A stretch of 64,000 nt of DNA, from NCBI GenBank assembly GCA_965249545.1, contig CBDFMH010000005.1:1095116-1159115 (forward strand), in the 5' to 3' direction. This stretch comes from Pirellulales bacterium (lineage in GTDB: Bacteria; Planctomycetota; Planctomycetia; Pirellulales; UBA1268). Made by a program: the position numbers and the translations under genes. The notes beneath the pieces were generated by a model. The model ran no database searches, was not told where the DNA came from, and saw nothing but the letters and a program-made list of their open reading frames with translations. This document shows, one piece after another, positions 1 through 64,000 of the stretch (the stretch's first letter is position 1; the number at the start of each line of letters is the position of its first letter).

Positions 1-273
1 CTGTATGACACACAGAATGATCCGTGGGAGGTTACGAATCTTGCCGGTGATCCTGCACATGCGACGCGTCTTGAAACTATGCGTGCCGCAACATTTGAGA
101 CCATGAAAGACATTCGTGACACAGGTCTTGTTCCTGAAGCGATGTATAACCAGATTTCTGAAAAAGGGACGGTCTACGACTATGTCCATAACAAGAACTT
201 TCCGTATGAAAAAGTTCTTGAGTTGGCAGTCACAGCATGTGATGGTGATGCTTCAAGCACTTTCCGAGCTTGA
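1..273 (+). CDS. Sulfatase-family protein, C-terminal fragment (5' end outside window)
   Basis: Frame +1 is open from nt 1. The translation LYDTQNDPWEVTNLAGDPAH... matches the conserved 'LYD..NDP.E..NLA' block near the C-terminus of arylsulfatase-type enzymes. The stop is at 271-273. Confidence 0.7.
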   Translation: MYDTQNDPWEVTNLAGDPAHATRLETMRAATFETMKDIRDTGLVPEAMYNQISEKGTVYDYVHNKNFPYEKVLELAVTACDGDASSTFRA

Positions 274-634
274 GAAAGTGATGAAGAGTAAACATCCTGT
301 GATGCGTTACTGGGGAGCAGTTGGCTGTACCATTCGTGGCAACAAGGCAGCATCGGCACGTGGGCTTTTGCAATCACTTCTTCGTGATCCAGAGCCGGCC
401 GTTCAACTTGCTGCTGCTGAGGCTCTAGTTGCCGTGGGCGAAAGGCAGGCCGGGCTGAAGGGGCTGGTAGATGTCTTGAGTACTACGCGTGATGAAATGG
501 TTGTGCTGGAAGCACTGCATATAGCCGCTGCATATAAATTGACTGGGAGCATACCTAGGCCTATCTATGAACAGGCATGTCAAGTTGGAAAATATCCCAA
601 AGGAATGCTGTCAGACTACCCTGATAACTCATAA
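116..634 (+). CDS. HEAT-repeat region, probably the frameshifted C-terminal continuation of the sulfatase (meaningful coding part ~245-634)
   Basis: The frame +2 translation ...LQALSELEKVMKSKHPVMRYWGAVGC...LLRDPEPAVQLAAAEALVAVGE... shows HEAT-like repeats of the kind that tail many planctomycete sulfatases. The first ~40 codons of the listed ORF overlap the sulfatase frame and look non-coding. Confidence 0.5.
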   Translation: MTQVLFLKRCITRFLKKGRSTTMSITRTFRMKKFLSWQSQHVMVMLQALSELEKVMKSKHPVMRYWGAVGCTIRGNKAASARGLLQSLLRDPEPAVQLAAAEALVAVGERQAGLKGLVDVLSTTRDEMVVLEALHIAAAYKLTGSIPRPIYEQACQVGKYPKGMLSDYPDNS

Positions 635-682
635 ATAGTTCTGATTCTGTTGCCTCGAAGTCGAGTGCCTGAGGCTGCGAAG

Positions 683-3040
683 TCATTCTGGTCCAGCAGC
701 AATATCAGAGACAACGATTTGCCCTGTAAAGTTTGCGTCAGACTGTGTGGTGTACCAAAGCGTGTCAGGGGCATCGAGGCCAACGTGCCAGATAACTACT
801 CCGACATCTTTACCACTTTCGCTCACACCGTTGGTGTAGATGTTTGACATGTCTTCAATGTCAGCAGAAGAACGAAGGAATAACGGATAGCCGGGAGCTT
901 GAATATTGAAGGCATACGTGACACCACGCTGGGCCTCAAATGTCGGATTTAACTGTCCGTCATAAAAATAACCAAGTGCGCTTGCTGTGATTTGTATGTA
1001 CGAATCGGGTGAAATATACGTTCGTTCAAGTTGTATTCCTTGTGCATTTTTTAACTCATGAAACAGCGAAGCAAGCATGCCGCCGTCGTCAATCGGAAGA
1101 AGGTAATCTGTCTGCGAACGTGTTAAGCGAAGCATGTGGCGTGAGGATGATTCAACGGCAGCAGTGATGGAAAAATCGTAGAGCCCGCTTGATTGGAGAG
1201 GCGTGCTACTATCTTTTTGAAGCGGGAGAAGGGCAGCCGATCCTCGTATTAAGTACATTTGACTCGATGAGTTATAGGCGAGTCCAGCAGTTCCTTCATT
1301 CTCAAGAATGCCAAGGGCTTCAATGGCAGTTGAGGTCACACGCTCGCGTTTTCCTCTACCGTCGCGATGGGTCACTTCAACTGAAAGGTTCTTACCCGTA
1401 TCAGAAGAAGACAGGGCGTATGTTGTCGATGTCGCCGATGGAATTGGCACGCCATCTCGAAGCCATTGGTAGGTGACATCAAATATGCCGTCAGTATCAG
1501 TCACACTGTGAGAGACTGATAGCTCAGAACTGGGAAGAGGAAGGCCTGTAACATCATTGCGGCCACTCGGTGTAGCGTTTGGACCTCCAATGAGAGGACG
1601 TGACGCATTGCTGACTGCTCCGAGTGCACCTATGCCAGCAGCTTGGCGAGACTGGCCAAATGCATCACCGAGACCGATTGATGGCAGATCCCATCCTGCT
1701 TGCAGGGCAATGCCTTGATTACGCAACGGTGAAGCATTAGTCGGTTGATAGTTTCCTGTGTTTGTGACATGAAAGAGTGGTTCGGCGTCAGTTACAAAAA
1801 GCCCTGCTGAAACATCAAGTGGATCTTTACGGACAGACGTGCCCTGGTAATTCCAGACAAGGTTTCCACCACCACTAAACTGGACAGTATCTGTTACCCG
1901 GCCACTTCCGGCGTTCACTCGCAGGGCGTATCCACCTAAAGAACCGTCTGCTACAGACACATTGTTTGCCATGCGAACATCACGCCCAAGATCCGTGGTG
2001 CCGTTATTGTCGGGCTCATGGGTGATGCCGATATTCAGACCAGTATCAAGCTCCCAGATTGTTCCATACAAAGAGTTGAGAACGCTTGTGTTATGAATGA
2101 TATCAACGCGATCTGTTGCATGACTATTAATGCCAGAAAGTGCATTTAGATAGGTCATATTGTTGGCGATGAGAATTCGCCCGGTCGCATCTTCGGCAAG
2201 CCATGTATCGTTGTCCTGCCACTCAGGGGAGATGCCTTTGCCCTCATCGAGATGGGGTGTAATAAATGTTTTTGACGGTACCCACGAGAAAACTTCATTG
2301 AACACATGGTGAACGGTATTATTCGCCACAACAATTTTGTACAGGTTGCTCTGGTCGCTTTCGATGGGAATATCATGAGTTGTTTCCCAAGGCTCAATTC
2401 CCATCGTGCCAAGTGATGAAGTCCGTGTTGCATCATGGACTTCATTACCAATGATATTGACATACTCACTTCTGATCGACTTAATTGCAGTCCCTTGAAT
2501 ATGATGGACATGGTTGTCCAGAACATCAACAAACTTTGATTGTCGAACAAGAATACCTTGGCTTCGTGAGTAAATTGGTCGTATCGAATTGGCAAGCGTA
2601 CTTAATGAGCCAGGTGTTGAGTAATGGTCTTCGACATACTCAGCCGTGCTGCCGTATGGGACACGATAAAAGTAGTCATACGTGCCATCGCTGTTTGCGA
2701 AATGGTCGTAGTTCGTGCGGGAGTAGCCTTCGTTTGTCGTATTCACACGATAAAGGAATTGAAGTGCTGAGGCGACATCGCCACTTATATGGTCAACCGC
2801 CCCCTTCACTTCAAAGCCAATAATACGGATGTGCGAACTATTCTGAATAATGAACCCGGCATAGTCATCGGCATGTACGGTCGTTGTGTCATCCCACGCT
2901 TTAAATGTGATGGGAGCGGCAGGTGTTCCATGCAGATTGTTGATTTTTACGCCGGCACTGCTTGATCGCCACAGATATGGGTCCATTCGGATTGTTGTCG
3001 TAGCGAAAGTCTGGGTTGTAGTCATCTGCAGCGTAGTCAC
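683..3040 (-). CDS. Right-handed parallel beta-helix (pectate-lyase fold) protein, C-terminal fragment of the same frameshifted gene
   Basis: Repeated PbH1-like rungs are visible: NSSHIRIIGFEVKG, VLDNHVHHIQG, IIGNEVHD, VVANNTVHHV, LIANNMTYLN, IIHNTSVLN, RMANNVSVAD. The frame is continuous with 2901..4763 if one G of the ggg run at 2979-2981 is removed (...NPNGP|YLWRSSSAGVKINNLHGT...). Confidence 0.6.
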   Translation of the reverse strand: MTTLQMTTTQTFATTTIRMDPYLWRSSSAGVKINNLHGTPAAPITFKAWDDTTTVHADDYAGFIIQNSSHIRIIGFEVKGAVDHISGDVASALQFLYRVNTTNEGYSRTNYDHFANSDGTYDYFYRVPYGSTAEYVEDHYSTPGSLSTLANSIRPIYSRSQGILVRQSKFVDVLDNHVHHIQGTAIKSIRSEYVNIIGNEVHDATRTSSLGTMGIEPWETTHDIPIESDQSNLYKIVVANNTVHHVFNEVFSWVPSKTFITPHLDEGKGISPEWQDNDTWLAEDATGRILIANNMTYLNALSGINSHATDRVDIIHNTSVLNSLYGTIWELDTGLNIGITHEPDNNGTTDLGRDVRMANNVSVADGSLGGYALRVNAGSGRVTDTVQFSGGGNLVWNYQGTSVRKDPLDVSAGLFVTDAEPLFHVTNTGNYQPTNASPLRNQGIALQAGWDLPSIGLGDAFGQSRQAAGIGALGAVSNASRPLIGGPNATPSGRNDVTGLPLPSSELSVSHSVTDTDGIFDVTYQWLRDGVPIPSATSTTYALSSSDTGKNLSVEVTHRDGRGKRERVTSTAIEALGILENEGTAGLAYNSSSQMYLIRGSAALLPLQKDSSTPLQSSGLYDFSITAAVESSSRHMLRLTRSQTDYLLPIDDGGMLASLFHELKNAQGIQLERTYISPDSYIQITASALGYFYDGQLNPTFEAQRGVTYAFNIQAPGYPLFLRSSADIEDMSNIYTNGVSESGKDVGVVIWHVGLDAPDTLWYTTQSDANFTGQIVVSDIAAGPE

Positions 3041-4763
3041 CTACAAAGTAAACGGTATCACCAGGCTGCAGGAACGTGTCGCCGTTGATCTTACGGAGAA
3101 TGGCAGCCGTGGATTGAAATGGACTTTCAAGGGAAAGGCCATCATTGGTATTTGATCCAGTTGCCTTATTTATAAAAAATGTTCGTGAGTGCGCAACATA
3201 GGGTTGTGCTCGAGCATGCACGACACGACTGGGGGAGTTTGAATTCGATGCAAAGATTCGTATTGTGGGCAGGTTGTGCAGTGCGTTGACTGCACCGGCA
3301 CCGGCTGATGTAAGTGTTATGACCCGTTGCTGGAAATCAATTTCATAGTACGGATTGCCGTTGGTATCAGAGGGCGCGTTGCCATCTGGTGTAGCCCAAT
3401 ACAAATCAGAGCCATCCCCTTCGGGGTCCGTAACCAAAAAACTTGCTACCGTGTCACCTTGATTGGCAGGTGAAAGAAGAGGGTTCAAGTTACGGCCGAG
3501 AATGGAGAGTGCAGGAAGCTGATTTGCAGGTTCGATGGTGACCGTAATAGTGGCAGGGACTGATGCAGAGCCACCGCTTGTAAACGCATAGGAAAATGTG
3601 TCGTTGATAGGCGAGGCAACGTCACTTCCTCCATGTTCGTAGTATGCTCGACCGGTTGGACGAACATACAACGTGCCTTCGGTACCCACGACCTGCTTAT
3701 ATCCAAAGACATGTGAAAACGTCGGGTGGTCGGCGTCTGGTAGCTGCGACCATTCAGTGCCATTGAGTGAAGCAATGACAGACGTTCCAGATGGACCAAT
3801 AAGATCATCATTGTCTAGGAGCATGAGCGGTGACAGGAGGGTGTCTGCACCTTCTTTGACAGTGACCGCATCATCAGTTGCTTGTGCTGCCTGCTTGATA
3901 AAGGAGTAGCTTACAAATGGTTGTGTCTGCACAGGTGATTCACTGCTGTAGACATAGTGTCGCTGCGATCCATTTTGAGCGGTGGTGGTTCCAGCAGAGG
4001 GGTTTGCCTGGTTTGCTGCGAGCAAAAGAAATGCAAGATCTCGGTTTGATGCGCCTGATGCTGAGATGTCATATGTGACTCGTTTGCCGTCTTCAGTTGT
4101 GATGTTTTGAGAGGCGAGCACATCAGTGACTGAAGCGTTAGCATCTGCATTTGTTGGTGGTGAGGAAGCCGTATACGGGCGAGTCTCGTATGTTAATGAG
4201 TCCTCGTTCCATGAAGCATCTGCAAGGACTAAAAGCTGAACGGTTCCAGCCTCAGCATTTGAGCCAGGCCCCTGATACATCGTAAAGGAAGCATCGACAA
4301 GAGTATCTGAAGGCTCAAGATTGAGTGATAAGACATGTGTTCGCAAATAAACTGCTGAATGAAAGTTGTCGGTTGCGTCTTGTTTGCGTACGAGCATCGA
4401 CTGAAGATCACGTTGACGTCCACCATTGACGTAGCCAACATCGAGATCGTCTGTGATGGCAAACCGCTGCGTGACAAGCGAAGCGGTTTTATTGTTAGAA
4501 GAAACTTCGAGGAGTGGGAGTGCATTTCCCGCATTCACATGGTCAACAGCGGACTGTGTCATTCGCACAGATGTGCCATCAATTGAGTAGTACTGTGCGC
4601 CCTGCGAGATTGTAGTGTTGGCATGCACGAGCTCAGCAATTGTATGTCCAGCTTCAAACTGATTGCCGGCGGGCTGAAGATACAATTGTGAAAATGTTGC
4701 ATCGAGCGCAAGCCGCGCCTCGAGAGGCTCTGGTGTCGAGAGTCGTGTGGTGATTTGTCGCAT
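2901..4763 (-). CDS. Large secreted protein, N-terminal fragment (Ig/cadherin-like modules), continues in 683..3040 after a frameshift
   Basis: An ATG at 4763 gives MRQITTRLSTPEPLEARLALDA, the planctomycete-style N-terminal motif. Downstream are ...ASWNEDSLTYETRP (DNRLRE-like) and ...DDAVTVKEGADTLL...NDTFSYAFTSGG...TITVTIEP (cadherin/VCBS-like). The last ~20 codons (ISVAIKQCRRKNQQS...) look out of frame. Confidence 0.6.
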   Translation of the reverse strand: MRQITTRLSTPEPLEARLALDATFSQLYLQPAGNQFEAGHTIAELVHANTTISQGAQYYSIDGTSVRMTQSAVDHVNAGNALPLLEVSSNNKTASLVTQRFAITDDLDVGYVNGGRQRDLQSMLVRKQDATDNFHSAVYLRTHVLSLNLEPSDTLVDASFTMYQGPGSNAEAGTVQLLVLADASWNEDSLTYETRPYTASSPPTNADANASVTDVLASQNITTEDGKRVTYDISASGASNRDLAFLLLAANQANPSAGTTTAQNGSQRHYVYSSESPVQTQPFVSYSFIKQAAQATDDAVTVKEGADTLLSPLMLLDNDDLIGPSGTSVIASLNGTEWSQLPDADHPTFSHVFGYKQVVGTEGTLYVRPTGRAYYEHGGSDVASPINDTFSYAFTSGGSASVPATITVTIEPANQLPALSILGRNLNPLLSPANQGDTVASFLVTDPEGDGSDLYWATPDGNAPSDTNGNPYYEIDFQQRVITLTSAGAGAVNALHNLPTIRIFASNSNSPSRVVHARAQPYVAHSRTFFINKATGSNTNDGLSLESPFQSTAAILRKINGDTFLQPGDTVYFVGDYAADDYNPDFRYDNNPNGPISVAIKQCRRKNQQSAWNTCRSHHI

Positions 4764-5010
4764 TGTATCACCGGAGAAAACAAAAACCCCTGAAAAATGA
4801 TCGCAGATACACCCTGCCCCACGATCAAAAGACCTAGCAAAGTATACAGTTTTTATGCAGAAATTGTACGATTTTGGAGCATGCTTTTTGTCAGATTTTA
4901 CATGCACTCGCCGGGTTAAAAACTGGCTGAGAGCGTAACAGGTCGTCTACGAAATTTGCACAGGTTCAATCTTCTACCCAAGCCCCAGCCAAAGCGTCAA
5001 GAAAGCTCTC

Positions 5011-6105
5011 TTACCAGAAACCATCGAACCATCTCCAGAGCGGATGATGAAGAAAAGCGACGGCAGAAAAAATGAATGTTTCAGAAACTACGAACCTCTT
5101 CTTTGTTATTTGTTTGATCACACAAATGGTGGCAAGGACGACAGCAGTGAATAGCAGAATTGTCACAGTGGCCTGCCACCCCAAAACAATACCTACCAGC
5201 ATGCCAGCTAATGAAAATACACTACTGGATGGAGGTGTAAGTTTGCTGCAACTACATAAATATTGAATGATGCTTGTGAGGAACCAGCCAATCAAGCCGC
5301 CTGCTATGCAGGTAACGATTGGAATCATCGATGGCGGTATCGCGCTACCAAGATCCGTAGGTAGGTGATGATAAAATTTGACGGGCTGAAGAGTGGGAAT
5401 ACCAATGGATAATCCTGCAAAGACGCAGAGCATGATCCCCGCTAGCCACTTTGGGCAGCGGAGTCGGTCGATATCCATGAGTGACAGCATCAACAGGCAG
5501 CTGAACAATGCGGCGTGATAAAGATAGATTCCGATAACGGGCCATTTTGTGTACAGAATAATCCATATGATTCCATCATAAAAATATCGTTTAAATCCGG
5601 GAACATTGGTCGCACCTGTCACTAATTCAAAAAGAAAAAGCGATCCGAATATGGTCGCTCCAATAAGTTCAGTCAGAAAGTAGCGGATAGGAATTGGGGA
5701 CAAGCAATTCCGGCAGCGTCCTCCGAGATTCAGGTAGCTAAAGAGTGGTAAGTTATCAATCCGGCTAATAGTCATACCGCAAGCAGGACAGGCTGATGCT
5801 CGTGTGGTGACCGTTCCGCCGCGAGGGATGCTATTCGCGACAACATTGATAAAACTTGCGATGCATGCTCCGTAGTATGTGAATATTGCAAATACCAAGA
5901 ACTTTGCAGTTCGTATACGTAAGAGCTCAAACGAGTCTAAATCTTTAGCATGTATGACAGACGGCTGTTCACGAAAATTTTGTAGAAATGCATCAGCCGT
6001 TGGAACAATGACCAGGTAGGTAAATAGAATGCCACCAATTGATAGCCATGCGAGTGTCCGAAGCGACCATGTCTTCTTCTGTTCGTGGTCGCTTTCGTTA
6101 TCCAC
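5011..6105 (-). CDS. Prepilin peptidase (A24 family) homolog
   Basis: ACPACGMTISRIDNLPLFSYLNLGGRCRNCLSPIPIRYFLTELIGA is the PilD N-terminal Cys-box domain. It is followed by a polytopic membrane region with LMDIDRL (first Asp motif). No GxGD motif is visible. Confidence 0.7.
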   Translation of the reverse strand: MDNESDHEQKKTWSLRTLAWLSIGGILFTYLVIVPTADAFLQNFREQPSVIHAKDLDSFELLRIRTAKFLVFAIFTYYGACIASFINVVANSIPRGGTVTTRASACPACGMTISRIDNLPLFSYLNLGGRCRNCLSPIPIRYFLTELIGATIFGSLFLFELVTGATNVPGFKRYFYDGIIWIILYTKWPVIGIYLYHAALFSCLLMLSLMDIDRLRCPKWLAGIMLCVFAGLSIGIPTLQPVKFYHHLPTDLGSAIPPSMIPIVTCIAGGLIGWFLTSIIQYLCSCSKLTPPSSSVFSLAGMLVGIVLGWQATVTILLFTAVVLATICVIKQITKKRFVVSETFIFSAVAFLHHPLWRWFDGFW

Positions 6106-6131
6106 CCCGCACCTCCGGCATAAATCTTCAA

Positions 6132-6149
6132 GTAGGCCCGGACGGACTC
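6132..6149 (-). repeat. 18-nt copy of the tRNA-Met 3' end (att-core-like direct repeat, distal copy)
   Basis: The plus-strand text gtaggcccggacggactc is identical to 9811-9828 (inside the tRNA) and to 7975-7992. Confidence 0.75.
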
Positions 6150-6192
6150 AGGCGACACTATAAATAGAGTACCAAATTACCTACATGACTGA

Positions 6193-6528
6193 TTACTCGA
6201 CTGTTTTGGTTCCAATCAGCACCATCTTGTTCCGATTCCCACCTTCAGTATCGAACGCAGTTAGTTGATTCCTGAAGAATAGGCCAGCGGATTGCGTGTC
6301 GATTTTGTACCGATTCGCCAGAACTCACTTAATTGCTGTTAAAGGCCCGGTTTTGACCTTTGGAATCTCGGCAAGATAGTCAGCGAAAATCTTGTTCAGC
6401 AGCAGGTCGTCCGCGGTCTCTGTTACTACATGCATGGGGTTGACTTGGTGAGACAAAAAATTTCGAGTGAGCATCGCAAGAGCGTCATCATAGGTGACGT
6501 AGATTGAGGCACTTCGAAAAGGATTCAA
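6193..6528 (-). pseudogene. Decayed paralog of the 151-aa protein at 7991..8446 (in-frame TGA, internal deletion)
   Basis: The listed ORF 6325..6528 ends ...GPLTAIK* (TGA at 6325-6327). The same frame then continues VLANRYKIDTQSAGLFFRNQLTAFDTEGGNRNKMVLIGTKTVE* to a TAA at 6193-6195. This matches ...SFTAIKRVLANRYKIDTQSAGLFFRNQVKVFDTEGGNRNKMVLIRTK in the intact copy, where the corresponding codon is CGA at 8156-8158. Confidence 0.7.
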
Positions 6529-6752
6529 AAGGCAAAGGAAAGTAGAGAATTGACTAGGGTTATGTGTCGGAATCTAAGAAATTGCTATTTCTATTATCGA
6601 TGTAAACAGATTATAAAAATCGTAGACAAAACACCCTTCCTGCTAGTCGTGAATCAAGACTAGCGATGTCATTGAAGAATGAATATTTAAGCTCTGATGC
6701 CCGGTCGTTTATTTGCTGCTGCATGAATTATTGAAAGGCAGATATTAATCCA

Positions 6753-7574
6753 ATGAGTTGGTTAAGAAAAAAAACAAGGAAGCCAGTCACTCCCAAGTGG
6801 GGACAGGTTTTTGATCTTTCAAAGAAGAGGTTGTTGAGTTTAGACGGTTTTAACTTGTACATCATGCCTGAGGACTATATAGGATCGGGAATTCAGAACA
6901 GCAAGGTGCATGAGCCTCACGTCACAAACGTAATTAGAAGAACGCTATCGGAAGGCGATACTTTTCTAGATGTGGGAGCAAATATAGGCTACTTTAGCAT
7001 GCTGGCGAGTTCATTAGTGGGAAAGACTGGGAAAGTAATTGCTTTCGAGCCTAATCCACAGAATCAACAATTAATATTTTCTTCAATTTTGGAAAATAGC
7101 GGCAACATTAAATTATTTCCTTATGCAGTCTCTAATACTGCTGCAGTTTTAAGGTTCATTAATGTTGGATCTAATGGTGGTGTCGTAAGCAAGTCGTCAA
7201 AAAAGCAGGATTTTTCATTTTATGTCCAATCAGTCATTCTTGATGAACTTCTAAAAGATGAGAAACGTATTGACCTGATTAAAATTGATGTAGAAGCTCA
7301 TGAGCCATATGCACTAAAAGGCATGGAAAATTTACTGAGCAGGCTAAAACCAAATATCATTACTGAGTTTCACCCTTGGGCCATGGAACTTAATAACACA
7401 GAGGCTCCAGAAGAATATCTTCATTATTTATTTGGGCTAGATTATAGCTTATCTATTATCTTAGAGAGCGGTGAATTGAGGGCAGTAAAGGAAGCTGAGG
7501 ATATCATGGAATACTATCGTGCTTTGAACAGAGAAGAAGCGAACCTTGATCTTTATGCATCGCCAGTTAAGTAA
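6753..7574 (+). CDS. FkbM-family SAM-dependent methyltransferase
   Basis: Motifs: FLDVGANIGYFS...KVIAFEPNPQN...IDLIKIDVEAHEPYALKGM...IITEFHP. The gene is visibly AT-rich compared with its neighbours. Confidence 0.85.
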   Translation: MSWLRKKTRKPVTPKWGQVFDLSKKRLLSLDGFNLYIMPEDYIGSGIQNSKVHEPHVTNVIRRTLSEGDTFLDVGANIGYFSMLASSLVGKTGKVIAFEPNPQNQQLIFSSILENSGNIKLFPYAVSNTAAVLRFINVGSNGGVVSKSSKKQDFSFYVQSVILDELLKDEKRIDLIKIDVEAHEPYALKGMENLLSRLKPNIITEFHPWAMELNNTEAPEEYLHYLFGLDYSLSIILESGELRAVKEAEDIMEYYRALNREEANLDLYASPVK

Positions 7575-7834
7575 GATTCACCAATAAATTTAAATTCGAC
7601 AGGTCTCAGGAGGCGTGAATGCTTGAGTAACTAGCTGCATTATCCAAACAGCAAACACTTTTAATTAATGTAGATGCAGATCGTTAACTTCAATGATCAA
7701 TCCAAGATAATTTTCTTATTCGTTGGCGACGACTTTAGGTGACGTCTCAACCGTCATTAATTTTTATGCCAGAGCAGGGAAGTAAGGCCGCGAAGATAAA
7801 ACCACCATGCCTTGTTTTTCAGTATTTAGACAAC

Positions 7835-7992
7835 GACGTGACTCTTTTTGGAACGTGACTCTTTTTTCGACTTCTCATCGAGTGTCATCGAGGATCGCCA
7901 AATGAGCAATCGTGTTATATATACTGAGCAAACACGATATTTCCTTTGGTCTAGTGTCTTTCGGAAATGTTGTAGTAGGCCCGGACGGACTC
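7835..7992 (-). repeat. Duplicate of the tRNA downstream flank (140 bp) plus the 18-nt tRNA 3' end
   Basis: 7835-7974 aligns base-for-base with 9671-9810. By my count there are about 7 mismatches in the first 105 nt and more toward the tRNA-proximal end. It is followed by gtaggcccggacggactc. Confidence 0.8.
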
Positions 7993-8446
7993 AGGCGAAC
8001 ACTGAAAACATAGTACCAAAATTCGCCGTGACTCTTTTAGTTCTAATCAGCACCATCTTGTTCCGATTCCCTCCTTCTGTATCGAACACCTTGACTTGAT
8101 TCCTAAAGAATAGGCCAGCAGATTGCGTGTCGATTTTGTACCGATTCGCCAGAACTCGCTTGATCGCCGTGAATGACATGGTCTTGGGCTTGGGATTCTC
8201 CGCGACATAGTCAGCGAGAACCTTGTCCAGCAGCTTTTCATTGTTTTCCGTGGCTACATACACCGGATTCTCCGTAAGTATCAGCAGGATATAACGATAA
8301 GCACCTTTCAGGAACTTCAACGTGAAGTAGGAATACTGGTTGCCTTTGCCGCTAAGTGGTTTGTTGTAATACGTGAAGCCATCGGCCTCAGCAAGTTCGG
8401 CGTCGTAGCCGAATACAGTGATCGCAATCGTGCTTTTGCGAAACAC
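7991..8446 (-). CDS. Hypothetical 151-aa protein (family not recognised); its 3' end overlaps the att-like repeat
   Basis: An intact ORF, MFRKSTIAITVFGYDAELAEADGF...FTAIKRVLANRYKIDTQSAGLFFRNQ.... A paralogous remnant lies at 6193..6528 in the same position relative to the repeat. Confidence 0.6.
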   Translation of the reverse strand: MFRKSTIAITVFGYDAELAEADGFTYYNKPLSGKGNQYSYFTLKFLKGAYRYILLILTENPVYVATENNEKLLDKVLADYVAENPKPKTMSFTAIKRVLANRYKIDTQSAGLFFRNQVKVFDTEGGNRNKMVLIRTKRVTANFGTMFSVFA

Positions 8447-8501
8447 GTCATGCTATGCTCTCTGTTCCTCAGAACGAAATGACTCATTTCACTCGGTAGA
8501 T

Positions 8502-9269
8502 TCAGGCCCTAGATTGGTGATGCCTAAACCAGATGTCCTGTAGCGAAAACATCCTGCCATCCGACGATTCGGGGTGAGACTCACGCTGAGTCTGCTGGTG
8601 ACGCTCGAATCCAAGGGAACAAATAAGCTGTTGCAGGTCTTCTGGTGTAGTTCCATTGTTTCGCCTAAGCCAGCCCGAGTTAAATTCACAGATCATGTTT
8701 TCTACACGCCCGGCTTCTATAAGGCGTTTCATGCCCTCGATGACATTAGGCTCATACCCTTCGCAATCGATCTTAATCAACTTGATAGATGGTGCCTTCC
8801 ACAGCAATTTGTAGTCATCCAGCATGATCCGTGGAACACTAATTTTGTTGAATTTTGGATCTGAAAAAAAAGCACTCGGTGAATGAAGTGCATCGTTGTC
8901 TGGCATGTAGAGCGTCATCTCTCCATTTTCTGAACCGGCTGCAGATCTTTCTAGAGTGACATTATTGACTTGGTTATCCGCAACTACCTTAACAAGTGCA
9001 TCAAACGCGGTTGGGCTGGGCTCAAAAGCTACGACATGCCCAGTGTCACCGACAACCTGACATCCAAGTGTCGTATACCAACCAAAATTTGCTCCGATAT
9101 CCACAAACCAATCGCCTTTACCAATGCATTGACGCACCCAGGAAGTCTGCTCTGGTTCATATTTACCGAGCGACATTGTTTTTTGAATACCTTCCGTCGT
9201 ATCCAGCTCCATGGTAACGCCATGAATGACATTACGGTATTTTTTGTTACGGCGTTTAAACAACCACAC
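8502..9269 (-). CDS. FkbM-family SAM-dependent methyltransferase
   Basis: Motifs: WFVDIGANFGWYT...HVVAFEPSPTAF...IKLIKIDCEGYEPNVIEGM...ICEFN. Confidence 0.85.
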   Translation of the reverse strand: MWLFKRRNKKYRNVIHGVTMELDTTEGIQKTMSLGKYEPEQTSWVRQCIGKGDWFVDIGANFGWYTTLGCQVVGDTGHVVAFEPSPTAFDALVKVVADNQVNNVTLERSAAGSENGEMTLYMPDNDALHSPSAFFSDPKFNKISVPRIMLDDYKLLWKAPSIKLIKIDCEGYEPNVIEGMKRLIEAGRVENMICEFNSGWLRRNNGTTPEDLQQLICSLGFERHQQTQRESHPESSDGRMFSLQDIWFRHHQSRA

Positions 9270-9811
9270 GAGTTATCCCTCTCTGTATTTTCATTACAAT
9301 ATCGTTTTGTTAAGTGGGCCTTAGGCCGAATTCAAGTGATCCCTATCATCTTGTGATTGATGGATTTAAAAATTGAGATACGAATGTTGTTTAAATCAAT
9401 AGTTGCAGATAAAAAGCGATCAATCAATAGTACTTTCACAAGCGTTTCACTCGGCGGGAGCAAATGAATGGTTTGACGAAGTCGTTTTAAGCCCGCGGAT
9501 TATTTGCAACCAGTCACGTTTTCTTGGATTATCAAAAAAAATCCAAGAAACTTTCTTTACTCCTCGGACACTCGTCCGAGAGATGCAAACCTGACCTTGC
9601 ATATTCCATGCCGGCACGGTCAAGCCAAAAACGGTACTACTACCACCCCCATCCATCCCGATCAGAGGGTGACGTGACTCTTTTTAGAATGTGACGCTTT
9701 TATCGACTTGTCATTGAGTGTCATCGAGGATCGCCAAATGAGCAATCGTGTTATGTATACTGAGCAAACACGATAGTTTCATTGGTATAGACGTTCTCGG
9801 ATATTGAAAAG

Positions 9812-9885
<74 letters not shown>

Positions 9886-10121
9886 GAAGTTTTCATACTA
9901 TACCCGATCCTCAGCAGAAATCAGGCAGTGCCTTTTCTAGAGGCCCCATGCCGGAAAGCTTGATTTTCTGCGGGCAAAACCATCGACGGTTTTCCGCCAT
10001 GTGCGGCATAATGATGGAAGTTGAAAAATGTCTTGGGGCGGTTCAGTACACCACCATCAAACAGCCATACCAAATACATAGTTTTTCTACTTCTCAAAAA
10101 ACGACCAATTATAACACTGTG

Positions 10122-11552
10122 ATGCAAAGCCAGGAAACGAAGAAACAAATAGAATCTGTACCGTCATGGTGGCAAAGCGATGATGCCTGGGCGATGATCA
10201 TGGCGGCTGGGCTGCTCGTCATTACCTGGTTTGCGTTGCAGCCGGTGCTTATTCCTGCAACAGGTGAAACATCATTTGAAAACCTGCTTGCACCATGGGT
10301 TGCCAAGCCGGGGAGCTGGACATTAAATCCACTTGTAGCATTCGATGGACTGACACAAGAGGCAGGGCCGTCAAAAGGGTTTGCTGTTCTGGCGACTGCC
10401 GGTGGTTGCATTGTTGTTTTTGTACTTGGGCTCGCCGGCACAGGCATCCCTCTTCGGAAAAGCCTGCCTGCTGTTACCACAGTCACCCTTCTGGCTGTTC
10501 TTGCATGGCTGGCAAGCACGCAAACAACAATAAAAGGTCTTCAACTGTCTTATGTGTTGTGGGCTTTTGTTGGCGGGTTATTTATTAGTAATGTCATCGG
10601 AATACCAAACTGGCTGAAGCCTGGGCTGCGGGGTGAACTCTATATTAAGACTGGCTTGGTATTGATGGGCTCTGGTCTTCTCTTTGGCACCCTGATGAAA
10701 CTTGGGCCTCCCGGCATTCTGGTGTCGTGGATCACGACACCAATTGTTCTTATTGGAACGTATCAATTTGGTCAGCGTGTGCTGAAGATCAAATCTAAAA
10801 CGCTGAATCTCGTTCTCTCTGCAGACATGAGCGTGTGCGGAGTATCGGCTGCAGTAGCAACGGCCGCTGCCTGTAAAGCAAAGAAAGAAGAACTCTCAAT
10901 TGCCGTTGGTATCTCGCTGGCGTTCACTGTTGTGATGATGTTTACATTGCCAGCGGTTTGCAATGCACTTGGACTTGATCAGGTGTTAGCTGGTGCATGG
11001 ATTGGTGGAACGGTCGACTCAACAGGTGCCGTTGTTGCAGCAGGTGAACTGGTTGGACCAATCGCCCGTGATGTTGCCGCCTCAGTAAAGCTGATTCAAA
11101 ACGTTATGATCGGTTTTATTTCGTTGGGGGTTGCTGCATGGTGGGCGCGGTCAGGTGAAGATGCTGACGGAGTTCAGATTCCTGCAACAGGATTAGGGCT
11201 GCTTCAAGAAATATGGAAGCGGCTGCCGAAATTTATTCTCGGTTTCGTTGCGGCCTCAGCTATTTTTACGCTCCTTGCCTCAACAGGCACTGAGGCACGG
11301 CAGGAGGGGATAGCTGCGATGCTCTCTGGCCCTGTGAAGATGATGCGGTCATGGTGTTTTTGTCTGGCGTTTGTCAGCATTGGGTTAGAAACGGATATAC
11401 GAAAACTGGCCAGCGTGATGGGTTCTATAAAACCCATCATTCTCTACCTGTGCGGGCAGGCGTTCAATTTATTGCTAACCTTTACCATGGCTTATCTTGC
11501 ATTCCGCGTTGTGTTTCCAGACGTTGCAGCACGTATCGCTGCTGGCGGGTAA
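10122..11552 (+). CDS. YeiH/UPF0324-family membrane protein (putative sulfate exporter family)
   Basis: A polytopic membrane protein with ...LSADMSVCGVSAAVATAAACKAKKEELS..., typical of the family. I placed the start at the ATG at 10122 (MQSQETKK...), because the longer listed ORF runs back to nt 9948, only ~60 nt downstream of the tRNA at 9812-9885. Confidence 0.7.
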   Translation: MQSQETKKQIESVPSWWQSDDAWAMIMAAGLLVITWFALQPVLIPATGETSFENLLAPWVAKPGSWTLNPLVAFDGLTQEAGPSKGFAVLATAGGCIVVFVLGLAGTGIPLRKSLPAVTTVTLLAVLAWLASTQTTIKGLQLSYVLWAFVGGLFISNVIGIPNWLKPGLRGELYIKTGLVLMGSGLLFGTLMKLGPPGILVSWITTPIVLIGTYQFGQRVLKIKSKTLNLVLSADMSVCGVSAAVATAAACKAKKEELSIAVGISLAFTVVMMFTLPAVCNALGLDQVLAGAWIGGTVDSTGAVVAAGELVGPIARDVAASVKLIQNVMIGFISLGVAAWWARSGEDADGVQIPATGLGLLQEIWKRLPKFILGFVAASAIFTLLASTGTEARQEGIAAMLSGPVKMMRSWCFCLAFVSIGLETDIRKLASVMGSIKPIILYLCGQAFNLLLTFTMAYLAFRVVFPDVAARIAAGG

Positions 11553-11608
11553 CACAATCAATGCAGTACCTGGCAGAATATTCTGGCCCTCTATCACTAA
11601 TAAAAAGT

Positions 11609-12511
11609 ATGTCACTCAAAGATACTTTCAAACTCGCCACTAAAATGTTTCGCGTTGCACCGGGCGAGGCACCGAAACTCGATGCACGCGATACAGCATG
11701 GGCAGGTGATGAAGACCGGTCAGAGAAAAAGCGAAAGAAGCAGGCAGGTAAAATTCTTGAGGATGGTGTTGAGGAACTAGCAGAATTACAAGAATTGTTG
11801 TACGCCTCTGATACGTGGAGTGTGTTGGTTGTGTTTCAGGCACTCGACGCTGCTGGTAAGGACGGTGCCATTAAGCACGTGATGAGTGGTGTCAATCCAC
11901 AGGGTGTAGAAGTGACGAGTTTCAAAGAGCCCTCGTCGGAAGATCTCGATCATACATTTCTCTGGCGGTGTATGAAGAAACTTCCTGAACGGGGTCGAAT
12001 TGGGATATTTAATCGATCCTATTATGAAGAAGTACTCATTGTTCGAGTGCATCCAGATCTGTTAGAAGCCCAAAGTATCCCGAATGTGTATGCAGAAGAT
12101 CAGACATGGCAGGATCGATTTGATGATATCAATGCCTTCGAAAGGCATCTTGCTCGCAACGGCACAAAGATCGTGAAGTTTTTTCTCCACGTTTCAAAAG
12201 AAGAACAAAAAAGTAGATTCCTTGATCGCATCAATCGGCCAGATAAACACTGGAAGTTTGCCGCTGCTGATATTACTGAGCGACAATACTTTGATGACTA
12301 CACAAAAGCGTATGAAGAGATGATCGCTGCCACCAGTACTGACCATGCACCGTGGTATATCATTCCAGCGGACAAGAAGTGGGTGAGCCGTGCTGCGGTT
12401 GCCACTATATTGGCAGGCACGATTCAGCAACTTGGTCTGACCTGGCCTGCGGTGTCTGAAGAGCAGGAACAAGAAATTGAATCTGCACGAAAAAAACTCG
12501 AAGCCGAGTAA
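11609..12511 (+). CDS. ppk2: Polyphosphate kinase 2 (PPK2) family protein
   Basis: Motifs: VFQALDAAGKDGAIKHVMSGVNPQGVEV...FLWRCMKKLPERGRIGIFNRSYYEEVLIVRVHP. The start is uncertain (ATG 11609 or 11561). The listed 11351 start overlaps the upstream gene. Confidence 0.85.
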   Translation: MSLKDTFKLATKMFRVAPGEAPKLDARDTAWAGDEDRSEKKRKKQAGKILEDGVEELAELQELLYASDTWSVLVVFQALDAAGKDGAIKHVMSGVNPQGVEVTSFKEPSSEDLDHTFLWRCMKKLPERGRIGIFNRSYYEEVLIVRVHPDLLEAQSIPNVYAEDQTWQDRFDDINAFERHLARNGTKIVKFFLHVSKEEQKSRFLDRINRPDKHWKFAAADITERQYFDDYTKAYEEMIAATSTDHAPWYIIPADKKWVSRAAVATILAGTIQQLGLTWPAVSEEQEQEIESARKKLEAE

Positions 12512-12535
12512 GTCCGAATGAGTTGTAGCCGAATG

Positions 12536-14467
12536 CTACGCTGAACGTTTGAGTGGAACTTCTTGTGATGTTCCGATCTGGCCAGCGATTGCTTTGGCTG
12601 TCTCGGATTTCTTTGGCAGTATGTATTCAGGGACAAGTTGGTGGAGAAGGGCACGGACTTCATCGGCCGGCCTATGCAAAACAGTGGTTAACTGCTCAAT
12701 CACTATGTCTGTATTCTCAACACCAACAGCCTTTATTTCAGCTGAATGAATTTTCGGGTGGGCTGTGTCCAAAAGCTTTTCGTGTTCCGTAAAAAGTTCT
12801 TCGTAAAGCTTTTCACCCGGCCGCAATCCGGTATAGCGAATTTCAATATCCCGACCGACTTCAAGGTTCGATAGCCGCACCATGTCATGGGCAAGGTCGG
12901 CGATACGGATGGGTTCACCCATATCAAGCACAAAGACCTCACCACCTTTGCCAAGAAGACCGGCTTGAATGACGAGCCGAGCGGCTTCTGGAATCGTCAT
13001 GAAGTACCGCTCAATATCTGGGTGGGTTACCGTGATCGGCCCACCTTTAAGAATCTGCTCTCGGAAAACGGGCACAACGCTGCCAGCTGAGTTGAGGACG
13101 TTGCCAAACCGTACTGTCGAGAACTGTGTGTTCGATTCTGCTGCAATCAGTTGTACAAGCATTTCAGCCACACGTTTACAGCAGCCCATAACACTTGTTG
13201 GGTTGACCGCCTTGTCTGTTGAAATCATGACAAATGTTTCGACGTCATGTTTGTCTGCAGCACGAGCAAGAATGGATGTCGCCAGTGGTATATTCTTGAT
13301 GGCCTCACCGGGGTGTTGTTCCATGAGCGGTACATGTTTATACGCTGCAGCATGGAAGATGATATCTGGTTGATGTTCGGCAAAGACGTGACTCACCCGA
13401 TCAGCATCAGTAATATCCGTGACCGATGGAACAATAGTCGTACTCGAGTGAGCATCATTGAGCTCTCGCTCAACCCAGAACAGGCCAGTTTCACTCCGGT
13501 CAAGCACGATTAATTGTTCTGGGCCATGTTTTATGAGCTGCCGACAGAGTTCAGAGCCAATACTACCCGAGGCACCTGTCACCATGATTGTTTTGTTGCA
13601 AAGCCAACGAGTGAGACCGTCTGTATCAGTATCAACTGCTTGGCGACCGAGCAGGTCAGCAATGTCAATCGGTCGTGGCTGCATGTGGACCTTGCCACTT
13701 ATAAGCGTGTGAATTGCCGGGATGATCGTCGCTGTACAACCAGCAGCAGCACACTGTTTCTGAAGTTCGGCAACTTCACTCCCGAGGAAGGTTTGTGATA
13801 GCAGCATGACCTCATCAATCTTGTGCTTGTCGATGATGCGATTAATATTTTTTGTCGTACCGAGGACTGAAATACCACCTGTTGAACGACCGACAAGGTT
13901 TCGGTCTTCTTGCTTGGCGATCATACCAACAACAACTCGATGTTCTTTTTGTGAGATGTCTGATTGAATTGCCCGTACCACCGCTTCACTTGATGGGCAG
14001 GTGCCAACAAGTAAGACCCGGCTTGCTGTGCCAAGTGAACGGCGACGAACAAAGTCACCAATTTCACAGGCTGCACCACGCAAACCACCAAGGAGTGAGA
14101 TGGCTATGAACCAGTCAATGACCCAGATGCTACGGGGAATTGATGCCTGTGTAACGATGGCTACCGGTGCGGCAACAGCCAGCCCCATGGTTACTCCAAA
14201 GATGAGCTGCCAGAGATCACGCAGCGTGAGTCCACGGATGCTACTCCGAACCCCAGCAACTGCGAGCAACATAAAAAACTGTACGGGTACCAGAATCCCG
14301 AGACACGACAGAAGGCTGTCGATGTTTTGCGCATCAAGAATACCCTCAAATCGAATGACATACGCCAATGCTACAGCCAGAGCAAGGCTCCCAAGCTGTA
14401 CCATGTTCCAAGCCATGTCACGCGTTGATGGTAAACGTAATCCACCAAGTGGTCGTTTTTCTGTCAT
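12536..14467 (-). CDS. Membrane-anchored nucleotide-sugar 4,6-dehydratase/epimerase (CapD/PglF/WbpM family)
   Basis: N-terminal TM helices are followed by ...IMVTGASGSIGSELCRQL...IFHAAAYKHVPLME...FVMISTDKAVNPTSVMG.... Confidence 0.85.
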   Translation of the reverse strand: MTEKRPLGGLRLPSTRDMAWNMVQLGSLALAVALAYVIRFEGILDAQNIDSLLSCLGILVPVQFFMLLAVAGVRSSIRGLTLRDLWQLIFGVTMGLAVAAPVAIVTQASIPRSIWVIDWFIAISLLGGLRGAACEIGDFVRRRSLGTASRVLLVGTCPSSEAVVRAIQSDISQKEHRVVVGMIAKQEDRNLVGRSTGGISVLGTTKNINRIIDKHKIDEVMLLSQTFLGSEVAELQKQCAAAGCTATIIPAIHTLISGKVHMQPRPIDIADLLGRQAVDTDTDGLTRWLCNKTIMVTGASGSIGSELCRQLIKHGPEQLIVLDRSETGLFWVERELNDAHSSTTIVPSVTDITDADRVSHVFAEHQPDIIFHAAAYKHVPLMEQHPGEAIKNIPLATSILARAADKHDVETFVMISTDKAVNPTSVMGCCKRVAEMLVQLIAAESNTQFSTVRFGNVLNSAGSVVPVFREQILKGGPITVTHPDIERYFMTIPEAARLVIQAGLLGKGGEVFVLDMGEPIRIADLAHDMVRLSNLEVGRDIEIRYTGLRPGEKLYEELFTEHEKLLDTAHPKIHSAEIKAVGVENTDIVIEQLTTVLHRPADEVRALLHQLVPEYILPKKSETAKAIAGQIGTSQEVPLKRSA

Positions 14468-15811
14468 TTATCTACGTGCTCCAGGTGTACCAACTGATTT
14501 GTTGAGCGCGGGTGGCATGCTTGCCTGCTCAATACGCAGTTGCTTGAGTCGTTGAATCCGCCCCTGAAGTTTTTGACTATCTGGGCGCCGCAAGAGGCAC
14601 CAGTCGATTTCTTTTTTTGCTGTTGTCGTATCACCGGATGCCAAGGCTAGGTCAATATGCACGAGCCGCATCTGAAAATTATTTGGATTGGCAACGAGTG
14701 CTGCTGTAATGGTCGCGGCAGCGTTGTCAGTGTTTCCGAGTGTTCGTTCGATAATGGCAGCTTCGTAGAGAAGGCTCGATTGTTTTGTTCCCTTCACGTG
14801 TTGTGCTGCTTCATACACCTTGGCGAGGCGTAGCTCTTTCACTGGCTTTATATCTTCTTTTGATGACGACCGAGACCAGAGGCCATCAATTGCTCGTAAG
14901 CCAGTTACATCTGGTTGTAATAGTTCGCATGCCGCCACTGCCGACATCATCGGAAGCAGCACGTTCAGAACACGGCCCCGTTCTGAAGGGCATTCGGCAA
15001 AGCACTGTTGCCGAAGTTGCATTGCACGACTTTTGTCACCATCAAGTTCAGCCTGATTGGCAGCCTCAAAAAGTACCTGACCTTCGTGTGGTCGAACAAG
15101 TAGTGCTTGATTGATGCAGGCCTGTGGTAAACCAGAATCTTGCGTGTTCAGGAATGAAGTCGCTGCAAGCATACACCAAGCATTTCCTGCACAGGGGTTA
15201 ACGGTTACGGCTTGCAACGCGGCACTCGTGGCTTGTGTGAGATCCCGAAAACCATCTCCAGTAATCTTTTGAATCCATGTGATGCGAGCCTCGGTCGATT
15301 CGAATTGAGTCTGTTCAACAGTCTGACGGATCTCAGTGAGCCCAACGGTTTCACCTGTAATCCTTCGTGTCAGACCAAAGTGTTCTAGTTTGCAGAATGC
15401 CAGATCAGCCCACGCCTGCGTGTGATCTGGCTGAAGAGCAACGGTTTTTTCAAGAGAATCGATCCGGGCTTCAAGTTCTGTGACGATCTCGTGCTCAGTG
15501 GTGCTCTCATCGGGTGAGCCCGCAGTTTTCATCTTGGTCTTTGCAGCATAAAGTGCAGCCTGACCGGTGCTTTGCCTGCTGACTTTTTCAATCATGCGCG
15601 ACTGCTTGATTGAGTTTTCAAAAAAGACCTGTGCCTTGGCCGCCTGCAGTTGTCTATGGCCAATAAAAACAAGCACTGCAACGGCACCAACACTGGCAAT
15701 CGTGGCGGAGGCTCGGTCAAGGGTAAGTCGTGGCAGTGAGAGAGTGTGAATATGGCTTGACGCCAGCTTCACAGCACATACGCTCCGAGAAGCATCATTA
15801 ATGTTGAGCAT
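14468..15811 (-). CDS. Membrane-anchored TPR-like repeat protein (hypothetical)
   Basis: One hydrophobic segment (ATIASVGAVAVLVFIG) is followed by a helical, Ala/Leu-rich repeat region. Its stop abuts the capD-like start (TAAATG). The start is uncertain, since the listed ORF overlaps the upstream gene by 43 nt. Confidence 0.5.
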   Translation of the reverse strand: MLNINDASRSVCAVKLASSHIHTLSLPRLTLDRASATIASVGAVAVLVFIGHRQLQAAKAQVFFENSIKQSRMIEKVSRQSTGQAALYAAKTKMKTAGSPDESTTEHEIVTELEARIDSLEKTVALQPDHTQAWADLAFCKLEHFGLTRRITGETVGLTEIRQTVEQTQFESTEARITWIQKITGDGFRDLTQATSAALQAVTVNPCAGNAWCMLAATSFLNTQDSGLPQACINQALLVRPHEGQVLFEAANQAELDGDKSRAMQLRQQCFAECPSERGRVLNVLLPMMSAVAACELLQPDVTGLRAIDGLWSRSSSKEDIKPVKELRLAKVYEAAQHVKGTKQSSLLYEAAIIERTLGNTDNAAATITAALVANPNNFQMRLVHIDLALASGDTTTAKKEIDWCLLRRPDSQKLQGRIQRLKQLRIEQASMPPALNKSVGTPGARR

Positions 15812-17265
15812 GCTGGCACATACCAGATAAAGTCAGTGGCAGCATGAACAGTTCCAGCAGTCAGGCCACCGGTCAGAGCAATTGCCATTACCTGCTCTTG
15901 GGACGTACCTTTCAAGAACACAACAACGCAGCATAGAAATCCAACAATAAGAGCGGTGATTGCTATTCCAATGCCGACAAGTCCGGTTTCAACACCAAGA
16001 TTCAGGTAGCTGTTTTCCGCATGAGTGAAAATTCGTTTGTCAGTCGGCGGCATGTAGGCTTTGGTAACCGCAGCATGGCTTCCGATGCCTGTTCCAAGAA
16101 TTGGAAAGTCAGTAATTGTTTCCACTGCTGCTTGCCAGACCTCACGACGCCCAGCAAGGTGGGTGTCTTCAGCATCACTGAATATGCCACCGAGTTCAGT
16201 CCAGATGGTATCCAGTCGTGCATTGACTCGATCCATTCCGTGAATAGTCAAAGCCATTCCAATCAAAAGAATAATACCGAGGCAGCCGCTGGCTACTTTT
16301 GGTGTGAGATGGCCGGTCTTCAGAAGCATTCCTGTGGCGACAAGCCCAACGACTGCGAGGCTCATGGTGCCACCCCGTGATAACGAGAGCAGTACAGCAA
16401 AAGTTGTGATACCAAGAGCGACTAGGCCAATTGCCAGTCGGTGTTCAGGCTGAATGCCCGAGGGGATCTGGGTGCTTGAAGAACGTTGTCGTCTTCTGCC
16501 ACTTTGAGATGATTTCTGTGTTGCTGCCCTGTTGCCTCGCTTTGTTTGCTCGGGTTTAAAAGTCCACCACACGAGTGATCCAACACCAATCGCCAGAAAA
16601 CTTGCGTAATGATTTCGATTGCTAAACGTACCCTTCACAATACTTCGTGTATCGTTAAAAGCGAACTCATAGAACCAGAGGTAGTTTCCGTTACTGGTGA
16701 GATACTGAACAACGCCAAGTGCTGCCATAAGACCAGTGGCAACTGCAACAACCAGCAGGATTCGTTCAATATCTTGATTTGACTGGATTGTTTGAAAAAT
16801 ACATCCGACAAGAATGATCTGAGCAACAAAAATTCCGATACCAACAGATGTTTCACTGGGAGTCAGTGAAAGGGTGCTCCACTGACCAAGGGTCCATGGG
16901 CCGTCTGTCCAGCACGGCAAGAGTGTTGAAAGATGTGGTGAAATACTTTTGATGAGAGCCGCTGAAAGCGGAATGACCTGAATGACGGCAATGGCTATTC
17001 CAGCAGTAAAAAGCAGATCAAGAACACTCAATTGCCAGCCAGCATCATTCTTGTGATAGCAATGGAAAAGCCACGCACCAGCCGCTGCTATTGCTGCAGC
17101 ACTCAGAAAAAGCTGCCCAAGAGGATGCCTCCCTCCCATACCAAGCGGCATGAGTATGACGGCTAAAACGATAGGAATGAAAAGAGCACATGTCTCTGGT
17201 GAAACAGCCCAACCTGATGACTGAGCTGATCGGTGGTGACGTCGTGCTCGTACACGCTCACTCAT
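15769..17265 (-). CDS. O-antigen ligase/polymerase-type membrane protein (Wzy_C domain)
   Basis: A polytopic protein with ...GTFSNRNHYASFLAIGVG... and ...THAENSYLNLGVETGLVG.... Its ATG overlaps the TGA of the restored wzc frame (ATGA at 17262-17265). Confidence 0.75.
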   Translation of the reverse strand: MSERVRARRHHRSAQSSGWAVSPETCALFIPIVLAVILMPLGMGGRHPLGQLFLSAAAIAAAGAWLFHCYHKNDAGWQLSVLDLLFTAGIAIAVIQVIPLSAALIKSISPHLSTLLPCWTDGPWTLGQWSTLSLTPSETSVGIGIFVAQIILVGCIFQTIQSNQDIERILLVVAVATGLMAALGVVQYLTSNGNYLWFYEFAFNDTRSIVKGTFSNRNHYASFLAIGVGSLVWWTFKPEQTKRGNRAATQKSSQSGRRRQRSSSTQIPSGIQPEHRLAIGLVALGITTFAVLLSLSRGGTMSLAVVGLVATGMLLKTGHLTPKVASGCLGIILLIGMALTIHGMDRVNARLDTIWTELGGIFSDAEDTHLAGRREVWQAAVETITDFPILGTGIGSHAAVTKAYMPPTDKRIFTHAENSYLNLGVETGLVGIGIAITALIVGFLCCVVVFLKGTSQEQVMAIALTGGLTAGTVHAATDFIWYVPACSTLMMLLGAYVL

Positions 17266-17575
17266 GCAGCCCTCATATAGGTTTCTTCTTCCTCTTCGTC
17301 ACCATACTCGTCGTCATCGTCCAGGCCGTATTCGTCACCGTATCCATAGCCGTATCCATACCCATAGCCGTATCCGTATATCCCATTTCTTCAAGACCAA
17401 CGGCATTCACGACCGTGCCAAAGAGCGTGACACCAAACATCCGTAAGGTTTCGACAGCTTTGATCAGAACACGACGTCTATTTTTCTCTGGTCGTACCAC
17501 AAGCATGAGGCCATCGCACAAGCCGCCCAACGGCAGCAGCATCCGTCCCGGCAAGCACCGGTGGTGCGTCAACAA
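17262..17575 (-). CDS. wzc: C-terminal remainder of wzc (read in a second frame 17386-17515, then back in the original frame for the Tyr cluster)
   Basis: Listed ORF 17273..17575 contains CDGLMLVVRPEKNRRRVLIKAVETLRMFGVTLFGTVVNAV, a canonical BY-kinase C-domain. The original frame from ~17380 reads YGYGYGYGYGYGYGDEYGLDDDDEYGDEEEEETYMRAA* and ends at 17262. Confidence 0.65.
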
Positions 17576-19574
17576 TCACCTGGTCATACTCGCCATCGGC
17601 CCAGGCAAGAAGTTCTGCGAAACGATCGCCCAGCAAGAGTTCGCCCGGGTTTGGTGGGCGACGACCCGCTGGAATAATATCAATTGGCACTGAACCAGTC
17701 TGGGTGGCAAGGCTTGCCGCCTGTTCAGCGAGTTCTTCTGTTCCACGGAGGATATCGGAAAGGCCCATTTTGCCGCGTCGATCAATGAGTTTTGTGAGGC
17801 CGGGCTTCCGCATGTCGGCATCAATAATCAGCACTCGTTTGCCAGCCTGCTGATACGCAATCGCGAGGTTACTTGAAATCGTTGTCTTGCCGTCACTAGG
17901 CTCGGCACTGGTGACTGCAATGCGTTCAGAGTCTTCGGTGCCCATAACAAGAACGGTTCGTATCGTACGAAAGCTCTCAGCGGCTGCGTCGTCTGAGGTG
18001 TTCCACATGTGGGTTGTCTCGAGCCCAACTCCGTCTTCAAACTCCTCTTCCTCATCAAGTATGCCGATGGTGGCAAGCGTTGGCAGGTTGAGCTCCGCCT
18101 GAAGTTCCTCTGGTGATCTCGCTCGATCATCAAGTGTGTCAACTACGAAGACGATCCCGATGCCACTCGCCAGGCCACCTGCCAGTACGGCAAGAATGGT
18201 GAGAGAGAGTTTTGGGGAAACTGGTTTCTCGGCAACAACTGGTTCTCGAACAACGGTCGTACGGACGCCACCATTTTCTTGACGTAGGTCGACACTGGCA
18301 ATCTGGTTCAGCAGTGTGTTACGCAGCTGTCGCAGCCAGTTCAAGTCATGCTCAACAATATCGAGTTGGCTGATATCACTTGTGAGCCCAATTGATTCCT
18401 GCTTGGCTTTCTCAAAACTTTTTTGAAACCACTCTTCTTGACGCTCGGCAGACTCAAGCCTTTGGTTCAGAATATTTGCAACAGTATTGGCAAGTTGTGC
18501 ATCATCGCCACCGAAGGAACGTGGTGAACCAATAAGATCAAACTGCGCAAGGTACCCCTGCATCTGTTCAATCTTGCGAGTCCGTTCAACAACCTTTGGG
18601 TGGTTAGGTCCATAATATTCCTGAAGTGTGTCGAGTTGGGCACGATCTTCGAGGAGCTGTTTTTCAACAGAAACTCGCGTTTGTTTGTCGCGGTCCCCAA
18701 GACCCATGGAATCAAGAAAGGCTTCTTTGCCCAGTGTTTCTTCGATAGCGACAAGGCTTTGCCGAATGTTATGGCCTGCTTCAATTGCTTCAGTCAACGA
18801 TTGGTACGACGCTTGAAGGAGCAGCCGCTTCTTCTGAGTTTCTATCAACGAACTATTGAGCTGGATGGCCCGTTCGACTAACGGGTGCATGGTTTTGCCA
18901 CCCTCTTTGATTCCAAGGTCACCTACTTTCTGGCGAACTGCGAGAAACTCTGCCTGTTTCACTTCAATCTTCTTATCAACCTCCTCTTTTTCATTTTGAA
19001 GGAGGTCAACAATTGAGTTTGCTGTCCCTCGGTGTGACTCATCCATAAAGGTTGCATAGGCTTGAATGATAGCTGCAACGACTGCAGCGGATGCTTCCTG
19101 ATGTGGTGAACGAAAGCTGAGTTCAAGCAGGTTTGTCTGTCGGACACCACGCACATTAAGTTCTTTGGAAAATTCTTCAGCAAGCACTTCGGGGTCCTGG
19201 CTTCCGAAAAGGCCACGGACCGGTGCATCAAGCAGCGTCGCTGCCGATTGCAGAACGAGGGGGCTTGAAACAAGCTTTTCATAGGTAGCCATGGCGGCAA
19301 TGTCACTGTGGCTGCCAGTCATTGATGTTGGGCTGTTTTCTCGACTGGTATCAACGACAAGTAGTTGCGATTCGGCTTCATAAATTCGTGTTGCTGTCGC
19401 ATAGTAAAGCCCACCTAACATGCCACACAGTGCAAGGGTTCCCATGACGACAATACGACGGTGCCAGAGCACGCGGAGGAAGCGGACTACCTGCCGAATA
19501 GTCTGAGCTGTTGATTCAGTTTCTTGGTTTTCGTGTTCGAGCATAAGAGTGTGCTGTTTGTCATGCAGCACCAA
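17478..19574 (-). CDS. wzc: Polysaccharide co-polymerase / BY-family tyrosine autokinase (Wzc/GumC type), main fragment
   Basis: It has a chain-length-determinant N-terminus, a coiled-coil region and a second TM segment. These are followed by the Walker A VTSAEPSDGKTTISSNLA, IIDADMRKPGL and VIVDAPPVLAGTDAA. The listed ORF then ends in out-of-frame text (VRWPHACGTTREK*). Confidence 0.85.
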   Translation of the reverse strand: MVLHDKQHTLMLEHENQETESTAQTIRQVVRFLRVLWHRRIVVMGTLALCGMLGGLYYATATRIYEAESQLLVVDTSRENSPTSMTGSHSDIAAMATYEKLVSSPLVLQSAATLLDAPVRGLFGSQDPEVLAEEFSKELNVRGVRQTNLLELSFRSPHQEASAAVVAAIIQAYATFMDESHRGTANSIVDLLQNEKEEVDKKIEVKQAEFLAVRQKVGDLGIKEGGKTMHPLVERAIQLNSSLIETQKKRLLLQASYQSLTEAIEAGHNIRQSLVAIEETLGKEAFLDSMGLGDRDKQTRVSVEKQLLEDRAQLDTLQEYYGPNHPKVVERTRKIEQMQGYLAQFDLIGSPRSFGGDDAQLANTVANILNQRLESAERQEEWFQKSFEKAKQESIGLTSDISQLDIVEHDLNWLRQLRNTLLNQIASVDLRQENGGVRTTVVREPVVAEKPVSPKLSLTILAVLAGGLASGIGIVFVVDTLDDRARSPEELQAELNLPTLATIGILDEEEEFEDGVGLETTHMWNTSDDAAAESFRTIRTVLVMGTEDSERIAVTSAEPSDGKTTISSNLAIAYQQAGKRVLIIDADMRKPGLTKLIDRRGKMGLSDILRGTEELAEQAASLATQTGSVPIDIIPAGRRPPNPGELLLGDRFAELLAWADGEYDQVIVDAPPVLAGTDAAAVGRLVRWPHACGTTREK

Positions 19575-19582
19575 ACAGCCTG

Positions 19583-20014
19583 TTAAAAAATTGGGATTGA
19601 TTGACCAGCAACGATGCTGAACCGGAAAATAGTTGAGAAGACGTTGTGGATAACGGTCTGTGGTGTTTGCTCAACGCTTACCACATCGCCAGGTGAAAGT
19701 CTTATGTTTGATTCATCGCTGTGTTGTGCGTTCACCACGCTTGTCTCAATGACAATGGGTTCATTCTCACTTGTGACATGTCGTGTGATATAGATCTTGT
19801 CTGCCCAAGGGTTACTCCGTTCACCAGCCATTGCAATGGCATCAAGTACGTGAACCGGCTGCCCGACCGGCATCTCATATTGTCCAGGTTTTTGTACGAG
19901 GCCAATCACACTGATTGGATTGGGGTCACGGGTTTCGACCCGTACAACATCCCCATCTTGTAAACCGATATCGGTATCACTTGTTCCATCAATGGTTGCC
20001 AGATCGATTTTCAT
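19583..20014 (-). CDS. wza: Wza-like export protein, C-terminal fragment (second SLBB region)
   Basis: Motifs: KIDLATIDGTSDTDIGLQDGDVVRVE...ISVIGLVQKPGQYEMPVG...RLSPGDVVSVEQ. It joins the upstream fragment if one T of the tttt run at 20008-20011 is removed (...STENHEIDLATIDG...). Confidence 0.65.
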   Translation of the reverse strand: MKIDLATIDGTSDTDIGLQDGDVVRVETRDPNPISVIGLVQKPGQYEMPVGQPVHVLDAIAMAGERSNPWADKIYITRHVTSENEPIVIETSVVNAQHSDESNIRLSPGDVVSVEQTPQTVIHNVFSTIFRFSIVAGQSIPIF

Positions 20015-20777
20015 GGTTCTCGGTTGAGCCGGTGGCCTGTTTGACGATTGTTGCGACCGCTGGAAATGGCCGTGGTCGGATAAGACCTGCTTGCTTTACG
20101 TCTGACTGTTCCACTGCAGACGTTAACTGAATAGCCTCAGAATTGGCATCAAGGGTCTCCGCTTGTGAATCTGATTCTGAAAGCTGTGTTGCAGTAGTAT
20201 TTTCATGCCGTCGTATTTCAATTTCGGTACCGGCTTTTTCATCAAGTGAGCCAGCGGCCATGAGTGCGGCGAGCAATGTGCTCTGACCTTTGGGAAGTTC
20301 GATTGTTCCTTGTTCCTTTACGGCACCAACAACCGTGATGCGATTGACAGCTTTTTTCCGCATTGTGACCGTAACCTGAGGCGCTTTAAATAAACCCCGG
20401 TCAATGGCAGCAGTGGCAATCCGCTGCTCAGCCTGAAATGGCTCAAGACCTGCAAGTGGGACCTGACCGATGAGGGCAATTGTTGCAATGCCGTTGTCAC
20501 CAACCCGAACTGGTGTTGGTGTGATGCGACCAGCTTCTTCAAGACCACTGCTGATCGTCACATCAACAACATCCTCTGGCTCTATGAGGCTGCTTGACGT
20601 AGTCGACATAGAAAGACGACTGAGATCAGCAACCTGAGCGTTAGTTACCTTTGCCGCCTGGTAACGATCGGGCATGCGACGCGCCTTGATGATGCCATTT
20701 GCGCATCCGCTGCTCCCTACCGCGAGCAGTAGCAGCATGCTTATCACTATTCGAAATTTTGATTCCGACGTACGCAT
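19989..20777 (-). CDS. wza: Polysaccharide export protein (Wza-like: Poly_export + SLBB), N-terminal fragment
   Basis: MRTSESKFRIVISMLLLLAVGSSGC is lipoprotein-like. It is followed by ...DVVDVTISSGLEE...PVRVGDNGIATIALIGQVPLAGL...AVNRITVVGAVKEQGTIELPKG. The listed ORF extends to a GTG at 20816. Confidence 0.7.
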   Translation of the reverse strand: MRTSESKFRIVISMLLLLAVGSSGCANGIIKARRMPDRYQAAKVTNAQVADLSRLSMSTTSSSLIEPEDVVDVTISSGLEEAGRITPTPVRVGDNGIATIALIGQVPLAGLEPFQAEQRIATAAIDRGLFKAPQVTVTMRKKAVNRITVVGAVKEQGTIELPKGQSTLLAALMAAGSLDEKAGTEIEIRRHENTTATQLSESDSQAETLDANSEAIQLTSAVEQSDVKQAGLIRPRPFPAVATIVKQATGSTENHENRSGNH

Positions 20778-20997
20778 CGAGAACGATTCCATCAAGGTAA
20801 CACCCTGTAACACCACTGCAAATAGTTTTTAACGAGTGGTGAATAGCGGAATCGGCACCTTAAAGCCAAGGTGATTTTCGTTTGGTAGCTTGGGGGTAGT
20901 GCGATCTTCACAGGTACTAGAGCGCATAAAAAAACTGGCCGAACCACAGAAGATGGTCCGACCAGTTTGAATGTTTTAGCTAGTCTTTGCTACTTAC

Positions 20998-21609
20998 TTA
21001 TGGGCTCGCTGGTGTATCACTTGAGCTTGACCCGATAGCGATACCAGATCCGATACCCGCACCCAGCAGACCGGCTGCTGTGAGCAGTGGATAGTTTGCA
21101 AATGCACGTCCCAAAAATCCTTGACGTGGCGAGTATCCGTTTTGAACAGGAACGATAGGGGCAGGTTGTGCTTCAGGGATGAACTGAACTGCACCATCAT
21201 CAGCTGGCACCTGTCGAGCAACCAGGGTTATTTCTGGTTTGGCTCCTGGAGGTGCCTTATCTGCTTCCCAGAAACGGAAAGTCGACTTTTTACCACTGGC
21301 TTGAATGACATGCGTGCCTTCGCGAAGTCCTTCAACGACAAATGATCCGTCGTCTAACGTTTCGACAGCAGCAACTTCGTTGCCTGAGTAGCCGATCGTG
21401 ACAAGTTGATGACCTTCTGCGTCACCGGTTGTATTTTTCACAAGGCCCATCAGTGTTCCCTTGGTTCCAAGTACAACGTCTGTGACCTCAGCTTTGGTTT
21501 CTGCTGCATTGACAATCGGTGTTTCTGCAAATGTTGCAGTTGTTGTAGCGAGCATTGATGCTGTGCAAGCGATGGCACCAGCTCGACGCATCCATTTTGT
21601 CATCAACAT
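20998..21609 (-). CDS. Secreted/anchored protein with carboxypeptidase-regulatory-like (Ig-like) domain
   Basis: It has a signal-like N-terminus (MRRAGAIACTASMLATTTATFA), then GTLMGLVKNTTGDAEGHQLV...DDGSFVVEGLREGTHVIQA, and a C-terminal hydrophobic segment. Confidence 0.5.
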   Translation of the reverse strand: MLMTKWMRRAGAIACTASMLATTTATFAETPIVNAAETKAEVTDVVLGTKGTLMGLVKNTTGDAEGHQLVTIGYSGNEVAAVETLDDGSFVVEGLREGTHVIQASGKKSTFRFWEADKAPPGAKPEITLVARQVPADDGAVQFIPEAQPAPIVPVQNGYSPRQGFLGRAFANYPLLTAAGLLGAGIGSGIAIGSSSSDTPASP

Positions 21610-21786
21610 GAAAGGCTCCAGGTCACTTTGAGAGTTTGTATTCGAAAGTTTTCAGGGATTTTTCCCTTACTAAACCTTTCCTTCATCGGTGATTAATAGG
21701 TCAAAACTCTAGTGAAATGCAAGCCAGAAACAATTCTGTTTCATTCGGACTTGGCCATGACGCAAAGGTGGGGCAACCTATGCCGA

Positions 21787-22654
21787 TTAGGTAAAAATAA
21801 AGACGGCCGGCAGTCTCAACGACCAAACCATCCGAAATCCGAAGCCCTTGTTCTGTTTGTGTGTCTTTTTGGCTCGCTTTTGTGTGGAATGCCTTGCGGT
21901 TTTGCCTACCAAGCCCCCTTTCACATCATCACCTTCAAAGACACGAGCTGGGTTCTCACAACAGACCAGATCAGCTAAGTTTCTCACCAGCCATATCACA
22001 AATGGTGTCATAGGCGTCTCGCATGCCAAATGGCCTATGTTTTGTGTCATGGGCGTCACTGGCAATAAAGTGACATAAGTCCTTCATCAACAGCAAGTTC
22101 TGCAATCTCTTGGCAGGATGACCCAAACGCACCAGTGAGACTTGCTGCTGTTATTTGCAGCAGGCCACCCGCCTCGACTACATCCCACATCACGTCAGGA
22201 TTTTTGATGATTCCTCGGTTGCGTTCCGGGTGGGAGAGAATGCCGACGAGCCCTGTTTTCGTAGTGATTTAAGCAGTTGGTCAATGGGATAGTACGTATC
22301 ATGCGGCAGTTCAAGAAGAACGTGCTTACTTCGATCTGCAAGAGTAAGTACTTTGCCTTGTTTGAGTAGCTTAGGTAATTCCGGATCGATTCGGACATCT
22401 GCACCTGGCCGAACTGAGACTGATATTTCTTTGTCATGAAGAGCACTCTGTAGCTTACTAACACCATTGATAATGGCCTCCGCTGAGACGTGACTATTTG
22501 TTCCCAACTGATGTGGTGTAGCAATCAATGATGTCGTACCGTCTCCTAATGCAGTTCGAGCCATATTGATTGATTGATCAATGCTGAAAGCACCGTCATC
22601 AATTTGAGGAACGATATGACAATGTATGTCTGTGAAACGAGTGGTTGGAGTCAA
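21787..22654 (-). pseudogene. CpsB/YwqE-type PHP-domain protein-tyrosine phosphatase, interrupted by about three frameshifts
   Basis: Four frame segments can be read. Frame a: MTPTTRFTDIHCHIVPQIDDGA...LLELPHDTYYP.... Frame b: TGLVGILSHPERNRGIIKNPDVMWDVVEAGGLLQITAASLTGAFG.... Frame c: HFIASDAHDTKHRPFGMRDAYDTICDMAGEKL. Frame d: ADLVCCENPARVFEGDDV. All were translated by hand from the reverse strand. Confidence 0.7.
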
Positions 22655-22722
22655 ATTAAATCCTCTTCATCCGCTACCTAAAAACAAAATATTCATAAAA
22701 AACTAATCCCAAAAAAATTGTA
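22655..22722. promoter_or_regulatory. Divergent intergenic/promoter region between cpsB-side and transketolase-side operons
   Basis: A 68-bp AT-rich spacer lies between the divergent starts at 22654 (-) and 22723 (+). No specific boxes were identified. Confidence 0.3.
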
Positions 22723-23562
22723 TTGAAGCCTATGGATTCTGCTGATAGACGCTTTCCAGAGTTACAAGAACTTGCAAAAAAGATTCGCGTACATGTTCTG
22801 CAGATGACAAGTAATGGGGGAAGTTCTCATATTGGGTCAGCTTTTTCCATGGCAGATATGATTGCTGTTTTGTACGGAAATATTTTACGTATAAACCCGA
22901 CTAATCCCGAATGCACGGATCGTGATAGGTTCATCTTGTCCAAAGGTCATGCAGGTGCGGCAGTCTACGCAGCGCTGGCAGAGAAAGGTTTCTTTGACAA
23001 AGATTGGTTGCAGACACATTATCAAAATGGCTCAAAATTGAGTGGGCATATTTCACACAAGGGTATACCGGGTGTTGAGATGTCTACGGGTTCTCTGGGC
23101 CATGGTCTGCCAGTAGCAACGGGAATGGCAATAGTTGCTAAAAGGAGAAAACAACAACACCGTATTTTTGTTCTTCTAGGTGATGGTGAATGCGATGAGG
23201 GGTCAAATTGGGAAGCAGCGTTATTTGCAGCACACCACAGGCTATCGAATCTGACGGTATTAATCGATTACAACAAACTTCAGAGCCTTGATTCTATCGA
23301 GCAAACTCTTGCGCTAGAGCCGTTAGCGGATAAATGGCACAGCTTTGGTTGGGAAGTTGAAGAGGTCGATGGCCATGATATTTCATCCTTACAAAACACC
23401 CTAAGCACTTCCTCGCTTGGTCAAAAACCTCGGTGCCTTATATGTCACACCGTAAAAGGGAAAGGGGTGTCGTTTATGGAGAATTCTGTACTTTGGCATT
23501 ATCGAACCGCACGTGGTGAAGAGTACAGAGCAGCACTAGAGGAACTTACGAGAGCTGCCTAA
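22723..23562 (+). CDS. Transketolase, N-terminal (ThDP-binding) subunit
   Basis: Motifs: GGSSHIGSAFSMADM...ILSKGHAGAAVYAALAEKGFF...GSLGHGLPVATGMA...LLGDGECDEGSNWEAALFAAHHRLSNLTVLIDYN. Confidence 0.9.
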   Translation: MKPMDSADRRFPELQELAKKIRVHVLQMTSNGGSSHIGSAFSMADMIAVLYGNILRINPTNPECTDRDRFILSKGHAGAAVYAALAEKGFFDKDWLQTHYQNGSKLSGHISHKGIPGVEMSTGSLGHGLPVATGMAIVAKRRKQQHRIFVLLGDGECDEGSNWEAALFAAHHRLSNLTVLIDYNKLQSLDSIEQTLALEPLADKWHSFGWEVEEVDGHDISSLQNTLSTSSLGQKPRCLICHTVKGKGVSFMENSVLWHYRTARGEEYRAALEELTRAA

Positions 23563-23579
23563 CGGGAGTGTAATTTGAA

Positions 23580-24527
23580 ATGAGAGACACATTTATATCA
23601 GCTCTTACGTGTATTGCTGAACAGGATGAGCGTGTTGTTCTCATAACGGGTGATCTTGGATTTAAGGTGTTCGATAACTTTCGTAAAAAACATGCTGACC
23701 AATTCATTAATGCGGGTATTGCCGAACAGTCTATGGCCGGTATCGCAACTGGTATGGCATTAGAGGGCTATACCGTATTTCTTTACTCCATCGCCAATTT
23801 CACGTTCATGAGATGTCTTGAGCAGTTGCGGAACGATGCGGCGTATCATGAGTGCAACATCAATGTTGTTTCTGTTGGTGGTGGATTTAGTTACGGACAG
23901 CTTGGCATGTCACACCATGCAACAGAAGACTTGGCAATCATGCGATGCATGCCAACGTCAGTCGTGGCCTCGCCAAGTGAGTTATGGGAAGTCACAGAAC
24001 TTACCCGGGTAATGTATCAATCAAAGGGACTTTCTTACCTAAGGCTTGATAAATCAAATTTCGAATCGGAAGAAAATCAAATAGAAGAGCATTTAACATT
24101 TGGTAGCCCACGAGTCATTCGTGATGGCTGTGATGTCACGCTTGTTGCAACTGGAGGGATTGTCACGGAGGTCATTGAGGCTGCAGATGCGTTATTAACT
24201 AAAGGCATTTCTGCCTGTGTGATAAGTGCTCCCTTTATTAAGCCAATTGATATCAGTGTGATTAGTAGTTCTGCGAAGAAAACAGGTGCGTTATTTACGA
24301 TAGAGGAGCACAGTGTGCTCGGTGGACTTGGAAGTGTCGTAGCAGAAGAACTTATGGAAAACGGATCTGCACCAGCTGTTTTTAGGAGAATTGGTCTGCG
24401 AGAAAAATTTACGTCAGTTGTTGGCGATCAACGTTATCTCCGGCACACGTATGGCATGAGTGCCAAGAATATAGTAGCGCAGGTATGTGACCAACTCATG
24501 TTGAAGAGACAGAAAAAAGCTGCTTAA
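23580..24527 (+). CDS. Transketolase, C-terminal (pyrimidine-binding) subunit
   Basis: Motifs: ...DLGFKVFDNFRKKHADQFINAGIAEQSMAGIATGMALEG...FMRCLEQLRNDAAYHECNINVVSVGGGFSYGQLGMSHHATEDLAIMR.... Confidence 0.9.
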   Translation: MRDTFISALTCIAEQDERVVLITGDLGFKVFDNFRKKHADQFINAGIAEQSMAGIATGMALEGYTVFLYSIANFTFMRCLEQLRNDAAYHECNINVVSVGGGFSYGQLGMSHHATEDLAIMRCMPTSVVASPSELWEVTELTRVMYQSKGLSYLRLDKSNFESEENQIEEHLTFGSPRVIRDGCDVTLVATGGIVTEVIEAADALLTKGISACVISAPFIKPIDISVISSSAKKTGALFTIEEHSVLGGLGSVVAEELMENGSAPAVFRRIGLREKFTSVVGDQRYLRHTYGMSAKNIVAQVCDQLMLKRQKKAA

Positions 24528-24630
24528 AGAGTTAGGAAAGGTGTTGCTGTCAAATTTTCCATGAACGAACAAGCTGTTAAGTCCACGGCTGTTTTTTTCA
24601 GTGTGTATTAATCACAACAAAGTATCCACT

Positions 24631-25896
24631 ATGAATATTTGGTTGATTCATCCAGCAGAACCGGTACCGATCTCCGGAAACACTAGGTTGTTTCGTTACG
24701 GCAAGTTATGTGGCCTCCTAGCCAAAAGAGGCCATGTCGCTACTCAATGGGCATCAACATTTGATCATTTTTCAAAACAACAGCGAACACGCGGTGACTG
24801 TTTATTTGAGGTAGAGGCAGGATATCGGGTGCAACTTGTATATGGCAGTCCGTATAAGAAACATGTCGGTTTCGCACGAATGCGTTCACAGAGAGAAGTC
24901 GCACAAAATTTTACAAAATGTGCTGAAAAGAGTGTGCCGCCTGATGTCATAGTTGTGTCTCTCCCTACACTCGAGTTAGCAACTACGGTGCTGGCTTATG
25001 CAGAGGCAAGAAAAATACCTGTTGTTGTCGATATACGAGATCTTTGGCCAGATGTTTTTTTTACAGCGTTTCCCAGCTGGGCACAATCACTTGTTCGGCC
25101 ACTTTTTCGAAAGTATGAGCAACAAGCTACCGATATCTGCCGTCGCGCTAGCGTGTTAACCGCCGTGTCCGATACATACCTCTCTTGGGGACTGGAGAAA
25201 GCCCGTCGCTCACGATATTTGCATGAAAAAGCCGTGTACCTGGCCTATCAAAAGCCGGTGGTCACTGAATGTGATCGTCTTCGAATACTTGAGGAACTTG
25301 ATTCAAAAGGAATTCATGAAAAACGGGTTATTAGATGTTGTTTTTTTGGCATGTTGGGAAGAAGCGCGGGACTTCGCTCTATCGCCGGCTTAGCAACTCA
25401 TTTAGTCAGGCAAGGGCATGGGGATATTGAGTTTGTGCTCTGTGGGACTGGTCCACGTGAAAATGATTTATTGAAAATGATTCAGGACGTTCCCAATATT
25501 AAATATCTTGGCTGGCAAGATTCAACAGAGATAGCATGTCTTATGGAGAGGTCAGATATCGGGCTTGCGATATACCAAGAGGGTGTGCTTCAATCCATTC
25601 CAAATAAGCCTGTCGAATATTTAGCGGGAGGTTTACCGGTTCTGACAACATTACGAGGCGAACTTGAGGCTCTCTTGAACACTTATAAGTGTGGGAAAGT
25701 GTTTCAGCCCAATGATATTGAATCGATGGGAGAATGGTTGATTCATTGCAAGCAAAATCACACAAGTATGAATTATCTTAGTCAGCAAGCAAGTCAGTTG
25801 TATGCTGATCAATTTGATGCAACCAAAGTTTATGAAAATTTTATTGATGAAATCGAATGTATTCCACAGCGATTCCAAGCGGTTGTGGCTGCCTAA
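24631..25896 (+). CDS. Glycosyltransferase, GT4 family (WbuB/WcaI-like)
   Basis: MNIWLIHPAEPVP...RLFRYGKLCGLLAKRGH... is a GT4 N-domain and ...NKPVEYLAGGLPVL... is the C-domain. The ATG at 24631 is preferred over the listed GTG at 24601. Confidence 0.75.
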   Translation: MNIWLIHPAEPVPISGNTRLFRYGKLCGLLAKRGHVATQWASTFDHFSKQQRTRGDCLFEVEAGYRVQLVYGSPYKKHVGFARMRSQREVAQNFTKCAEKSVPPDVIVVSLPTLELATTVLAYAEARKIPVVVDIRDLWPDVFFTAFPSWAQSLVRPLFRKYEQQATDICRRASVLTAVSDTYLSWGLEKARRSRYLHEKAVYLAYQKPVVTECDRLRILEELDSKGIHEKRVIRCCFFGMLGRSAGLRSIAGLATHLVRQGHGDIEFVLCGTGPRENDLLKMIQDVPNIKYLGWQDSTEIACLMERSDIGLAIYQEGVLQSIPNKPVEYLAGGLPVLTTLRGELEALLNTYKCGKVFQPNDIESMGEWLIHCKQNHTSMNYLSQQASQLYADQFDATKVYENFIDEIECIPQRFQAVVAA

Positions 25897-25914
25897 TTTA
25901 AGAGAAGGAATGAA

Positions 25915-26805
25915 ATGAGTAATACGACAGTATGGGACAATCCTTATGATCATCCAAGCTTACTGAAGCGTGTAGCTACACCAATTTTACGATGTCTCTA
26001 TCGGGTTCTACCGGAAGCAGTATACGACGCTATCTACTTTCCAGCCTTTAATTTTTATCAAAAGAGTATTAGAGCAGCTTATTCACAAAAAATAAAAAAA
26101 GCGCGTACGACAGGTGATACTCGAGGTGCCATGAAGATGGAACGAGTCTTCAAAGTAATGAAGCATTCCTTGGTAGGTTCGCCAGGTCTCGAGCACACTC
26201 ATGATCTTGCTCAAGAAGTTGTTGACAATAAAGTACCAGGTGCCTTCGTCGAGTGTGGCGTTGCCCAGGGTGGATGTGCAGCGCTTATGGCTCAAGTTGC
26301 ATGCAGTAACGAGGCGGATAGAGACTGTTGGTTCTTTGACTCCTATGAAGGATTGCCTGACCCAACAGAAGCTGATTTTGAGAGCGGTAAGACGGGTCGG
26401 CATATTCGACCACTTCCAAAGGGATCATGCCTAGGAACTTTAGAACAAGTTTCAGGACTTCTGTTTGAAGAAATGGAACTACCAAAGGATAAGATTAATC
26501 TCGTAAAAGGTTGGTTTGAAAACACACTACCAAAGACAGCTTCAGCTATCGGTCCGATTGCTTTGCTTCGGGCTGATGGTGACTGGTATGAGTCAACACG
26601 ATGTATATTAGAAAATTTATATGATCAGGTTGCAGAGGGTGGCCATGTGATCATTGATGACTATTGCAGTTGTTATGGTGCAAAGAAGGCGACCGATGAG
26701 TTCCTGAACGAAAAAGGTGTTCATGTAAGTCTCGTACCTGATGGTCGCGGCGGCGCCTCTTTTCAAAAGCCAAAAAATGCTGAGAAAATCAGGAAGGCTA
26801 GTTAA
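25915..26805 (+). CDS. TylF/MycF-type (macrocin-O-methyltransferase family) SAM-dependent methyltransferase
   Basis: Motifs: PGAFVECGVAQGGCAALMA...FDSYEGLPDP...LRADGDWYESTRCILENLYDQVAEGGHVIIDDY. Confidence 0.75.
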   Translation: MSNTTVWDNPYDHPSLLKRVATPILRCLYRVLPEAVYDAIYFPAFNFYQKSIRAAYSQKIKKARTTGDTRGAMKMERVFKVMKHSLVGSPGLEHTHDLAQEVVDNKVPGAFVECGVAQGGCAALMAQVACSNEADRDCWFFDSYEGLPDPTEADFESGKTGRHIRPLPKGSCLGTLEQVSGLLFEEMELPKDKINLVKGWFENTLPKTASAIGPIALLRADGDWYESTRCILENLYDQVAEGGHVIIDDYCSCYGAKKATDEFLNEKGVHVSLVPDGRGGASFQKPKNAEKIRKAS

Positions 26806-27443
26806 TGAATTACAGCAAGCGTCTTATTGATATTTTGCTTGCAGTAATAGGCCTTGTTTTCATTTGGCCAATCTTATTTGTGTGCGCTGTTGCAGTAAAA
26901 CTTTCTTCACCTGGCCCTGTTCTTTATCTAGGTAAAAGAACAGGGAGATACGGTGTTCCATTTAAGATTTTCAAGTTTCGATCAATGCGTGAAGATGCTG
27001 AACGTACTGGGGGCACGACAACAGGCAAAAATGATACGAGAATTACTTCGGCGGGAAAATTTTTGCGAAAATATAAGTTAGATGAATTGCCACAGCTATT
27101 TAATGTATTGCGTGGGGAGATGAGTTTCGTAGGACCTCGTCCCGAGGTTGCTGAATACACAGAGATGTATTCGGTTGAAGAACAAGAGATCTTATCTGTC
27201 AGACCTGGAATTACAGACTTGTCGTCGCTCACGTTCAGTGATCTTCAATCCCATGTTGGGAGTGAAAATCCAGATGAAGCCTTTCGTCGATACGTACTAC
27301 CACAAAAAAATAGATTACGACTGAAGTATGCCCGCGAACATACGATATCAATGGATTTCATAATTCTCATGAAGACGGTACTTCTTGTTGTTGCTAAACC
27401 GCTTAAGAGTCTAACCCAAAATGGAATACACAAGTCTTCCTGA
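26805..27443 (+). CDS. Monotopic phosphoglycosyl transferase (bacterial sugar transferase, PglC/WbaP C-domain type)
   Basis: Motifs: KRLIDILLAVIGLVFIWPILFVCAVAVKLSSPGPVLY...FKIFKFRSM...DTRITSAGKFLRKYKLDELPQLFNVLRGEMSFVGPRPE. Confidence 0.9.
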   Translation: MNYSKRLIDILLAVIGLVFIWPILFVCAVAVKLSSPGPVLYLGKRTGRYGVPFKIFKFRSMREDAERTGGTTTGKNDTRITSAGKFLRKYKLDELPQLFNVLRGEMSFVGPRPEVAEYTEMYSVEEQEILSVRPGITDLSSLTFSDLQSHVGSENPDEAFRRYVLPQKNRLRLKYAREHTISMDFIILMKTVLLVVAKPLKSLTQNGIHKSS

Positions 27444-28362
27444 AATGGGGATGAAGGTCTCTCGTGTTGCTCTCGGTGGCTGTCCATTGGGTGGTCACGG
27501 TTGGGGGAAAGTCGAAGATGCGGATTCGATAACTGCTGTCCGGACTGCGGTCGATGAGGGTGTCAATTTTTTTGATACCGCCGATGTTTATGGCTTTGGA
27601 CATTCCGAGGAGATACTATCGAAGTCGCTCGGAGATTCTCGGCATGATGTTTGTATCGCAACCAAATTTGGTGTTCGGCAGACATCTGGCGGAGAAACAA
27701 TAAAAGATACAAGTCCATCGTGGATTAGAACTGCAGTTGAGGCAAGTTTAAAGCGACTTCGGATCGATGTTATTCCCCTTTACTATATGCACTGGCCAGA
27801 CGGGGTAACGCCAATTGAAGATGTCATGCAGGAATTAGATAAGCTCAGAAAAAATGGGAAGATATCTGCAATTGGCTTATCAAATATTTCTGCAGAAGAA
27901 CTTGAGCGGGCCACGGCAGTCGCTCCAGTTTCTGCAGTTCAAGTGCAATATAGTCTTGTTGATCGAAAGTGTGCCAACGCGTTAGCAGTAAGTGTAAAAA
28001 AACATAGAGTGCCACTTGTTACCTGGGGTTCACTTGCCCAAGGTCTTCTTACAGGAAAATACAATCGGGAGACACTATTTCCACCAAACGATCGGCGGCA
28101 TCGATACGAAAATTTTCAAGGTGAAAAATTCACTCAAAATCTTAAAGTAGTTGAGGCAATTTTACAAGTCACTAAGAGGCAGCAGTGCACACCGAGCCAG
28201 GTCGCTATTCGCTGGTTACTCGAACAAGATAATGTTGGGACTGTACTCTTTGGTGCAAAGAATAGCCAGCAAGTGAGAGAAAATATTAGTGCAATGAACT
28301 TGCATTTAGTTCAGGATGATCTTGATATCTTAGACCGGATAAACACGGAAGAGACATCATAA
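27421..28362 (+). CDS. Aldo/keto reductase
   Basis: Motifs: VSRVALGGCPLGG...AVDEGVNFFDTADVYGFGHSEEILSKSL...IDVIPLYYMHWPD...IGLSNISAEELE. Confidence 0.85.
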   Translation: MEYTSLPEMGMKVSRVALGGCPLGGHGWGKVEDADSITAVRTAVDEGVNFFDTADVYGFGHSEEILSKSLGDSRHDVCIATKFGVRQTSGGETIKDTSPSWIRTAVEASLKRLRIDVIPLYYMHWPDGVTPIEDVMQELDKLRKNGKISAIGLSNISAEELERATAVAPVSAVQVQYSLVDRKCANALAVSVKKHRVPLVTWGSLAQGLLTGKYNRETLFPPNDRRHRYENFQGEKFTQNLKVVEAILQVTKRQQCTPSQVAIRWLLEQDNVGTVLFGAKNSQQVRENISAMNLHLVQDDLDILDRINTEETS

Positions 28363-28421
28363 AAAAGAAAAAATCTATGAAATACTTTTTGAAATCTAAG
28401 AATTAAAATTCTTCACACAGA

Positions 28422-29150
28422 TCAGAATGTTCGAAAGAAAGAATGTGGAGGTTCCCAAGAGGAGACTTTTTCGATGACTAAAAGAGGGTGCTGCGTCGAT
28501 AAGGTCAGGATTGCATTCCCGACATGACCATGAATCGCTTGGTTTCCTGAGGATAGAATCCGACGGCGTAGTGATCGGCGTGGTGCTGCTAACTTCTTAT
28601 ATCGCCTATGGCTTTTTAGGTACCGCCAGACCTTTTTTTTACTCGGCATATTCATGTCGTGGATGAGCATTACGCCGCCAGGGCGAAGAAGTTTATCTGC
28701 AAGAAATACATCCACCAATGTATAGTCAAAGGTGTGCCAACCATCGATAAGTGCGAAGTCAATTTCGATTCCCTTTGCTATGAGTTCAGGGATTGTGAGA
28801 TGCGATGGGCCTTCCATAAGATGAAAAAAATCATCTAATTTGCATTCTTTTAGGCCCGCAATGGCTGCTCCTCCATAATCAGAATGTTGGCATGGGTCAG
28901 CACCGTAGTGGTAGCAATGCTTACCTGCTGCTGCTAATTTTGATAGGGCGGCACAAATGGCAATAGTTGAAGCCCCGAACGCTACTCCAGTTTCTAGGCA
29001 GCGGGAAAGCCCTCGCTCAATGATTAGATTCATTATGAACGTGGCTTCTTCATGAGTAATAGTGCCAGTTGACGTTAGTTGTTCTCCCTCTAGATTCGAG
29101 GTGAATTGATCACGAATAATCTCGTTAAGTTTTGTTTCAATAGTTTTCAT
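28422..29150 (-). CDS. Class I SAM-dependent methyltransferase (Methyltransf_24/O-MT-like)
   Basis: Motifs: CLETGVAFGASTIAICAAL...FALIDGWHTFDYTLVDVFLADKLLRPGGVMLIHD. Confidence 0.65.
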   Translation of the reverse strand: MKTIETKLNEIIRDQFTSNLEGEQLTSTGTITHEEATFIMNLIIERGLSRCLETGVAFGASTIAICAALSKLAAAGKHCYHYGADPCQHSDYGGAAIAGLKECKLDDFFHLMEGPSHLTIPELIAKGIEIDFALIDGWHTFDYTLVDVFLADKLLRPGGVMLIHDMNMPSKKKVWRYLKSHRRYKKLAAPRRSLRRRILSSGNQAIHGHVGNAILTLSTQHPLLVIEKVSSWEPPHSFFRTF

Positions 29151-29245
29151 AGTGGTACTCAGTACTATTACGAGCAGATAATTTTTTAGCCAAATTATAA
29201 TAAAAGATGGAAAGCTTCTGAGGCTTACGGAGGAAAGTGCTACTG

Positions 29246-30382
29246 CTACGTTGGAGCCAGAAATCTATCAAGTAAAATCTGAATGATCTGACTGCTTGCA
29301 GTACCATCCCCGTAAGGATTTTTATCGACCGTATGTGAAAGATAATACTCTTTGTTAGTTAAAAGTTTTTGAGCCACCTCAAAGAGTTTTTCTTCATTGG
29401 TGCCAACCAAGACAACTGCTCCCGCCTCAACAGCTTCGGGCCGCTCTGTTGTGTCACGGGTTACTATAATTGGGACTCGGAAACTTGGTCCCTCTTCTTG
29501 TACGCCTCCAGAATCTGTGATGATCAAATAGCTGCGGTCCATGAGCCAGATGAATTCTGGGTACGGTGTTGGAGGAATTAGATGCACGTTATTCAGTTGG
29601 CCTAAAACATCCGCTACGGGTTTTTGTACATTTGGATTGAGATGAACTGGGAAAACAAATTTAAACTTAGGAAAAGCATCAGCTAGTTTTTTTATAGCTT
29701 TGAAAATTGATTGAAAACCATCACCAAAATTTTCCCGTCGATGACCTGTGATCAAGATAACCGTCGATTCACCTAAAAATTCATATTTTTTTGTCCAAAC
29801 AGCACTGTGAGCCAGCTCCTTTTTTCTGGCCCATTTCAATGCATCTATTACCGTGTTCCCAGTAACGAAAATATTCTCACGAGAGATACCTTCGCGAGAT
29901 AATGCAGAGGCCGCCCTTGCAGTGGGAGCAAAGTGCAGGCTGGTGCAAAGTCCTGCAACACGTCGATTGAATTCCTCGGGCCATGGAGATTGAAGATTGT
30001 AGGTCCTTAAGCCAGCTTCCACATGGCAGAAAGGCAAGCGGTTGTAGAAGGCCGTCATTGCTGCTGCTAAGACAGTTGTTGTGTCTCCTTGCGCAATAAT
30101 GCAGTCAGGCTTAGTCTGAATGATCTTCTCATTTAATCCATCCAGAAGCGTGGTCGTAAGAGATGCTAGTGTTTGGTTATGCTTCATGACATTCAATTTG
30201 AAGTCAATCGCAAGTTCAAAATAGTCGGAGGCTTGATCCAGCATTTCTTTGTGTTGTCCTGTCGAGCACACGACAGGTGAAATTTGCTCATGTTTAATAC
30301 ATTCGTGGATCACGGGAGCAAGCTTGATCGCTTCGGGTCTCGTGCCAAAGCAAATGAAGGGACGTAAGCAAGATTTCCCCAT
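29246..30382 (-). CDS. wecB: UDP-N-acetylglucosamine 2-epimerase (non-hydrolysing)
   Basis: Motifs: FGTRPEAIKLAPV...STGQHKEMLDQ...QGDTTTVLAAAMTAFYNRLPFCHVEAGLRTYN...PWPEEFNRR...TGNTVIDAL...ITDSGGVQEE. Confidence 0.9.
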   Translation of the reverse strand: MGKSCLRPFICFGTRPEAIKLAPVIHECIKHEQISPVVCSTGQHKEMLDQASDYFELAIDFKLNVMKHNQTLASLTTTLLDGLNEKIIQTKPDCIIAQGDTTTVLAAAMTAFYNRLPFCHVEAGLRTYNLQSPWPEEFNRRVAGLCTSLHFAPTARAASALSREGISRENIFVTGNTVIDALKWARKKELAHSAVWTKKYEFLGESTVILITGHRRENFGDGFQSIFKAIKKLADAFPKFKFVFPVHLNPNVQKPVADVLGQLNNVHLIPPTPYPEFIWLMDRSYLIITDSGGVQEEGPSFRVPIIVTRDTTERPEAVEAGAVVLVGTNEEKLFEVAQKLLTNKEYYLSHTVDKNPYGDGTASSQIIQILLDRFLAPT

Positions 30383-30427
30383 TAATTAGCCCCTTTTTTT
30401 GTACGAGCAATTTTGATTTCGAAAAGT

Positions 30428-31516
30428 TTACGTGCTGCTGTAGATCGACGAGAACTTTTCATCCATTGCTTCCCAGCTGTATCCGGTTTCAAAAAGATTT
30501 CTTGATTTTACAACAAAACTATCAAGAGATACACGATCAGATAGGAGCTTATTCAAAATGTAAGCTAATGCACTGAAATCGTAATAGCCACAAAGGTGGC
30601 CTAGTCCTTCTTGGGAAACCCAGTCAGAGACCAGAGCCTCTTTGTTGATTATGATTGGACGCCCAACACTCATTGCATCATAAATTTTATTTGGGCTCGC
30701 CATGATATTGTTTTGACAGGTAGGTGCATACATTGTGAGAAGTGCATCGCATTCAGCGGCCAATGACAGCGATTCTTGTGGTGTTATTGAACCACGGAAG
30801 TCTACTTGTTCGTGCTTGATAAAATAATTGCGAGTAAAGTCATCAGCTATCCAGCCAGCAGCGATCACGCGTATTTCAGGTGATTGATCCAAAGCCTTGT
30901 AGAGTGTGTCAAGCCCACGTGTCTGAGAAAGGGTGCCACTTACAAAGAGTTTGGCTGGTCCATTAATTGGCGTTGCTGCTACATCACGGCCAGGATCTTC
31001 TGGGTAATTACCAATAACAGTGGTGCGATTCCGTACCCATCCTAATTTTTCACGTCGTGCTTCATCGGTAGCAATAATTTTATGACTCATTAGCTTTGCA
31101 ATACTACAAAAAATAAATGCTGTCGTACGAATCAGAAAATTGTGACTGGATAAACGATCGATGTGACTGTCATATAAATCACAAACCAATCTCTTGTAGC
31201 AAGTTTTCCATAAGGGTAATACTCGAAGGATATTATCTTCATTTACTCCTATAACAGTGTCTGGCCGGATCAACATTAATGACCGTAATGCATGACGTGT
31301 AAATAGAACTTGTCCGACAACTGTCGATCTTCTTTGGGGCACACGATGAACAAGCAAGTGGTACTTAATGCCAGGAAGCTTTTGGCTTGATGGAAGGTCT
31401 GGGCGTCGGACCCAGCCAATGAAATGCACTTCGTGGCCTTGCCTTGATAGAGTTCGGCACGTCTTTGCCAGTCGTACATCGCCGCCATCATTACCAAAAA
31501 CAATTGCAATCTTCAT
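30428..31516 (-). CDS. Glycosyltransferase (GT4-like)
   Basis: MKIAIVFGNDGGDVRLAKTCRTLSRQGHEVHFIGW... is a Rossmann-type N-domain. The C-domain has ...ASPNKIYDAMSVGRPIIIN.... Confidence 0.65.
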   Translation of the reverse strand: MKIAIVFGNDGGDVRLAKTCRTLSRQGHEVHFIGWVRRPDLPSSQKLPGIKYHLLVHRVPQRRSTVVGQVLFTRHALRSLMLIRPDTVIGVNEDNILRVLPLWKTCYKRLVCDLYDSHIDRLSSHNFLIRTTAFIFCSIAKLMSHKIIATDEARREKLGWVRNRTTVIGNYPEDPGRDVAATPINGPAKLFVSGTLSQTRGLDTLYKALDQSPEIRVIAAGWIADDFTRNYFIKHEQVDFRGSITPQESLSLAAECDALLTMYAPTCQNNIMASPNKIYDAMSVGRPIIINKEALVSDWVSQEGLGHLCGYYDFSALAYILNKLLSDRVSLDSFVVKSRNLFETGYSWEAMDEKFSSIYSST

Positions 31517-31543
31517 ATTAATTATATTTAGGATTCTAAATAT

Positions 31544-32893
31544 TTAAGCAGCTTCTTGTGTGTAGTAGCGGGAATATTGCAAAGAATTGTTCTTTAAATC
31601 ATCAAGATAAGCAATGCGAAGAGTGAGCAGAGCAATAAGAATTTCAGATAGTAGAATACCGCAACTGTAAAGCAACATGGTGCTTTCAAAGGAAATGTCA
31701 GTCAAAGAACCTAATAGAACTATGCCGCTGAGAATAAAGCTCATCGTAACATGAAAACGGACTTTCAACTTGAGATTCCCGAGTCTGAGGAGGGCATGGC
31801 TGAGTGGGTTTCCGAGTAAGGTTCCAATTGCCGTCATGCAAACAATCGGAATGAGATTGACTACCAGTTCGATTTTGTCGCCAAATATAGCCGGTATTAT
31901 GACAGGTAATACCAGAAGCAATAAGCAAGTAAGTAGACATCCTGCAAATGCTAAGAGAATTCCAGCATTGCGAAGAGTTTTGTAGATTGAATTTGGGTGG
32001 CCGTTTTCTGGAGAATTCAATTCACCCAAGAGAACATGCGTAACAGACTGGCCAATTAATAAGGTAGGAATCATTACTATTGAATAGGCTATGGCCCACT
32101 GCCCGGCAGACTCGGTGCCAAAAAGTTCAGGCAAGAGTATCGCAGGCAACATGTGGCACCAAAGTGCTGCTGATTGGCCAATGGTAAGTGGTAGGCCGAG
32201 TCGTATGTGTGAAAATTTTGGGAAGTGAGGGAGGAATGATTTTAAGCCAGACCGACGACGTTTCTCAAAGTCGTATTGGTTTTTCAACAGGATGGTTAGA
32301 GACTCATCTGCATTAAGACAAAGACTGCTGGCTGCAGCAGACATAACGCGAGCGAGAGTATCGATACCAATAAATACGAAACTGACCCCACCAGCCAGGG
32401 CAGCTAAAGGTTGGATTATTAAACTGGTCAGCCCAAATGTAAGGCGACCAGTCGTCGCAGCTGAAATATTCTTGTGACGTGCAGAAGAAAACTTATTTAT
32501 CCGGGTCCATGCTTCACAAGATGCAGCAATAACCAGTAAAAGATAAAACCAATTGAGACTAATAGCTAAGCCCAGCGTTATAAGGCCGCCAGCCAGCCAG
32601 CATACGCTTAGTTTGGCCGAGGCCAACAGGCTGTGGGACTCTTTAAGCGTTTTGGCTGCTGGGATCAGAAGTTCAAGTTGGCCAGTAATCACTATAGATA
32701 AGAGGCCCATAGCGGCTTGAAATTGCCTCAGTTGACCAATAGTGCCAATTTTAACACCTAACCATGCCAGTATAGGCAGGAGTAAAAGAAGAGCGCCCTG
32801 GCTGATGCTAAGTGCAATAAGAAGTTGGCAAAAACGCCATGCTGGTTGTGCATGGGTAACTTGATTCTCTGTGCTTGGCGAACGAGCTATCAA
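31544..32893 (-). CDS. Polytopic membrane protein, Wzx-like oligosaccharide flippase candidate
   Basis: A 449-aa protein that is hydrophobic throughout (~12 predicted helices by eye), sitting between a glycosyltransferase and a polymerase-like gene. The call rests on context and topology only. Confidence 0.5.
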   Translation of the reverse strand: MIARSPSTENQVTHAQPAWRFCQLLIALSISQGALLLLLPILAWLGVKIGTIGQLRQFQAAMGLLSIVITGQLELLIPAAKTLKESHSLLASAKLSVCWLAGGLITLGLAISLNWFYLLLVIAASCEAWTRINKFSSARHKNISAATTGRLTFGLTSLIIQPLAALAGGVSFVFIGIDTLARVMSAAASSLCLNADESLTILLKNQYDFEKRRRSGLKSFLPHFPKFSHIRLGLPLTIGQSAALWCHMLPAILLPELFGTESAGQWAIAYSIVMIPTLLIGQSVTHVLLGELNSPENGHPNSIYKTLRNAGILLAFAGCLLTCLLLLVLPVIIPAIFGDKIELVVNLIPIVCMTAIGTLLGNPLSHALLRLGNLKLKVRFHVTMSFILSGIVLLGSLTDISFESTMLLYSCGILLSEILIALLTLRIAYLDDLKNNSLQYSRYYTQEAA

Positions 32894-32954
32894 CGAAGGA
32901 TGTTCCTACTAACTTTGTAGTCAAGATAGAAATCGTGTACCAACATAAATTGAA

Positions 32955-34367
32955 TTATTTGAACTGTGAAAGATTTATGAATCTACAAGCCGCTTGCTGT
33001 TGAAAATTCACTTTGTAAACACTTCTATTCATCAAAAAACGCTGGCTACATTTTTTTAAAGCATGCCTAAGTCCAGTGATCTGTCCCAAGAAAGTTATCA
33101 GTACAGCAGACACAAGGAGATTTAATCCTAGTGTATAAGGCTGGCCGCGTAAGTAGAGAATACAAGTCGCGAACAAAGAAGGGCCCAAGAATAAAAGAAC
33201 TTTGGGCGACCAAATCAAATAATAGTTGGCCACTGTGAGTAGAGCACCCCAGGCAACAAAAGTAGTGACACTACACCAGCCCCAAAAGTTAATCCATAGG
33301 TCGCCAAAGAGACCTGGCGGATGCATCCAATCTATCGCTATTGCTTGTTCATAACCAAATAGGGCTTGGGCTACCTTACGATTTGGGTCTGGTGGCTTGA
33401 GTGTGGGTGCAAATGAACTCGGGATAGGGAAGAATAAAATGCGACGGTAAGAAGCTGCATTCACATAGTCATACTGTGTTGGAAAGGCTTGTAGTACCTG
33501 AATGCATGTGTCGTGGTAATTCAGTGGATCACTTGTAAGAAGGGGCTCTAGTCGGTCCTTAGAAAGCACAAATTGAACTATCTCCTTGCTAGACATGTTG
33601 TGCATTTGGTGTCTGAGTGGAATTGCTACACATGTCAGGAAAATGAGTATCAGAGCTAGCACGAAACCAGCAGCTAATTTCTTTACGGAGACAGTCCGTG
33701 AAAGGAGAAATCCTATAAGCGATCCGCCAACGACTGCCAAGGCAGCAAAACGAGAACCAGAGGAGAGAAAAAATATCAAAATTGAAAAGCCGAAAGTATA
33801 AGCAAGGCTTAAGGAAGAGAATGTTTTGGAGTGATGAAACCAAGCAAAAAATCCGGCAGTGTAGTTCAATGCGAAAAATTGTAGTGCTATTGTTACAAGA
33901 GTTGTGTTGCCTTGGCCTCTTAATGCGAAGCGACCTTCGTTTGTCGCAGTAAGTAATGTGCCGCCAGCAAAATAGACGCTGGCGACCCACGTTATAAACC
34001 CAATAGCGATTGCAAATACAGTGAACCAACGAAGGGGTTTCTGAACTTCGAGGGATTTGAGAATTCGGAAAGAAGTAGCACTTTCGTTCGCGATCGGTTT
34101 ATGGAAAAAAAAACTCGCTAAGTTAGCCCCAAGGCTTAACAGTAGTGTTCCCGCAACTACAAACCACGCGGCTTCTAAGTGTGCTTCGTAAGGGAGGTTT
34201 AAACGTGTTTGCCATGGTTCCGTAAGGATTGGTACAAGTCCATGAATCAACCCAATACCGGAAAAAACTATGAGCCGAATAACCCGTCGATGGCAGTCTT
34301 GTAAAGCAAATATTATCTCTACGAGACAAATCAGAATTACGATGGTATGAAGGCCGACAAGAAGCAT
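32955..34367 (-). CDS. Polytopic membrane protein, Wzy-like polymerase candidate
   Basis: A 470-aa multi-TM protein with one larger loop, and the first gene of the minus-strand glycan operon. The call rests on context only. Confidence 0.45.
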   Translation of the reverse strand: MLLVGLHTIVILICLVEIIFALQDCHRRVIRLIVFSGIGLIHGLVPILTEPWQTRLNLPYEAHLEAAWFVVAGTLLLSLGANLASFFFHKPIANESATSFRILKSLEVQKPLRWFTVFAIAIGFITWVASVYFAGGTLLTATNEGRFALRGQGNTTLVTIALQFFALNYTAGFFAWFHHSKTFSSLSLAYTFGFSILIFFLSSGSRFAALAVVGGSLIGFLLSRTVSVKKLAAGFVLALILIFLTCVAIPLRHQMHNMSSKEIVQFVLSKDRLEPLLTSDPLNYHDTCIQVLQAFPTQYDYVNAASYRRILFFPIPSSFAPTLKPPDPNRKVAQALFGYEQAIAIDWMHPPGLFGDLWINFWGWCSVTTFVAWGALLTVANYYLIWSPKVLLFLGPSLFATCILYLRGQPYTLGLNLLVSAVLITFLGQITGLRHALKKCSQRFLMNRSVYKVNFQQQAACRFINLSQFK

Positions 34368-34646
34368 AGCATTCTGATTGGTAGAGTCTTCTTCGTAGCG
34401 TTTTCATAAGATCGAAAACCACCAAGCTACTAAGTTTCAAGATAGGAAATAGCACGTAAACGGCTTTTTCCACAAGCCCAGATGTTCGGCAAATCACTGG
34501 ATTGGTCCTTCGACGGATTGCACGTAATCGATGAACGGTAATTGTCAGTGTGGAGGATGTGCCCGCACGCTATGTGCGTCAACAAGGCGCTCGATGGGAA
34601 GGCATCTAGATGTTCAGGCCCAGCAGCAATTCTCGACGCCAAACTT

Positions 34647-36782
34647 TTAGGCATCACCATCAAAATCTAAACCGTATTCTGCTTCTGCTGCATTGAAAGC
34701 TACTGAGTCATCAACTTCAATCCACGGTAAGTTCCCGGTACGCGTCCAGGTTGCGGACATGCTGAACGTAAGCAGTGAGCCTGTTGAGTGCTTTAAGACA
34801 AATCGTTTATCTCCGTCACCGAAGTCTTCAACAGCTACTGGTGTGTAGGTAGCGAAGTAGGTTTCGGTAAGTTGTGTTGTGCCAGAGAGATAAATTGGTT
34901 GGCTGCCAGCGTATAGCCTGCCAGACTGATCCCGTCTTAGTGCTGTGCTCCCAGCAGTTTCTATCGGAGTAAAAATAAGCCCGGTATTACCATCGTCATC
35001 GAAATCAACTCCATATTCTAACTCTGCAGCATTAAAGGCAGTTGGATCATTAGTTTCAATCCATGGCAGGTTTCCGGTTCGCGTCCAGGTTGCGGACATG
35101 CTGAATGTAAGTAGTGAGCCTGTTGAGTGCTTTAAGACAAATCGTTTATCTCCGTCACCGAAGTCTTCAACAGCTACTGGTGTGTAGGCAGCGAAGTAGG
35201 TTTCGGTGAGCTGCGTCGTACCAGACATGTAAAGCGGTTGGTCGTCAGCATAAAGTTTTCCAGAAAGATCTTTTTTCAGCTTCAAGCCATTGGTCTCTAA
35301 TTCAATGAGTGAAACATCGCCGTCACTATCAAAGTCGACGCCGTAGTCGGCCTCTGCAGCATTAAAGGCAGTTGGATCATTAGTTTCAATCCATGGCAGG
35401 TTTCCAGTTCGCGTCCAGGTTGCGGACATGCTGAATGTAAGCAGTGAGCCTGTTGAGTGCTTTAAGACAAATCGTTTATCTCCGTCACCGAAGTCTTCAA
35501 CAGCTACTGGTGTGTAGGCAGCGAAGTAGGTTTCGGTGAGCTGCGTCGTACCAGACATGTAAAGCGGTTGGTCGTCAGCATAAAGTTTTCCAGAAAGATC
35601 TTTTTTCAGCTTCAAGCCATTGGTCTCTAATTCAATGAGTGAAACATCGCCGTCACTATCAAAGTCGACGCCGTAGTCGGCCTCTGCAGCATTAAAGGCA
35701 GTTGGATCATTAGTTTCGATCCATGGCAGGTTTCCAGTTCGCGTCCAGGTTGCGGACATGCTGAATGTAAGCAGTGAGCCTGTTGAGTGCTTTAAGACAA
35801 ATCGTTTATCTCCGTCACCGAAGTCTTCAACAGCTACTGGTGTGTAGGCAGCGAAGTAGGTTTCGGTGAGCTGCGTCGTACCAGACATGTAAAGCGGTTG
35901 GTCACCAGCGTAGAGTTTTCCATCTTGATCTTTGTTGAGAAGCGTTCCTGTACTCTCTAGTGCTGTCAAGATCCTGCCTGTGACGCCATCATTATTAAAG
36001 TCAATCCCGTATTCTAACTCTGCAGCATTAAAGGCAGTTGGATCATTAGTTTCGATCCATGGCAGGTTTCCAGTTCGCGTCCAGGTTGCGGACATGCTGA
36101 ATGTAAGCAGTGAGCCTGTTGAGTGCTTTAAGACAAATCGTTTATCTCCGTCACCGAAGTCTTCAACAGCTACTGGTGTGTAGGCAGCGAAGTAGGTTTC
36201 GGTGAGCTGCGTCGTACCAGACATGTAAAGCGGTTGGTCACCAGCGTAGAGTTTTCCATCTTGATCTTTGTTGAGAAGCGTTCCTGTACTCTCTAGTGCT
36301 GTCAAGATCCTGCCTGTGACGCCATCATTATTAAAGTCAATCCCGTATTCTAACTCTGCAGCATTAAAGGCAGTTGGATCATTAGTTTCGATCCATGGCA
36401 GGTTTCCAGTTCGCGTCCAGGTTGCGGACATGCTGAATGTAAGCAGTGAGCCTGTTGAGTGCTTTAAGACAAATCGTTTATCTCCGTCACCGAAGTCTTC
36501 AACAGCTACTGGTGTGTAGGCAGCGAAGTAGGTTTCGGTGAGCTGCGTCGTACCAGACATGTAAAGCGGTTGGTCACCAGCGTAGAGTTTTCCATCTTGA
36601 TCTTTGTTCAAGATTGTATTGCCTGCACTTTCAATCGCCGTCAGCACTGGTGTGACTGGTTCACCATCGCCATTCAACTGCACTGAAAATGTGTCGCTGG
36701 CGGTTTCGTTGTTATCAAGCTTTGACGTGGCAGTCACGGTGACGTTGACAGAACCCGATGCATCACCAACTGGTGTCAGCAA
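34647..36782 (-). CDS. Repeat-protein portion (6 x 112 aa) of a frameshifted cyclophilin-repeat fusion gene
   Basis: The reading frame is continuous through all the repeats. The N-terminal text LTPVGDASGSVNVTVTAT continues ...SFDGNGNLV of ORF 36776..37717 if one base is added to the aaa run at 36781-36783. Confidence 0.7.
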   Translation of the reverse strand: MLTPVGDASGSVNVTVTATSKLDNNETASDTFSVQLNGDGEPVTPVLTAIESAGNTILNKDQDGKLYAGDQPLYMSGTTQLTETYFAAYTPVAVEDFGDGDKRFVLKHSTGSLLTFSMSATWTRTGNLPWIETNDPTAFNAAELEYGIDFNNDGVTGRILTALESTGTLLNKDQDGKLYAGDQPLYMSGTTQLTETYFAAYTPVAVEDFGDGDKRFVLKHSTGSLLTFSMSATWTRTGNLPWIETNDPTAFNAAELEYGIDFNNDGVTGRILTALESTGTLLNKDQDGKLYAGDQPLYMSGTTQLTETYFAAYTPVAVEDFGDGDKRFVLKHSTGSLLTFSMSATWTRTGNLPWIETNDPTAFNAAEADYGVDFDSDGDVSLIELETNGLKLKKDLSGKLYADDQPLYMSGTTQLTETYFAAYTPVAVEDFGDGDKRFVLKHSTGSLLTFSMSATWTRTGNLPWIETNDPTAFNAAEADYGVDFDSDGDVSLIELETNGLKLKKDLSGKLYADDQPLYMSGTTQLTETYFAAYTPVAVEDFGDGDKRFVLKHSTGSLLTFSMSATWTRTGNLPWIETNDPTAFNAAELEYGVDFDDDGNTGLIFTPIETAGSTALRRDQSGRLYAGSQPIYLSGTTQLTETYFATYTPVAVEDFGDGDKRFVLKHSTGSLLTFSMSATWTRTGNLPWIEVDDSVAFNAAEAEYGLDFDGDA
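34650..36653 (-). repeat. Six tandem 336-bp (112-aa) in-frame repeats, several copies nearly identical at DNA level
   Basis: The peptide ...KLYAGDQPLYMSGTTQLTETYFAAYTPVAVEDFGDGDKRFVLKHSTGSLLTFSMSATWTRTGNLPWIETNDPTAFNAAE... recurs 6 times. Identical antisense shadow ORFs at 35932 and 36268 are exactly 336 nt apart. Confidence 0.9.
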
Positions 36783-37717
36783 ACCAGATTGCCGTTGCCG
36801 TCAAATGATGCAGTGAGCTTTGCTGTGTCAGAACTTGTGACCGTATACGTAAATAATGCTGACTCTGTTACTACATCAGCATTCTCGATTTGCACAAAGT
36901 CTTGAGGACGCACAATGTTGTCTTGATTGACATTCCAAAGCGGTAGATCAGACAGTGCTGTGTTTGAATAGTACGTCGTTGCATCATAGGTCAACGCACT
37001 GCCAATCGTATCAACAACCGTCATGCCAGAGCCTAAGACACTACCGAATTGCGTGTAGCCACCGTTGTCAGAATCAAGGAACGAGTTGTCGCTGAGGTTG
37101 AAGAAAAACTGGCTTGTCGCGCTGTCCGGCTGGCCACCCAGTTTTGCCATCGCGATTGTGCCACGAGTATTCAGGTTGCCTGGCTCGTTTTGAACGGTAC
37201 CCGTGGTAGGAATCGCAACAGGGTCACTCCCCGGTTGATCAGCCGCGACTGTCGGTGCTTTAAAGCCACCACCCTGAATGACAAAATCAGAAACAGATCG
37301 ATGGAACTTTGAATTGTCGTAGGCACCACTATTCACATACGACAGAAAGTTTGCATTTGTTAATGGCGTGTTGTCTGTCAACTCAACATAGAAGTCATTG
37401 TCTGCGAGTGGTGCGTTTGTCTCAAACTTGACGACAGTGCCAGACACTGCAGTGTCTTGAAACTTGCCTTCAATAGCTACCGTCAACGGATCAGTTGTGT
37501 CGAAAACTTGATCAGTGAATTGCACGGCAACGTCTGCTGCCAAGAGCTGTTTTGGCTCAAGCGTCTCGCACGAAAGAGCACTTCCTTGTCGTCGTGCACG
37601 TCGCCGACGATGTGACCGACGCAATGTCATCTCTCCACGAGAAAGGTGAAGGACCTCAAAAAGCTTTGAAAGAGCATTCATGGTTTTTTCTAGTTGCCTT
37701 CTCCTGCCTGCCCGCAA
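36776..37717 (-). CDS. Cyclophilin-type peptidyl-prolyl cis-trans isomerase domain protein (N-terminal part of the fusion)
   Basis: Motifs: ...YDNSKFHRSVSDFVIQGGGFK...NEPGNLNTRGTIAMAKLGGQPDSATSQFFFNLSDN...YTQFGSV. The N-terminus RRRRARRQGSALSCETLEPKQLLAADV carries the planctomycete-style motif. Confidence 0.8.
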   Translation of the reverse strand: MRAGRRRQLEKTMNALSKLFEVLHLSRGEMTLRRSHRRRRARRQGSALSCETLEPKQLLAADVAVQFTDQVFDTTDPLTVAIEGKFQDTAVSGTVVKFETNAPLADNDFYVELTDNTPLTNANFLSYVNSGAYDNSKFHRSVSDFVIQGGGFKAPTVAADQPGSDPVAIPTTGTVQNEPGNLNTRGTIAMAKLGGQPDSATSQFFFNLSDNSFLDSDNGGYTQFGSVLGSGMTVVDTIGSALTYDATTYYSNTALSDLPLWNVNQDNIVRPQDFVQIENADVVTESALFTYTVTSSDTAKLTASFDGNGNLVC

Positions 37718-37995
37718 GGAAGAAGACGATCCCGATCAGTTGTTTGAGTCGTCTTTGAGGTTTCCAAACCAACGGACAACGAACAAACGTCGCCCTTCCG
37801 CATGTGGGCCGATATCCCACATCAGTTGTACTACGCTGAATTCCCCAAAACGGTTCAATTGATGCCCTGCCAAAACATTTTCGACGTTTTCTTGCTTTGA
37901 GTCAAGAAATTGTTGAAACCATAATGATGTCTTGAAAACCTAAGGACTGGTTTTTACGTTTCCAGAAAATTCAGTAAAAATACGCGACGAAGGGA

Positions 37996-40440
37996 CTATT
38001 TTTTCATCGCTTTTCGCACCAAATCCGTGAATTCTGCCCGGTAGCTCCCTGAATCAGCCCCAAGTGCCTCACCCGCAATCTGGCCAACTTTTTTGTACGT
38101 CATTTCACCGGACTCTTTCGAGCCCCGTAAAAGCATCCCAAAACTGGCCACCGCTGAGGCAAATCTCAGATCATCTGACGCGTTCTCAAACGCCCCGCCA
38201 CGGTCGGCAAGAGGAAATTCCTTAAGTGTGCTGACACTGCCCTCGGGCTGCTTCCAGCGAAGTTTCACTGTGAGAAGATCATCACTTGGTTCACCATCAG
38301 TACCCTTCAGCACTGGTGGCTCAGGCTGCTGCTGATACTTCAGCGGCTCTGCACCACGGCCCGGGGCAACACCACGCGGCACAACTTCATACAGCGCGGT
38401 CACACTATGGCCAGCCCCGATTTCACCAGCGTCTTTCGTATCATCACGAAAGTCTTCTGCTGCCATCACCCGGTTCTCATACCCAATCAATCGATAGTTG
38501 GCGACCGTCGCTGGATTAAACTCGACCTGCAACTTCACATCCTTCGCCACCGTGATGGTGCTCCCAGTGAGTTGCTCAACCAGAACTTTTCGAGCTTCCC
38601 GCAGTCCATCAATATAGGCATAGAGACCATTGCCATTGTCAGCAATTCGCTCCATCTTGGCATCCTGAAGATTCCCCTCACCAAAGCCAAGTACGGTCAG
38701 AAAGACCCCACTCTTTGCCTTTTTTCGAATGAGCGACTCAAGCGCATCGTCACTGGTAATGCCAACATTTAAGTCACCATCAGTTGCCAGCAACACCCGG
38801 TTGGCACCACCTTCAACAAAGTTTTCCGTCGCCTGCTCATAGGCAAGCTCAATGCCAGCACTGCCATGCGTTGAACCACCTGAAGAAAGTGAATCAATGG
38901 CCTCGAGTATTGTCTCCTTGTCGTCACCCGATGTCGGTGGAAGTTTCAGGCCAGCATTGCCAGAATATGTGACGAGTGAAATACGATCGTTGGCAGAAAG
39001 CTCTCGTACCAACATCTTGAGGCTTTGTTTCACAAGCGGCAGCTTGTTTGCCGCCGACATCGACCCCGACACATCGACCAGAAACACCAGGTTGCCAGCT
39101 GGCCGTTCACCACGGTCAATGTCCTTCGCTTTCAGCCCAATGCGAACGACCAGCCTGTCTGCATGCCAGGGAGAAGCAGCTGCCTCAAGCGACACAGAAA
39201 ATGGGTCGTCCCCAGTCGGAGCCGGATCATCGTATGAAAAGTAATTGATGAGCTCTTCAATACGCACAGCATTTTTTGGTGGTCGCCGACCACTATTCAA
39301 AAACCGCCTTACGTTTGCATAGCTTGCCGTATCAACATCCACAGAAAAGGTTGAAAGTGGCTCCCGCATCGGGTCACGAAGTGGATTTTCTGTAATGGCA
39401 GCATAGGTTTCTCGGTTTGGCTGGAAGTGTCGTTTAGGCACTTCACGTTCGAAAAACATATCGTCAGATTCGATTACCCGTGTTTTGCTCTTCTTCATCG
39501 CACGGCTCCGAGAAAGAGAGCGTGGTTCAGTGACTGCGAGCGAGTTGTTGAGAGCCATGGTTGGGCGTTCAGATAACGTTGACGCCGGTCCGCTCATTTC
39601 CAGCTCACCTTTCGATGCCTGATAACCCTGAGTTGGCACCCGAGTAGGCATTGGTGCCGCAGCAAGTACATCCGCGCTCGACTGCAAAGGCTTAACTGAT
39701 TGATCTGCATCGGCCATCGCGCCACCACCAACCTTCACCCCGCTTTGACGTGCCGCAGTGTCACTCGCAATCATGTCACCAGCAATTCCAGCAGAACGTC
39801 CTGCCTGAAAGCTCTCTGCACGCTGTTTTGCAGCTGGCATCGCCTTCTGCTGTTCATCAGCAAAATCATGTTCCATCTGAGCACCCCGGCGAGACCTGTT
39901 CCGGCCTTCGGCTGGCACCATGGCAATTTCACTGGACAGTTCATTCGCTTGATCAACCAGAGCTTTTTCTATTTTCGTTTGCTGCAACACGTCTGGTTGC
40001 ATCACAACAATGACGGCAATCACCGCAGCAAGACTTGCCAGCCCGGAAAGCCAACGAACAAGGCGTCGGCTGGTCTTCTTGCGTTGGGCTGCTGTGTCTG
40101 TACTCGTAGCCGGTGCGATTGAGCCATTTTTTGCAATCGCCGCAAGCACTGCCTGCCGCACTTCTTTGCGTGCTAGGTCATCAGCAAGTGACGCAGTTTC
40201 TTGCGTCGCAGCTGATTGAAGAGCGTCTGCTATTTTTGTTGTGTCGGCTGCCAGCTGTTCGGCTTCACGACGGTGTTGGCCCGAACGTATTTCTGCAGCT
40301 TCTGCAGCGTCTGCTGAGCCAGGTTCGAGCTGTCCCAGGGCCTCAGCTGTGAGGAGAGCCTGCTGTTCTTCACTGAGTTGTGAGGCATCAGCCTGTCGTT
40401 TGTCTGGCGTGTTTTCGTTGTGTTGATTGTGACTATTCAT
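37996..40440 (-). CDS. Putative anti-sigma factor with periplasmic von Willebrand factor A domain (YfbK/DUF3520-like)
   Basis: It has a 4-nt ATGA overlap with the upstream ECF sigma gene and a single TM segment (LSGLASLAAVIAVIVVM). Further motifs: STFSVDVDTASYANVRRFLNSGRRPPKNAVRIEELINYF, and the VWA MIDAS region LVFLVDVSGSMS...LATDGDLNVG. Confidence 0.7.
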   Translation of the reverse strand: MNSHNQHNENTPDKRQADASQLSEEQQALLTAEALGQLEPGSADAAEAAEIRSGQHRREAEQLAADTTKIADALQSAATQETASLADDLARKEVRQAVLAAIAKNGSIAPATSTDTAAQRKKTSRRLVRWLSGLASLAAVIAVIVVMQPDVLQQTKIEKALVDQANELSSEIAMVPAEGRNRSRRGAQMEHDFADEQQKAMPAAKQRAESFQAGRSAGIAGDMIASDTAARQSGVKVGGGAMADADQSVKPLQSSADVLAAAPMPTRVPTQGYQASKGELEMSGPASTLSERPTMALNNSLAVTEPRSLSRSRAMKKSKTRVIESDDMFFEREVPKRHFQPNRETYAAITENPLRDPMREPLSTFSVDVDTASYANVRRFLNSGRRPPKNAVRIEELINYFSYDDPAPTGDDPFSVSLEAAASPWHADRLVVRIGLKAKDIDRGERPAGNLVFLVDVSGSMSAANKLPLVKQSLKMLVRELSANDRISLVTYSGNAGLKLPPTSGDDKETILEAIDSLSSGGSTHGSAGIELAYEQATENFVEGGANRVLLATDGDLNVGITSDDALESLIRKKAKSGVFLTVLGFGEGNLQDAKMERIADNGNGLYAYIDGLREARKVLVEQLTGSTITVAKDVKLQVEFNPATVANYRLIGYENRVMAAEDFRDDTKDAGEIGAGHSVTALYEVVPRGVAPGRGAEPLKYQQQPEPPVLKGTDGEPSDDLLTVKLRWKQPEGSVSTLKEFPLADRGGAFENASDDLRFASAVASFGMLLRGSKESGEMTYKKVGQIAGEALGADSGSYRAEFTDLVRKAMKK

Positions 40441-41048
40441 CGTGACATCCTCGTCGTGTGTTCAGTGGAAGCATCGTGCAAAAGCTCACGAATCCGCGGA
40501 TGCGTTCGGAGCGTGGTCAGTCCGCGATGCGTCAGCACCCGAACGTTTGCTTCACTTCGCCCGGTCACTTCAGCAGTCTGTCGGGAAGACAGGCCGCTGC
40601 ACCAAAGGTCGAGTGTTTCCCGCTGAGCAGGAGGAAGATGGTCGAGCAACTGACTAACAAGCTTCGTCAGATCATGTCGCTCGGCGAGTGTTGCCGGATT
40701 CTCCTCTCGAGTATCCAGCGGTGTGGGGATGGCTGCAGTTTCACCATCATCTTGAAGGAACGTCTGTTCACGGCCGGCTCGCCTGAGATGGTCGATCGCT
40801 TTATTGCGACAGACTCGAAACAGCCAGGGTGCCACCCGGCCTTGAAGATGCTCTTGCGACTGCTCGCAGAGTTTGACAAACGCATGCTGTACAGCGTCGT
40901 TCGCTAAGTCGAAGTCGTTGAGTAACCGTCGAGCATATCTCAGCAACGGTAACTCGTACGCTTCAACAGCCTCCAGCACCCAATATGATGGGTCATCGGG
41001 TGATGGATCACCGGCTGTGGACATGATGAAGTTCTCCGAGTTGAACAA
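40437..41048 (-). CDS. ECF-family RNA polymerase sigma factor (sigma-70 regions 2 and 4)
   Basis: Motifs: ...LLRYARRLLNDFDLANDAVQHAFVKL...WLFRVCRNKAIDHLRR... (region 2) and ...LPPAQRETLDLWCSGLSSRQTAEVTGRSEANVRVLTHRGL (region 4). Confidence 0.85.
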   Translation of the reverse strand: MFNSENFIMSTAGDPSPDDPSYWVLEAVEAYELPLLRYARRLLNDFDLANDAVQHAFVKLCEQSQEHLQGRVAPWLFRVCRNKAIDHLRRAGREQTFLQDDGETAAIPTPLDTREENPATLAERHDLTKLVSQLLDHLPPAQRETLDLWCSGLSSRQTAEVTGRSEANVRVLTHRGLTTLRTHPRIRELLHDASTEHTTRMSR

Positions 41049-41101
41049 AGTGGTTCTGCCCGGATGACGACGAGGTCGGCTTGGTGTTACACCAAAATGT
41101 G

Positions 41102-42160
41102 TTACTTCTCGTTTGCTGCCGGGTTAGGGGCTGTTTTCCCCCCAATACTCTTTAGCAGACTGAACAAATCACTGTCCGTCGAGAGCACCAGCGTACTATC
41201 TCGGCCAAGCGTGGTTTTATAGGTATCCAGCGTCTTTACAAAGGTGTAGAAGTCAGCTGCCATTGGGCTCGAAGTGTACGCGTTGGCATAGATTTCAGAG
41301 GCCTCTGCATCGGCACGACCACGAATCTGTTCGACTTCGCGATAGGCGTCTGATTCAATCTGGGAAAGATCCCGTTCTTTTTTTCCACTAATCTTTGCAG
41401 CTTCTCCAGCACCCTCAGAGCGGAATCGCTCTGCAATCTGAAGCCGTTCGGACTTCATGCGGTCATAGATTTTTTCAATGACACCCTGCTTATAATTGAG
41501 TCGTTTTATTTTGACATCCAACAGTTCAATGCCCCAGATACCAACTTTTGGTGAAGCCGCTGCAAGAATCTGATCTTCTAGTCGATGCCGGCCAATTCGA
41601 ATGGGAGGCAAAACACCAATCGTTCCACCAGACTCTGCAAGGATCGCATCCTGTTCAGGGGTTCGGTCTTTATCTGAACGGACGACTTCAATCAGATCAT
41701 GCCGGGCAATCACATTTCGGGTCTCACTGCCAATGATGTCGTCAAGCCGCGACAGGGCACTTCGCTCATCACGCAGGCTTTGGAAATACCGCAGCGGATC
41801 AGCAATACGCCATCGTCCAAACGTGTCGACCACAACATAGAGTTTGTCACGCGTGGTCATTTCACTTGGTTGTCCGTCCCACTCAAGAATCCGTTTGTCA
41901 AAGCTGTTGGCTGTTTGCACAAATGGAATCTTAAAGTGCAGTCCGGCACCTGAGGCCGAATCGACTGCATTGATCGGGCTGCCAACGGGCCGACCAAACT
42001 GGGTAATGACGACCTGCTCCGTCTGGTCGACGGTGTAGGCACAGCCAAATACAACAATGGCAAGCAGAACAATGCCTGCAAGGCCAACCGGTGAAAACAG
42101 GAAGTCACCAGCACGACGGGCAAAGACAAGGACAGGGTGATTAATAGGCATGGGGCTCAT
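41102..42160 (-). CDS. hflC: FtsH protease modulator HflC (SPFH/band-7)
   Basis: Motifs: TVDQTEQVVITQFGRPVG...GLHFKIPFVQTANSFDKRILEWDG...IELLDVKIKRLNY. It has a 4-nt overlap with hflK. Confidence 0.8.
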   Translation of the reverse strand: MSPMPINHPVLVFARRAGDFLFSPVGLAGIVLLAIVVFGCAYTVDQTEQVVITQFGRPVGSPINAVDSASGAGLHFKIPFVQTANSFDKRILEWDGQPSEMTTRDKLYVVVDTFGRWRIADPLRYFQSLRDERSALSRLDDIIGSETRNVIARHDLIEVVRSDKDRTPEQDAILAESGGTIGVLPPIRIGRHRLEDQILAAASPKVGIWGIELLDVKIKRLNYKQGVIEKIYDRMKSERLQIAERFRSEGAGEAAKISGKKERDLSQIESDAYREVEQIRGRADAEASEIYANAYTSSPMAADFYTFVKTLDTYKTTLGRDSTLVLSTDSDLFSLLKSIGGKTAPNPAANEK

Positions 42161-43140
42161 CGTTTTGCCTCCGGTGAAAGTTGTTGGAGGTTCATCAGCG
42201 GCAAGAACTGCTGGACATCTGCATCGAGGATGACCTTGCTGCCGAGTTGGGGAAGAATCTCACTAATTGTTTCGAGATAGAGCCGCTGACGGGTGACGTC
42301 AGGTGCTTTCTCATACTGTTCAAGAAGGGCTGAAAATCGGGCAATATCGCCTTTTGCCTCGTTCACACGTTTGACGGCATAGCCTTCTGCACCCTGGATT
42401 GTGCGATCAGCTTCACCACGGGCTCGCGGCACAACTTTGTTGTACTCACCATTGGCCTGATTAATCATTTCTTCTCGCTCCTGCTGGGCTCGGTTGACCT
42501 CATCAAATGAGGCCTGCACAGCAGACGGCGGATGCACGTTTTTCAGTTGGACCTGCTGCACGCGAAGTCCCATCTCAAGGCTTTGGACAAGATCGGTCAG
42601 TTTTGCGATAGCAGCGCTCTCGATGCCTTGTCGACCGATGGTTAGCACTTCATCAACAGTGCGGTCACCAATGACTTCACGCATGACACTTTCAGCCAGG
42701 TCACGAAGTGTGGCGGCAGGTTCGCGTAGATTAAAAAGGAACTGCTCCGGATCGCTGATTTCATATTGCACAACCCACTCAACATGGGCCGCATTGAGAT
42801 CACCTGTAACCATGTCCGCTTCACGATCTTGCTCCCGTGAAACCTGATAGAGATCATTTGCCCCACCAGTTCCAAAACCGAATTCCATTTTCAACTGCCG
42901 CTTCACTGGCAGGATGGTGACTCGGTCGATACCGAATGGCAGTTTGAAGCGAAGGCCAGGGTCGACCGTGCCGGTGTACTTTCCAAATCGCTGGATCACA
43001 CCAACGCTTTCGGTGCCAACCGAATAAACACTGCTCGAAAGAAGTGCGAGCCCTGCAATAACAATGGCTGCCAGCGGCACCAATGATCGACTCCAGCGAG
43101 GGTCGATTTGAGGGATTTCAATGCGAAATTCTTGAGACAT
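42157..43140 (-). CDS. hflK: FtsH protease modulator HflK (SPFH/band-7)
   Basis: Motifs: SVGTESVGVIQRFGKYTGTVDPGLRFKLPFGIDRVTILPV...VTGDLNAAHVEWVVQY...GLRVQQVQLKNVHPP. Confidence 0.8.
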   Translation of the reverse strand: MSQEFRIEIPQIDPRWSRSLVPLAAIVIAGLALLSSSVYSVGTESVGVIQRFGKYTGTVDPGLRFKLPFGIDRVTILPVKRQLKMEFGFGTGGANDLYQVSREQDREADMVTGDLNAAHVEWVVQYEISDPEQFLFNLREPAATLRDLAESVMREVIGDRTVDEVLTIGRQGIESAAIAKLTDLVQSLEMGLRVQQVQLKNVHPPSAVQASFDEVNRAQQEREEMINQANGEYNKVVPRARGEADRTIQGAEGYAVKRVNEAKGDIARFSALLEQYEKAPDVTRQRLYLETISEILPQLGSKVILDADVQQFLPLMNLQQLSPEAKR

Positions 43141-43410
43141 AGAACCTGTATTTCAGAGTTTTGAGCCGTGATGCCGGTACCGCAGTCGGCGGCCAGAAGG
43201 AAGCATCATACTCTCTGTAAGGAGTCTAGGTTCCCTGACCCGCAGAGTCACCCAAAACTACAAGGTTTTCTATATATAGAGTCATAGAGTCTGGGGTCGA
43301 ACCGATACAAACGACACAAAACCACCAAAAAAGCGTCTAAAAGCAGCTTTTTCAATCTGCGGGGGCCTGAGGGACCGGAGTCGTCGCTGCAGATTCGGTC
43401 TGAGAAAACA

Positions 43411-43788
43411 TCATGTTTCAATTCGTTTGGCAAACCGAGCCGTGGCCTCAAACTGAAAGCTCTCCGGGTGCAGAAGCTCAGCCAGTACTTCGAGCGAATC
43501 AACCAGTCGTGGTCCGGGCCTGTTAAAGAGATGGTGTCCATCAACCGCAAATAGCTTTCCTTCGCGGGTCGCTCGAAGGTCTTTGAGGTGCGGCCAGACG
43601 GCAGGGGTCTTTGCTTCAGTAAGAACCCGTTCCAACTCAAAGCCACACGGAATAAGGATCACGATATCTGGATCAGCCGCGGCGACATCCGGCCACTCAA
43701 TCCAGTGAGATTTCCCTGCGTCGGCCTTCAAGGCGTCAACGGCCCCAGCCATATGAATCATTTCCGGCACCCAGTTGCCGGCCGACAT
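43411..43788 (-). CDS. Periplasmic binding protein, C-terminal fragment
   Basis: The corrected frame reads KPRIALIEWLDPPMSAGNWVPEMIHMAGAVDAL...DPDIVILIPCGF...VDGHHLFNRPGPRLVDSLEVLAELLHPE. The frames join if one T of the 7-T run at 43826-43832 is removed. Confidence 0.65.
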   Translation of the reverse strand: MSAGNWVPEMIHMAGAVDALKADAGKSHWIEWPDVAAADPDIVILIPCGFELERVLTEAKTPAVWPHLKDLRATREGKLFAVDGHHLFNRPGPRLVDSLEVLAELLHPESFQFEATARFAKRIET

Positions 43789-44356
43789 GGGTGGATCGAG
43801 CCATTCGATGAGGGCGATTCGAGGCTTTTTTTCCTCGAATCATTTCAAGTTTTTGAGTGCCTGTTGTGACTGCCGTCATTCGCTTATTGAGTGTTGCAAT
43901 CAGCTTTGTAGCTTCAGCTTGTTTCCCGATTTTTTTTCCCACGAGAGCAATGTCATCGATGAGTTCGTGGAGAGATTGTGGAGCTAGAGCAAGCACATCG
44001 GGGTGGCCACCGTGTGGTAAGCAAAGTGAAGCAGCAATGCCGGCGACCGCTTCAACATCGACTGCACAAATGCTGCACGCCGATTGAGTGATAATAAGAT
44101 CAGGAGAGAGCTTTTGAAGCAGCGATTCATCGAGTGAAAACAGTGGCACTGAGTCACTGTTCTTGATTGCTTGATCAATCTCAACGCTGGAAGCTGTTGA
44201 ATCAATTTTTGGAGCTGTCAGTACAGGGAGGCCTGCAACATTTTGAGGCCAATCACATTCGTGTGATCGCCCCACAAGCAAGTCATTTGCATCGAGGGCA
44301 GATACAATTTCCGTCGCCGCGGGTAGGAGTGAAACAATTCGTTTAGTCATAAGCAT
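43736..44356 (-). CDS. Periplasmic binding protein (BtuF/FhuD-like, cobalamin/iron-chelate ABC type), N-terminal fragment
   Basis: Motifs: KRIVSLLPAATEIVSALDANDLLVGRSHECDWP...LSPDLIITQ.... The tail of the listed ORF (ASNRPHRMARSTHVGRQ...) is out of frame. Confidence 0.65.
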   Translation of the reverse strand: MLMTKRIVSLLPAATEIVSALDANDLLVGRSHECDWPQNVAGLPVLTAPKIDSTASSVEIDQAIKNSDSVPLFSLDESLLQKLSPDLIITQSACSICAVDVEAVAGIAASLCLPHGGHPDVLALAPQSLHELIDDIALVGKKIGKQAEATKLIATLNKRMTAVTTGTQKLEMIRGKKASNRPHRMARSTHVGRQLGAGNDSYGWGR

Positions 44357-44727
44357 CCTCCCGTTCTTTCTCCTGGGGCAGCCAAAAGAATGAAATCTAC
44401 CAACAGAATGAAAGAAACCGGGCGTCTTGGTTTTTGGTGTTCAACGAAGAATTTAACGATCTAGCGAGATTTTCTACTTGGGAAAGGTTTTTATTCAAAA
44501 ATAGAACCAAACCAAATGATTGATGGCTTCGTAGGCAAGTGATACCGTCACTATCAGGCAAGGTGCGGAATTAGTTGGCTCAGGGACGAATAACAACCGT
44601 AACAAAAGCACATTGTAGTCGTTGTTTACTTGTTTCGAGATATCCTGCTGGGGTGAGGGTCTATCGAACCGGGAACCGTTATATACAGAGTCAAATTAGC
44701 TTTGGCCTTTTGGAAAGATGAATAATT

Positions 44728-47700
44728 ATGAGGTTTTCTGGCTGGCTTGGATCCGTGCATTTTCTCTTTGCGTCACGATCCGGTGGGTTGAAACGATCTC
44801 GAGTCGGTAAGAGAGATCGCCAGCGCGATCAAAGTGCTTTTCAAAAAGTCGAAGGACTTGAGCCACGAAAAATGCTGGCTTTCGAATACGTGGCTTCGTA
44901 TATCGAAACTGAATCGCCATTTCATCAGGCCGGAGATGTGGCGACACCATCGCTCGATATTTCACCTCAACAGGTTGTTCTGAGGTTTACGCCAGAAACG
45001 GAAATTGACCCATCATCTCTTATTGGGGGAATAACTGTCGAGCGAAGTGGCCGTGCGAATGATCCGTTTGGTGAGACTGGGTCGTTTCAAGATGTCACTG
45101 TTTCTCCTGGTGCAATTGTTGTCGATGATGCCCCAAATGAGAATCAGGTCGTTATCCGCTTTGCAAACAGCCTGCCTGATGATACCTACCAGATTACAAT
45201 CAGTGGTCTGACCACACTCCCGGATGACACGGGTGCTATCGAGCAGTTTAACAATGGTTCATCGATAACAGTTCCATTCCGACTGAGTCTGGGGCCAAAT
45301 GTGGTGTCTGTTGTGCCTCAGCCAATCGATCGTCCGAACCTAGTCGGTGATCCAGAAGATCTCACGCTGAGTCAATCGGCTAATGAGATTGTCGTCTATT
45401 TTGATGGCAGTGAACCGATGGACCAGGCGTCGGTTGAGGATACAAGCCTCTACCAACTCATCGAAATTGATGAGGCCACTGCCGCAGAGCAAGGCGTCGG
45501 TGTGTCCCCTACAGCTGCAACGTATTCGGCTGCAACGAACAGTGTTGCGCTTGAGTTTGCATCAATTGATGACAATAAAACGTTTCGGCTTGAAATAGGC
45601 GGCTCGGGTGTACCTGTTGCGCCTAGTGCTATCGCTGAAGCCGGAGCCGGAACTTCCTTTGCGACCGCTCAGAATGGGCTTGGGGACGTAGTCACACCCA
45701 ATGTCTTGCCCTCTGAAGGGGTTTTGATCGACGGGGTTATCAGTACTATTCCAACAATTACCTCAACTGCACCGGTTGTTGCAGGTGAGAATGAAGAACT
45801 CAATTTCCCTGGCAATGCCGGCTCGATCAACGAATCAGGGCACCGAGACATACCGGTTAATTTGGGCATGGAGCGTCACGGTCAAACTCTTCCTGTAGGC
45901 CCCGCCACCGAAATTCCAACACGGTTCTACAACTTTAGAACGAACTATGGAACAGATCCCCAGGGGCAGCCTCTCGCGAATCAAATTACTGAAACACAGA
46001 AGCAACGAACTCGAGAAATTTTTGAAATCTTCAGTCGATATCTCGGTGTTCAATTTGTTGAATCTGCTGATCTGGCGACACCAGCGAATGACACCATGAC
46101 GATTGCGACTGGTGATTTACGAGCTTTTGATACGACGATTCCGACGACTCCGGCAGGCCTTGCAGGACAGACAAGTGCAGGGAATGTGGCCATCATGGAT
46201 TCAACTGAGAATTGGGGTCTCAGTGAGTATGGTGGGTTCTGGTTCCGAACGGCCATGCAACAGATTGGTGAGCTTCTTGGCCTTCACCATTCATTTGATC
46301 TGCCATCGATCATGGGAGGTGGTTTAAACGGCGAAGCAGTTTTCCCCGGCGACTATGACCTTGTTGAGGCCCGGCAGCTGTTTCCGAATGCTGGGTCAGA
46401 TATTGACCTTTACACGTTCACCTTATCCGGTGACGGGTCGTTTACTGCTGAAACCATAGTGAACCGTCCTGGTGATCCTGTTACCAGTAAACTTGACACC
46501 GTACTCACTCTTTACCGTGAAGATCCGGCCACAAATGAACGGGTTATTGTGGCACGAAATGATGATTCATTTGGAAGTGATTCACGGATCGAATTAGATC
46601 TCACAAAAGAAAACAGTGTGGGTGACGATTTCATTTACTACGTTGCCGTGACGGCAGCAGGCAATGATCAGTTCAATCCGGAGATCGAAGAGAGTGGCTC
46701 CGGTGGACAGAGTCAGGGTGCCTATCAACTTGCGATAAAGCATGTTGATAAGGCGTCATCGACCAATACCGTGACAGATGCAAGTGGAACGCCACTTGAT
46801 GGTGATCGAGACGGTCAAGCCGGTGGAGTGTTTACGTTCTGGTTCCAAACGGCCGAGGCGAGCATAGCACCAACGAACAGAACACTTTATGTCGACAAAA
46901 TTGCAACCGCTGCATGGGCAACGGTCACTACTGAGGCAACAAACACGGCCGAACTTACAGTAGATGATGCCACGGGAATTACCGCTGGCATGCGAGTCTA
47001 TGGCTCGAATATTCCTGAGGGTGTAACTGTTGTTGGTGCGCCTGTTGGAAACGTCATCACCATGAGCGAGGCTATTCCACCAACAGCAATAGTCGCTGCG
47101 AACACAAGCCTTCGATTTGCGACCGCTGAAGTAGATCAGGACGGATCGCTCGCGAACCCATTCACAACAGTGCAGGCTGCAATTACAGAGGCGAATTCAT
47201 TTACTACAGATATTCGAATCATCCGGATTGTCGGAAACGAAGGCAACGAGGTTTCCAGTGGATTGGTGGCAAACTCGAGCTCAGTTGAGAATCCGCATCA
47301 CTACTATGTTGGAAAAGATGACCAGGGAAATATTCTGAGCGATGGTGAAACGTTCATCGTCCCCGCTGGTGTCACCGTGATGATCGATGAAGGTGCGTCA
47401 TTCCGTATGCGACGTTCCATTGTTGAAGTAGGAAGTTCTTCACCACTCTCAGGTGATAGTCGAGCGGGTGCCAGTTTGCAGGTTCTTGGTGTCCCGAATA
47501 AACCGGTTCAGTTTAGTTCGACTGATCGACAGTTTGACGCAAGTGCTGGTCCAGCACCGTTGCGTTCACGTGGGCACTGGGGTGGACTTGTTTTCCGTGC
47601 CGATTCTGATTGGCAGGGAGATGTCGGTCGGGAAGTACTCCGCCCATTTCTGAATACAGTCAACGGTTCAGTAATCAGCTACGGTGGTGGTCAGGCGGTT

Positions 47701-50700
47701 GTTGATTCTCAAACTCAGGCGTTCGCATCCATTCAGATTGAAGGCACCCGGCCAAGTCTTGGGTTCAATACCATTACAACTGCTGCGGGTGCGGCAATTG
47801 CAGCGACGCCGCAGAGCTTTGAAGAGGGGAATGGTCGTATTGGTGTTGATCTACGTGGCAATCAACTCTTTGATAACTCTGTCAATGGCGTCTTCCTTCT
47901 TATTGATACGGAGTTTGGTTCAGGTACTGAAAAACTCGATATTTCAGCACGGTTCAACGACACAGAAGTTGTCCATGTCCTCCAGGAAAATCTCTTTATT
48001 GAAGGTGGGGCTGGTGGATTTGTTCGAGATAGTAATGGTGTTGAGAGCATTCGTCCGAGTGGTCGGCTTCAGATTGATCCAGGTGTTGTCGTCAAATCCT
48101 ATGGTGGTCGCATCGAACTTGAGAGAGGTCGGTCTCAGTTAATTGCCGAAGGCGAGGGGTACGACAAGGTTGTCTTTACGAGTTTTGGAGATAATCGGTA
48201 CGGAGCAGGGGGCACATTTGATTCCAATGGGAACTTGCCAGATACCTACGCTGCTGGTGACTGGGGTGGCATCGTTGGCAATGTTGGGTCGGATATCAGC
48301 ATAGATAATGCCTACCTTGCACATGCCGGTGGCCTCGTTGCGATTGAGGGAGGCTTTGATCGATTCAATGCAATTGAAACGCACCAAGGTGATCTACGAT
48401 TAGCGAATACTCGTATTGAATTTAATGCAGATGGAAATGCAACCGGAACGCGGAATGCACGCGGAGGCAATGAGGCAGCAACAATTTTCGTTCGTGGGTC
48501 ACAGCCGATCATTGCTGGTAACGATCTTCGCAACAACGCCGGGGCAACGATATCGATTAACTCCAACGCACTAACAGATGAAGTGCAGGCTGACTATGGT
48601 CGGCAGACGGGTGAGGTTGAGCGATTTGATCAGTTTGACCTCAATCAGGGGCCACTGATTCGTGAGAATCGAATCTCCGACACTCTTGGAGGAGACTCGT
48701 CGGTCACCAGTGAATTTACAATCGACGTCATTTTTGGCACTGGCTTAAACGCCAATGTAGAAACAGCAACAGCAGCTGCCGTTACCAGATGGGAAGAAAT
48801 TATTATTGGTGATCTGAGTGATCAAGGAGAAATCGATGATTTCCAGATAATAGTTCAAGCCGGTCTGCTCGGGGACCCTGATAGTGACGGTACTGGAGGG
48901 GTGTTGGCTAATGCTGGTCCACGACTCCGACGTTCAGCGAGTGACCCAAATCCATTTCTCCCTTACACGGGCGAAGTTGGTGTCGACATGGCCGACACTG
49001 GCAATGTTCAGCAACTTACTGAGGTCATGATCCATGAACTTGGGCATGCACTTGGGTTTGTAAGTAATGTACTTGATGACTTCAACTACCTCGACGCCAA
49101 CACAAATTTCCTTGGTCCGCAAGCGCTGGCTCAATATCAAAAAGTTAGTCCTGGTGCACAAGCCATTCCAATGCAGGTAGGGGGAAGCCATTGGGATGAG
49201 ACAGAGTTTGGTGTTGAAATCATGACGCCAAGTTGGAACCCAAACAGCGTACTAAGCATGCTCACTGTAGGTCTGTTTGATGACCTTGGTTATGAAGTGA
49301 ACTATGCGAGAGCTGATCCCTACACGACACCTGGTGGTACAGAATTATTCCCACCCGCTGGGGCTTCGGCGGGTAGTGCGATTGCTGGGATGGACATCCG
49401 AGCTGAAGAGGTGACCGGTGAAAAGGTCTGGGATGATGCGGACATCGTTCATGTGCTTCGAGACACTATTGAAGTAAACAATTTTCATACTGAGACAGGG
49501 CTGAAACTTTTAAGTAACAGTCAGTCAAGTCTTGTTGTGAAACTCGATAGTCCAGATGCAGGACTTACAGCCTCTGGTGAAGCACTGGATATTCGTGACC
49601 GGATTGGTGGGTCGGTACAAATCGTTGGTCAGCCAGGTTATCCCGTTGTTCTGACATCACTGGCGGATGATACCGTGGGTGCAAGCCTTGATATCAATGG
49701 CTTTCCAGTCTTTGATACGAATGCCGACGGCACAGATTCAACGCCTTCGGCAGGAGATTGGAGAAGCCTGAAGTTTGACCCACTTTCAAACGATCGAAAT
49801 GTGGGAGTTTTTATTGAGTCAGAGCGGGCGTATACGGCAGGTCTTGATGTAAACAATACTACCAATGTTGCAGAATACGTCGGCATCATCGCACCAAACA
49901 ACCCAGAGACCAATCTTGTTGGTCAAACGAACACGTTTGAATCAACGCAGGAAAAAAATGGTGACGATGCTCAGCGGCTCGGTTTTGAAGTGCACGGTAC
50001 CATTGCCGCTGATGACCCAACGGATGTCGATGTCTACTCGTTCTACGGTTATGGTGGATCTGAGGTTTGGTTTGACATCGATAAAACTTCAGATGCATTA
50101 GATACCCAACTGGAAATTCTTGACGCCAGCGGGAATGTCTTAGCACGATCATTTGACTCAATGAATGATATTGGCGTTGCCCGAGCAAATGCATCAGCAG
50201 ATGTGGCAGAAAATGCCGGTGGTGAAGCAATTGTTGTGGGGCCTGAGCAGGTAGTTACGGGCGTCGTTGGCGTTGCCAATGGTATTGCTGCTGCTGTTGA
50301 AGGTGTTGAGCAGGCAGTGACTGGTGTTGTTGGTGTTGCCAATGGTGTTGCTGCTGCTGTTGAAGGTGTTGAGCAGGCAGTGGCCGGTGTTGTCGGCCTT
50401 GCAAATGGTGTTGCTGCCGAGGTGAATGGATTCGAGGCCAATGCAATAGGTGTGTGGGCAGAAATTGACGCAGTACAGACCGACGTAACTACGCTCACGA
50501 TTGATACCAATACTTATAACGATCAGCTTGTCGGCGCTGCTGTTCTTAGGAACGGTGCGCCTGAAGGGCTCACTGTAACCGGCATCGAAGGGGATGCGGT
50601 AAGTCTTTCTGGGACGATAACTGTAGCCGTGGATGATATCGTCAGCTTTATTTTCCCAAATGCCACTGCGGTAACGACTAATCGTATTGTCCTTGATGAC

Positions 50701-51384
50701 GCCAGTGGTGTTGTGAATGCCGTCAAAGTGGTGGGTACAGGTATAACAGGGCTGACTCGGGTCAGTGACTCCGACCTGCCGAGTGATACGGTCGAGTTGT
50801 CGGAGCAAATCAGTGTTTCGAATGCCAGTAGTTTTGGATTCGGCTTTAACTCTGACACTATCACGCTTGATACGAATGACCTTGATGGCGCGGTAGCAGG
50901 CGCAGTAATTGCTGTAAATGGCGTGGCTACGGTTTTCACTGTTGATAGCATTGCAGCTGGCAGTCTGACTGTGACGGCACCAGGTACTCTTGATGTTGCC
51001 GACGGCGACGTGCTTGGCTTTGCGTTTGCTGGAGCTCCAGTCACAACAGATCACATTCGTGTCGATGATGCAGCCTTAGCAACTGTTGGTGCAGCCGTCA
51101 CGGTAAACGGTGTTGCAACTGGTGAGACGGTTGCAGCTGGTGGTATCGACCTTGTTGCGAACACTGTTCGTCTGAGCGGTGATATCACGATAGAAGATGC
51201 TGACTTCGTTGACTTCTCGTTTGCTGGCACGAAGACCACAACTCGTGTCACAGTTGGTGACGCAACCGGCATTGCAGAAGGCGTTCTTGTAAACGGTGCG
51301 GTTGGTATCGATCGGCCGGAACACGTGTTGCGGTTGGTGGACTCGATCTGTTTAACCCGCTTGATCCGACAGCTGGTGCAGTGA
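44728..51384 (+). CDS. Giant secreted multidomain protein, part 1 (degenerate metzincin-like motif, PPC-like domains, beta-helix region, leishmanolysin/M8-like domain, repeat modules)
   Basis: The N-terminus is ...KRDRQRDQSAFQKVEGLEPRKMLAFEYV. Other motifs: MQQIGELLGLHHS (46252-46295), DIDLYTFTLSGDG... (PPC-like), VMIHELGHALGF (49033-49059 holds HELGHALGF) plus GGSHWDETEFGVEIMTP. The last ~23 codons are out of frame after a 2-nt insertion at 51314-51315. Confidence 0.8.
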   Translation: MRFSGWLGSVHFLFASRSGGLKRSRVGKRDRQRDQSAFQKVEGLEPRKMLAFEYVASYIETESPFHQAGDVATPSLDISPQQVVLRFTPETEIDPSSLIGGITVERSGRANDPFGETGSFQDVTVSPGAIVVDDAPNENQVVIRFANSLPDDTYQITISGLTTLPDDTGAIEQFNNGSSITVPFRLSLGPNVVSVVPQPIDRPNLVGDPEDLTLSQSANEIVVYFDGSEPMDQASVEDTSLYQLIEIDEATAAEQGVGVSPTAATYSAATNSVALEFASIDDNKTFRLEIGGSGVPVAPSAIAEAGAGTSFATAQNGLGDVVTPNVLPSEGVLIDGVISTIPTITSTAPVVAGENEELNFPGNAGSINESGHRDIPVNLGMERHGQTLPVGPATEIPTRFYNFRTNYGTDPQGQPLANQITETQKQRTREIFEIFSRYLGVQFVESADLATPANDTMTIATGDLRAFDTTIPTTPAGLAGQTSAGNVAIMDSTENWGLSEYGGFWFRTAMQQIGELLGLHHSFDLPSIMGGGLNGEAVFPGDYDLVEARQLFPNAGSDIDLYTFTLSGDGSFTAETIVNRPGDPVTSKLDTVLTLYREDPATNERVIVARNDDSFGSDSRIELDLTKENSVGDDFIYYVAVTAAGNDQFNPEIEESGSGGQSQGAYQLAIKHVDKASSTNTVTDASGTPLDGDRDGQAGGVFTFWFQTAEASIAPTNRTLYVDKIATAAWATVTTEATNTAELTVDDATGITAGMRVYGSNIPEGVTVVGAPVGNVITMSEAIPPTAIVAANTSLRFATAEVDQDGSLANPFTTVQAAITEANSFTTDIRIIRIVGNEGNEVSSGLVANSSSVENPHHYYVGKDDQGNILSDGETFIVPAGVTVMIDEGASFRMRRSIVEVGSSSPLSGDSRAGASLQVLGVPNKPVQFSSTDRQFDASAGPAPLRSRGHWGGLVFRADSDWQGDVGREVLRPFLNTVNGSVISYGGGQAVVDSQTQAFASIQIEGTRPSLGFNTITTAAGAAIAATPQSFEEGNGRIGVDLRGNQLFDNSVNGVFLLIDTEFGSGTEKLDISARFNDTEVVHVLQENLFIEGGAGGFVRDSNGVESIRPSGRLQIDPGVVVKSYGGRIELERGRSQLIAEGEGYDKVVFTSFGDNRYGAGGTFDSNGNLPDTYAAGDWGGIVGNVGSDISIDNAYLAHAGGLVAIEGGFDRFNAIETHQGDLRLANTRIEFNADGNATGTRNARGGNEAATIFVRGSQPIIAGNDLRNNAGATISINSNALTDEVQADYGRQTGEVERFDQFDLNQGPLIRENRISDTLGGDSSVTSEFTIDVIFGTGLNANVETATAAAVTRWEEIIIGDLSDQGEIDDFQIIVQAGLLGDPDSDGTGGVLANAGPRLRRSASDPNPFLPYTGEVGVDMADTGNVQQLTEVMIHELGHALGFVSNVLDDFNYLDANTNFLGPQALAQYQKVSPGAQAIPMQVGGSHWDETEFGVEIMTPSWNPNSVLSMLTVGLFDDLGYEVNYARADPYTTPGGTELFPPAGASAGSAIAGMDIRAEEVTGEKVWDDADIVHVLRDTIEVNNFHTETGLKLLSNSQSSLVVKLDSPDAGLTASGEALDIRDRIGGSVQIVGQPGYPVVLTSLADDTVGASLDINGFPVFDTNADGTDSTPSAGDWRSLKFDPLSNDRNVGVFIESERAYTAGLDVNNTTNVAEYVGIIAPNNPETNLVGQTNTFESTQEKNGDDAQRLGFEVHGTIAADDPTDVDVYSFYGYGGSEVWFDIDKTSDALDTQLEILDASGNVLARSFDSMNDIGVARANASADVAENAGGEAIVVGPEQVVTGVVGVANGIAAAVEGVEQAVTGVVGVANGVAAAVEGVEQAVAGVVGLANGVAAEVNGFEANAIGVWAEIDAVQTDVTTLTIDTNTYNDQLVGAAVLRNGAPEGLTVTGIEGDAVSLSGTITVAVDDIVSFIFPNATAVTTNRIVLDDASGVVNAVKVVGTGITGLTRVSDSDLPSDTVELSEQISVSNASSFGFGFNSDTITLDTNDLDGAVAGAVIAVNGVATVFTVDSIAAGSLTVTAPGTLDVADGDVLGFAFAGAPVTTDHIRVDDAALATVGAAVTVNGVATGETVAAGGIDLVANTVRLSGDITIEDADFVDFSFAGTKTTTRVTVGDATGIAEGVLVNGAVGIDRPEHVLRLVDSICLTRLIRQLVQ
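50245..50433 (+). repeat. Three tandem 63-bp (21-aa) in-frame repeats
   Basis: The units are EQVVTGVVGVANGIAAAVEGV, EQAVTGVVGVANGVAAAVEGV and EQAVAGVVGLANGVAAEVNGF. They start at 50245, 50308 and 50371. Confidence 0.85.
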
Positions 51385-52612
51385 TCGAACTTGATGCACC
51401 AGTTGATATTCTGAACACCGACACCATTGGGTTCGGCTTTAACTCTGACACCATCACGATTGATACAAACGACCTTGATGGTGCGGTTGCAGGTGCAGCC
51501 ATCACCCTAAATGGTACTGCGACTGGTGAAACAGTAACCGGCATTGCGGCTGGTGAGCTCACGGCTAGCGGTGATATAGATGTTGCTAATGATGACGTGC
51601 TTGGCTTTGCGTTTGCTGGAGCTCCAGTCACAACAGATCACATTCGTGTCGATGATGCAGCCTTAGCAACTGTTGGTGCAGCCGTCACGGTAAACGGTGT
51701 TGCAACTGGTGAGACGGTTGCAGCTGGTGGTATCGACCTTGTTGCGAACACTGTTCGTCTGAGCGGTGATATCACGATAGAAGATGCTGACTTCGTTGAC
51801 TTCTCGTTTGCTGGCACGAAGACCACAACTCGTGTCACAGTTGGTGACGCAACCGGCATTGCAGAAGGCGTTCTTGTAAACGGTGCGGTTGGTATCGATC
51901 CCGGAACACGTGTTGCGGTTGGTGGACTCGATCTGTTTAACCCGCTTGATCCGACAGCTGGTGCAGTGATCGAACTTGATGCACCAGTTGATATTCTGAA
52001 CACCGACACCATTGGGTTCGGCTTTAACTCTGACACCATCACGATTGATACAAACGACCTTGATGGTGCGGTTGCAGGTGCAGCCATCACCCTAAATGGT
52101 ACTGCGACTGGTGAAACAGTAACCGGCATTGCGGCTGGTGAGCTCACGGCTAGCGGTGATATAGATGTTGCTAATGATGACGTGCTTGGCTTTGCGTTTG
52201 CTGGAGCTCCAGTCACAACAGATCACATTCGTGTCGATGATGCAGCCTTAGCAACTGTTGGTGCAGCCGTCACGGTAAACGGTGTTGCAACTGGTGAGAC
52301 GGTTGCAGCTGGTGGTATCGACCTTGTTGCGAACACTGTTCGTCTGAGCGGTGATATCACGATAGAAGATGCTGACTTCGTTGACTTCTCGTTTGCTGGC
52401 ACGAAGACCACAACTCGTGTCACAGTTGGTGACGCAACCGGCATTGCAGAAGGCGTCCTTGTAAACGGTGCGGCGGGTATCCCAGACGGTACACGTATTG
52501 CGGCAGGTGGACTCGACCTATTTGACACGCTTGATCCGACAGCTGGCGCAGTGATCGAACTTGATGCACCAGTTGATATTCTGAACACCGATACCATCGG
52601 GTTCGGCTTTGT
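51007..52612 (+). repeat. About 2.7 tandem copies of a 585-bp (195-aa) in-frame repeat, near-identical
   Basis: The string ggagctccagtcacaacagatcacattcgt occurs at 51031, 51618 and 52203. The spacings are 587 (including the 2-nt insertion) and 585. The peptide GFAFAGAPVTTDHIRVDDAALATVGAAVTVNGVATGETVAAGGIDLVANTVRLSGDITIEDADFVDFSFAGTK... recurs. Confidence 0.9.
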
Positions 52613-55600
52613 AGCTGACACCATTACAATTGATGACATTACCGATATCAGTATTGGTTCACCCGTCGGCGGAGAAGGTGTTGATCCAGGAACAACTGTT
52701 CTGAGTGTCGACGGAATAAATAATTTAATTGGGTTTGGTGATACAGGCGATCCTGCAGTGGCGAGGACCGTTAATGTTGCTGATGGTGCACAGATAACAT
52801 TCGCCCAGCGTGGCTTTAATTTGGATCATTCCAATATTCTGCCTGGAACGCTTGCTGGTGTTATCTATCAGGGCAATACGGCAACGCAGGAATTTTCTGT
52901 AGCCAGAGATGGAACGTTCGCGTTCACTGCTATTGGTGATCCGGTCAGCGAAGCAACAAGTGAATCGTCTGTTGATCTTATGACTGGTGTTGTAACGCTC
53001 GAATTTGATGTGCCGCCAACAGCATCTCTCGAATTACGTGATCTTTCCTACGAATTTTCCCGTGTTCCTCTTGATGCTGATGGGCTGGCCTTCCTGCCAA
53101 ATGGTGATCTTGGTGCATACTCACTCAACAAAGATGCTCACCGTGGTCCAGACTCATATTCCTCGAATCCGCGAGATGCTGGGCTGCGGATGACTCTGCC
53201 GGGAGTTGCAGGGAGACAATCACAGTATTTTGTTCGGGTAAGAAGCCAGGCTGAAGCCGGTACACCTGTAGATACAGTTGATGCAGGCAAGACAAGTGGA
53301 CGGTACCAGCTCCGCATGCGTCTTCGACAGCAAGATGAAAAGCCAGGTTCAGTCGTAACCTTTGCAGATGTTCGCTATGCGACAACGGGTATTGATGTAA
53401 CCGGCCTGCCGAATAACACACCACTTACGGGTACGGCAGGGGAAGACAAAACAGCGAATGATACGTCCTCAGCTGCCCAGCAGTTGGGTAATCTACTGGC
53501 GATTGATCGAAATACAATCAGCGTTGCTGGCGACATGAGTAATGCGACGGATGTCGACTGGTACGAATTCGAGGTGGACTACGAGCAGATTCAGGTTCTT
53601 GAAGATATTAATGATGGCACCAAAACCTGGGCGACAACCTTCGATATTGATTTTGGTTCTGGCGTTCGTGGTGATTACACGATTTCTGTATTTGATGCCG
53701 ATACCAATGAACTTATTTACGTAGGTCGTGATTCGAATATTGCAGACGATGTAGCAGATCCTTCACAGGGTAATACCGATGCTGATGATCTGACTCGAGG
53801 CTCTGCAGGCGTGAATGATCCGTTTATCGGAACAGTGCAACTGACTGAGGGCACATACTATGTTGCCGTGTCGACAAATGCACAGCTACCAAATCAGTTG
53901 GACCAGAACTTTGAAAGTACTGCGACGAATCCAGATGTTCGCCTTGAGCCACTGTCGTCACTCAATCGAATTGTCGACGACAAGATTGGTTTAGCGGGCT
54001 ATTTCCGAGAAGCCAGCGTCCTTGGTCCAGCTCAGAATGAAGGCAGATCGGTCATCAGTACCGCGGATGGTTTTGCACTGCAAGCCAATGTGCAGCCATT
54101 TACGCTTGCCGACATGACAGTTTTTCTTACTGAGGGTAACAGACTGAGAACGATCAATCCATTTACGGGAGTCGCTGACACTCAGCCAGCAGGATACACC
54201 TACGCAGGTAATCAATCAGCGGCCGATATTGATATGCTCAGCGATGGTCGCCTTGTGGTGTATATGAATGAGGGAAGCGCGGCAAATGTTGGTACGGTCT
54301 ATGAGATCGATCCAGCGACAGGTGGTCGAACCCAACTGTGGGGAGATTCGATTCCAAACCGGCCAGGTGATCCGCAACCAACGGACTATTGGAAAACGAA
54401 TAGTAGTCCAGACGCTTTGGCAATCGGTTATTCAGGAGTTGCTGTATACAATGCAGGCTCAAACAACGTAGGGTCAGCTGATTCGGCCACCTATTACGCT
54501 GTCCGTGATGGAAACTCGTCAAGGATTTATGGTGCAGATACGAATGGTAATGCGTCGTCGAATACAGCTGCTAATCCTGCACACCGGTTTGGTTATATGG
54601 GCGATGTTGATCCGACTATTACAAGTCCTACCGTCGGATTGCAGTTCTTGAATGAGAATAAAGATTTAGGCCTCTTTGCAGTCAGTCGCGACGGACAATT
54701 CTTCAGATTGGAACAACGAGGCCATGGTGGGGAAAATCCCCCACAAGGCACGCTCGACGTCTTCAATGTAGTCGACTTTAATACCCCCGAGATTCTTAAT
54801 GGCCGACAACTCGGTGGGCTGGCCACTGGGCCTGTCAATCTCGAGGGTGGAAGGTTCGCTGGTACGTTCTTTGCTGTTACAACCGATGGGGAGCTTTTCT
54901 GTATCGACCCAACTGGCGGTGCCGGTGGAGAGCCGGTGATTGTTGATAACGTCTTTGATTCTGATGGTGATGGTATCGCCGACAGCTGGATTTCGAATGC
55001 GACAGGTAATGGTGTAAGGGGCCTCGCATTCTCGCCACTTGATGTGAATCTGTGGCACCCGACAAACGATCGATCTGACAATATTACATCATCAACTACT
55101 CATGATTTGACGCGGGTAGGTACTGTAACTGGCGGCCAGAGCATGCATTTTGGTCTTGAAGAATGGGTTGCTGGGAACACGCCGTATGTTGAATACACAG
55201 ATGTTGATGGCGGCCAGGCTGGCCAGTTCGGTGTTCGCAGTAGTGGTGTCTGGCAGCGGCACCTGAGTGCAGGACTTGATATCTCTGAATCAACTTATGA
55301 TCTACCGGGTGGGGCACACGGCAGAATGCAGACAGACGCATTTAGCCTGGCTGGGTACACCGCCACGGACAAGCCGACGTTGTACTTTTCATATTGGTTG
55401 GAAACTCAGGACGCACAGGACAATGAGGCTGGAGCAGATGTCATGCGGGACAGTGCACGAGTTCTTGGGTCCGTAGACGGTGGTGCAACGTGGGAACTGT
55501 TGGCAACGAATAATCAGCAGAGATCGGCACTCGATGGTGGTGTTCAGGCCGAATTGCCGCCACGACTCACTCCGTCAGCCAATGCTGCAAATGCAGGGTC

Positions 55601-58600
55601 AGATGCAAGTGAGAAGCAACAGGTGCAAGAACTCTTTGACACCGCCGAGTGGCGGCAGGCACGTGTTGATCTTGGTCAATTTGCCGGTGCGAGTTCAGTG
55701 CTTTTGCGATTTGATTTCAGTACCGGTGGTGACCTCGACCGTCGTGGTGAAATCAATAACGCCAAGATCGTTGCAGATGCAACACGATCAGTTGTGTCAG
55801 TCACTGCGATTGGGAATCTAGAAAACGATGTAACAGTTGAGCTCGATAGTGTGCAGGGGCTTGTCGAAGTTGTTGGTAATATAGCGAAACCAAATGCTGA
55901 AATAGTTATTGATGCGACTGAAAGCTCAACAGGCACAGCAACGGTGATCTCTATCGATACAGTAGCGAATACCGTTGTGCTAAGGCCGACTGATGTCGCT
56001 GTTGAACTTGAAGATGTATACGGGGGTGGCGACCTTATTGATTTCTTCAGTGCCGGTGTGAACCGAGATGATATCCAAGGTCTTGGTAGTGAACTCGGAG
56101 ATTTTGGAAGCCCCACCGCACGAAGCGAAGACAATAACTATCGCGGATTCAATATTGATAATATCACCGTTGGATTCGCAGAGCGTGGTGAGGCTGTTGT
56201 CAACGCAAGTTCTGAAGCGAATGAACAATTCTTCAGCTTCAATGAAGATCGCTCAACCTTTGATTACCCAGAGCAGGTCCTGCAAGGTGAGTATCAACTT
56301 GAAATTCGTCGTGGGTCTGAGTTTGGTAGTCAAGACAATGAAACGATTGGGTTTCTCGATCCAACCCTCCCTGGCGTGCCAGTCGATGGTGTGACCATCA
56401 ATACGACATTTGACACGAATGACCGAATGGTTCGAGAAACTGCGGTTATTTCACATGAACTTGAGTTTAATTCCCTGGATGTTGTAGATGGTGTTGTTGT
56501 AACTGAAGCTGGTCATACCGTCGTAAACGGTGGTCCACCGGGAGGGGGACAAGGTACGCGCTTGGAGGGTGACGGGGCAACTAACACAACGCAGCACAGT
56601 GTTTTGAAGTGGGCGGTCGATCTCGCAAACCAACCTGCAGCGATTCTCGAATTGAACTACTCGGTTGATGAAGATGAACGACTGACGCAACTGCCGGACG
56701 CATTTACAATTGATGATGAAACTGACCTCCCAACCGGAGACGGTGTGGCTCTCAGTGTAGACGGCGGAATCAACTGGACCCGAATCGCCAATTTCTCTAC
56801 GACTACAACTTTTCGGGGTTTTGGTACGTATGAAACGACACTGGAGGTCGATCTTGGCGGGGCAGGCCTCGTGCTGAGTGATACGACTGTCATTGGCGTC
56901 TTCCGTTCCGATGCAAACGAGGGCGGTATAACAGTCCGAAATGCAGTTATTCGTACTGCTCCGGTTATTGCAACGTCGGGTCTTGTTGGTGACAAGAACA
57001 ATGAGTTTGAAAACCAGCAAGGGCAGTTCATTGTTCAGAATACGATTGTGACAGATGCATCAACCTACGGCATCCGTATTGATGCCGGACGAGTTGGTGA
57101 CGGAAGCCAGTCGCCTGATCTTGGTGTTGCCCAGAATCGTGCTGTTCTCAATAACGCAGGTCTCGTGCCGGGTGCGGTTGTGACCAATACTGTTGTCGCC
57201 AATGCTGGGGTTGCCGGCATCTATTTTGGTGGTTCAGCCGATACAGCAAATGATACAGATAGTGTTCGGCCGTATGGTCGTCTGGTGAATAACACAATCT
57301 ACGGTGGTGGGAGTGGCATTGGTATTGATGTCGCAAACAATGCTGCACCAACAATCATGAACAATGTCTTTTCGGAATTAGACACTGGCGTCAAAGTTGA
57401 TTCATCAAGCAGACTTGACGGTGCCGGTGATGCCAGCACCGTGATTGGCACGAGTGCCTTCTATCTTGTTGGGACAGAAGTTGATGGGGCAAATCAGTCG
57501 CTGGGCCTTACACTGACCGAAGATCCATTCGTCAATAAAGCACGGAACAATTTCTATCCTGCAGCGAATTCTCGGATCATAGATAGTTCCATGAATTCAC
57601 TTGAGGATCGACCAGGATTTACTGTCGTAAAAGATGCCATCAATATTCCTGATTCACCAATTCTTGCGCCTCAGAAGGACTTGTATGGATTGACCCGTGA
57701 CGATGACCCGGATGTTGCAAGCATTCCTGGTTTGGGTCTCAATGCATTTAAGGATCGTGGAGCAATTGAACGGCTCGATCTCACTCAGCCGGAAGCCACT
57801 CTGGCGTCTCCATTGGACCAGTCAAAGATTGCTCCGGTCGACCTGAACAATACAGTCCATGCAGTGGAGTTGGAAGGTGATGCAGCTCGTCAACAAGAAA
57901 AATTTGTTCTCCAGCTTTCTGATATTGGTACTGGAATTGATCAGGTCAGTGTGACACAAAATGAGGATACCAGCGTGACGGTCACAGGTGTCTTTGCACG
58001 AGCCTCTGGTGACTTTGTAAACCTCGACACACTTACGCTTGATACAGTTGGCTACAGTGGTCTTTTGGCAAACGCATCAGTGTCGATTAATAACGTCGAC
58101 GCTGGAGTCACTGTTACAAGCATTGCAGGGACGACACTCACGCTCAGCGGCCCTGTCACAGCAGTTGATAATTCAGTGATCTCGTTTGGGTTTGGGGATA
58201 CACCAACGGTTTCAACGAATCGACTAGTTGTGAGCGATGCTGCTTCGGTGAGTGCCGGTGTCTTGATTAACGGCATCAGCGGTGTCGCTACTGCAAATGC
58301 GATTGCTGCTGTTGATTCAACAATGAATACGATTGAACTTGAGGAAGCAGCGTCTGTCGTGAGTGACGCCGAAGTGACACTCACCGCGTTCCTCCTCCAA
58401 CGAGACGGTCAGGTTCTTGAGGCCGGAAACGACTATTTCTTCCAGTACAACACCAATACAAATCAGGTTGTATTCGCTGCAGCGTCAACCTTCACGCTTG
58501 GTGACTACAACCTGCGAGTGGCACCAACGGTACAGGACCTTGGTGGAAATACACTCCTTGTCAACGATTCGGTTACTGGGACAACGGAATTTAGTATCGT

Positions 58601-60956
58601 CTTGCTCGATATACCAAGCGCACCGTCTGCACCACTTGGTGTCTCCGGTGACGAGCAGGTGACGCTGTCATGGGGTGTGCCATCAACATCAGTAAGTGCA
58701 CCGATTACAGACTACATCATTGAAACCAGCGTTGATGATGGAGTGACATGGGTGGCATTTGATGACGGTACCTCAACTCTCACGACAGCAACGGTCACAC
58801 AACATGATGGAGTCGATCTACAGAATGGCACTCCGTATCGCTTCCGGGTCCTAGGCGTCAATAGAGTAGGGAATGGTGAGTTTTCACCACAATCTGCTGC
58901 CATCACACCACTTCGCCTGCCGACCGCCCCTCTGAATCTGGCTGTTGTTTCTGGTAATGCGGCACTGGACTTCTCGTGGACTGCCCCCACAGATGACGGT
59001 GAAGATTTGGCCGGCACAGATTCAATTGTGGATTATGTCGTTGAATATTCTTCAGACGCTGGGGTGACGTGGACGGCGCACACGCCAAATCCAACAACGA
59101 CATCTACAACAGTAAGCGGTTTGACTGGTGGAGTTGAATATCTGCTGCGAGTCGCAGCAAGAAATGCTCGTGATCAGGGGCCTTATGCGACAACAACCGT
59201 GACGGAAACACCGCAGGGTGTGCCTGGACTGGTACAAAACATGACACTTGTTGCAGGAGTTGGAGCAGTCACGTTGGACTGGGACCCTGGTACAGACGGC
59301 GCCGTTGGTATTGATGAGTATGTTGTGAGGTTCTCAATTAATTCGTTGGCTTTTGTTGATGATAATTGGAACTCAAATGTTCCAGGCCCTGTAACAGAAT
59401 CTGGTTTAAGCACTGGTGATACTGTTGTTGCAGAAGTGTTTGCAAGGAACACTATCGGGGATGGACCTGTTGCAACATCGAACACGGTGGTCGTGGGAGG
59501 TACTCCTAGTGTTGTGACCGGCCTGGCGTTCACTGAAGAAGATGGTGCGATTAGCCTCAGTTGGGTAGCTCCGGCCGACACGGGCGGATACCCAGTGACT
59601 GATTACATCATCGAATCGACGAATAATGGCGGAGCGAATTGGGTCGCTGAGTCAGACGTCTCAACAGCAACGTCCGTAACGATAAGCAGCCATAATGGTG
59701 TACCGCTTGTGAATGGAAATGAGTATTCATTCCGTGTCAGTACGAAGACGTCGATTGCCACTGGCAGTTCAACTGAGATTACCGGTGGTCCTGCTGTGCC
59801 ACATACAGTGCCGAGTGCCCCTGTGTTGAGTACACCAACGTCGGGCAATGGTTCAATCGGCATTACATGGTCAGCCCCTGACAATGGCGGAAAGCCAATT
59901 TCGGACTATGTTGTCCAGTACAAGCGTGCTTCTCGAACGCAATGGGAGACGTTTACTGATGGAACGTCGACCGCGACATCAGCAACAATCACCGGTGTCA
60001 ATAATGGTGTTTCATATGTCGTGCGAGTCGCTGCGGTGAATCCAAAAGGCCAGGGAGCGTGGTCAGCAGAATCAACAAGCGTTGTGCCGGGTAATGTCCC
60101 AGATCAAATTACCGATTTGGCAGCATCGGCACAGGATGGAGCCGTCGCCTTGACGTGGACTGTCCCAGCATCAACACTGACAGTCACAAGTCACCAAATT
60201 CAATATAAGAAACAGTCAGATCCAACGTGGGCAACCTTTGATGGCACCATTGCGATTGAAGAGTCAGTAGCGACGGCCACAGTGGCAGGGTTAGACAACG
60301 GTGTTGTCTATAACTTTGAAGTCGTTGCAGTGAACGCAGTTGGTTCTTCATCCGCAGCTACTGTTTCAGCCGAACCGTTTGAATTGCCTGGTGTTGTGCA
60401 AAATCTCACAGCATCAAATGCCGGAAGCACTGTCAATCTGACTTGGAGTGCTCCTACGTCAGACGGTGGTAGTGATATCACGGACTATGCTGTTCAATAC
60501 AGGCTAGCGAGTAGTTCGACGTGGCTTACATATACTGACGGAGTTTCTACAGGCCTCTCAGCAAATGTAGCCGGGCTTTCTGTTGGTCAATCGTATGAGT
60601 TCCAGGTTGCTGCAATCACACGCTTCGGAACGGGTGCATACGCACAGTCAGGGACTGTTACCGTTGGATCAGTAGCACCAGCACCCGCTCGAGTGAGTGC
60701 ATGGCGAGAGGGTAATAATATTCAGGTGCTGTGGGATCTAGTGACAATGCCCGCAGGTGTAACCTTCCAGTATTATCAGATTCAGTATCGGGAGGTAGGT
60801 ACAAGTGCGTGGTCTAATATTGCGACAGACACATTTAATAGCGAGCTACTCTCTGGCAGTCACTTTACACGCGGCAAGACGTATCAGTTCCAGGTGGCAG
60901 CTGTAGCGAATACTGGAACAGGAGCCTACAAGGTATCAAACAACGTCACCTACTGA
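51381..60956 (+). CDS. Giant secreted multidomain protein, part 2 (repeat modules, PPC-like domain, beta-propeller/beta-helix-like regions, 8 C-terminal fibronectin type III domains)
   Basis: The frame is open from ~51316 and continues the repeat unit interrupted in part 1. Other evidence: DVDWYEFEVDYEQI...GTYYVAVS (PPC-like) and PbH1-like rungs (VVTNTVVANAGVAGIYFGG, LVNNTIYGGGSGIGIDV, IMNNVFS). From ~58612 there are 8 units of the form P.AP..L......V.L.W..P...G..I.DY.V.Y. Confidence 0.8.
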   Translation: MIELDAPVDILNTDTIGFGFNSDTITIDTNDLDGAVAGAAITLNGTATGETVTGIAAGELTASGDIDVANDDVLGFAFAGAPVTTDHIRVDDAALATVGAAVTVNGVATGETVAAGGIDLVANTVRLSGDITIEDADFVDFSFAGTKTTTRVTVGDATGIAEGVLVNGAVGIDPGTRVAVGGLDLFNPLDPTAGAVIELDAPVDILNTDTIGFGFNSDTITIDTNDLDGAVAGAAITLNGTATGETVTGIAAGELTASGDIDVANDDVLGFAFAGAPVTTDHIRVDDAALATVGAAVTVNGVATGETVAAGGIDLVANTVRLSGDITIEDADFVDFSFAGTKTTTRVTVGDATGIAEGVLVNGAAGIPDGTRIAAGGLDLFDTLDPTAGAVIELDAPVDILNTDTIGFGFVADTITIDDITDISIGSPVGGEGVDPGTTVLSVDGINNLIGFGDTGDPAVARTVNVADGAQITFAQRGFNLDHSNILPGTLAGVIYQGNTATQEFSVARDGTFAFTAIGDPVSEATSESSVDLMTGVVTLEFDVPPTASLELRDLSYEFSRVPLDADGLAFLPNGDLGAYSLNKDAHRGPDSYSSNPRDAGLRMTLPGVAGRQSQYFVRVRSQAEAGTPVDTVDAGKTSGRYQLRMRLRQQDEKPGSVVTFADVRYATTGIDVTGLPNNTPLTGTAGEDKTANDTSSAAQQLGNLLAIDRNTISVAGDMSNATDVDWYEFEVDYEQIQVLEDINDGTKTWATTFDIDFGSGVRGDYTISVFDADTNELIYVGRDSNIADDVADPSQGNTDADDLTRGSAGVNDPFIGTVQLTEGTYYVAVSTNAQLPNQLDQNFESTATNPDVRLEPLSSLNRIVDDKIGLAGYFREASVLGPAQNEGRSVISTADGFALQANVQPFTLADMTVFLTEGNRLRTINPFTGVADTQPAGYTYAGNQSAADIDMLSDGRLVVYMNEGSAANVGTVYEIDPATGGRTQLWGDSIPNRPGDPQPTDYWKTNSSPDALAIGYSGVAVYNAGSNNVGSADSATYYAVRDGNSSRIYGADTNGNASSNTAANPAHRFGYMGDVDPTITSPTVGLQFLNENKDLGLFAVSRDGQFFRLEQRGHGGENPPQGTLDVFNVVDFNTPEILNGRQLGGLATGPVNLEGGRFAGTFFAVTTDGELFCIDPTGGAGGEPVIVDNVFDSDGDGIADSWISNATGNGVRGLAFSPLDVNLWHPTNDRSDNITSSTTHDLTRVGTVTGGQSMHFGLEEWVAGNTPYVEYTDVDGGQAGQFGVRSSGVWQRHLSAGLDISESTYDLPGGAHGRMQTDAFSLAGYTATDKPTLYFSYWLETQDAQDNEAGADVMRDSARVLGSVDGGATWELLATNNQQRSALDGGVQAELPPRLTPSANAANAGSDASEKQQVQELFDTAEWRQARVDLGQFAGASSVLLRFDFSTGGDLDRRGEINNAKIVADATRSVVSVTAIGNLENDVTVELDSVQGLVEVVGNIAKPNAEIVIDATESSTGTATVISIDTVANTVVLRPTDVAVELEDVYGGGDLIDFFSAGVNRDDIQGLGSELGDFGSPTARSEDNNYRGFNIDNITVGFAERGEAVVNASSEANEQFFSFNEDRSTFDYPEQVLQGEYQLEIRRGSEFGSQDNETIGFLDPTLPGVPVDGVTINTTFDTNDRMVRETAVISHELEFNSLDVVDGVVVTEAGHTVVNGGPPGGGQGTRLEGDGATNTTQHSVLKWAVDLANQPAAILELNYSVDEDERLTQLPDAFTIDDETDLPTGDGVALSVDGGINWTRIANFSTTTTFRGFGTYETTLEVDLGGAGLVLSDTTVIGVFRSDANEGGITVRNAVIRTAPVIATSGLVGDKNNEFENQQGQFIVQNTIVTDASTYGIRIDAGRVGDGSQSPDLGVAQNRAVLNNAGLVPGAVVTNTVVANAGVAGIYFGGSADTANDTDSVRPYGRLVNNTIYGGGSGIGIDVANNAAPTIMNNVFSELDTGVKVDSSSRLDGAGDASTVIGTSAFYLVGTEVDGANQSLGLTLTEDPFVNKARNNFYPAANSRIIDSSMNSLEDRPGFTVVKDAINIPDSPILAPQKDLYGLTRDDDPDVASIPGLGLNAFKDRGAIERLDLTQPEATLASPLDQSKIAPVDLNNTVHAVELEGDAARQQEKFVLQLSDIGTGIDQVSVTQNEDTSVTVTGVFARASGDFVNLDTLTLDTVGYSGLLANASVSINNVDAGVTVTSIAGTTLTLSGPVTAVDNSVISFGFGDTPTVSTNRLVVSDAASVSAGVLINGISGVATANAIAAVDSTMNTIELEEAASVVSDAEVTLTAFLLQRDGQVLEAGNDYFFQYNTNTNQVVFAAASTFTLGDYNLRVAPTVQDLGGNTLLVNDSVTGTTEFSIVLLDIPSAPSAPLGVSGDEQVTLSWGVPSTSVSAPITDYIIETSVDDGVTWVAFDDGTSTLTTATVTQHDGVDLQNGTPYRFRVLGVNRVGNGEFSPQSAAITPLRLPTAPLNLAVVSGNAALDFSWTAPTDDGEDLAGTDSIVDYVVEYSSDAGVTWTAHTPNPTTTSTTVSGLTGGVEYLLRVAARNARDQGPYATTTVTETPQGVPGLVQNMTLVAGVGAVTLDWDPGTDGAVGIDEYVVRFSINSLAFVDDNWNSNVPGPVTESGLSTGDTVVAEVFARNTIGDGPVATSNTVVVGGTPSVVTGLAFTEEDGAISLSWVAPADTGGYPVTDYIIESTNNGGANWVAESDVSTATSVTISSHNGVPLVNGNEYSFRVSTKTSIATGSSTEITGGPAVPHTVPSAPVLSTPTSGNGSIGITWSAPDNGGKPISDYVVQYKRASRTQWETFTDGTSTATSATITGVNNGVSYVVRVAAVNPKGQGAWSAESTSVVPGNVPDQITDLAASAQDGAVALTWTVPASTLTVTSHQIQYKKQSDPTWATFDGTIAIEESVATATVAGLDNGVVYNFEVVAVNAVGSSSAATVSAEPFELPGVVQNLTASNAGSTVNLTWSAPTSDGGSDITDYAVQYRLASSSTWLTYTDGVSTGLSANVAGLSVGQSYEFQVAAITRFGTGAYAQSGTVTVGSVAPAPARVSAWREGNNIQVLWDLVTMPAGVTFQYYQIQYREVGTSAWSNIATDTFNSELLSGSHFTRGKTYQFQVAAVANTGTGAYKVSNNVTY

Positions 60957-60993
60957 GTGATAGAAGCTTCACCAAGTAATCTGTGACGTGCGA

Positions 60994-62481
60994 TTACCAG
61001 CGGCCTTCGAGCCCAAGTGTAAGGCCTTGGACAACTGTGCCACCGTCTTGAAGAACCAGTGGATCACCTGTTGTTGAGACAGGCAATGAGAGTTGTCGAG
61101 TTGGCTGGGCAATGCCTTGAAGCCAGAACACAAGATAACCAAACCGAAAATTAAGATTTGAGGTAAGTGGCATCACACCAGTGAACCCAAGTTCACCTAC
61201 GAACGCTGCTGGCGAGGGTGAGTCATATCCCGATATCTCAACACCAGCTCCGTTTTGCTGATAAATTTGTCGAGAGAGTGCCTCGTTCCAGTAGGCTCCA
61301 CCTTTAAGAACCGACTCAACGTGCAGCCAGCGGTTCGAGTACAGCAGGGCATCGATACCGATCTGGCCACCGTAGAGATTGTTCACCGTTCGAGAGGACC
61401 AGTCATCAGTAACGATTGGACCCGTAGTTGTATCGAGTGAAAATGATTCAGTCCATTCGAGCCAGCGAACGCCACAGATGAACTGAACATTTCCAGCCGC
61501 CATCGGAGTTCGACTGTTCACTTCGATTGTTTGAATGCTGCTGGTCAGATTTGCAGTGCCAGTTTCAAAACTTGTACTCGCTCCAATTAGGTCACTAGCA
61601 GCATATGCGGACAAGGCACCAGTGTCAGGTAGCAGTTTTTCGCTTTGGAAGCTCCAGGCGCCGAGGTACCCAAACTCGATGGCACTACCGCAGGCATCTT
61701 TACGAAAGAGTTGGATACGCGGGCCAGCTGCCATGCCACTTTCTAATTGATTCGCATTTAAAATTGAGGATCCAACTGGCCCTGGGCCAGTGATAACAAG
61801 TTCCCTGCTGTATGGTGCACTTCGCCACAGCATGACGGCTTCGGCACGGCCTGTCCAACAGGCTGGTCCGCAGCAACGGCAGCCTTTTTTGCATGTATGG
61901 AGGAGATTCATGTGACCGCAAGCATCTTTGCAGGCAGTGCCCCATGTGTTCATGCTATGCGTCCAGTCCCAGCCACTGTCCGTATCGCAGACTGGTGGAG
62001 CGTAGAGACCACCAGTATCGCCAGAGACGACCCACTCAGATTCGAGATCATCAACATATCTTGCTTCTGCATCATCGATGACAGAAACCGATGCACCTTC
62101 AGAGGACCAGCTGCTGTCGTCATCCGCATCTTCTGCAATGGGTTGAAGGATCGACTGGGTGCTTTCTTCACCGACTATTCCATCAAACGATAGTGCTCCA
62201 GACGCCAACTGTGAAGGGTCCGGTGCAGTGCGTGGTGCACGTTCCCTCGATATAGGAGCGGGAGTCTGTCTGTCTTCAACAATGTATTCAGCGGCACCTG
62301 CCATCTTTATGATGGGACTGAGTCCTATGAATAAGACGACTATGGCAAGGAACAGTCTGGTGAGAGTTGCTGCTCTCCGACCAATGACACTCCTGCAATG
62401 CCTGATCAATTGACGGCTCATGATGGCAACGATTCCGCTCTGTGTTGGAAAAATCCGAAACATCTCCGTGATCATCGTCAT
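60994..62481 (-). CDS. Putative outer-membrane beta-barrel protein (BBP7-like) with Cys-rich N-terminal region
   Basis: It has a signal-anchor-like LTRLFLAIVVLFIGLSPIIKMAGA and a Cys cluster CKDACGHMNLLHTCKKGCRCCGPACW. The C-terminal half alternates hydrophobic and polar residues and ends ...GLTLGLEGRW (aromatic terminus). The start is uncertain. Confidence 0.45.
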   Translation of the reverse strand: MTMITEMFRIFPTQSGIVAIMSRQLIRHCRSVIGRRAATLTRLFLAIVVLFIGLSPIIKMAGAAEYIVEDRQTPAPISRERAPRTAPDPSQLASGALSFDGIVGEESTQSILQPIAEDADDDSSWSSEGASVSVIDDAEARYVDDLESEWVVSGDTGGLYAPPVCDTDSGWDWTHSMNTWGTACKDACGHMNLLHTCKKGCRCCGPACWTGRAEAVMLWRSAPYSRELVITGPGPVGSSILNANQLESGMAAGPRIQLFRKDACGSAIEFGYLGAWSFQSEKLLPDTGALSAYAASDLIGASTSFETGTANLTSSIQTIEVNSRTPMAAGNVQFICGVRWLEWTESFSLDTTTGPIVTDDWSSRTVNNLYGGQIGIDALLYSNRWLHVESVLKGGAYWNEALSRQIYQQNGAGVEISGYDSPSPAAFVGELGFTGVMPLTSNLNFRFGYLVFWLQGIAQPTRQLSLPVSTTGDPLVLQDGGTVVQGLTLGLEGRW

Positions 62482-62808
62482 CAGGTCGCAACGATCGTGA
62501 CAAACATTTGCAGTAGAGAATCTGGAAAAAGATCAGAAACCACGGGTTTTTGAAAGCCTAGAAAAGCTAGAGGCCTTTGAGAAGCAATCAATGACACACG
62601 GGCAGGTGTCATCGATGATTATTTGTTTGTTCTCGATTCACTTGGATTGCCTTGTTTTCGTAGAACCACTCAGTACCCCGAATTATCATTCTGCATAGGA
62701 AGTATTCTCTAGAGGAATGGTCTACCTTTGCGAATGATACATTTGCATACCTGGCAAGCGGTGAATGTTTTTATGCTTTTGCGAACCGGCATCGTGCCAG
62801 TTTGCAGT

Positions 62809-64000
62809 TCACACAAAGCTCTGAAGTGCTTCACCTGTGTAGCTTCGCAGCAACTTCTTTTGTTTCTGCTTGGCCCAACGCTCGGCATGAATGAAAATGT
62901 CTTCTGGAGGACCTTCCGCCACAATCTGCCCACCACCATCGCCAGCCTCAGGGCCCATATCGATCACCCAGTCGGCAGCAGCAATGACTTCAAGATTGTG
63001 TTCAACAACCAGCACCGTGTTGCCTGCCTCAACAAGTCGCTCAAGAACATGAAGCAATTTTTCAATGTCAGAAAAATGAAGGCCTGTGGTCGGTTCATCA
63101 AGAATATACAGCGTGCTGCCTGTGCCGGGTTTTGCCAGTTCTCGTGAAAGTTTCACACGTTGCGCCTCACCACCAGAAAGCTGTGGTGCCGGCTGCCCAA
63201 GGGTTAAATAGCCAAGGCCAACGTCAACAAGCGTTCCAAGAATGCGTGCAATCTGCGGAGCAGACTCAAATAGATGGGCTGCCTCAGCAATGCTCATCTC
63301 AAGCACGTCCGCAATCGATTTCCCATGCCACTTCGCATGCAGTGTCTCAGCTGAATATCGTCTGCCCTTACAGGTCTCACATTCAACCCACACGTCCGGC
63401 AGAAAATGCATCTCGACCCGTCGCCGCCCGAGTCCATCACAGGCTTCACAGCGGCCACCCGGTACATTGAAACTAAATGTGCGAGGCGTAAACCCACGGG
63501 TACGCGATTCAGGGAGCTTTGAAAACAGCTGTCGAATCGGGTCAAAAACACCAGTATAGGTTGCTGGTGTCGAACCCGGGGTCGAACCAATCGCATCCTG
63601 ATCAACAAGAATCACTTTGCTGATCTTATTCATCCCTTTGATGGAATCATGAGCTCCAGGCTGCTCCCGTGAGGCATGTAATCGTCGAGCAACTGCCCGC
63701 CACAGGACATCAAGCACAAGTGATGTCTTGCCAGAGCCACTCGGACCAGTCACGGCTGTCAAAACACCCAAAGGAAATTTCACATCAAGATTTTTCAGTG
63801 TGCGATGTCGAATGCCCTTGAGCTCGAGCCATTCTTCCGGTTCACGGCGCCCATGCTCATTTTTCTGCTCAAGCACGGCGTCGCAGGCACGTCGTGTTGA
63901 TAAGTACGGTCCAGTAATACTTGTTTTTATTTTTTCAAGTTTTTTGGGCGATGCCTGGGCCACAATCATGCCACCTTCTCGACCACTTCCAGGTCCAAAG
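62809..64000 (-). CDS. uvrA: Excinuclease ABC subunit A, C-terminal half (5' part beyond window end)
   Basis: Motifs: ...LKNLDVKFPLGVLTAVTGPSGSGKTSLV..., Zn-finger CEACDGLGRRRVEMHFLPDVWVECETCKGRRY, LSGGEAQRVKLSRELAK...LYILDEPTTGLHF...VVEHNLEVIAAADWVIDMGPEAGDGGGQIV. The frame stays open to nt 64000 (FGPGSGREGGMIV...). Confidence 0.9.
   Translation of the reverse strand, partial: FGPGSGREGGMIVAQASPKKLEKIKTSITGPYLSTRRACDAVLEQKNEHGRREPEEWLELKGIRHRTLKNLDVKFPLGVLTAVTGPSGSGKTSLVLDVLWRAVARRLHASREQPGAHDSIKGMNKISKVILVDQDAIGSTPGSTPATYTGVFDPIRQLFSKLPESRTRGFTPRTFSFNVPGGRCEACDGLGRRRVEMHFLPDVWVECETCKGRRYSAETLHAKWHGKSIADVLEMSIAEAAHLFESAPQIARILGTLVDVGLGYLTLGQPAPQLSGGEAQRVKLSRELAKPGTGSTLYILDEPTTGLHFSDIEKLLHVLERLVEAGNTVLVVEHNLEVIAAADWVIDMGPEAGDGGGQIVAEGPPEDIFIHAERWAKQKQKKLLRSYTGEALQSFV

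Follow-up and report, generated by a model that had tools for sequence, protein, structure and literature searches.

Two probable integrase-less leftovers of a tRNA-Met-integrating tyrosine-integrase element in a marine Pirellulales genome

The cis-mobilizable elements (CIMEs) of streptococcal ICEs are flanked by att sites of an integrase-bearing element, have no recombination genes of their own, lie in tandem at the target and can be mobilised by accretion through the integrase of the parent element. In integrating elements more generally, excisionase genes often adjoin the integrase gene and the att site; their small DNA-binding products attach to arm sites and direct excision, and some excisionases are winged-helix proteins. 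The tycheposon islands of Prochlorococcus, as outlined in the portion of their description drawn on here (bioRxiv 10.1101/2020.12.28.424599), are tRNA-targeting tyrosine-integrase islands built by tandem integration and decay, in which a tycheposon joins an integration module to a replication module. Here we describe a locus in a marine Pirellulales genome, within an analysed stretch of 64,000 nt (the window). A small genomic island of two tandem units (Table 1) sits there at the 3′ end of a tRNA-Met gene, and the interval studied makes up its distal part. It is a feature of an ordinary kind with some interesting details. The two units are very probably leftovers of a tRNA-Met-integrating tyrosine-integrase element that have lost the integrase and consist of a backbone remnant plus cargo.

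Table 1. Features of the tRNA-Met island (window positions; pilD is our own label).
Feature	Position	Strand	Evidence or motif
Host flank, prepilin peptidase-like gene (pilD)	5011..6105	-	ORF
Core copy 1, attR-type junction, 25 nt upstream of pilD start	6131..6149		Repeat scan
Broken winged-helix domain remnant, unit A	6190..6447 (about)	-	In-frame stops
FkbM-family methyltransferase, unit A cargo	6753..7574	+	PF05050 E 1.5e-19; TIGR01444 E 1.1e-27
tRNA-proximal arm, unit A	7760..7973		GTGACTCTTTT at 7838-7848 and 7855-7865
Core copy 2, unit A/unit B junction	7974..7992		Repeat scan
151-aa ORF C-half (residues 60-151), winged-helix-like domain remnant	7991..8269	-	GTGACTCTTTT at 8028-8038
151-aa ORF N-half (residues 1-61), metallophosphoesterase fragment	8264..8446	-	Identity to P0027
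FkbM-family methyltransferase, unit B cargo	8502..9269	-	PF05050 E 5.6e-16; TIGR01444 E 3e-24
tRNA-proximal arm, unit B	9671..9809		GTGACTCTTTT at 9674-9684, GTGACGCTTTT at 9691-9701
Core copy 3, within tRNA 3′ end, attL-type junction	9810..9828		Repeat scan
tRNA-Met (anticodon CAT), integration target	9811..9885	-	ARAGORN; Rfam tRNA 70.1 bits

The island is laid out around a 19-nt core, AGTAGGCCCGGACGGACTC, a copy of the tRNA-Met 3′ end. It occurs three times, once in the tRNA gene itself, so that the inserted DNA is bounded by direct repeats of a tRNA 3′ end, as in genomic islands. Core-to-core spacings of 1843 and 1836 nt delimit two units of ~1.84 kb, A (~6150-7973) and B (~7993-9809), in each of which an FkbM methyltransferase gene is accompanied by a copy of a small gene abutting the core. 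The unit B arm is 86% identical to positions 7835-7992 over 158 nt in a repeat scan, and the unit A arm is homologous to the arms of two related loci, L039 and L040. GC content is 0.386-0.463 in the island (0.386 at positions 7001-8000) and about 0.48-0.50 in the flanks. An Rfam scan of positions 5900-10000 returned the tRNA as its sole match, and the arms thus contain no known RNA family. On the host side, the counterpart of pilD in locus L038 matched PF06750 (Pfam, E 2.1e-25).

The small gene of unit B is a 151-aa ORF (7991-8446, minus strand). It had been noted to run into the tRNA-derived repeat, and it does, its stop codon (7991-7993) overlapping core copy 2 by 2 nt. Searches of Pfam, NCBIfam and PHROGs returned no family at threshold, in line with the original prediction, in which motifs had led to no family. 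Its phmmer matches fall into two separate sets. Residues 1-67 are 61% identical to residues 185-251 of the metallophosphoesterase P0027, and residues 60-137 are 63% identical to residues 90-167 of a 170-aa protein encoded at locus L041. The source of the N-half is the C-terminal part of a ~387-aa metallophosphoesterase: P0027 matches the Pfam Metallophos model above its cut-off, and P0065 and P0072 match it just under the cut-off and match Pur_ac_phosph_N too. The beta-rich N-half noted earlier therefore lies outside the small protein's family and is a fragment of an enzyme. As judged from these alignments, the ORF, which lies at the margin of a decayed element, fuses leftovers of two older genes. 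A deletion would have brought the metallophosphoesterase piece, a leftover of earlier cargo, into one reading frame with the winged-helix remnant, the junction being an Asn-Pro codon pair that both share.

The product is most likely non-functional or a decaying by-product. An intact ORF that is 98% identical (P0002, standing for 16 member sequences) occurs in other samples, so the chimera survives unbroken in places and may be expressed. Comparison of the N-half with L038 gave 2 synonymous and 6 non-synonymous changes, and dN/dS thus rests on few changes. Over the C-half an indel near the 3′ end makes an ungapped codon comparison with L038 unreliable, and the stop codon and MAFFT identities were used instead.

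Decay is plainer in the other copies. The unit A remnant is 68% identical to residues 58-142 of the 151-aa ORF and is interrupted in frame (one TGA and one TAA in one comparison, three stops in another); at the DNA level, positions 6199-6403 and 8030-8234 are 84% identical over 205 nt. The L038 copy of unit B has a premature TGA at a codon that is also TGA in unit A. Within the window only unit B keeps the small ORF intact. The proposal that both cassettes retain the same gene pair thus held for the FkbM gene, but the small ORF is whole in just one of them.

The C-half of the ORF belongs to a family of 164-193-aa proteins for which Pfam has no model. In 23 of the 26 loci with full-length copies, a divergent tyrosine integrase homolog lies ~400 nt away; in the remaining three (L052, L054 and L061) the upstream DNA extends for only 581, 576 and 280 nt. 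Most of these integrases match PF00589 and/or integrase SAM-like domains, and that of L059 had no Pfam match at E 1e-4. Among the truncated copies (about 14, in 12 loci) none had an integrase match.

Two loci show what a more complete element looks like. L041 carries an integrase (511-1662, minus strand), a full small gene (2064-2573, plus strand) and a core at 2622 with one mismatch, after which a pilD region follows that is 85% identical to that of the window; the pilD junction is the same as ours. The original prediction had placed the small protein "where integrases normally sit", which came near the mark, as the L041 integrase is directly beside the small gene at this very junction. L033 is an intact 6.5-kb element in which an exact 19-nt direct repeat of a tRNA-Val 3′ end surrounds the small gene, the integrase and cargo. 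Both of its arms carry GGGACTCTTTTC, its further ORFs match DUF4345, GNAT and PIN, and no primase or helicase match was found within its 6.5 kb.

An integrase therefore lies inside the element in L041 and L033 and is missing from the window units. PF00589 had no match within the 64-kb window, its three matches in the genome lying elsewhere; a genome search likewise gave three tyrosine recombinases, of which the best against the L041 integrase is 27% identical and 1.09 Mb away. No serine recombinase match was found in this genome. The assembly is 92.75% complete, and a cognate integrase could thus be unassembled. The truncated remnants are 81-89% identical among themselves but share only 62-67% identity with the intact gene of L041. 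They are closer to each other than to L041, which implies that their intact progenitor is unsampled and that they may have spread already truncated.

Full-length members consist of an N-terminal coiled-coil hairpin and a C-terminal helix-strand-helix-helix-strand domain in an AF2 model of P0006 (pLDDT 87). The best fold matches of the C-domain in a wide VIA-align search were winged-helix domains at Z 6.2-6.9, a range that the tool calls common, and many coiled-coil proteins appeared at equal Z beside them. Foldseek found nothing in the PDB at E <= 0.001 (E-values 0.19 or worse), and a sequence profile search of the PDB with the family alignment gave coiled-coil noise only (best E 0.024). The best ESM Atlas score was 0.81, with Rok-like and HARE-HTH proteins at 0.78 serving as leads only. 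In Pfam, where no family reached its cut-off, sub-threshold matches were to Linker_histone in 11 of 41 members and to WH_Rok in 2 of 41, and no excisionase family was among the sub-threshold matches shown. The suggestion that the C-half is winged-helix-like accordingly fits weak structural and sub-threshold evidence, but assignment to a family above cut-off does not follow.

A short repeat accompanies the gene. In 26 of 34 copies, GACTCTTTT with at most one mismatch is found close to where the conserved domain ends, at -3 to +35 nt from that point; tandem AGTC repeats are also present at the 3′ end of the gene. Allowing the same mismatch, the 64-kb window contains six occurrences of GTGACTCTTTT, of which the five in the island are all on the plus strand, against a mean of 1.68 in shuffled windows (2 of 100 shuffles reach six). 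Units A and B both keep the core together with the GTGACTCTTTT motif on both arms. The motif may be bound by the integrase or by the small protein, and we infer that the full-length protein assists recombination or regulation as an accessory DNA-binding factor. What emerges is an unannotated family, coiled coil plus winged-helix-like domain, that is a regular neighbour of tyrosine integrases in Planctomycetota integrative elements. This adjacency, with the conserved short repeat found on the opposite att arm as well as at the 3′ end of the gene, marks the family as a candidate accessory factor for recombination.

The reading that we prefer, of successive integrations followed by decay, can be put as follows. 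The intact element, as known from relatives, carries a tyrosine integrase of ~384 aa at the end far from the tRNA and, ~400 nt from it on the opposite strand, the gene for the 164-193-aa protein, with its 3′ end abutting the core. Such elements would have integrated in succession at the tRNA core, and later internal deletions would have cost them the integrase and, in the small gene, its 5′ half. Each unit now consists of a core and a single cargo gene, together with the 3′-terminal ~280 nt of the small gene and two arms that retain their GACTCTTTT-type repeats.

The island varies among strains. In L038 and in a depth-20 contig of raw-read run X10, position 6130 is joined to 7974, with 1843 nt skipped, and the 25 letters shared at this joint lie at the core; pieces of unit A are present in X10 at a depth of 2-3. 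Unit A is thus dispensable and precisely absent in related strains, and the island shows both presence/absence variation at its repeats and an atypical composition. In run X8, what comes after the unit A arm and core 2 is an L040-like remnant and not unit B. Between the window and L038, identity is 93-100% per 60 nt across 8258-9457, falls to 77-87% in the remnant and core region and is 80% in pilD. This pattern indicates that the last exchange was not a simple core-to-core transfer.

These data bear on two alternatives to the preferred reading, the first being that cargo is now swapped by ordinary homologous recombination and that site-specific recombination is no longer involved. The homology would be supplied by the conserved arm and tRNA on one side and by the remnant and core on the other. 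The sharp change in identity to L038 at ~8258, which coincides with the edge of the sequence common to all remnants, argues for such exchange, as do the absence of a cognate integrase from this genome and the mosaic remnant of X10, in which 7 of 12 sites checked by eye matched unit A where it differs from unit B. However, the X10 joint falls within the 25 nt shared at the core, intact elements clearly use tRNA-derived direct repeats, and the homologous and site-specific mechanisms are not mutually exclusive. We regard this alternative as unlikely, with a real chance nonetheless.

The second alternative is that the array is active: units without an integrase would still be mobile, in the manner of CIMEs or, more distantly, integron cassettes, and would be served in trans by the cognate integrase of an incoming full element, with the winged-helix remnant and arm motifs as working parts and surface-glycan cargo shuffled between Pirellulales lineages. 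Several observations are consistent with this, namely that each unit retains a complete core and a motif on each arm, that unit A is missing exactly at the core in L038 and the X10 contig, that X8 continues from core 2 into another remnant, that genomes with 80% identity in pilD share a unit B cargo that is ~98% identical, that the remnants cluster tightly with the intact L041 gene outside the cluster, and that a similar two-copy array with GT2 cargo is found at a different core in G160. On the other side, neither a circular junction nor an empty tRNA site was seen in the raw-read runs with island variants (run X23 covers essentially the tRNA alone), the remnants contain stops, a close integrase is absent from this genome, and the L038 breakpoint at ~8258 lies away from the core. 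The loss of unit A would be explained equally well by homologous recombination between the two ~280-nt repeats, which are 84% identical. We consider continued mobility distinctly doubtful. Joints in X7 and X8 that "go back" were considered as circle junctions and dropped, because arms and remnants are homologous and other cassette orders account for them.

A related and still more tentative idea, which we think improbable, is that marine Pirellulales maintain at tRNA-Met an integron-like array of mini-cassettes that lack their own integrase and are moved in trans by rare full-length elements. A mini-cassette so conceived would combine one cargo gene with a core, a stub of the winged-helix gene and two arms bearing GACTCTTTT-type repeats. 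In true integrons an IntI integrase with attI adjoins the array and attC hairpins delimit the cassettes. Here the genome search placed no tyrosine recombinase near the array, and in the repeat scan no inverted-repeat pair bounded the units, their boundaries being direct tRNA-derived repeats. If this idea were true, integrases acting in trans would shuffle surface-glycan modification genes between species-level lineages.

The cargo also speaks for integrase-less leftovers. Both methyltransferases match FkbM models across the full domain, with 59.6 and 71.2 bits for PF05050 (cut-off 22.7) and 86.1 and 97.2 bits for TIGR01444 (cut-off 37.7). As predicted, they are strongly diverged and oppositely oriented, with 30% mutual identity over 185 aa; they are probably surface-glycan methyltransferases. 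A tblastn search with both window proteins found FkbM at just one of 41 related loci, L038, which carries the same unit B, its FkbM gene differing at 13 of 768 nt. Homologs of the small protein are thus not always beside FkbM, as a constant partnership would have it. Truncated copies elsewhere adjoin GT2, Lnb_N plus PAP2, or sulfatase plus Wzy_C, so that an O-antigen ligase and a glycosyltransferase are among their cargo. The FkbM genes are independent, interchangeable cargo, not partners of the small gene.

That a 151-aa DNA-binding targeting or maintenance factor works with the adjacent methyltransferase is very improbable: both window units do pair an FkbM gene with a small-gene copy, the C-half resembles a winged helix and a 98% identical intact ORF exists elsewhere, but FkbM is confined to the one related locus with the same unit B, other copies have different cargo, the unit A copy is broken and the L038 copy has a stop, the N-half is a piece of an unrelated enzyme, and the partners of full-length relatives are integrases (23 of 26 loci). 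The simpler option raised in the original prediction, backbone plus cargo, is borne out by the variable cargo and the integrase linkage. A false lead is thereby removed, the ORF being a fusion scar and neither a new substitute for an integrase nor the partner of a methyltransferase. What the site does reveal is a variable island in an abundant marine Pirellulales lineage, at which single glycan-modification genes are gained and lost, and gene flow at tRNA-Met, one cargo segment being ~98% identical where the flanking gene is only 80% identical.

Set beside known systems, the full-length family has, in the AF2 model, a coiled-coil hairpin followed by a C-terminal domain, a layout that recalls Rok-like proteins, and this C-domain may be compared with linker-histone-type winged helices; the window copy differs in lacking the coiled-coil half altogether. 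The small gene may be compared with excisionase genes, as it adjoins an integrase gene and an att site and has a motif at its 3′ end, although Pfam searches gave no sequence match to an excisionase family. The island differs from tycheposon islands, so far as the cited account describes them, in its host (Planctomycetota) and its other accessory genes, in that the intact 6.5-kb L033 element shows no replication module, the defining second part of a tycheposon, and in that the window units keep both arms yet contain not even integrase fragments. It resembles them, on the same account, in that partial tRNA copies flank the units, remnants are degenerated, cargo and strain content of units vary, and successive integrations move older units away from the tRNA. 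Unlike CIMEs, the window units are only ~1.8 kb long with a single cargo gene, and their parent element has no known conjugation functions. Like CIMEs, they stand in tandem at the target, flanked by the att sites of an integrase-bearing element, with core and arms kept, no recombination genes of their own and the L041 integrase at the same junction.

Units A and B are bounded by copies of a 19-mer core, AGTAGGCCCGGACGGACTC, that consists of the final 18 nt of tRNA-Met plus one extra base and is repeated at 7974-7992 and 6131-6149, at spacings of 1836 and 1843 nt. On the tRNA-facing side of each core lies a conserved arm (7835-7992 vs. 9671-9828, 86%), and the opposite side is occupied by the 3′ portion of a small gene (6199-6403 vs. 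8030-8234, 84%). The GC content of the island (0.386-0.463) is below that of its flanks. Both methyltransferases pass the FkbM cut-offs, and the two proteins share 30% identity over 185 aa. Between core copy 1 and the GTG start codon of pilD lie 25 nt, so pilD must either have its promoter within the island remnant or be transcribed by read-through from it. The CGTGACTCTTTT motif named in the original prediction is real, as GTGACTCTTTT (≤1 mismatch) occurs six times in 64 kb, five of them within the island and all on one strand, vs. a mean of 1.68 in shuffled sequence, where six was reached in 2 of 100 shuffles. In a contig from sequencing run X7, a 10-nt insertion (TGTCATCGAC) at position 9718 duplicates a short unit already repeated in the arm of unit B (TGTCATCGAG), indicating that repeat number in this arm differs among strains.

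Features of the tRNA-Met island and its pilD junction (window coordinates)
Feature	Position	Strand	Contents or remark
Prepilin-peptidase-like gene	5011-6105	-	"pilD", our own label
Unit A	about 6150-7973		Broken small-gene copy and second FkbM gene
FkbM gene, unit A	6753-7574	+	
Unit B	about 7993-9809		151-aa ORF and FkbM gene
151-aa ORF, unit B	7991-8446	-	
FkbM gene, unit B	8502-9269	-	
tRNA-Met(CAT)	9811-9885	-	

Related loci were surveyed in species genomes (5), metagenomes (27) and same-family genome stretches (9, of which 4 duplicate genome loci); where relatives of this genome at genus or family level have a named record, they are MAGs of Pirellulales. A homologue of a ~384-aa tyrosine integrase lies about 400 nt upstream of the small gene, on the opposite strand, in 23 of the 26 loci where the copy is full-length; these loci are not independent, since many are closely related. 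On the remaining three contigs, the DNA upstream extends for only 581, 576 and 280 nt. Most linked integrases match PF00589 and/or integrase SAM-like domains; that of locus L059 had no Pfam match at E 1e-4. FkbM homologues, by comparison, were found at 1 of 41 loci, and this single positive (L038) is a copy of unit B itself. The sequence observations behind the original prediction were largely right. Its central idea, that the small protein and FkbM form a conserved two-gene module, is wrong. Its fallback of backbone plus cargo is the correct description, as full-length copies pair with an integrase and cargo varies by unit.

Two loci display intact arrangements. The order at L041 is integrase, full 170-aa gene, tRNA-Met core (1 mismatch) and a pilD region 85% identical to that of the window; L041 is the intact form of the element at the window's pilD junction. 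At L033, the 3′ end of tRNA-Val(GAC), repeated exactly over 19 nt, flanks a 6.5-kb element with the order core, small gene, integrase, cargo (DUF4345, GNAT, PIN), arm and tRNA, with GGGACTCTTTTC present on both arms. Defence-type cargo was observed near two other integrase and small-gene pairs: an AbiEii toxin domain protein at L055 (5869-6534) and a C-5 cytosine DNA methylase at L059 (1711-3015).

C-terminal stubs of the small gene with no integrase match are present in window units A and B and in L038, L039, L040, L047, L053 and L064, with others in L029, L019, L009 and L027 and two in L025. In the close relatives L038, L039, L040, L041, L047 and L027, the tRNA-Met core directly follows the small-gene copy. 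Cargo comprises, in L038, the same FkbM gene as unit B; in L039 and L040, an unnamed 218/219-aa protein, whose matches to methyltransferases are no more than faint, and, in a second unit, Lnb_N and PAP2; and, in L047, a sulfatase, Wzy_C and a weak glycosyltransferase match. In L025 (860-3420 of G160:C146, from a same-genus genome), a GT2 glycosyltransferase lies between two stubs 2151 nt apart, and the core differs from that of the window and is not tRNA-Met-derived. Stub start points vary (residue 62 in L039, about 81 in L040, about 88-90 in units B and A), and stubs are 81-89% identical among themselves vs. 62-67% to the intact L041 gene. Taken together, the window holds a tandem array in decay, its units derived from a tRNA-Met-integrating element and lacking an integrase. 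Two side observations concern other relatives: L025 has a short arm motif (ATGACGCTTAATGAGAAGTC / GTGACACTTGACGAGACGTC) similar to the window's ATGACACTCGATGAGAAGTC, and L028 (G159:C129, 4668-4766) has a short domain stub ~1.3 kb from, and on the same strand as, tRNA-Val(TAC) (6015-6088), which may be another tRNA-linked remnant.

Pfam, NCBIfam and PHROG searches of the 151-aa ORF returned no family at threshold. An exhaustive phmmer search found 62 proteins in two separate sets. Residues about 58-140 resemble the C-terminus of 160-187-aa proteins with coiled-coil N-halves (63% pairwise identity between residues 60-137 and residues 90-167 of the full-length L041 protein), and residues 1-67 resemble the C-terminal part of ~387-aa metallophosphoesterases (61% pairwise identity to residues 185-251 of P0027). 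Among the latter, P0027 exceeds the Pfam cut-off for Metallophos, P0065 and P0072 fall just below it, and these two also match Pur_ac_phosph_N. An Asn-Pro pair is common to both parents and places the joint at about 8264-8269; DNA homology to other units ends at 8269, coinciding with it. The ORF is a chimera of a metallophosphoesterase piece and the C-domain of the small family. The "beta-rich N-half" previously attributed to the small protein is instead the leftover of an earlier cargo gene.

In an AlphaFold2 model of P0006 (170 aa, the closest full-length member; mean pLDDT 87, 41-sequence alignment), residues 8-78 form a long hairpin of helices, which a linker joins to a compact domain at residues 96-163 with the element order helix-strand-helix-helix-strand. 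Foldseek gave no match at E ≤ 0.001; among its weak rows are viral winged-helix proteins and the globular domains of histone H1. The best VIA-align rows for the C-domain are winged-helix domains with Z of 6.2-6.9, a range the tool calls common, and sub-threshold Pfam matches were to Linker_histone in 11 of 41 family members and WH_Rok in 2 of 41. These comparisons suggest, rather than prove, a winged-helix-like C-domain. In 26 of 34 family copies, GACTCTTTT (≤1 mismatch) lies -3 to +35 nt from the end of the conserved domain, in several close relatives as two tandem AGTC-containing repeats; it looks like an arm-type, putatively protein-binding site. A 142-aa homologue of the same build, with an N-terminal coiled coil and the C-terminal motif ...FFRHKISKLETMGGNKK, was also seen on viral contigs, some of them about 195-204 kb long (IMG/VR contig L065, 194,787 nt, at 4776-5204; likewise L066-L069). 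The roughly 1 kb around these copies contains no ORF of integrase size, and the domain is therefore not restricted to integrase-adjacent settings.

The island bears signs of both decay and turnover. The unit A stub carries in-frame stops; in L038, the unit B ORF has TGA in place of CGA at a codon that is also TGA in unit A, and P0002 is an intact ORF 98% identical to the 151-aa ORF. Between the window and L038, FkbM-B differs at 13/768 nt and 8258-9457 is 93-100% identical per 60 nt, vs. 77-87% identity for stub and core (7960-8257) and 101/504 differences in pilD. This mosaic shows recent transfer of the cargo segment between diverged genomes; the boundary of the segment coincides with the margin of the shared stub and not with the core. 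At least part of the stretch is contained in 20 of 24 listed sequencing runs, from 12 studies and mostly marine metagenomes. A 3277-nt contig from run X10 (depth 20) passes directly from 6130 to 7974, skipping exactly 1843 nt, with 25 letters in common at the joint; in that run, unit A pieces have a depth of 2-3. The joint falls at the cores, making unit A a presence/absence variant bounded by them. In run X8, an L040-like stub takes the place of unit B after the unit A arm and core 2. The sequencing runs revealed neither a circle junction nor an empty tRNA site.

The genome has three tyrosine recombinase matches and no serine recombinase match. The integrases of L041 and L008 have their nearest relative here (27-29% identity) in a 303-aa ORF 1.09 Mb away, and no other small-gene copy was found in this genome. 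With neither a close integrase nor a second small gene, movement here would need an incoming element; the assembly (3.39 Mb, 5 contigs) is 92.75% complete, so absence of an integrase is not proven. The 303-aa ORF (G000:C5:508-1419, L034), the genome's only phage-type integrase, lies at the very start of contig C5, lacks ~80 N-terminal residues of the 384-aa integrases and may mark the border of a further element that the assembly has cut. An integron-like array mobilised in trans seems to us an unlikely description of the locus.

What is modestly new in the decayed tandem array is an unannotated integrase partner that combines a coiled coil with a winged-helix-like domain, the conserved arm motif of this partner, and evidence for turnover of single glycan-modification genes at a tRNA-Met site. 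CIMEs are att-flanked derivatives without an integrase, and the window units resemble them in both respects. Tandem integration with degenerate remnants is described for Prochlorococcus tRNA islands (bioRxiv 10.1101/2020.12.28.424599), and the window array is like them in its tandem units and decayed remnants.

Follow-up and report, generated by a model that had tools for sequence, protein, structure and literature searches.

A pair of very long open reading frames (ORFs) in the genome of an uncultured marine Pirellulales bacterium raises the question of whether they are two genes or the halves of a single giant one. The original prediction had taken them together as one gene for a multidomain surface protein of about 5,400 amino acids. 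In the window, by which we mean the whole 64,000-nucleotide stretch of DNA that was analysed, both ORFs were recovered with exactly the extents that had been claimed for them (giving 2,218 and 3,191 amino acids), and a 2-nt insertion was found to separate their frames.

44728..51384, + strand: ORF1, 2,218 codons, of which the final 23 (from 51316) are out-of-frame read-through past the insertion
51381..60956, + strand: ORF2, 3,191 codons when its start is set at the first in-frame GTG; the frame is open from 51261 and homologous reading resumes at ~51316
51314..51315, + strand: insertion of GG (2 nt), absent from the sister repeat copies, which breaks the frame; located by alignment of the copies of a 585-bp repeat
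50488..52730, + strand: array of 12–13 copies of a ~60-aa module in A-B-C triplets, including ~2.7 near-identical 585-bp super-repeats (module profile and repeat alignment)

One ancestral frame, broken by two nucleotides

ORF1 lies in frame 1 and ORF2 in frame 3, a point left unmentioned in the original prediction, and the sequence as given therefore contains no single coding frame of 5,400 amino acids. The two ORFs overlap at GTGA, and both frames are open over 51261–51384. Within the tandem super-repeat, copy 1 shows a spacing of 587 nt as compared with 585 nt for copies 2 and 3, with GATCGGCCGG in copy 1 standing opposite GATCCCGG in its sisters. Deletion of the GG in silico gave a single open frame of 5,408 codons; without this deletion the assembled locus lacks an uninterrupted ORF of 3,300–5,600 codons, which is the norm in the family. 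The 585-bp unit itself runs on continuously across the ORF1/ORF2 junction, where the encoded peptide is the same as in repeat copy 2.

Relatives of this bacterium bear out the single frame. A genome of the same genus (G006) carries one ORF of 5,205 amino acids with 84–89% identity, and the closest metagenomic relative (P0003, a k141 contig) has one of 4,537 amino acids with 87% identity; the module array differs strongly between close relatives. The claim that the two ORFs are one gene thus stands in the evolutionary sense, since the repeat spans the junction and relatives have a single ORF, and fails for the sequence as assembled, in which a 2-nt insertion places them in different frames. On balance, we read the locus as one gene of a giant-extracellular-protein family whose frame is broken, in this assembly, by the GG in a 585-bp repeat of recent duplication. 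The case illustrates how one indel within repeated sequence can make annotation pipelines call two or more ‘genes’.

JGI metagenome contigs, scanned for the exact junction pattern both with the GG and without it, gave no match. A 2-nt insertion outside a homopolymer is an atypical long-read error.

Origin of the GG insertion

The downstream half of the gene is still under purifying selection: its pN/pS was 0.143 against a strain of 98.6–98.9% nucleotide identity and 0.152 against G006, while the upstream half gave 0.055 and 0.108, respectively. Such selection (pN/pS 0.14) implies that the lesion, if not an assembly error, must have arisen very recently. We consider it slightly likelier that the GG is an error of consensus or polishing, or else a variant carried by a minority, in a region that is repetitive and differs between strains, than that it is a fixed, very recent frameshift. 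An artefact is favoured because the GG is flanked on either side by stretches 100% identical to the next repeat copy, because the module array differs between strains, because sister long-read contigs of the clade are full of frameshifts, and because the window contains two further genes with a broken frame, in one case at a T7 run.

Across the genome as a whole, errors are not abundant. Genome-wide, 0.4–0.5% of frame junctions fall at homopolymers, which equals the value for random positions, and this absence of enrichment lends no support to a noisy assembly. In a reciprocal count against 250 kb of a same-genus metagenome-assembled genome (MAG; ~150 contigs, taken as short-read), frameshift-like junctions numbered 2 per 132 orthologues here and 1 per 142 in the relative, counts too small to decide the matter.

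This low assembly-wide rate, similar to that of the fragmented relative, is among the observations consistent with the GG being real and fixed, in which case the locus would be a very recent pseudogene or a split gene; we put this at somewhat short of an even chance. The insertion is, after all, present in the sequence as given and is no homopolymer slip, and a neighbouring BtuF-like gene is likewise broken here, though intact (321 amino acids) in a relative. ORF1 would then encode a truncated exported protein of ~2,200 amino acids, with both protease-like domains and half of the array, and the remaining 3,191 codons would either not be translated at all or be re-initiated without an export motif at the GTGA overlap, where the ORF1 stop meets a GTG in the frame of ORF2. 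That GTG (51381) is not preceded by a Shine-Dalgarno-like sequence, and promoter and terminator consensus scans, which returned fewer matches than shuffled sequence, gave none near it. Furthermore, the 3,191 downstream codons contain no second lesion and their pN/pS is the long-term value, so that any inactivation would have to be extremely recent. The single ORF has been kept in same-genus relatives, and the site lies in a near-identical repeat of a strain-variable region, precisely where consensus errors concentrate.

Programmed recoding through ribosomal frameshifting (-1 or +2), or phase variation through slipped-strand mispairing, could in principle join or switch the frames as a regulated feature, since a shift anywhere within their shared open stretch would fuse them and the region consists of repeats that vary from strain to strain. 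We regard this as most improbable. The continuity of the protein is restored exactly when two bases are removed at a single site, the one that comparison with the sister repeats defines, which indicates a mutation or an error rather than a recoding signal; there is neither an X XXY YYZ slippery heptamer nor a simple-sequence tract at the site (Tandem Repeats Finder, TRF, reported only a 63-nt repeat, elsewhere), and the relatives need no shift. Programmed frameshifting was rejected on these grounds.

Finally, two independent abutting genes, one for an N-terminal protease-bearing protein and another for an FN3-bearing protein, have next to no likelihood and are refuted by the continuity of the repeat unit across the junction and by the single ORFs of G006 and P0003, found on a k141 contig and in a fragmented MAG alike; gene callers do split homologous loci in some public assemblies (for example, P0005 has its start at the same IELDA motif, and P0007 is a fragment of 2,006 amino acids), but the contigs behind such calls are long-read ones of low coverage or high noise, broken into many pieces (ctg137143_3.94x, ctg1390), and ORF2 lacks an N-terminal motif.

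A family of giant planctomycete proteins

Our preferred reading places the locus in a large existing family, and in this respect the main observation is an ordinary one. Among the candidates scored, a family search gave 306 matches at E ≤ 1e-3 in Planctomycetota. The 120 matches listed all had E ≤ 1e-149, and the non-partial proteins among them were mostly of 3,300–5,600 amino acids with matches to M10, M8, PPC, Beta_helix and fn3. Collinear homology in the core (a PPC-like block, the propeller and the domains that follow) extends over 1,141 amino acids at 43–88% identity. Judged by sequence, the protein is an ordinary member of an uncharacterised giant-protein family that is found in many marine Pirellulales and is widespread in Planctomycetota.

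The direct homologues (P0003, P0015 and G006:C373) have the same N-terminal motif, arrange their core domains in the same order, fall in the same size class (3,300–5,600 amino acids) and likewise come from a Pirellulales host; identity over the 1,141-aa core is 37–88%. They differ in that the present lineage has lost the catalytic residues of its first metzincin site, the M10-like one, and in that the frame is broken in the present assembly. Their annotations read ‘fibronectin type III domain-containing protein’, ‘pre-peptidase C-terminal domain-containing protein’ or ‘NF038122 family metalloprotease’. Giant multidomain proteins of this uncharacterised kind in Planctomycetota have been reviewed as the products of ‘giant genes’ (PMC12673574). 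These genes are a known but functionally unexplored trait of the phylum, of which this locus provides a well-resolved example from an uncultured marine member of the Pirellulales.

Domains from the N-terminal motif to the leishmanolysin-like site

Domain-profile and structure-prediction scans left the predicted domain list mostly correct. Upstream of the main array, the following features were delimited.

44728..44892, + strand: N-terminal motif (W-L-x-S-V..L-F, a basic stretch, then LEPRKMLAFEYV), conserved family-wide; not a classical Sec or Tat signal
44893..45747, + strand: conserved N-terminal region, first read as Ig-like; no Pfam match
45991..46314, + strand: M10 (matrixin)-like block with the degenerate zinc site QQIGELLGLHH (profile and homologue comparison)
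46390..46767, + strand: PPC-like block 1 (DIDLYTF); no Pfam match
46936..47127, + strand: single copy of the ~60-aa module (module profile)
47128..48627, + strand: putative first beta-helix region; its sole match, at the 3' end, is a very weak one to PF13229 (E 0.75, 9.9 bits)
48751..49317, + strand: leishmanolysin (M8)-like or NF038122-like metalloprotease domain with intact HELGHALGF (49033–49059), SHW and EIMTP
50020..50307, + strand: PPC-like block 2 (DVDVYSF); PF04151 E 7e-4, 20.8 bits, below the cut-off
50244..50417, + strand: 63-nt (21-aa) Gly/Val/Ala-rich repeat, 2.8 copies (TRF)

The basic N-terminal motif of the original prediction is present and takes a form conserved across the family, W-L-x-S-V..basic..LExRxxMAFDxV. 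It had no match among curated signal families in Pfam and NCBIfam scans, and literature string searches on it found no paper; a polymorphic-toxin paper, considered as possibly relevant, names planctomycetes only in taxon lists.

The first metzincin-like block had been described as degenerate, and comparison agrees: QQIGELLGLHH replaces the HEIGHxLGLxH of most homologues, so that the zinc-binding HExxHxxGxxH of matrixins (M10, PF00413) is missing. PF00413 scored 29.2 bits over the whole protein, from two weak stretches, and 17.3 bits for the block alone, below the cut-off of 24.

The second, leishmanolysin-like domain was recognised as predicted, with PF01457 at 25.5–29.6 bits against a cut-off of 21. 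As in leishmanolysin (GP63, M8) and the NF038122 ‘metallo_LGF’ proteins, an HExxHxxGF motif is followed ~55 residues downstream by a third His (SHW) and by a Met-turn-like EIMTP. In contrast to leishmanolysin, the match covers only ~120 of 529 positions in the M8 profile (213–333), the domain is embedded in a protein of 5,400 amino acids, and its activity is a prediction. NF038122 itself (NCBIfam) scored 30.5 bits over positions 143–171, far below its cut-off of 80. The old family appears to combine a dead metzincin domain with a predicted live one.

Support for the three PPC-like domains varied. Blocks 2 and 3 match PF04151 below its cut-off of 25.9 bits, while block 1 matches nothing; the profile is found in homologues.

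Domains from the third PPC-like block to the FN3 tail

Downstream of the array the following features were delimited.

53688..54080, + strand: PPC-like block 3 (DVDWYEF); PF04151 E 0.055, 14.8 bits
54048..55070, + strand: six-bladed beta-propeller; AlphaFold2 pLDDT mostly 80–90, Foldseek probability 1.0
55098..55790, + strand: all-beta domain past the propeller, strongly conserved in the family; structurally, the sole resemblance is a weak one to the InhA2 (M6) peptidase at rank 50
57033..57410, + strand: putative right-handed beta-helix (PbH1-type NNTI...GI repeats); PF13229 E 5e-4, 20.1 bits
58020..58367, + strand: two further copies of the ~60-aa module (module profile)
58632..60953, + strand: eight FN3 domains, the protein ending directly past the last (Pfam and reading of the translation)

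The beta-propeller, proposed from the translation at ~54.05–55.07 kb, was upheld by AlphaFold2 and Foldseek, the model matching the propellers of 3no2, HHIP, LRP6 YWTD, PpgL and regucalcin (E 1.7e-5 to 1e-3 over 280–390 aligned columns). The beta-helix stretches fared less evenly: the second region falls short of the PF13229 cut-off (25.9 bits), and the first has next to no match, though homologues carry PF13229. All eight FN3 units can be read in the translation, of which seven pass Pfam on their own (PF00041, 200.7 bits, seven stretches). As predicted, no C-terminal sorting signal was matched in Pfam and NCBIfam scans, PEP-CTERM, T9SS CTD, LPXTG and other tags being absent from the final 691 amino acids at E ≤ 0.05.

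A model for the product and its BBP7-family neighbour

The term ‘surface protein’ was a reasonable one, given the domain types and the family context, and we infer export, surface location and proteolysis. The intact product of 5,408 amino acids would begin with the family-specific basic motif, probably for export, followed by an inactivated M10-like pseudo-protease and then by a leishmanolysin-like zinc protease, apparently active as predicted from its intact site. PPC-like, beta-helix, beta-propeller and jelly-roll-like domains would probably serve in binding, and the strain-variable array of beta-modules would lead on to a stalk of eight FN3 domains. Such a protein would probably work as a long fibre exposed at the cell surface, binding particles or polymers and cleaving protein.

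The giant repetitive adhesins LapA, SiiE and the Marinomonas ice-binding adhesin are very long, beta-rich proteins in which tandem Ig- or FN3-like extenders accompany ligand-binding domains. A similar long, beta-rich build suggests by analogy that surface attachment may be the role here too, whereas the N-terminal motif is a different one and metalloprotease domains are present. In Pfam scans RTX repeats, a C-terminal T1SS signal and a retention module were all absent (no HemolysinCabind or related profile; the C-terminus is FN3), and Pfam and NCBIfam scans gave neither the C-terminal beta-barrel translocator of an autotransporter nor the N-terminal TPS domain of two-partner secretion.

Convergent with the giant gene is the following neighbour.

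60994..62481, - strand: BBP7-family outer-membrane beta-barrel with a Cys-rich N-terminal part, ending in LEGRW; adjacency kept in four lineages

In those four lineages a BBP7 gene adjoins the giant-gene homologue in varying orientation, and each of these neighbours has the copy in the window as its best match among the ~five BBP7-like genes of this genome. The adjacency was not seen in more distant giant-gene homologues. Its conservation suggests that the FN3-tailed giants and the adjacent barrel may be a functional pair, in which the barrel would hold or export the fibre. It could also be inherited synteny, because a giant UvrA-like gene is also conserved nearby. As a lead beyond this gene, the barrel could explain how signal-less giant proteins are displayed; if so, the pair and the non-classical N-terminal motif would constitute a planctomycete-specific route of export or anchoring for giants without known sorting signals.

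The ~60-aa module and its array

The protein contains 15–16 copies of the ~60-aa module, in agreement with the ‘many’ first noticed. That it could not be named also proved correct, since it has no Pfam or PDB match, yet it is not peculiar to this gene. Individual copies reached at best E 0.035 against Pfam, the module profile reached E 1.6 against PDB sequences, and a three-module model reached E 0.3 in Foldseek searches of the PDB; against BFVD, the single match below 1e-3 was an uncultured phage protein with a low TM-score.

Among close relatives the array is hypervariable, the 12–13-module form being missing or of another form. The cassette may be swapped or expanded between strains whose flanks are 98.6–98.9% identical, making it a hot spot of surface variation comparable to the hypervariable regions of flagellins, and this variability points to diversifying pressure at the cell surface. 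A bolder reading, which we hold to be doubtful, is that the module is an undescribed, widespread extracellular tandem-repeat domain and a strain-variable surface hot spot, with the FN3-tailed giants and the BBP7 barrel forming an export and anchoring pair.

The module occurs in ~1,400 protein clusters (50% identity), in planctomycete giants, PATR proteins, RHS proteins and the outer region of flagellin/FlgL-like proteins; its sharing with the flagellin-like proteins is a second lead beyond this gene. The same tandem modules are seen in the hypervariable outer regions of the latter (for example Geobacter sp. OR-1, WP_052440365.1) and in PATR-repeat ‘autotransporter-associated beta strand’ proteins. 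The flagellin-like, PATR and RHS hosts are built on different scaffolds (the helical Flagellin_N core, PATR repeats and RHS repeats, respectively), and only the module is common to them and the giant protein.

The two reading frames

The original prediction treated ORFs 44728..51384 and 51381..60956 as a single gene. Both are present on the plus strand at exactly these coordinates, with 2,218 and 3,191 codons respectively, but they lie in different frames: the TGA that ends the first (ORF1) shares bases with an in-frame GTG of the second (ORF2), as GTGA, and the ORF2 frame is open already from 51261. From ~51316 this frame reads ...GTRVAVGGLDLFNPLDPTAGAVIELD..., a text that occurs twice more within ORF2. 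Repeat analysis revealed a tandem super-repeat of 585 bp whose copies begin near 50974, 51561 and 52146; the distance between the first two is 587 rather than 585 nt. Alignment mapped the difference to 51314–51315, where copy 1 has GATCGGCCGG and copy 2 has GATCCCGG, both flanks being identical. With the two bases deleted in silico, a single frame stays open for 5,408 codons. The two ORFs are thus real, but the sequence as given encodes no single 5,400-aa protein.

The non-repetitive core of ORF2, used as the query, matched 306 proteins at E ≤ 1e-3 among the candidates scored. The 120 matches listed all have E ≤ 1e-149, those that are not partial are mostly 3,300–5,600 aa long, and many combine Peptidase_M10, Peptidase_M8, PPC, Beta_helix and fn3. 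The closest among the matches listed, P0003 (87% identity), is one 4,537-aa ORF with a start and a stop on a k141-type contig. Among 30 relatives examined, genome G006, of the same genus, keeps 5,205 codons in a single open frame, 84–89% identical and with the module array included. The one-gene prediction holds for relatives and after the deletion, and fails for the sequence as given. Split calls among public sequences (P0007, 2,006 aa; P0005, 2,893 aa; P0004) are no evidence of separate genes: their source is long-read contigs (ctg1390; ctg137143_3.94x) broken into many small ORFs. The clade falls among uncultured Pirellulales of marine origin (Black Sea, Saanich Inlet, Tara Oceans).

Origin of the GG insertion

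We lean towards reading the GG insertion as an artefact or a minority variant. The downstream half contains no second lesion, and its pN/pS is 0.143 against a strain with flanks 98.6–98.9% identical and 0.152 against G006; constraint has therefore not been relaxed, and so intact a half would favour an artefact or else an event of very recent date. The same is suggested by the position of the insertion inside stretches 100% identical between repeat copies, by array differences between strains, which make a consensus hazardous, and by two more frame-broken genes in the window:

43248–44356, minus strand: BtuF-like binding protein gene (Peripla_BP_2), frameshift at the T7/A7 run 43826–43832
34647–37717, minus strand: cyclophilin (Pro_isomerase) ORF and downstream repeat-rich ORF (weak W_rich_C), abutting in different frames near 36781

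The first piece of the BtuF-like gene covers Peripla_BP_2 profile positions 1–133 of 235, and L049, a relative, has an intact orthologue of 321 aa. The cyclophilin and repeat-rich ORFs resemble a single gene for a secreted fusion protein that an indel has disrupted.

It is quite possible, if short of probable, that the insertion is real and very recent. There is no homopolymer at the site, homopolymers show no enrichment of frame junctions genome-wide, and frameshift-like junctions affect 2 of 132 orthologues in this genome versus 1 of 142 in a fragmented relative MAG, taken to be short-read; set against this are the unrelaxed downstream half and the location of the lesion within identical copies of a strain-variable array. 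Recoding that joins the two frames has very little probability, since a slippery site is absent and it is an indel, seen against the sister repeats, that sets the point of the shift. An exact-pattern scan of JGI metagenome contigs, with or without the GG, found the junction in no other public contig. The window's genome is a MAG of 3.39 Mb in 5 contigs, 92.75% complete; two further frameshift-like junctions relative to orthologues in genome G009 are at C5:689362–689420 and C3:162466–162493, one adjoining a T8 run.

Domains of the protein joined in silico

Residues 1–55: N-terminal motif; short hydrophobic stretch, basic run, then LEPRKMLAFEYV
Residues ~422–529: M10-like block, zinc site QQIGELLGLHH
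Residues ~1342–1530: leishmanolysin-like domain, HELGHALGF, SHW, EIMTP

The predicted basic N-terminal motif is present, and the family as a whole retains it in the form ...LExLExRxxMAFDxV; it matches nothing in Pfam or NCBIfam and we found no paper on it. The cyclophilin fusion carries the same LEPKQLLA-type motif at its N-terminus. A similar basic run with LExRx[LM][LM] occurs in ~10 large ORFs of this genome, a non-classical pattern that may be the signature of a class of exported proteins peculiar to planctomycetes. Motif-bearing ORFs lie at C5 positions 1013500, 1178649, 1906183, 2210217, 2309100, 2579942, 2967256 and 3010272. The predicted Ig-like N-terminal modules have no Pfam match.

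The metzincin-like block is degenerate, as had been proposed: most full-length homologues have HEIGHxLGLxH at the zinc site, and only the nearest relative shares the degenerate form, with P0009 and P0010 partly degenerate. For the leishmanolysin-like domain, PF01457 passes its cut-off and NF038122 falls below. The protein ends in the expected eight FN3 units and, consistent with the original prediction, Pfam and NCBIfam scans found no C-terminal sorting signal.

The three PPC-like blocks gave weak profile matches in some cases and nothing in others. Of the beta-helix stretches, the second (57033–57410) matched weakly and the first hardly at all; PF13229 scores in homologues, and an NNTI...GI periodicity is visible in the translation. 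A beta-propeller had been proposed at ~54.0–55.1 kb. With ORF2 residues 560–1700 and a 38-sequence alignment as input, AlphaFold2 modelled 54.05–55.07 kb confidently (pLDDT mostly 80–90; remainder low confidence), and the predicted fold matches the six-bladed propellers 3no2, HHIP, LRP6 YWTD, PpgL and regucalcin (Foldseek probability 1.0).

The repeat module

An HMM from the repeat found good copies of the ~60–65-aa module at residues 737–783, 13 in 1921–2667 and two at 4431–4546, with degenerate traces near 3688–3751; a six-frame scan with the threshold tightened gave 15. The predicted many copies thus number 15–16, and the module, to which no name had been given, has no match in Pfam or PDB sequences. 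A three-module AlphaFold2 model (pLDDT 75) predicts five strands per module arranged as beads on a string; it has no significant PDB neighbour and a weak resemblance to phage tail-fibre/tailspike modules.

When 1.84 billion cluster representatives were searched with the profile, the module turned up in 1,436 proteins at E ≤ 1e-3 (272 at E ≤ 1e-10), and a single protein can carry as many as 21 copies. Named hosts include Planctomycetota and Verrucomicrobiaceae hypothetical proteins, PATR 'autotransporter-associated beta strand' proteins, an RHS/YD protein, a PEP-CTERM protein and several Flagellin_N/FlgL-like proteins (e.g. Geobacter sp. OR-1 WP_052440365.1). This wide host range suggests a promiscuous extracellular repeat, unnamed in the searched libraries. 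The Flagellin_N/FlgL-like P0133, P0134, P0142 and P0154, from other phyla, have 7–12 tandem modules downstream of the Flagellin_N region.

The A-B-C triplet order is old: P0010, P0011, P0018 and P0019, at only ~45% identity, show it too. The 585-bp copies of this genome, nearly identical to one another, are recent.

Modules in the central array
Window: 12–13
G006: 9
L049: 12
P0003: 0

In L001, the strain with flanks 98.6–98.9% identical, divergent modules stand in place of the array, a single one of them passing the HMM threshold, and the protease domain is a divergent allele that keeps HEIDHILGF...HW...EVMTP. Such a mosaic suggests that recombination has occurred and that the exposed parts are under diversifying pressure. 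The divergent stretches are L001 3702–4425 and 5221–8171 versus window 48689–49378 and 50168–53112.

A putative surface fibre

Giant genes are a recognised Planctomycetota trait (PMC12673574), and this gene is a member of a planctomycete giant-protein family that exists already but is uncharacterised. We infer a fibre that is long, rich in beta structure and either exposed at the surface or secreted. Export would be directed by the N-terminal motif, FN3 domains and modules would act as spacers, and polymers or particles might be bound by the beta-helix, propeller and PPC-like domains; the leishmanolysin-like domain would cleave protein, the M10-like domain may now be a non-catalytic scaffold or binding domain, and the neighbouring BBP7 barrel may be an anchor or conduit. 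Such a protein might work as giant adhesins do in other bacteria, although it differs from them in having no RTX repeats, T1SS signal, autotransporter or TPS domain, or C-terminal tag. What merits following is the module's wide distribution, the exchange of cassettes between strains and the pairing with BBP7.

Gene neighbourhood

60994–62481, minus strand: BBP7-family outer-membrane beta-barrel gene; Cys-rich part, ends LEGRW
Barrel genes at relatives' loci: L050 18921–20246; L051 18743–21546; L054 20161–21684

The barrel gene (product 495 aa, or 436 aa) lies 38 nt past the giant-gene stop on the opposite strand. A homologous barrel directly adjoins the giant gene in G006, L001 and L049, and the pair is also found in three more distant lineages (P0015, P0057, P0027; giants 39–44% identical), the barrel being sometimes co-directional with the giant gene and once duplicated. 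For each neighbouring barrel, the window's copy is the best match among the ~5 BBP7-like genes of the window's genome. The pairing is absent beside dockerin- or cadherin-tailed homologues and in more distant genomes. The adjacency may be inherited synteny, the giant UvrA-like gene being likewise conserved nearby: it adjoins the pair, and keeps its position in the distant relatives L050 and L051.

Barrel genes with a Cys-rich N-terminal part adjoin FN3-tailed giants in four lineages, in varying orientation. The UvrA-like gene encodes a duplicated ABC ATPase of ~2,000 aa (62809–63999, minus strand, running off the window; L001 17874–23861). At 683–4907 (minus strand), two ORFs of 785 and 668 aa, neither with a Pfam match, have 140 nt in common, read in different frames, and may be another frame-broken large gene.
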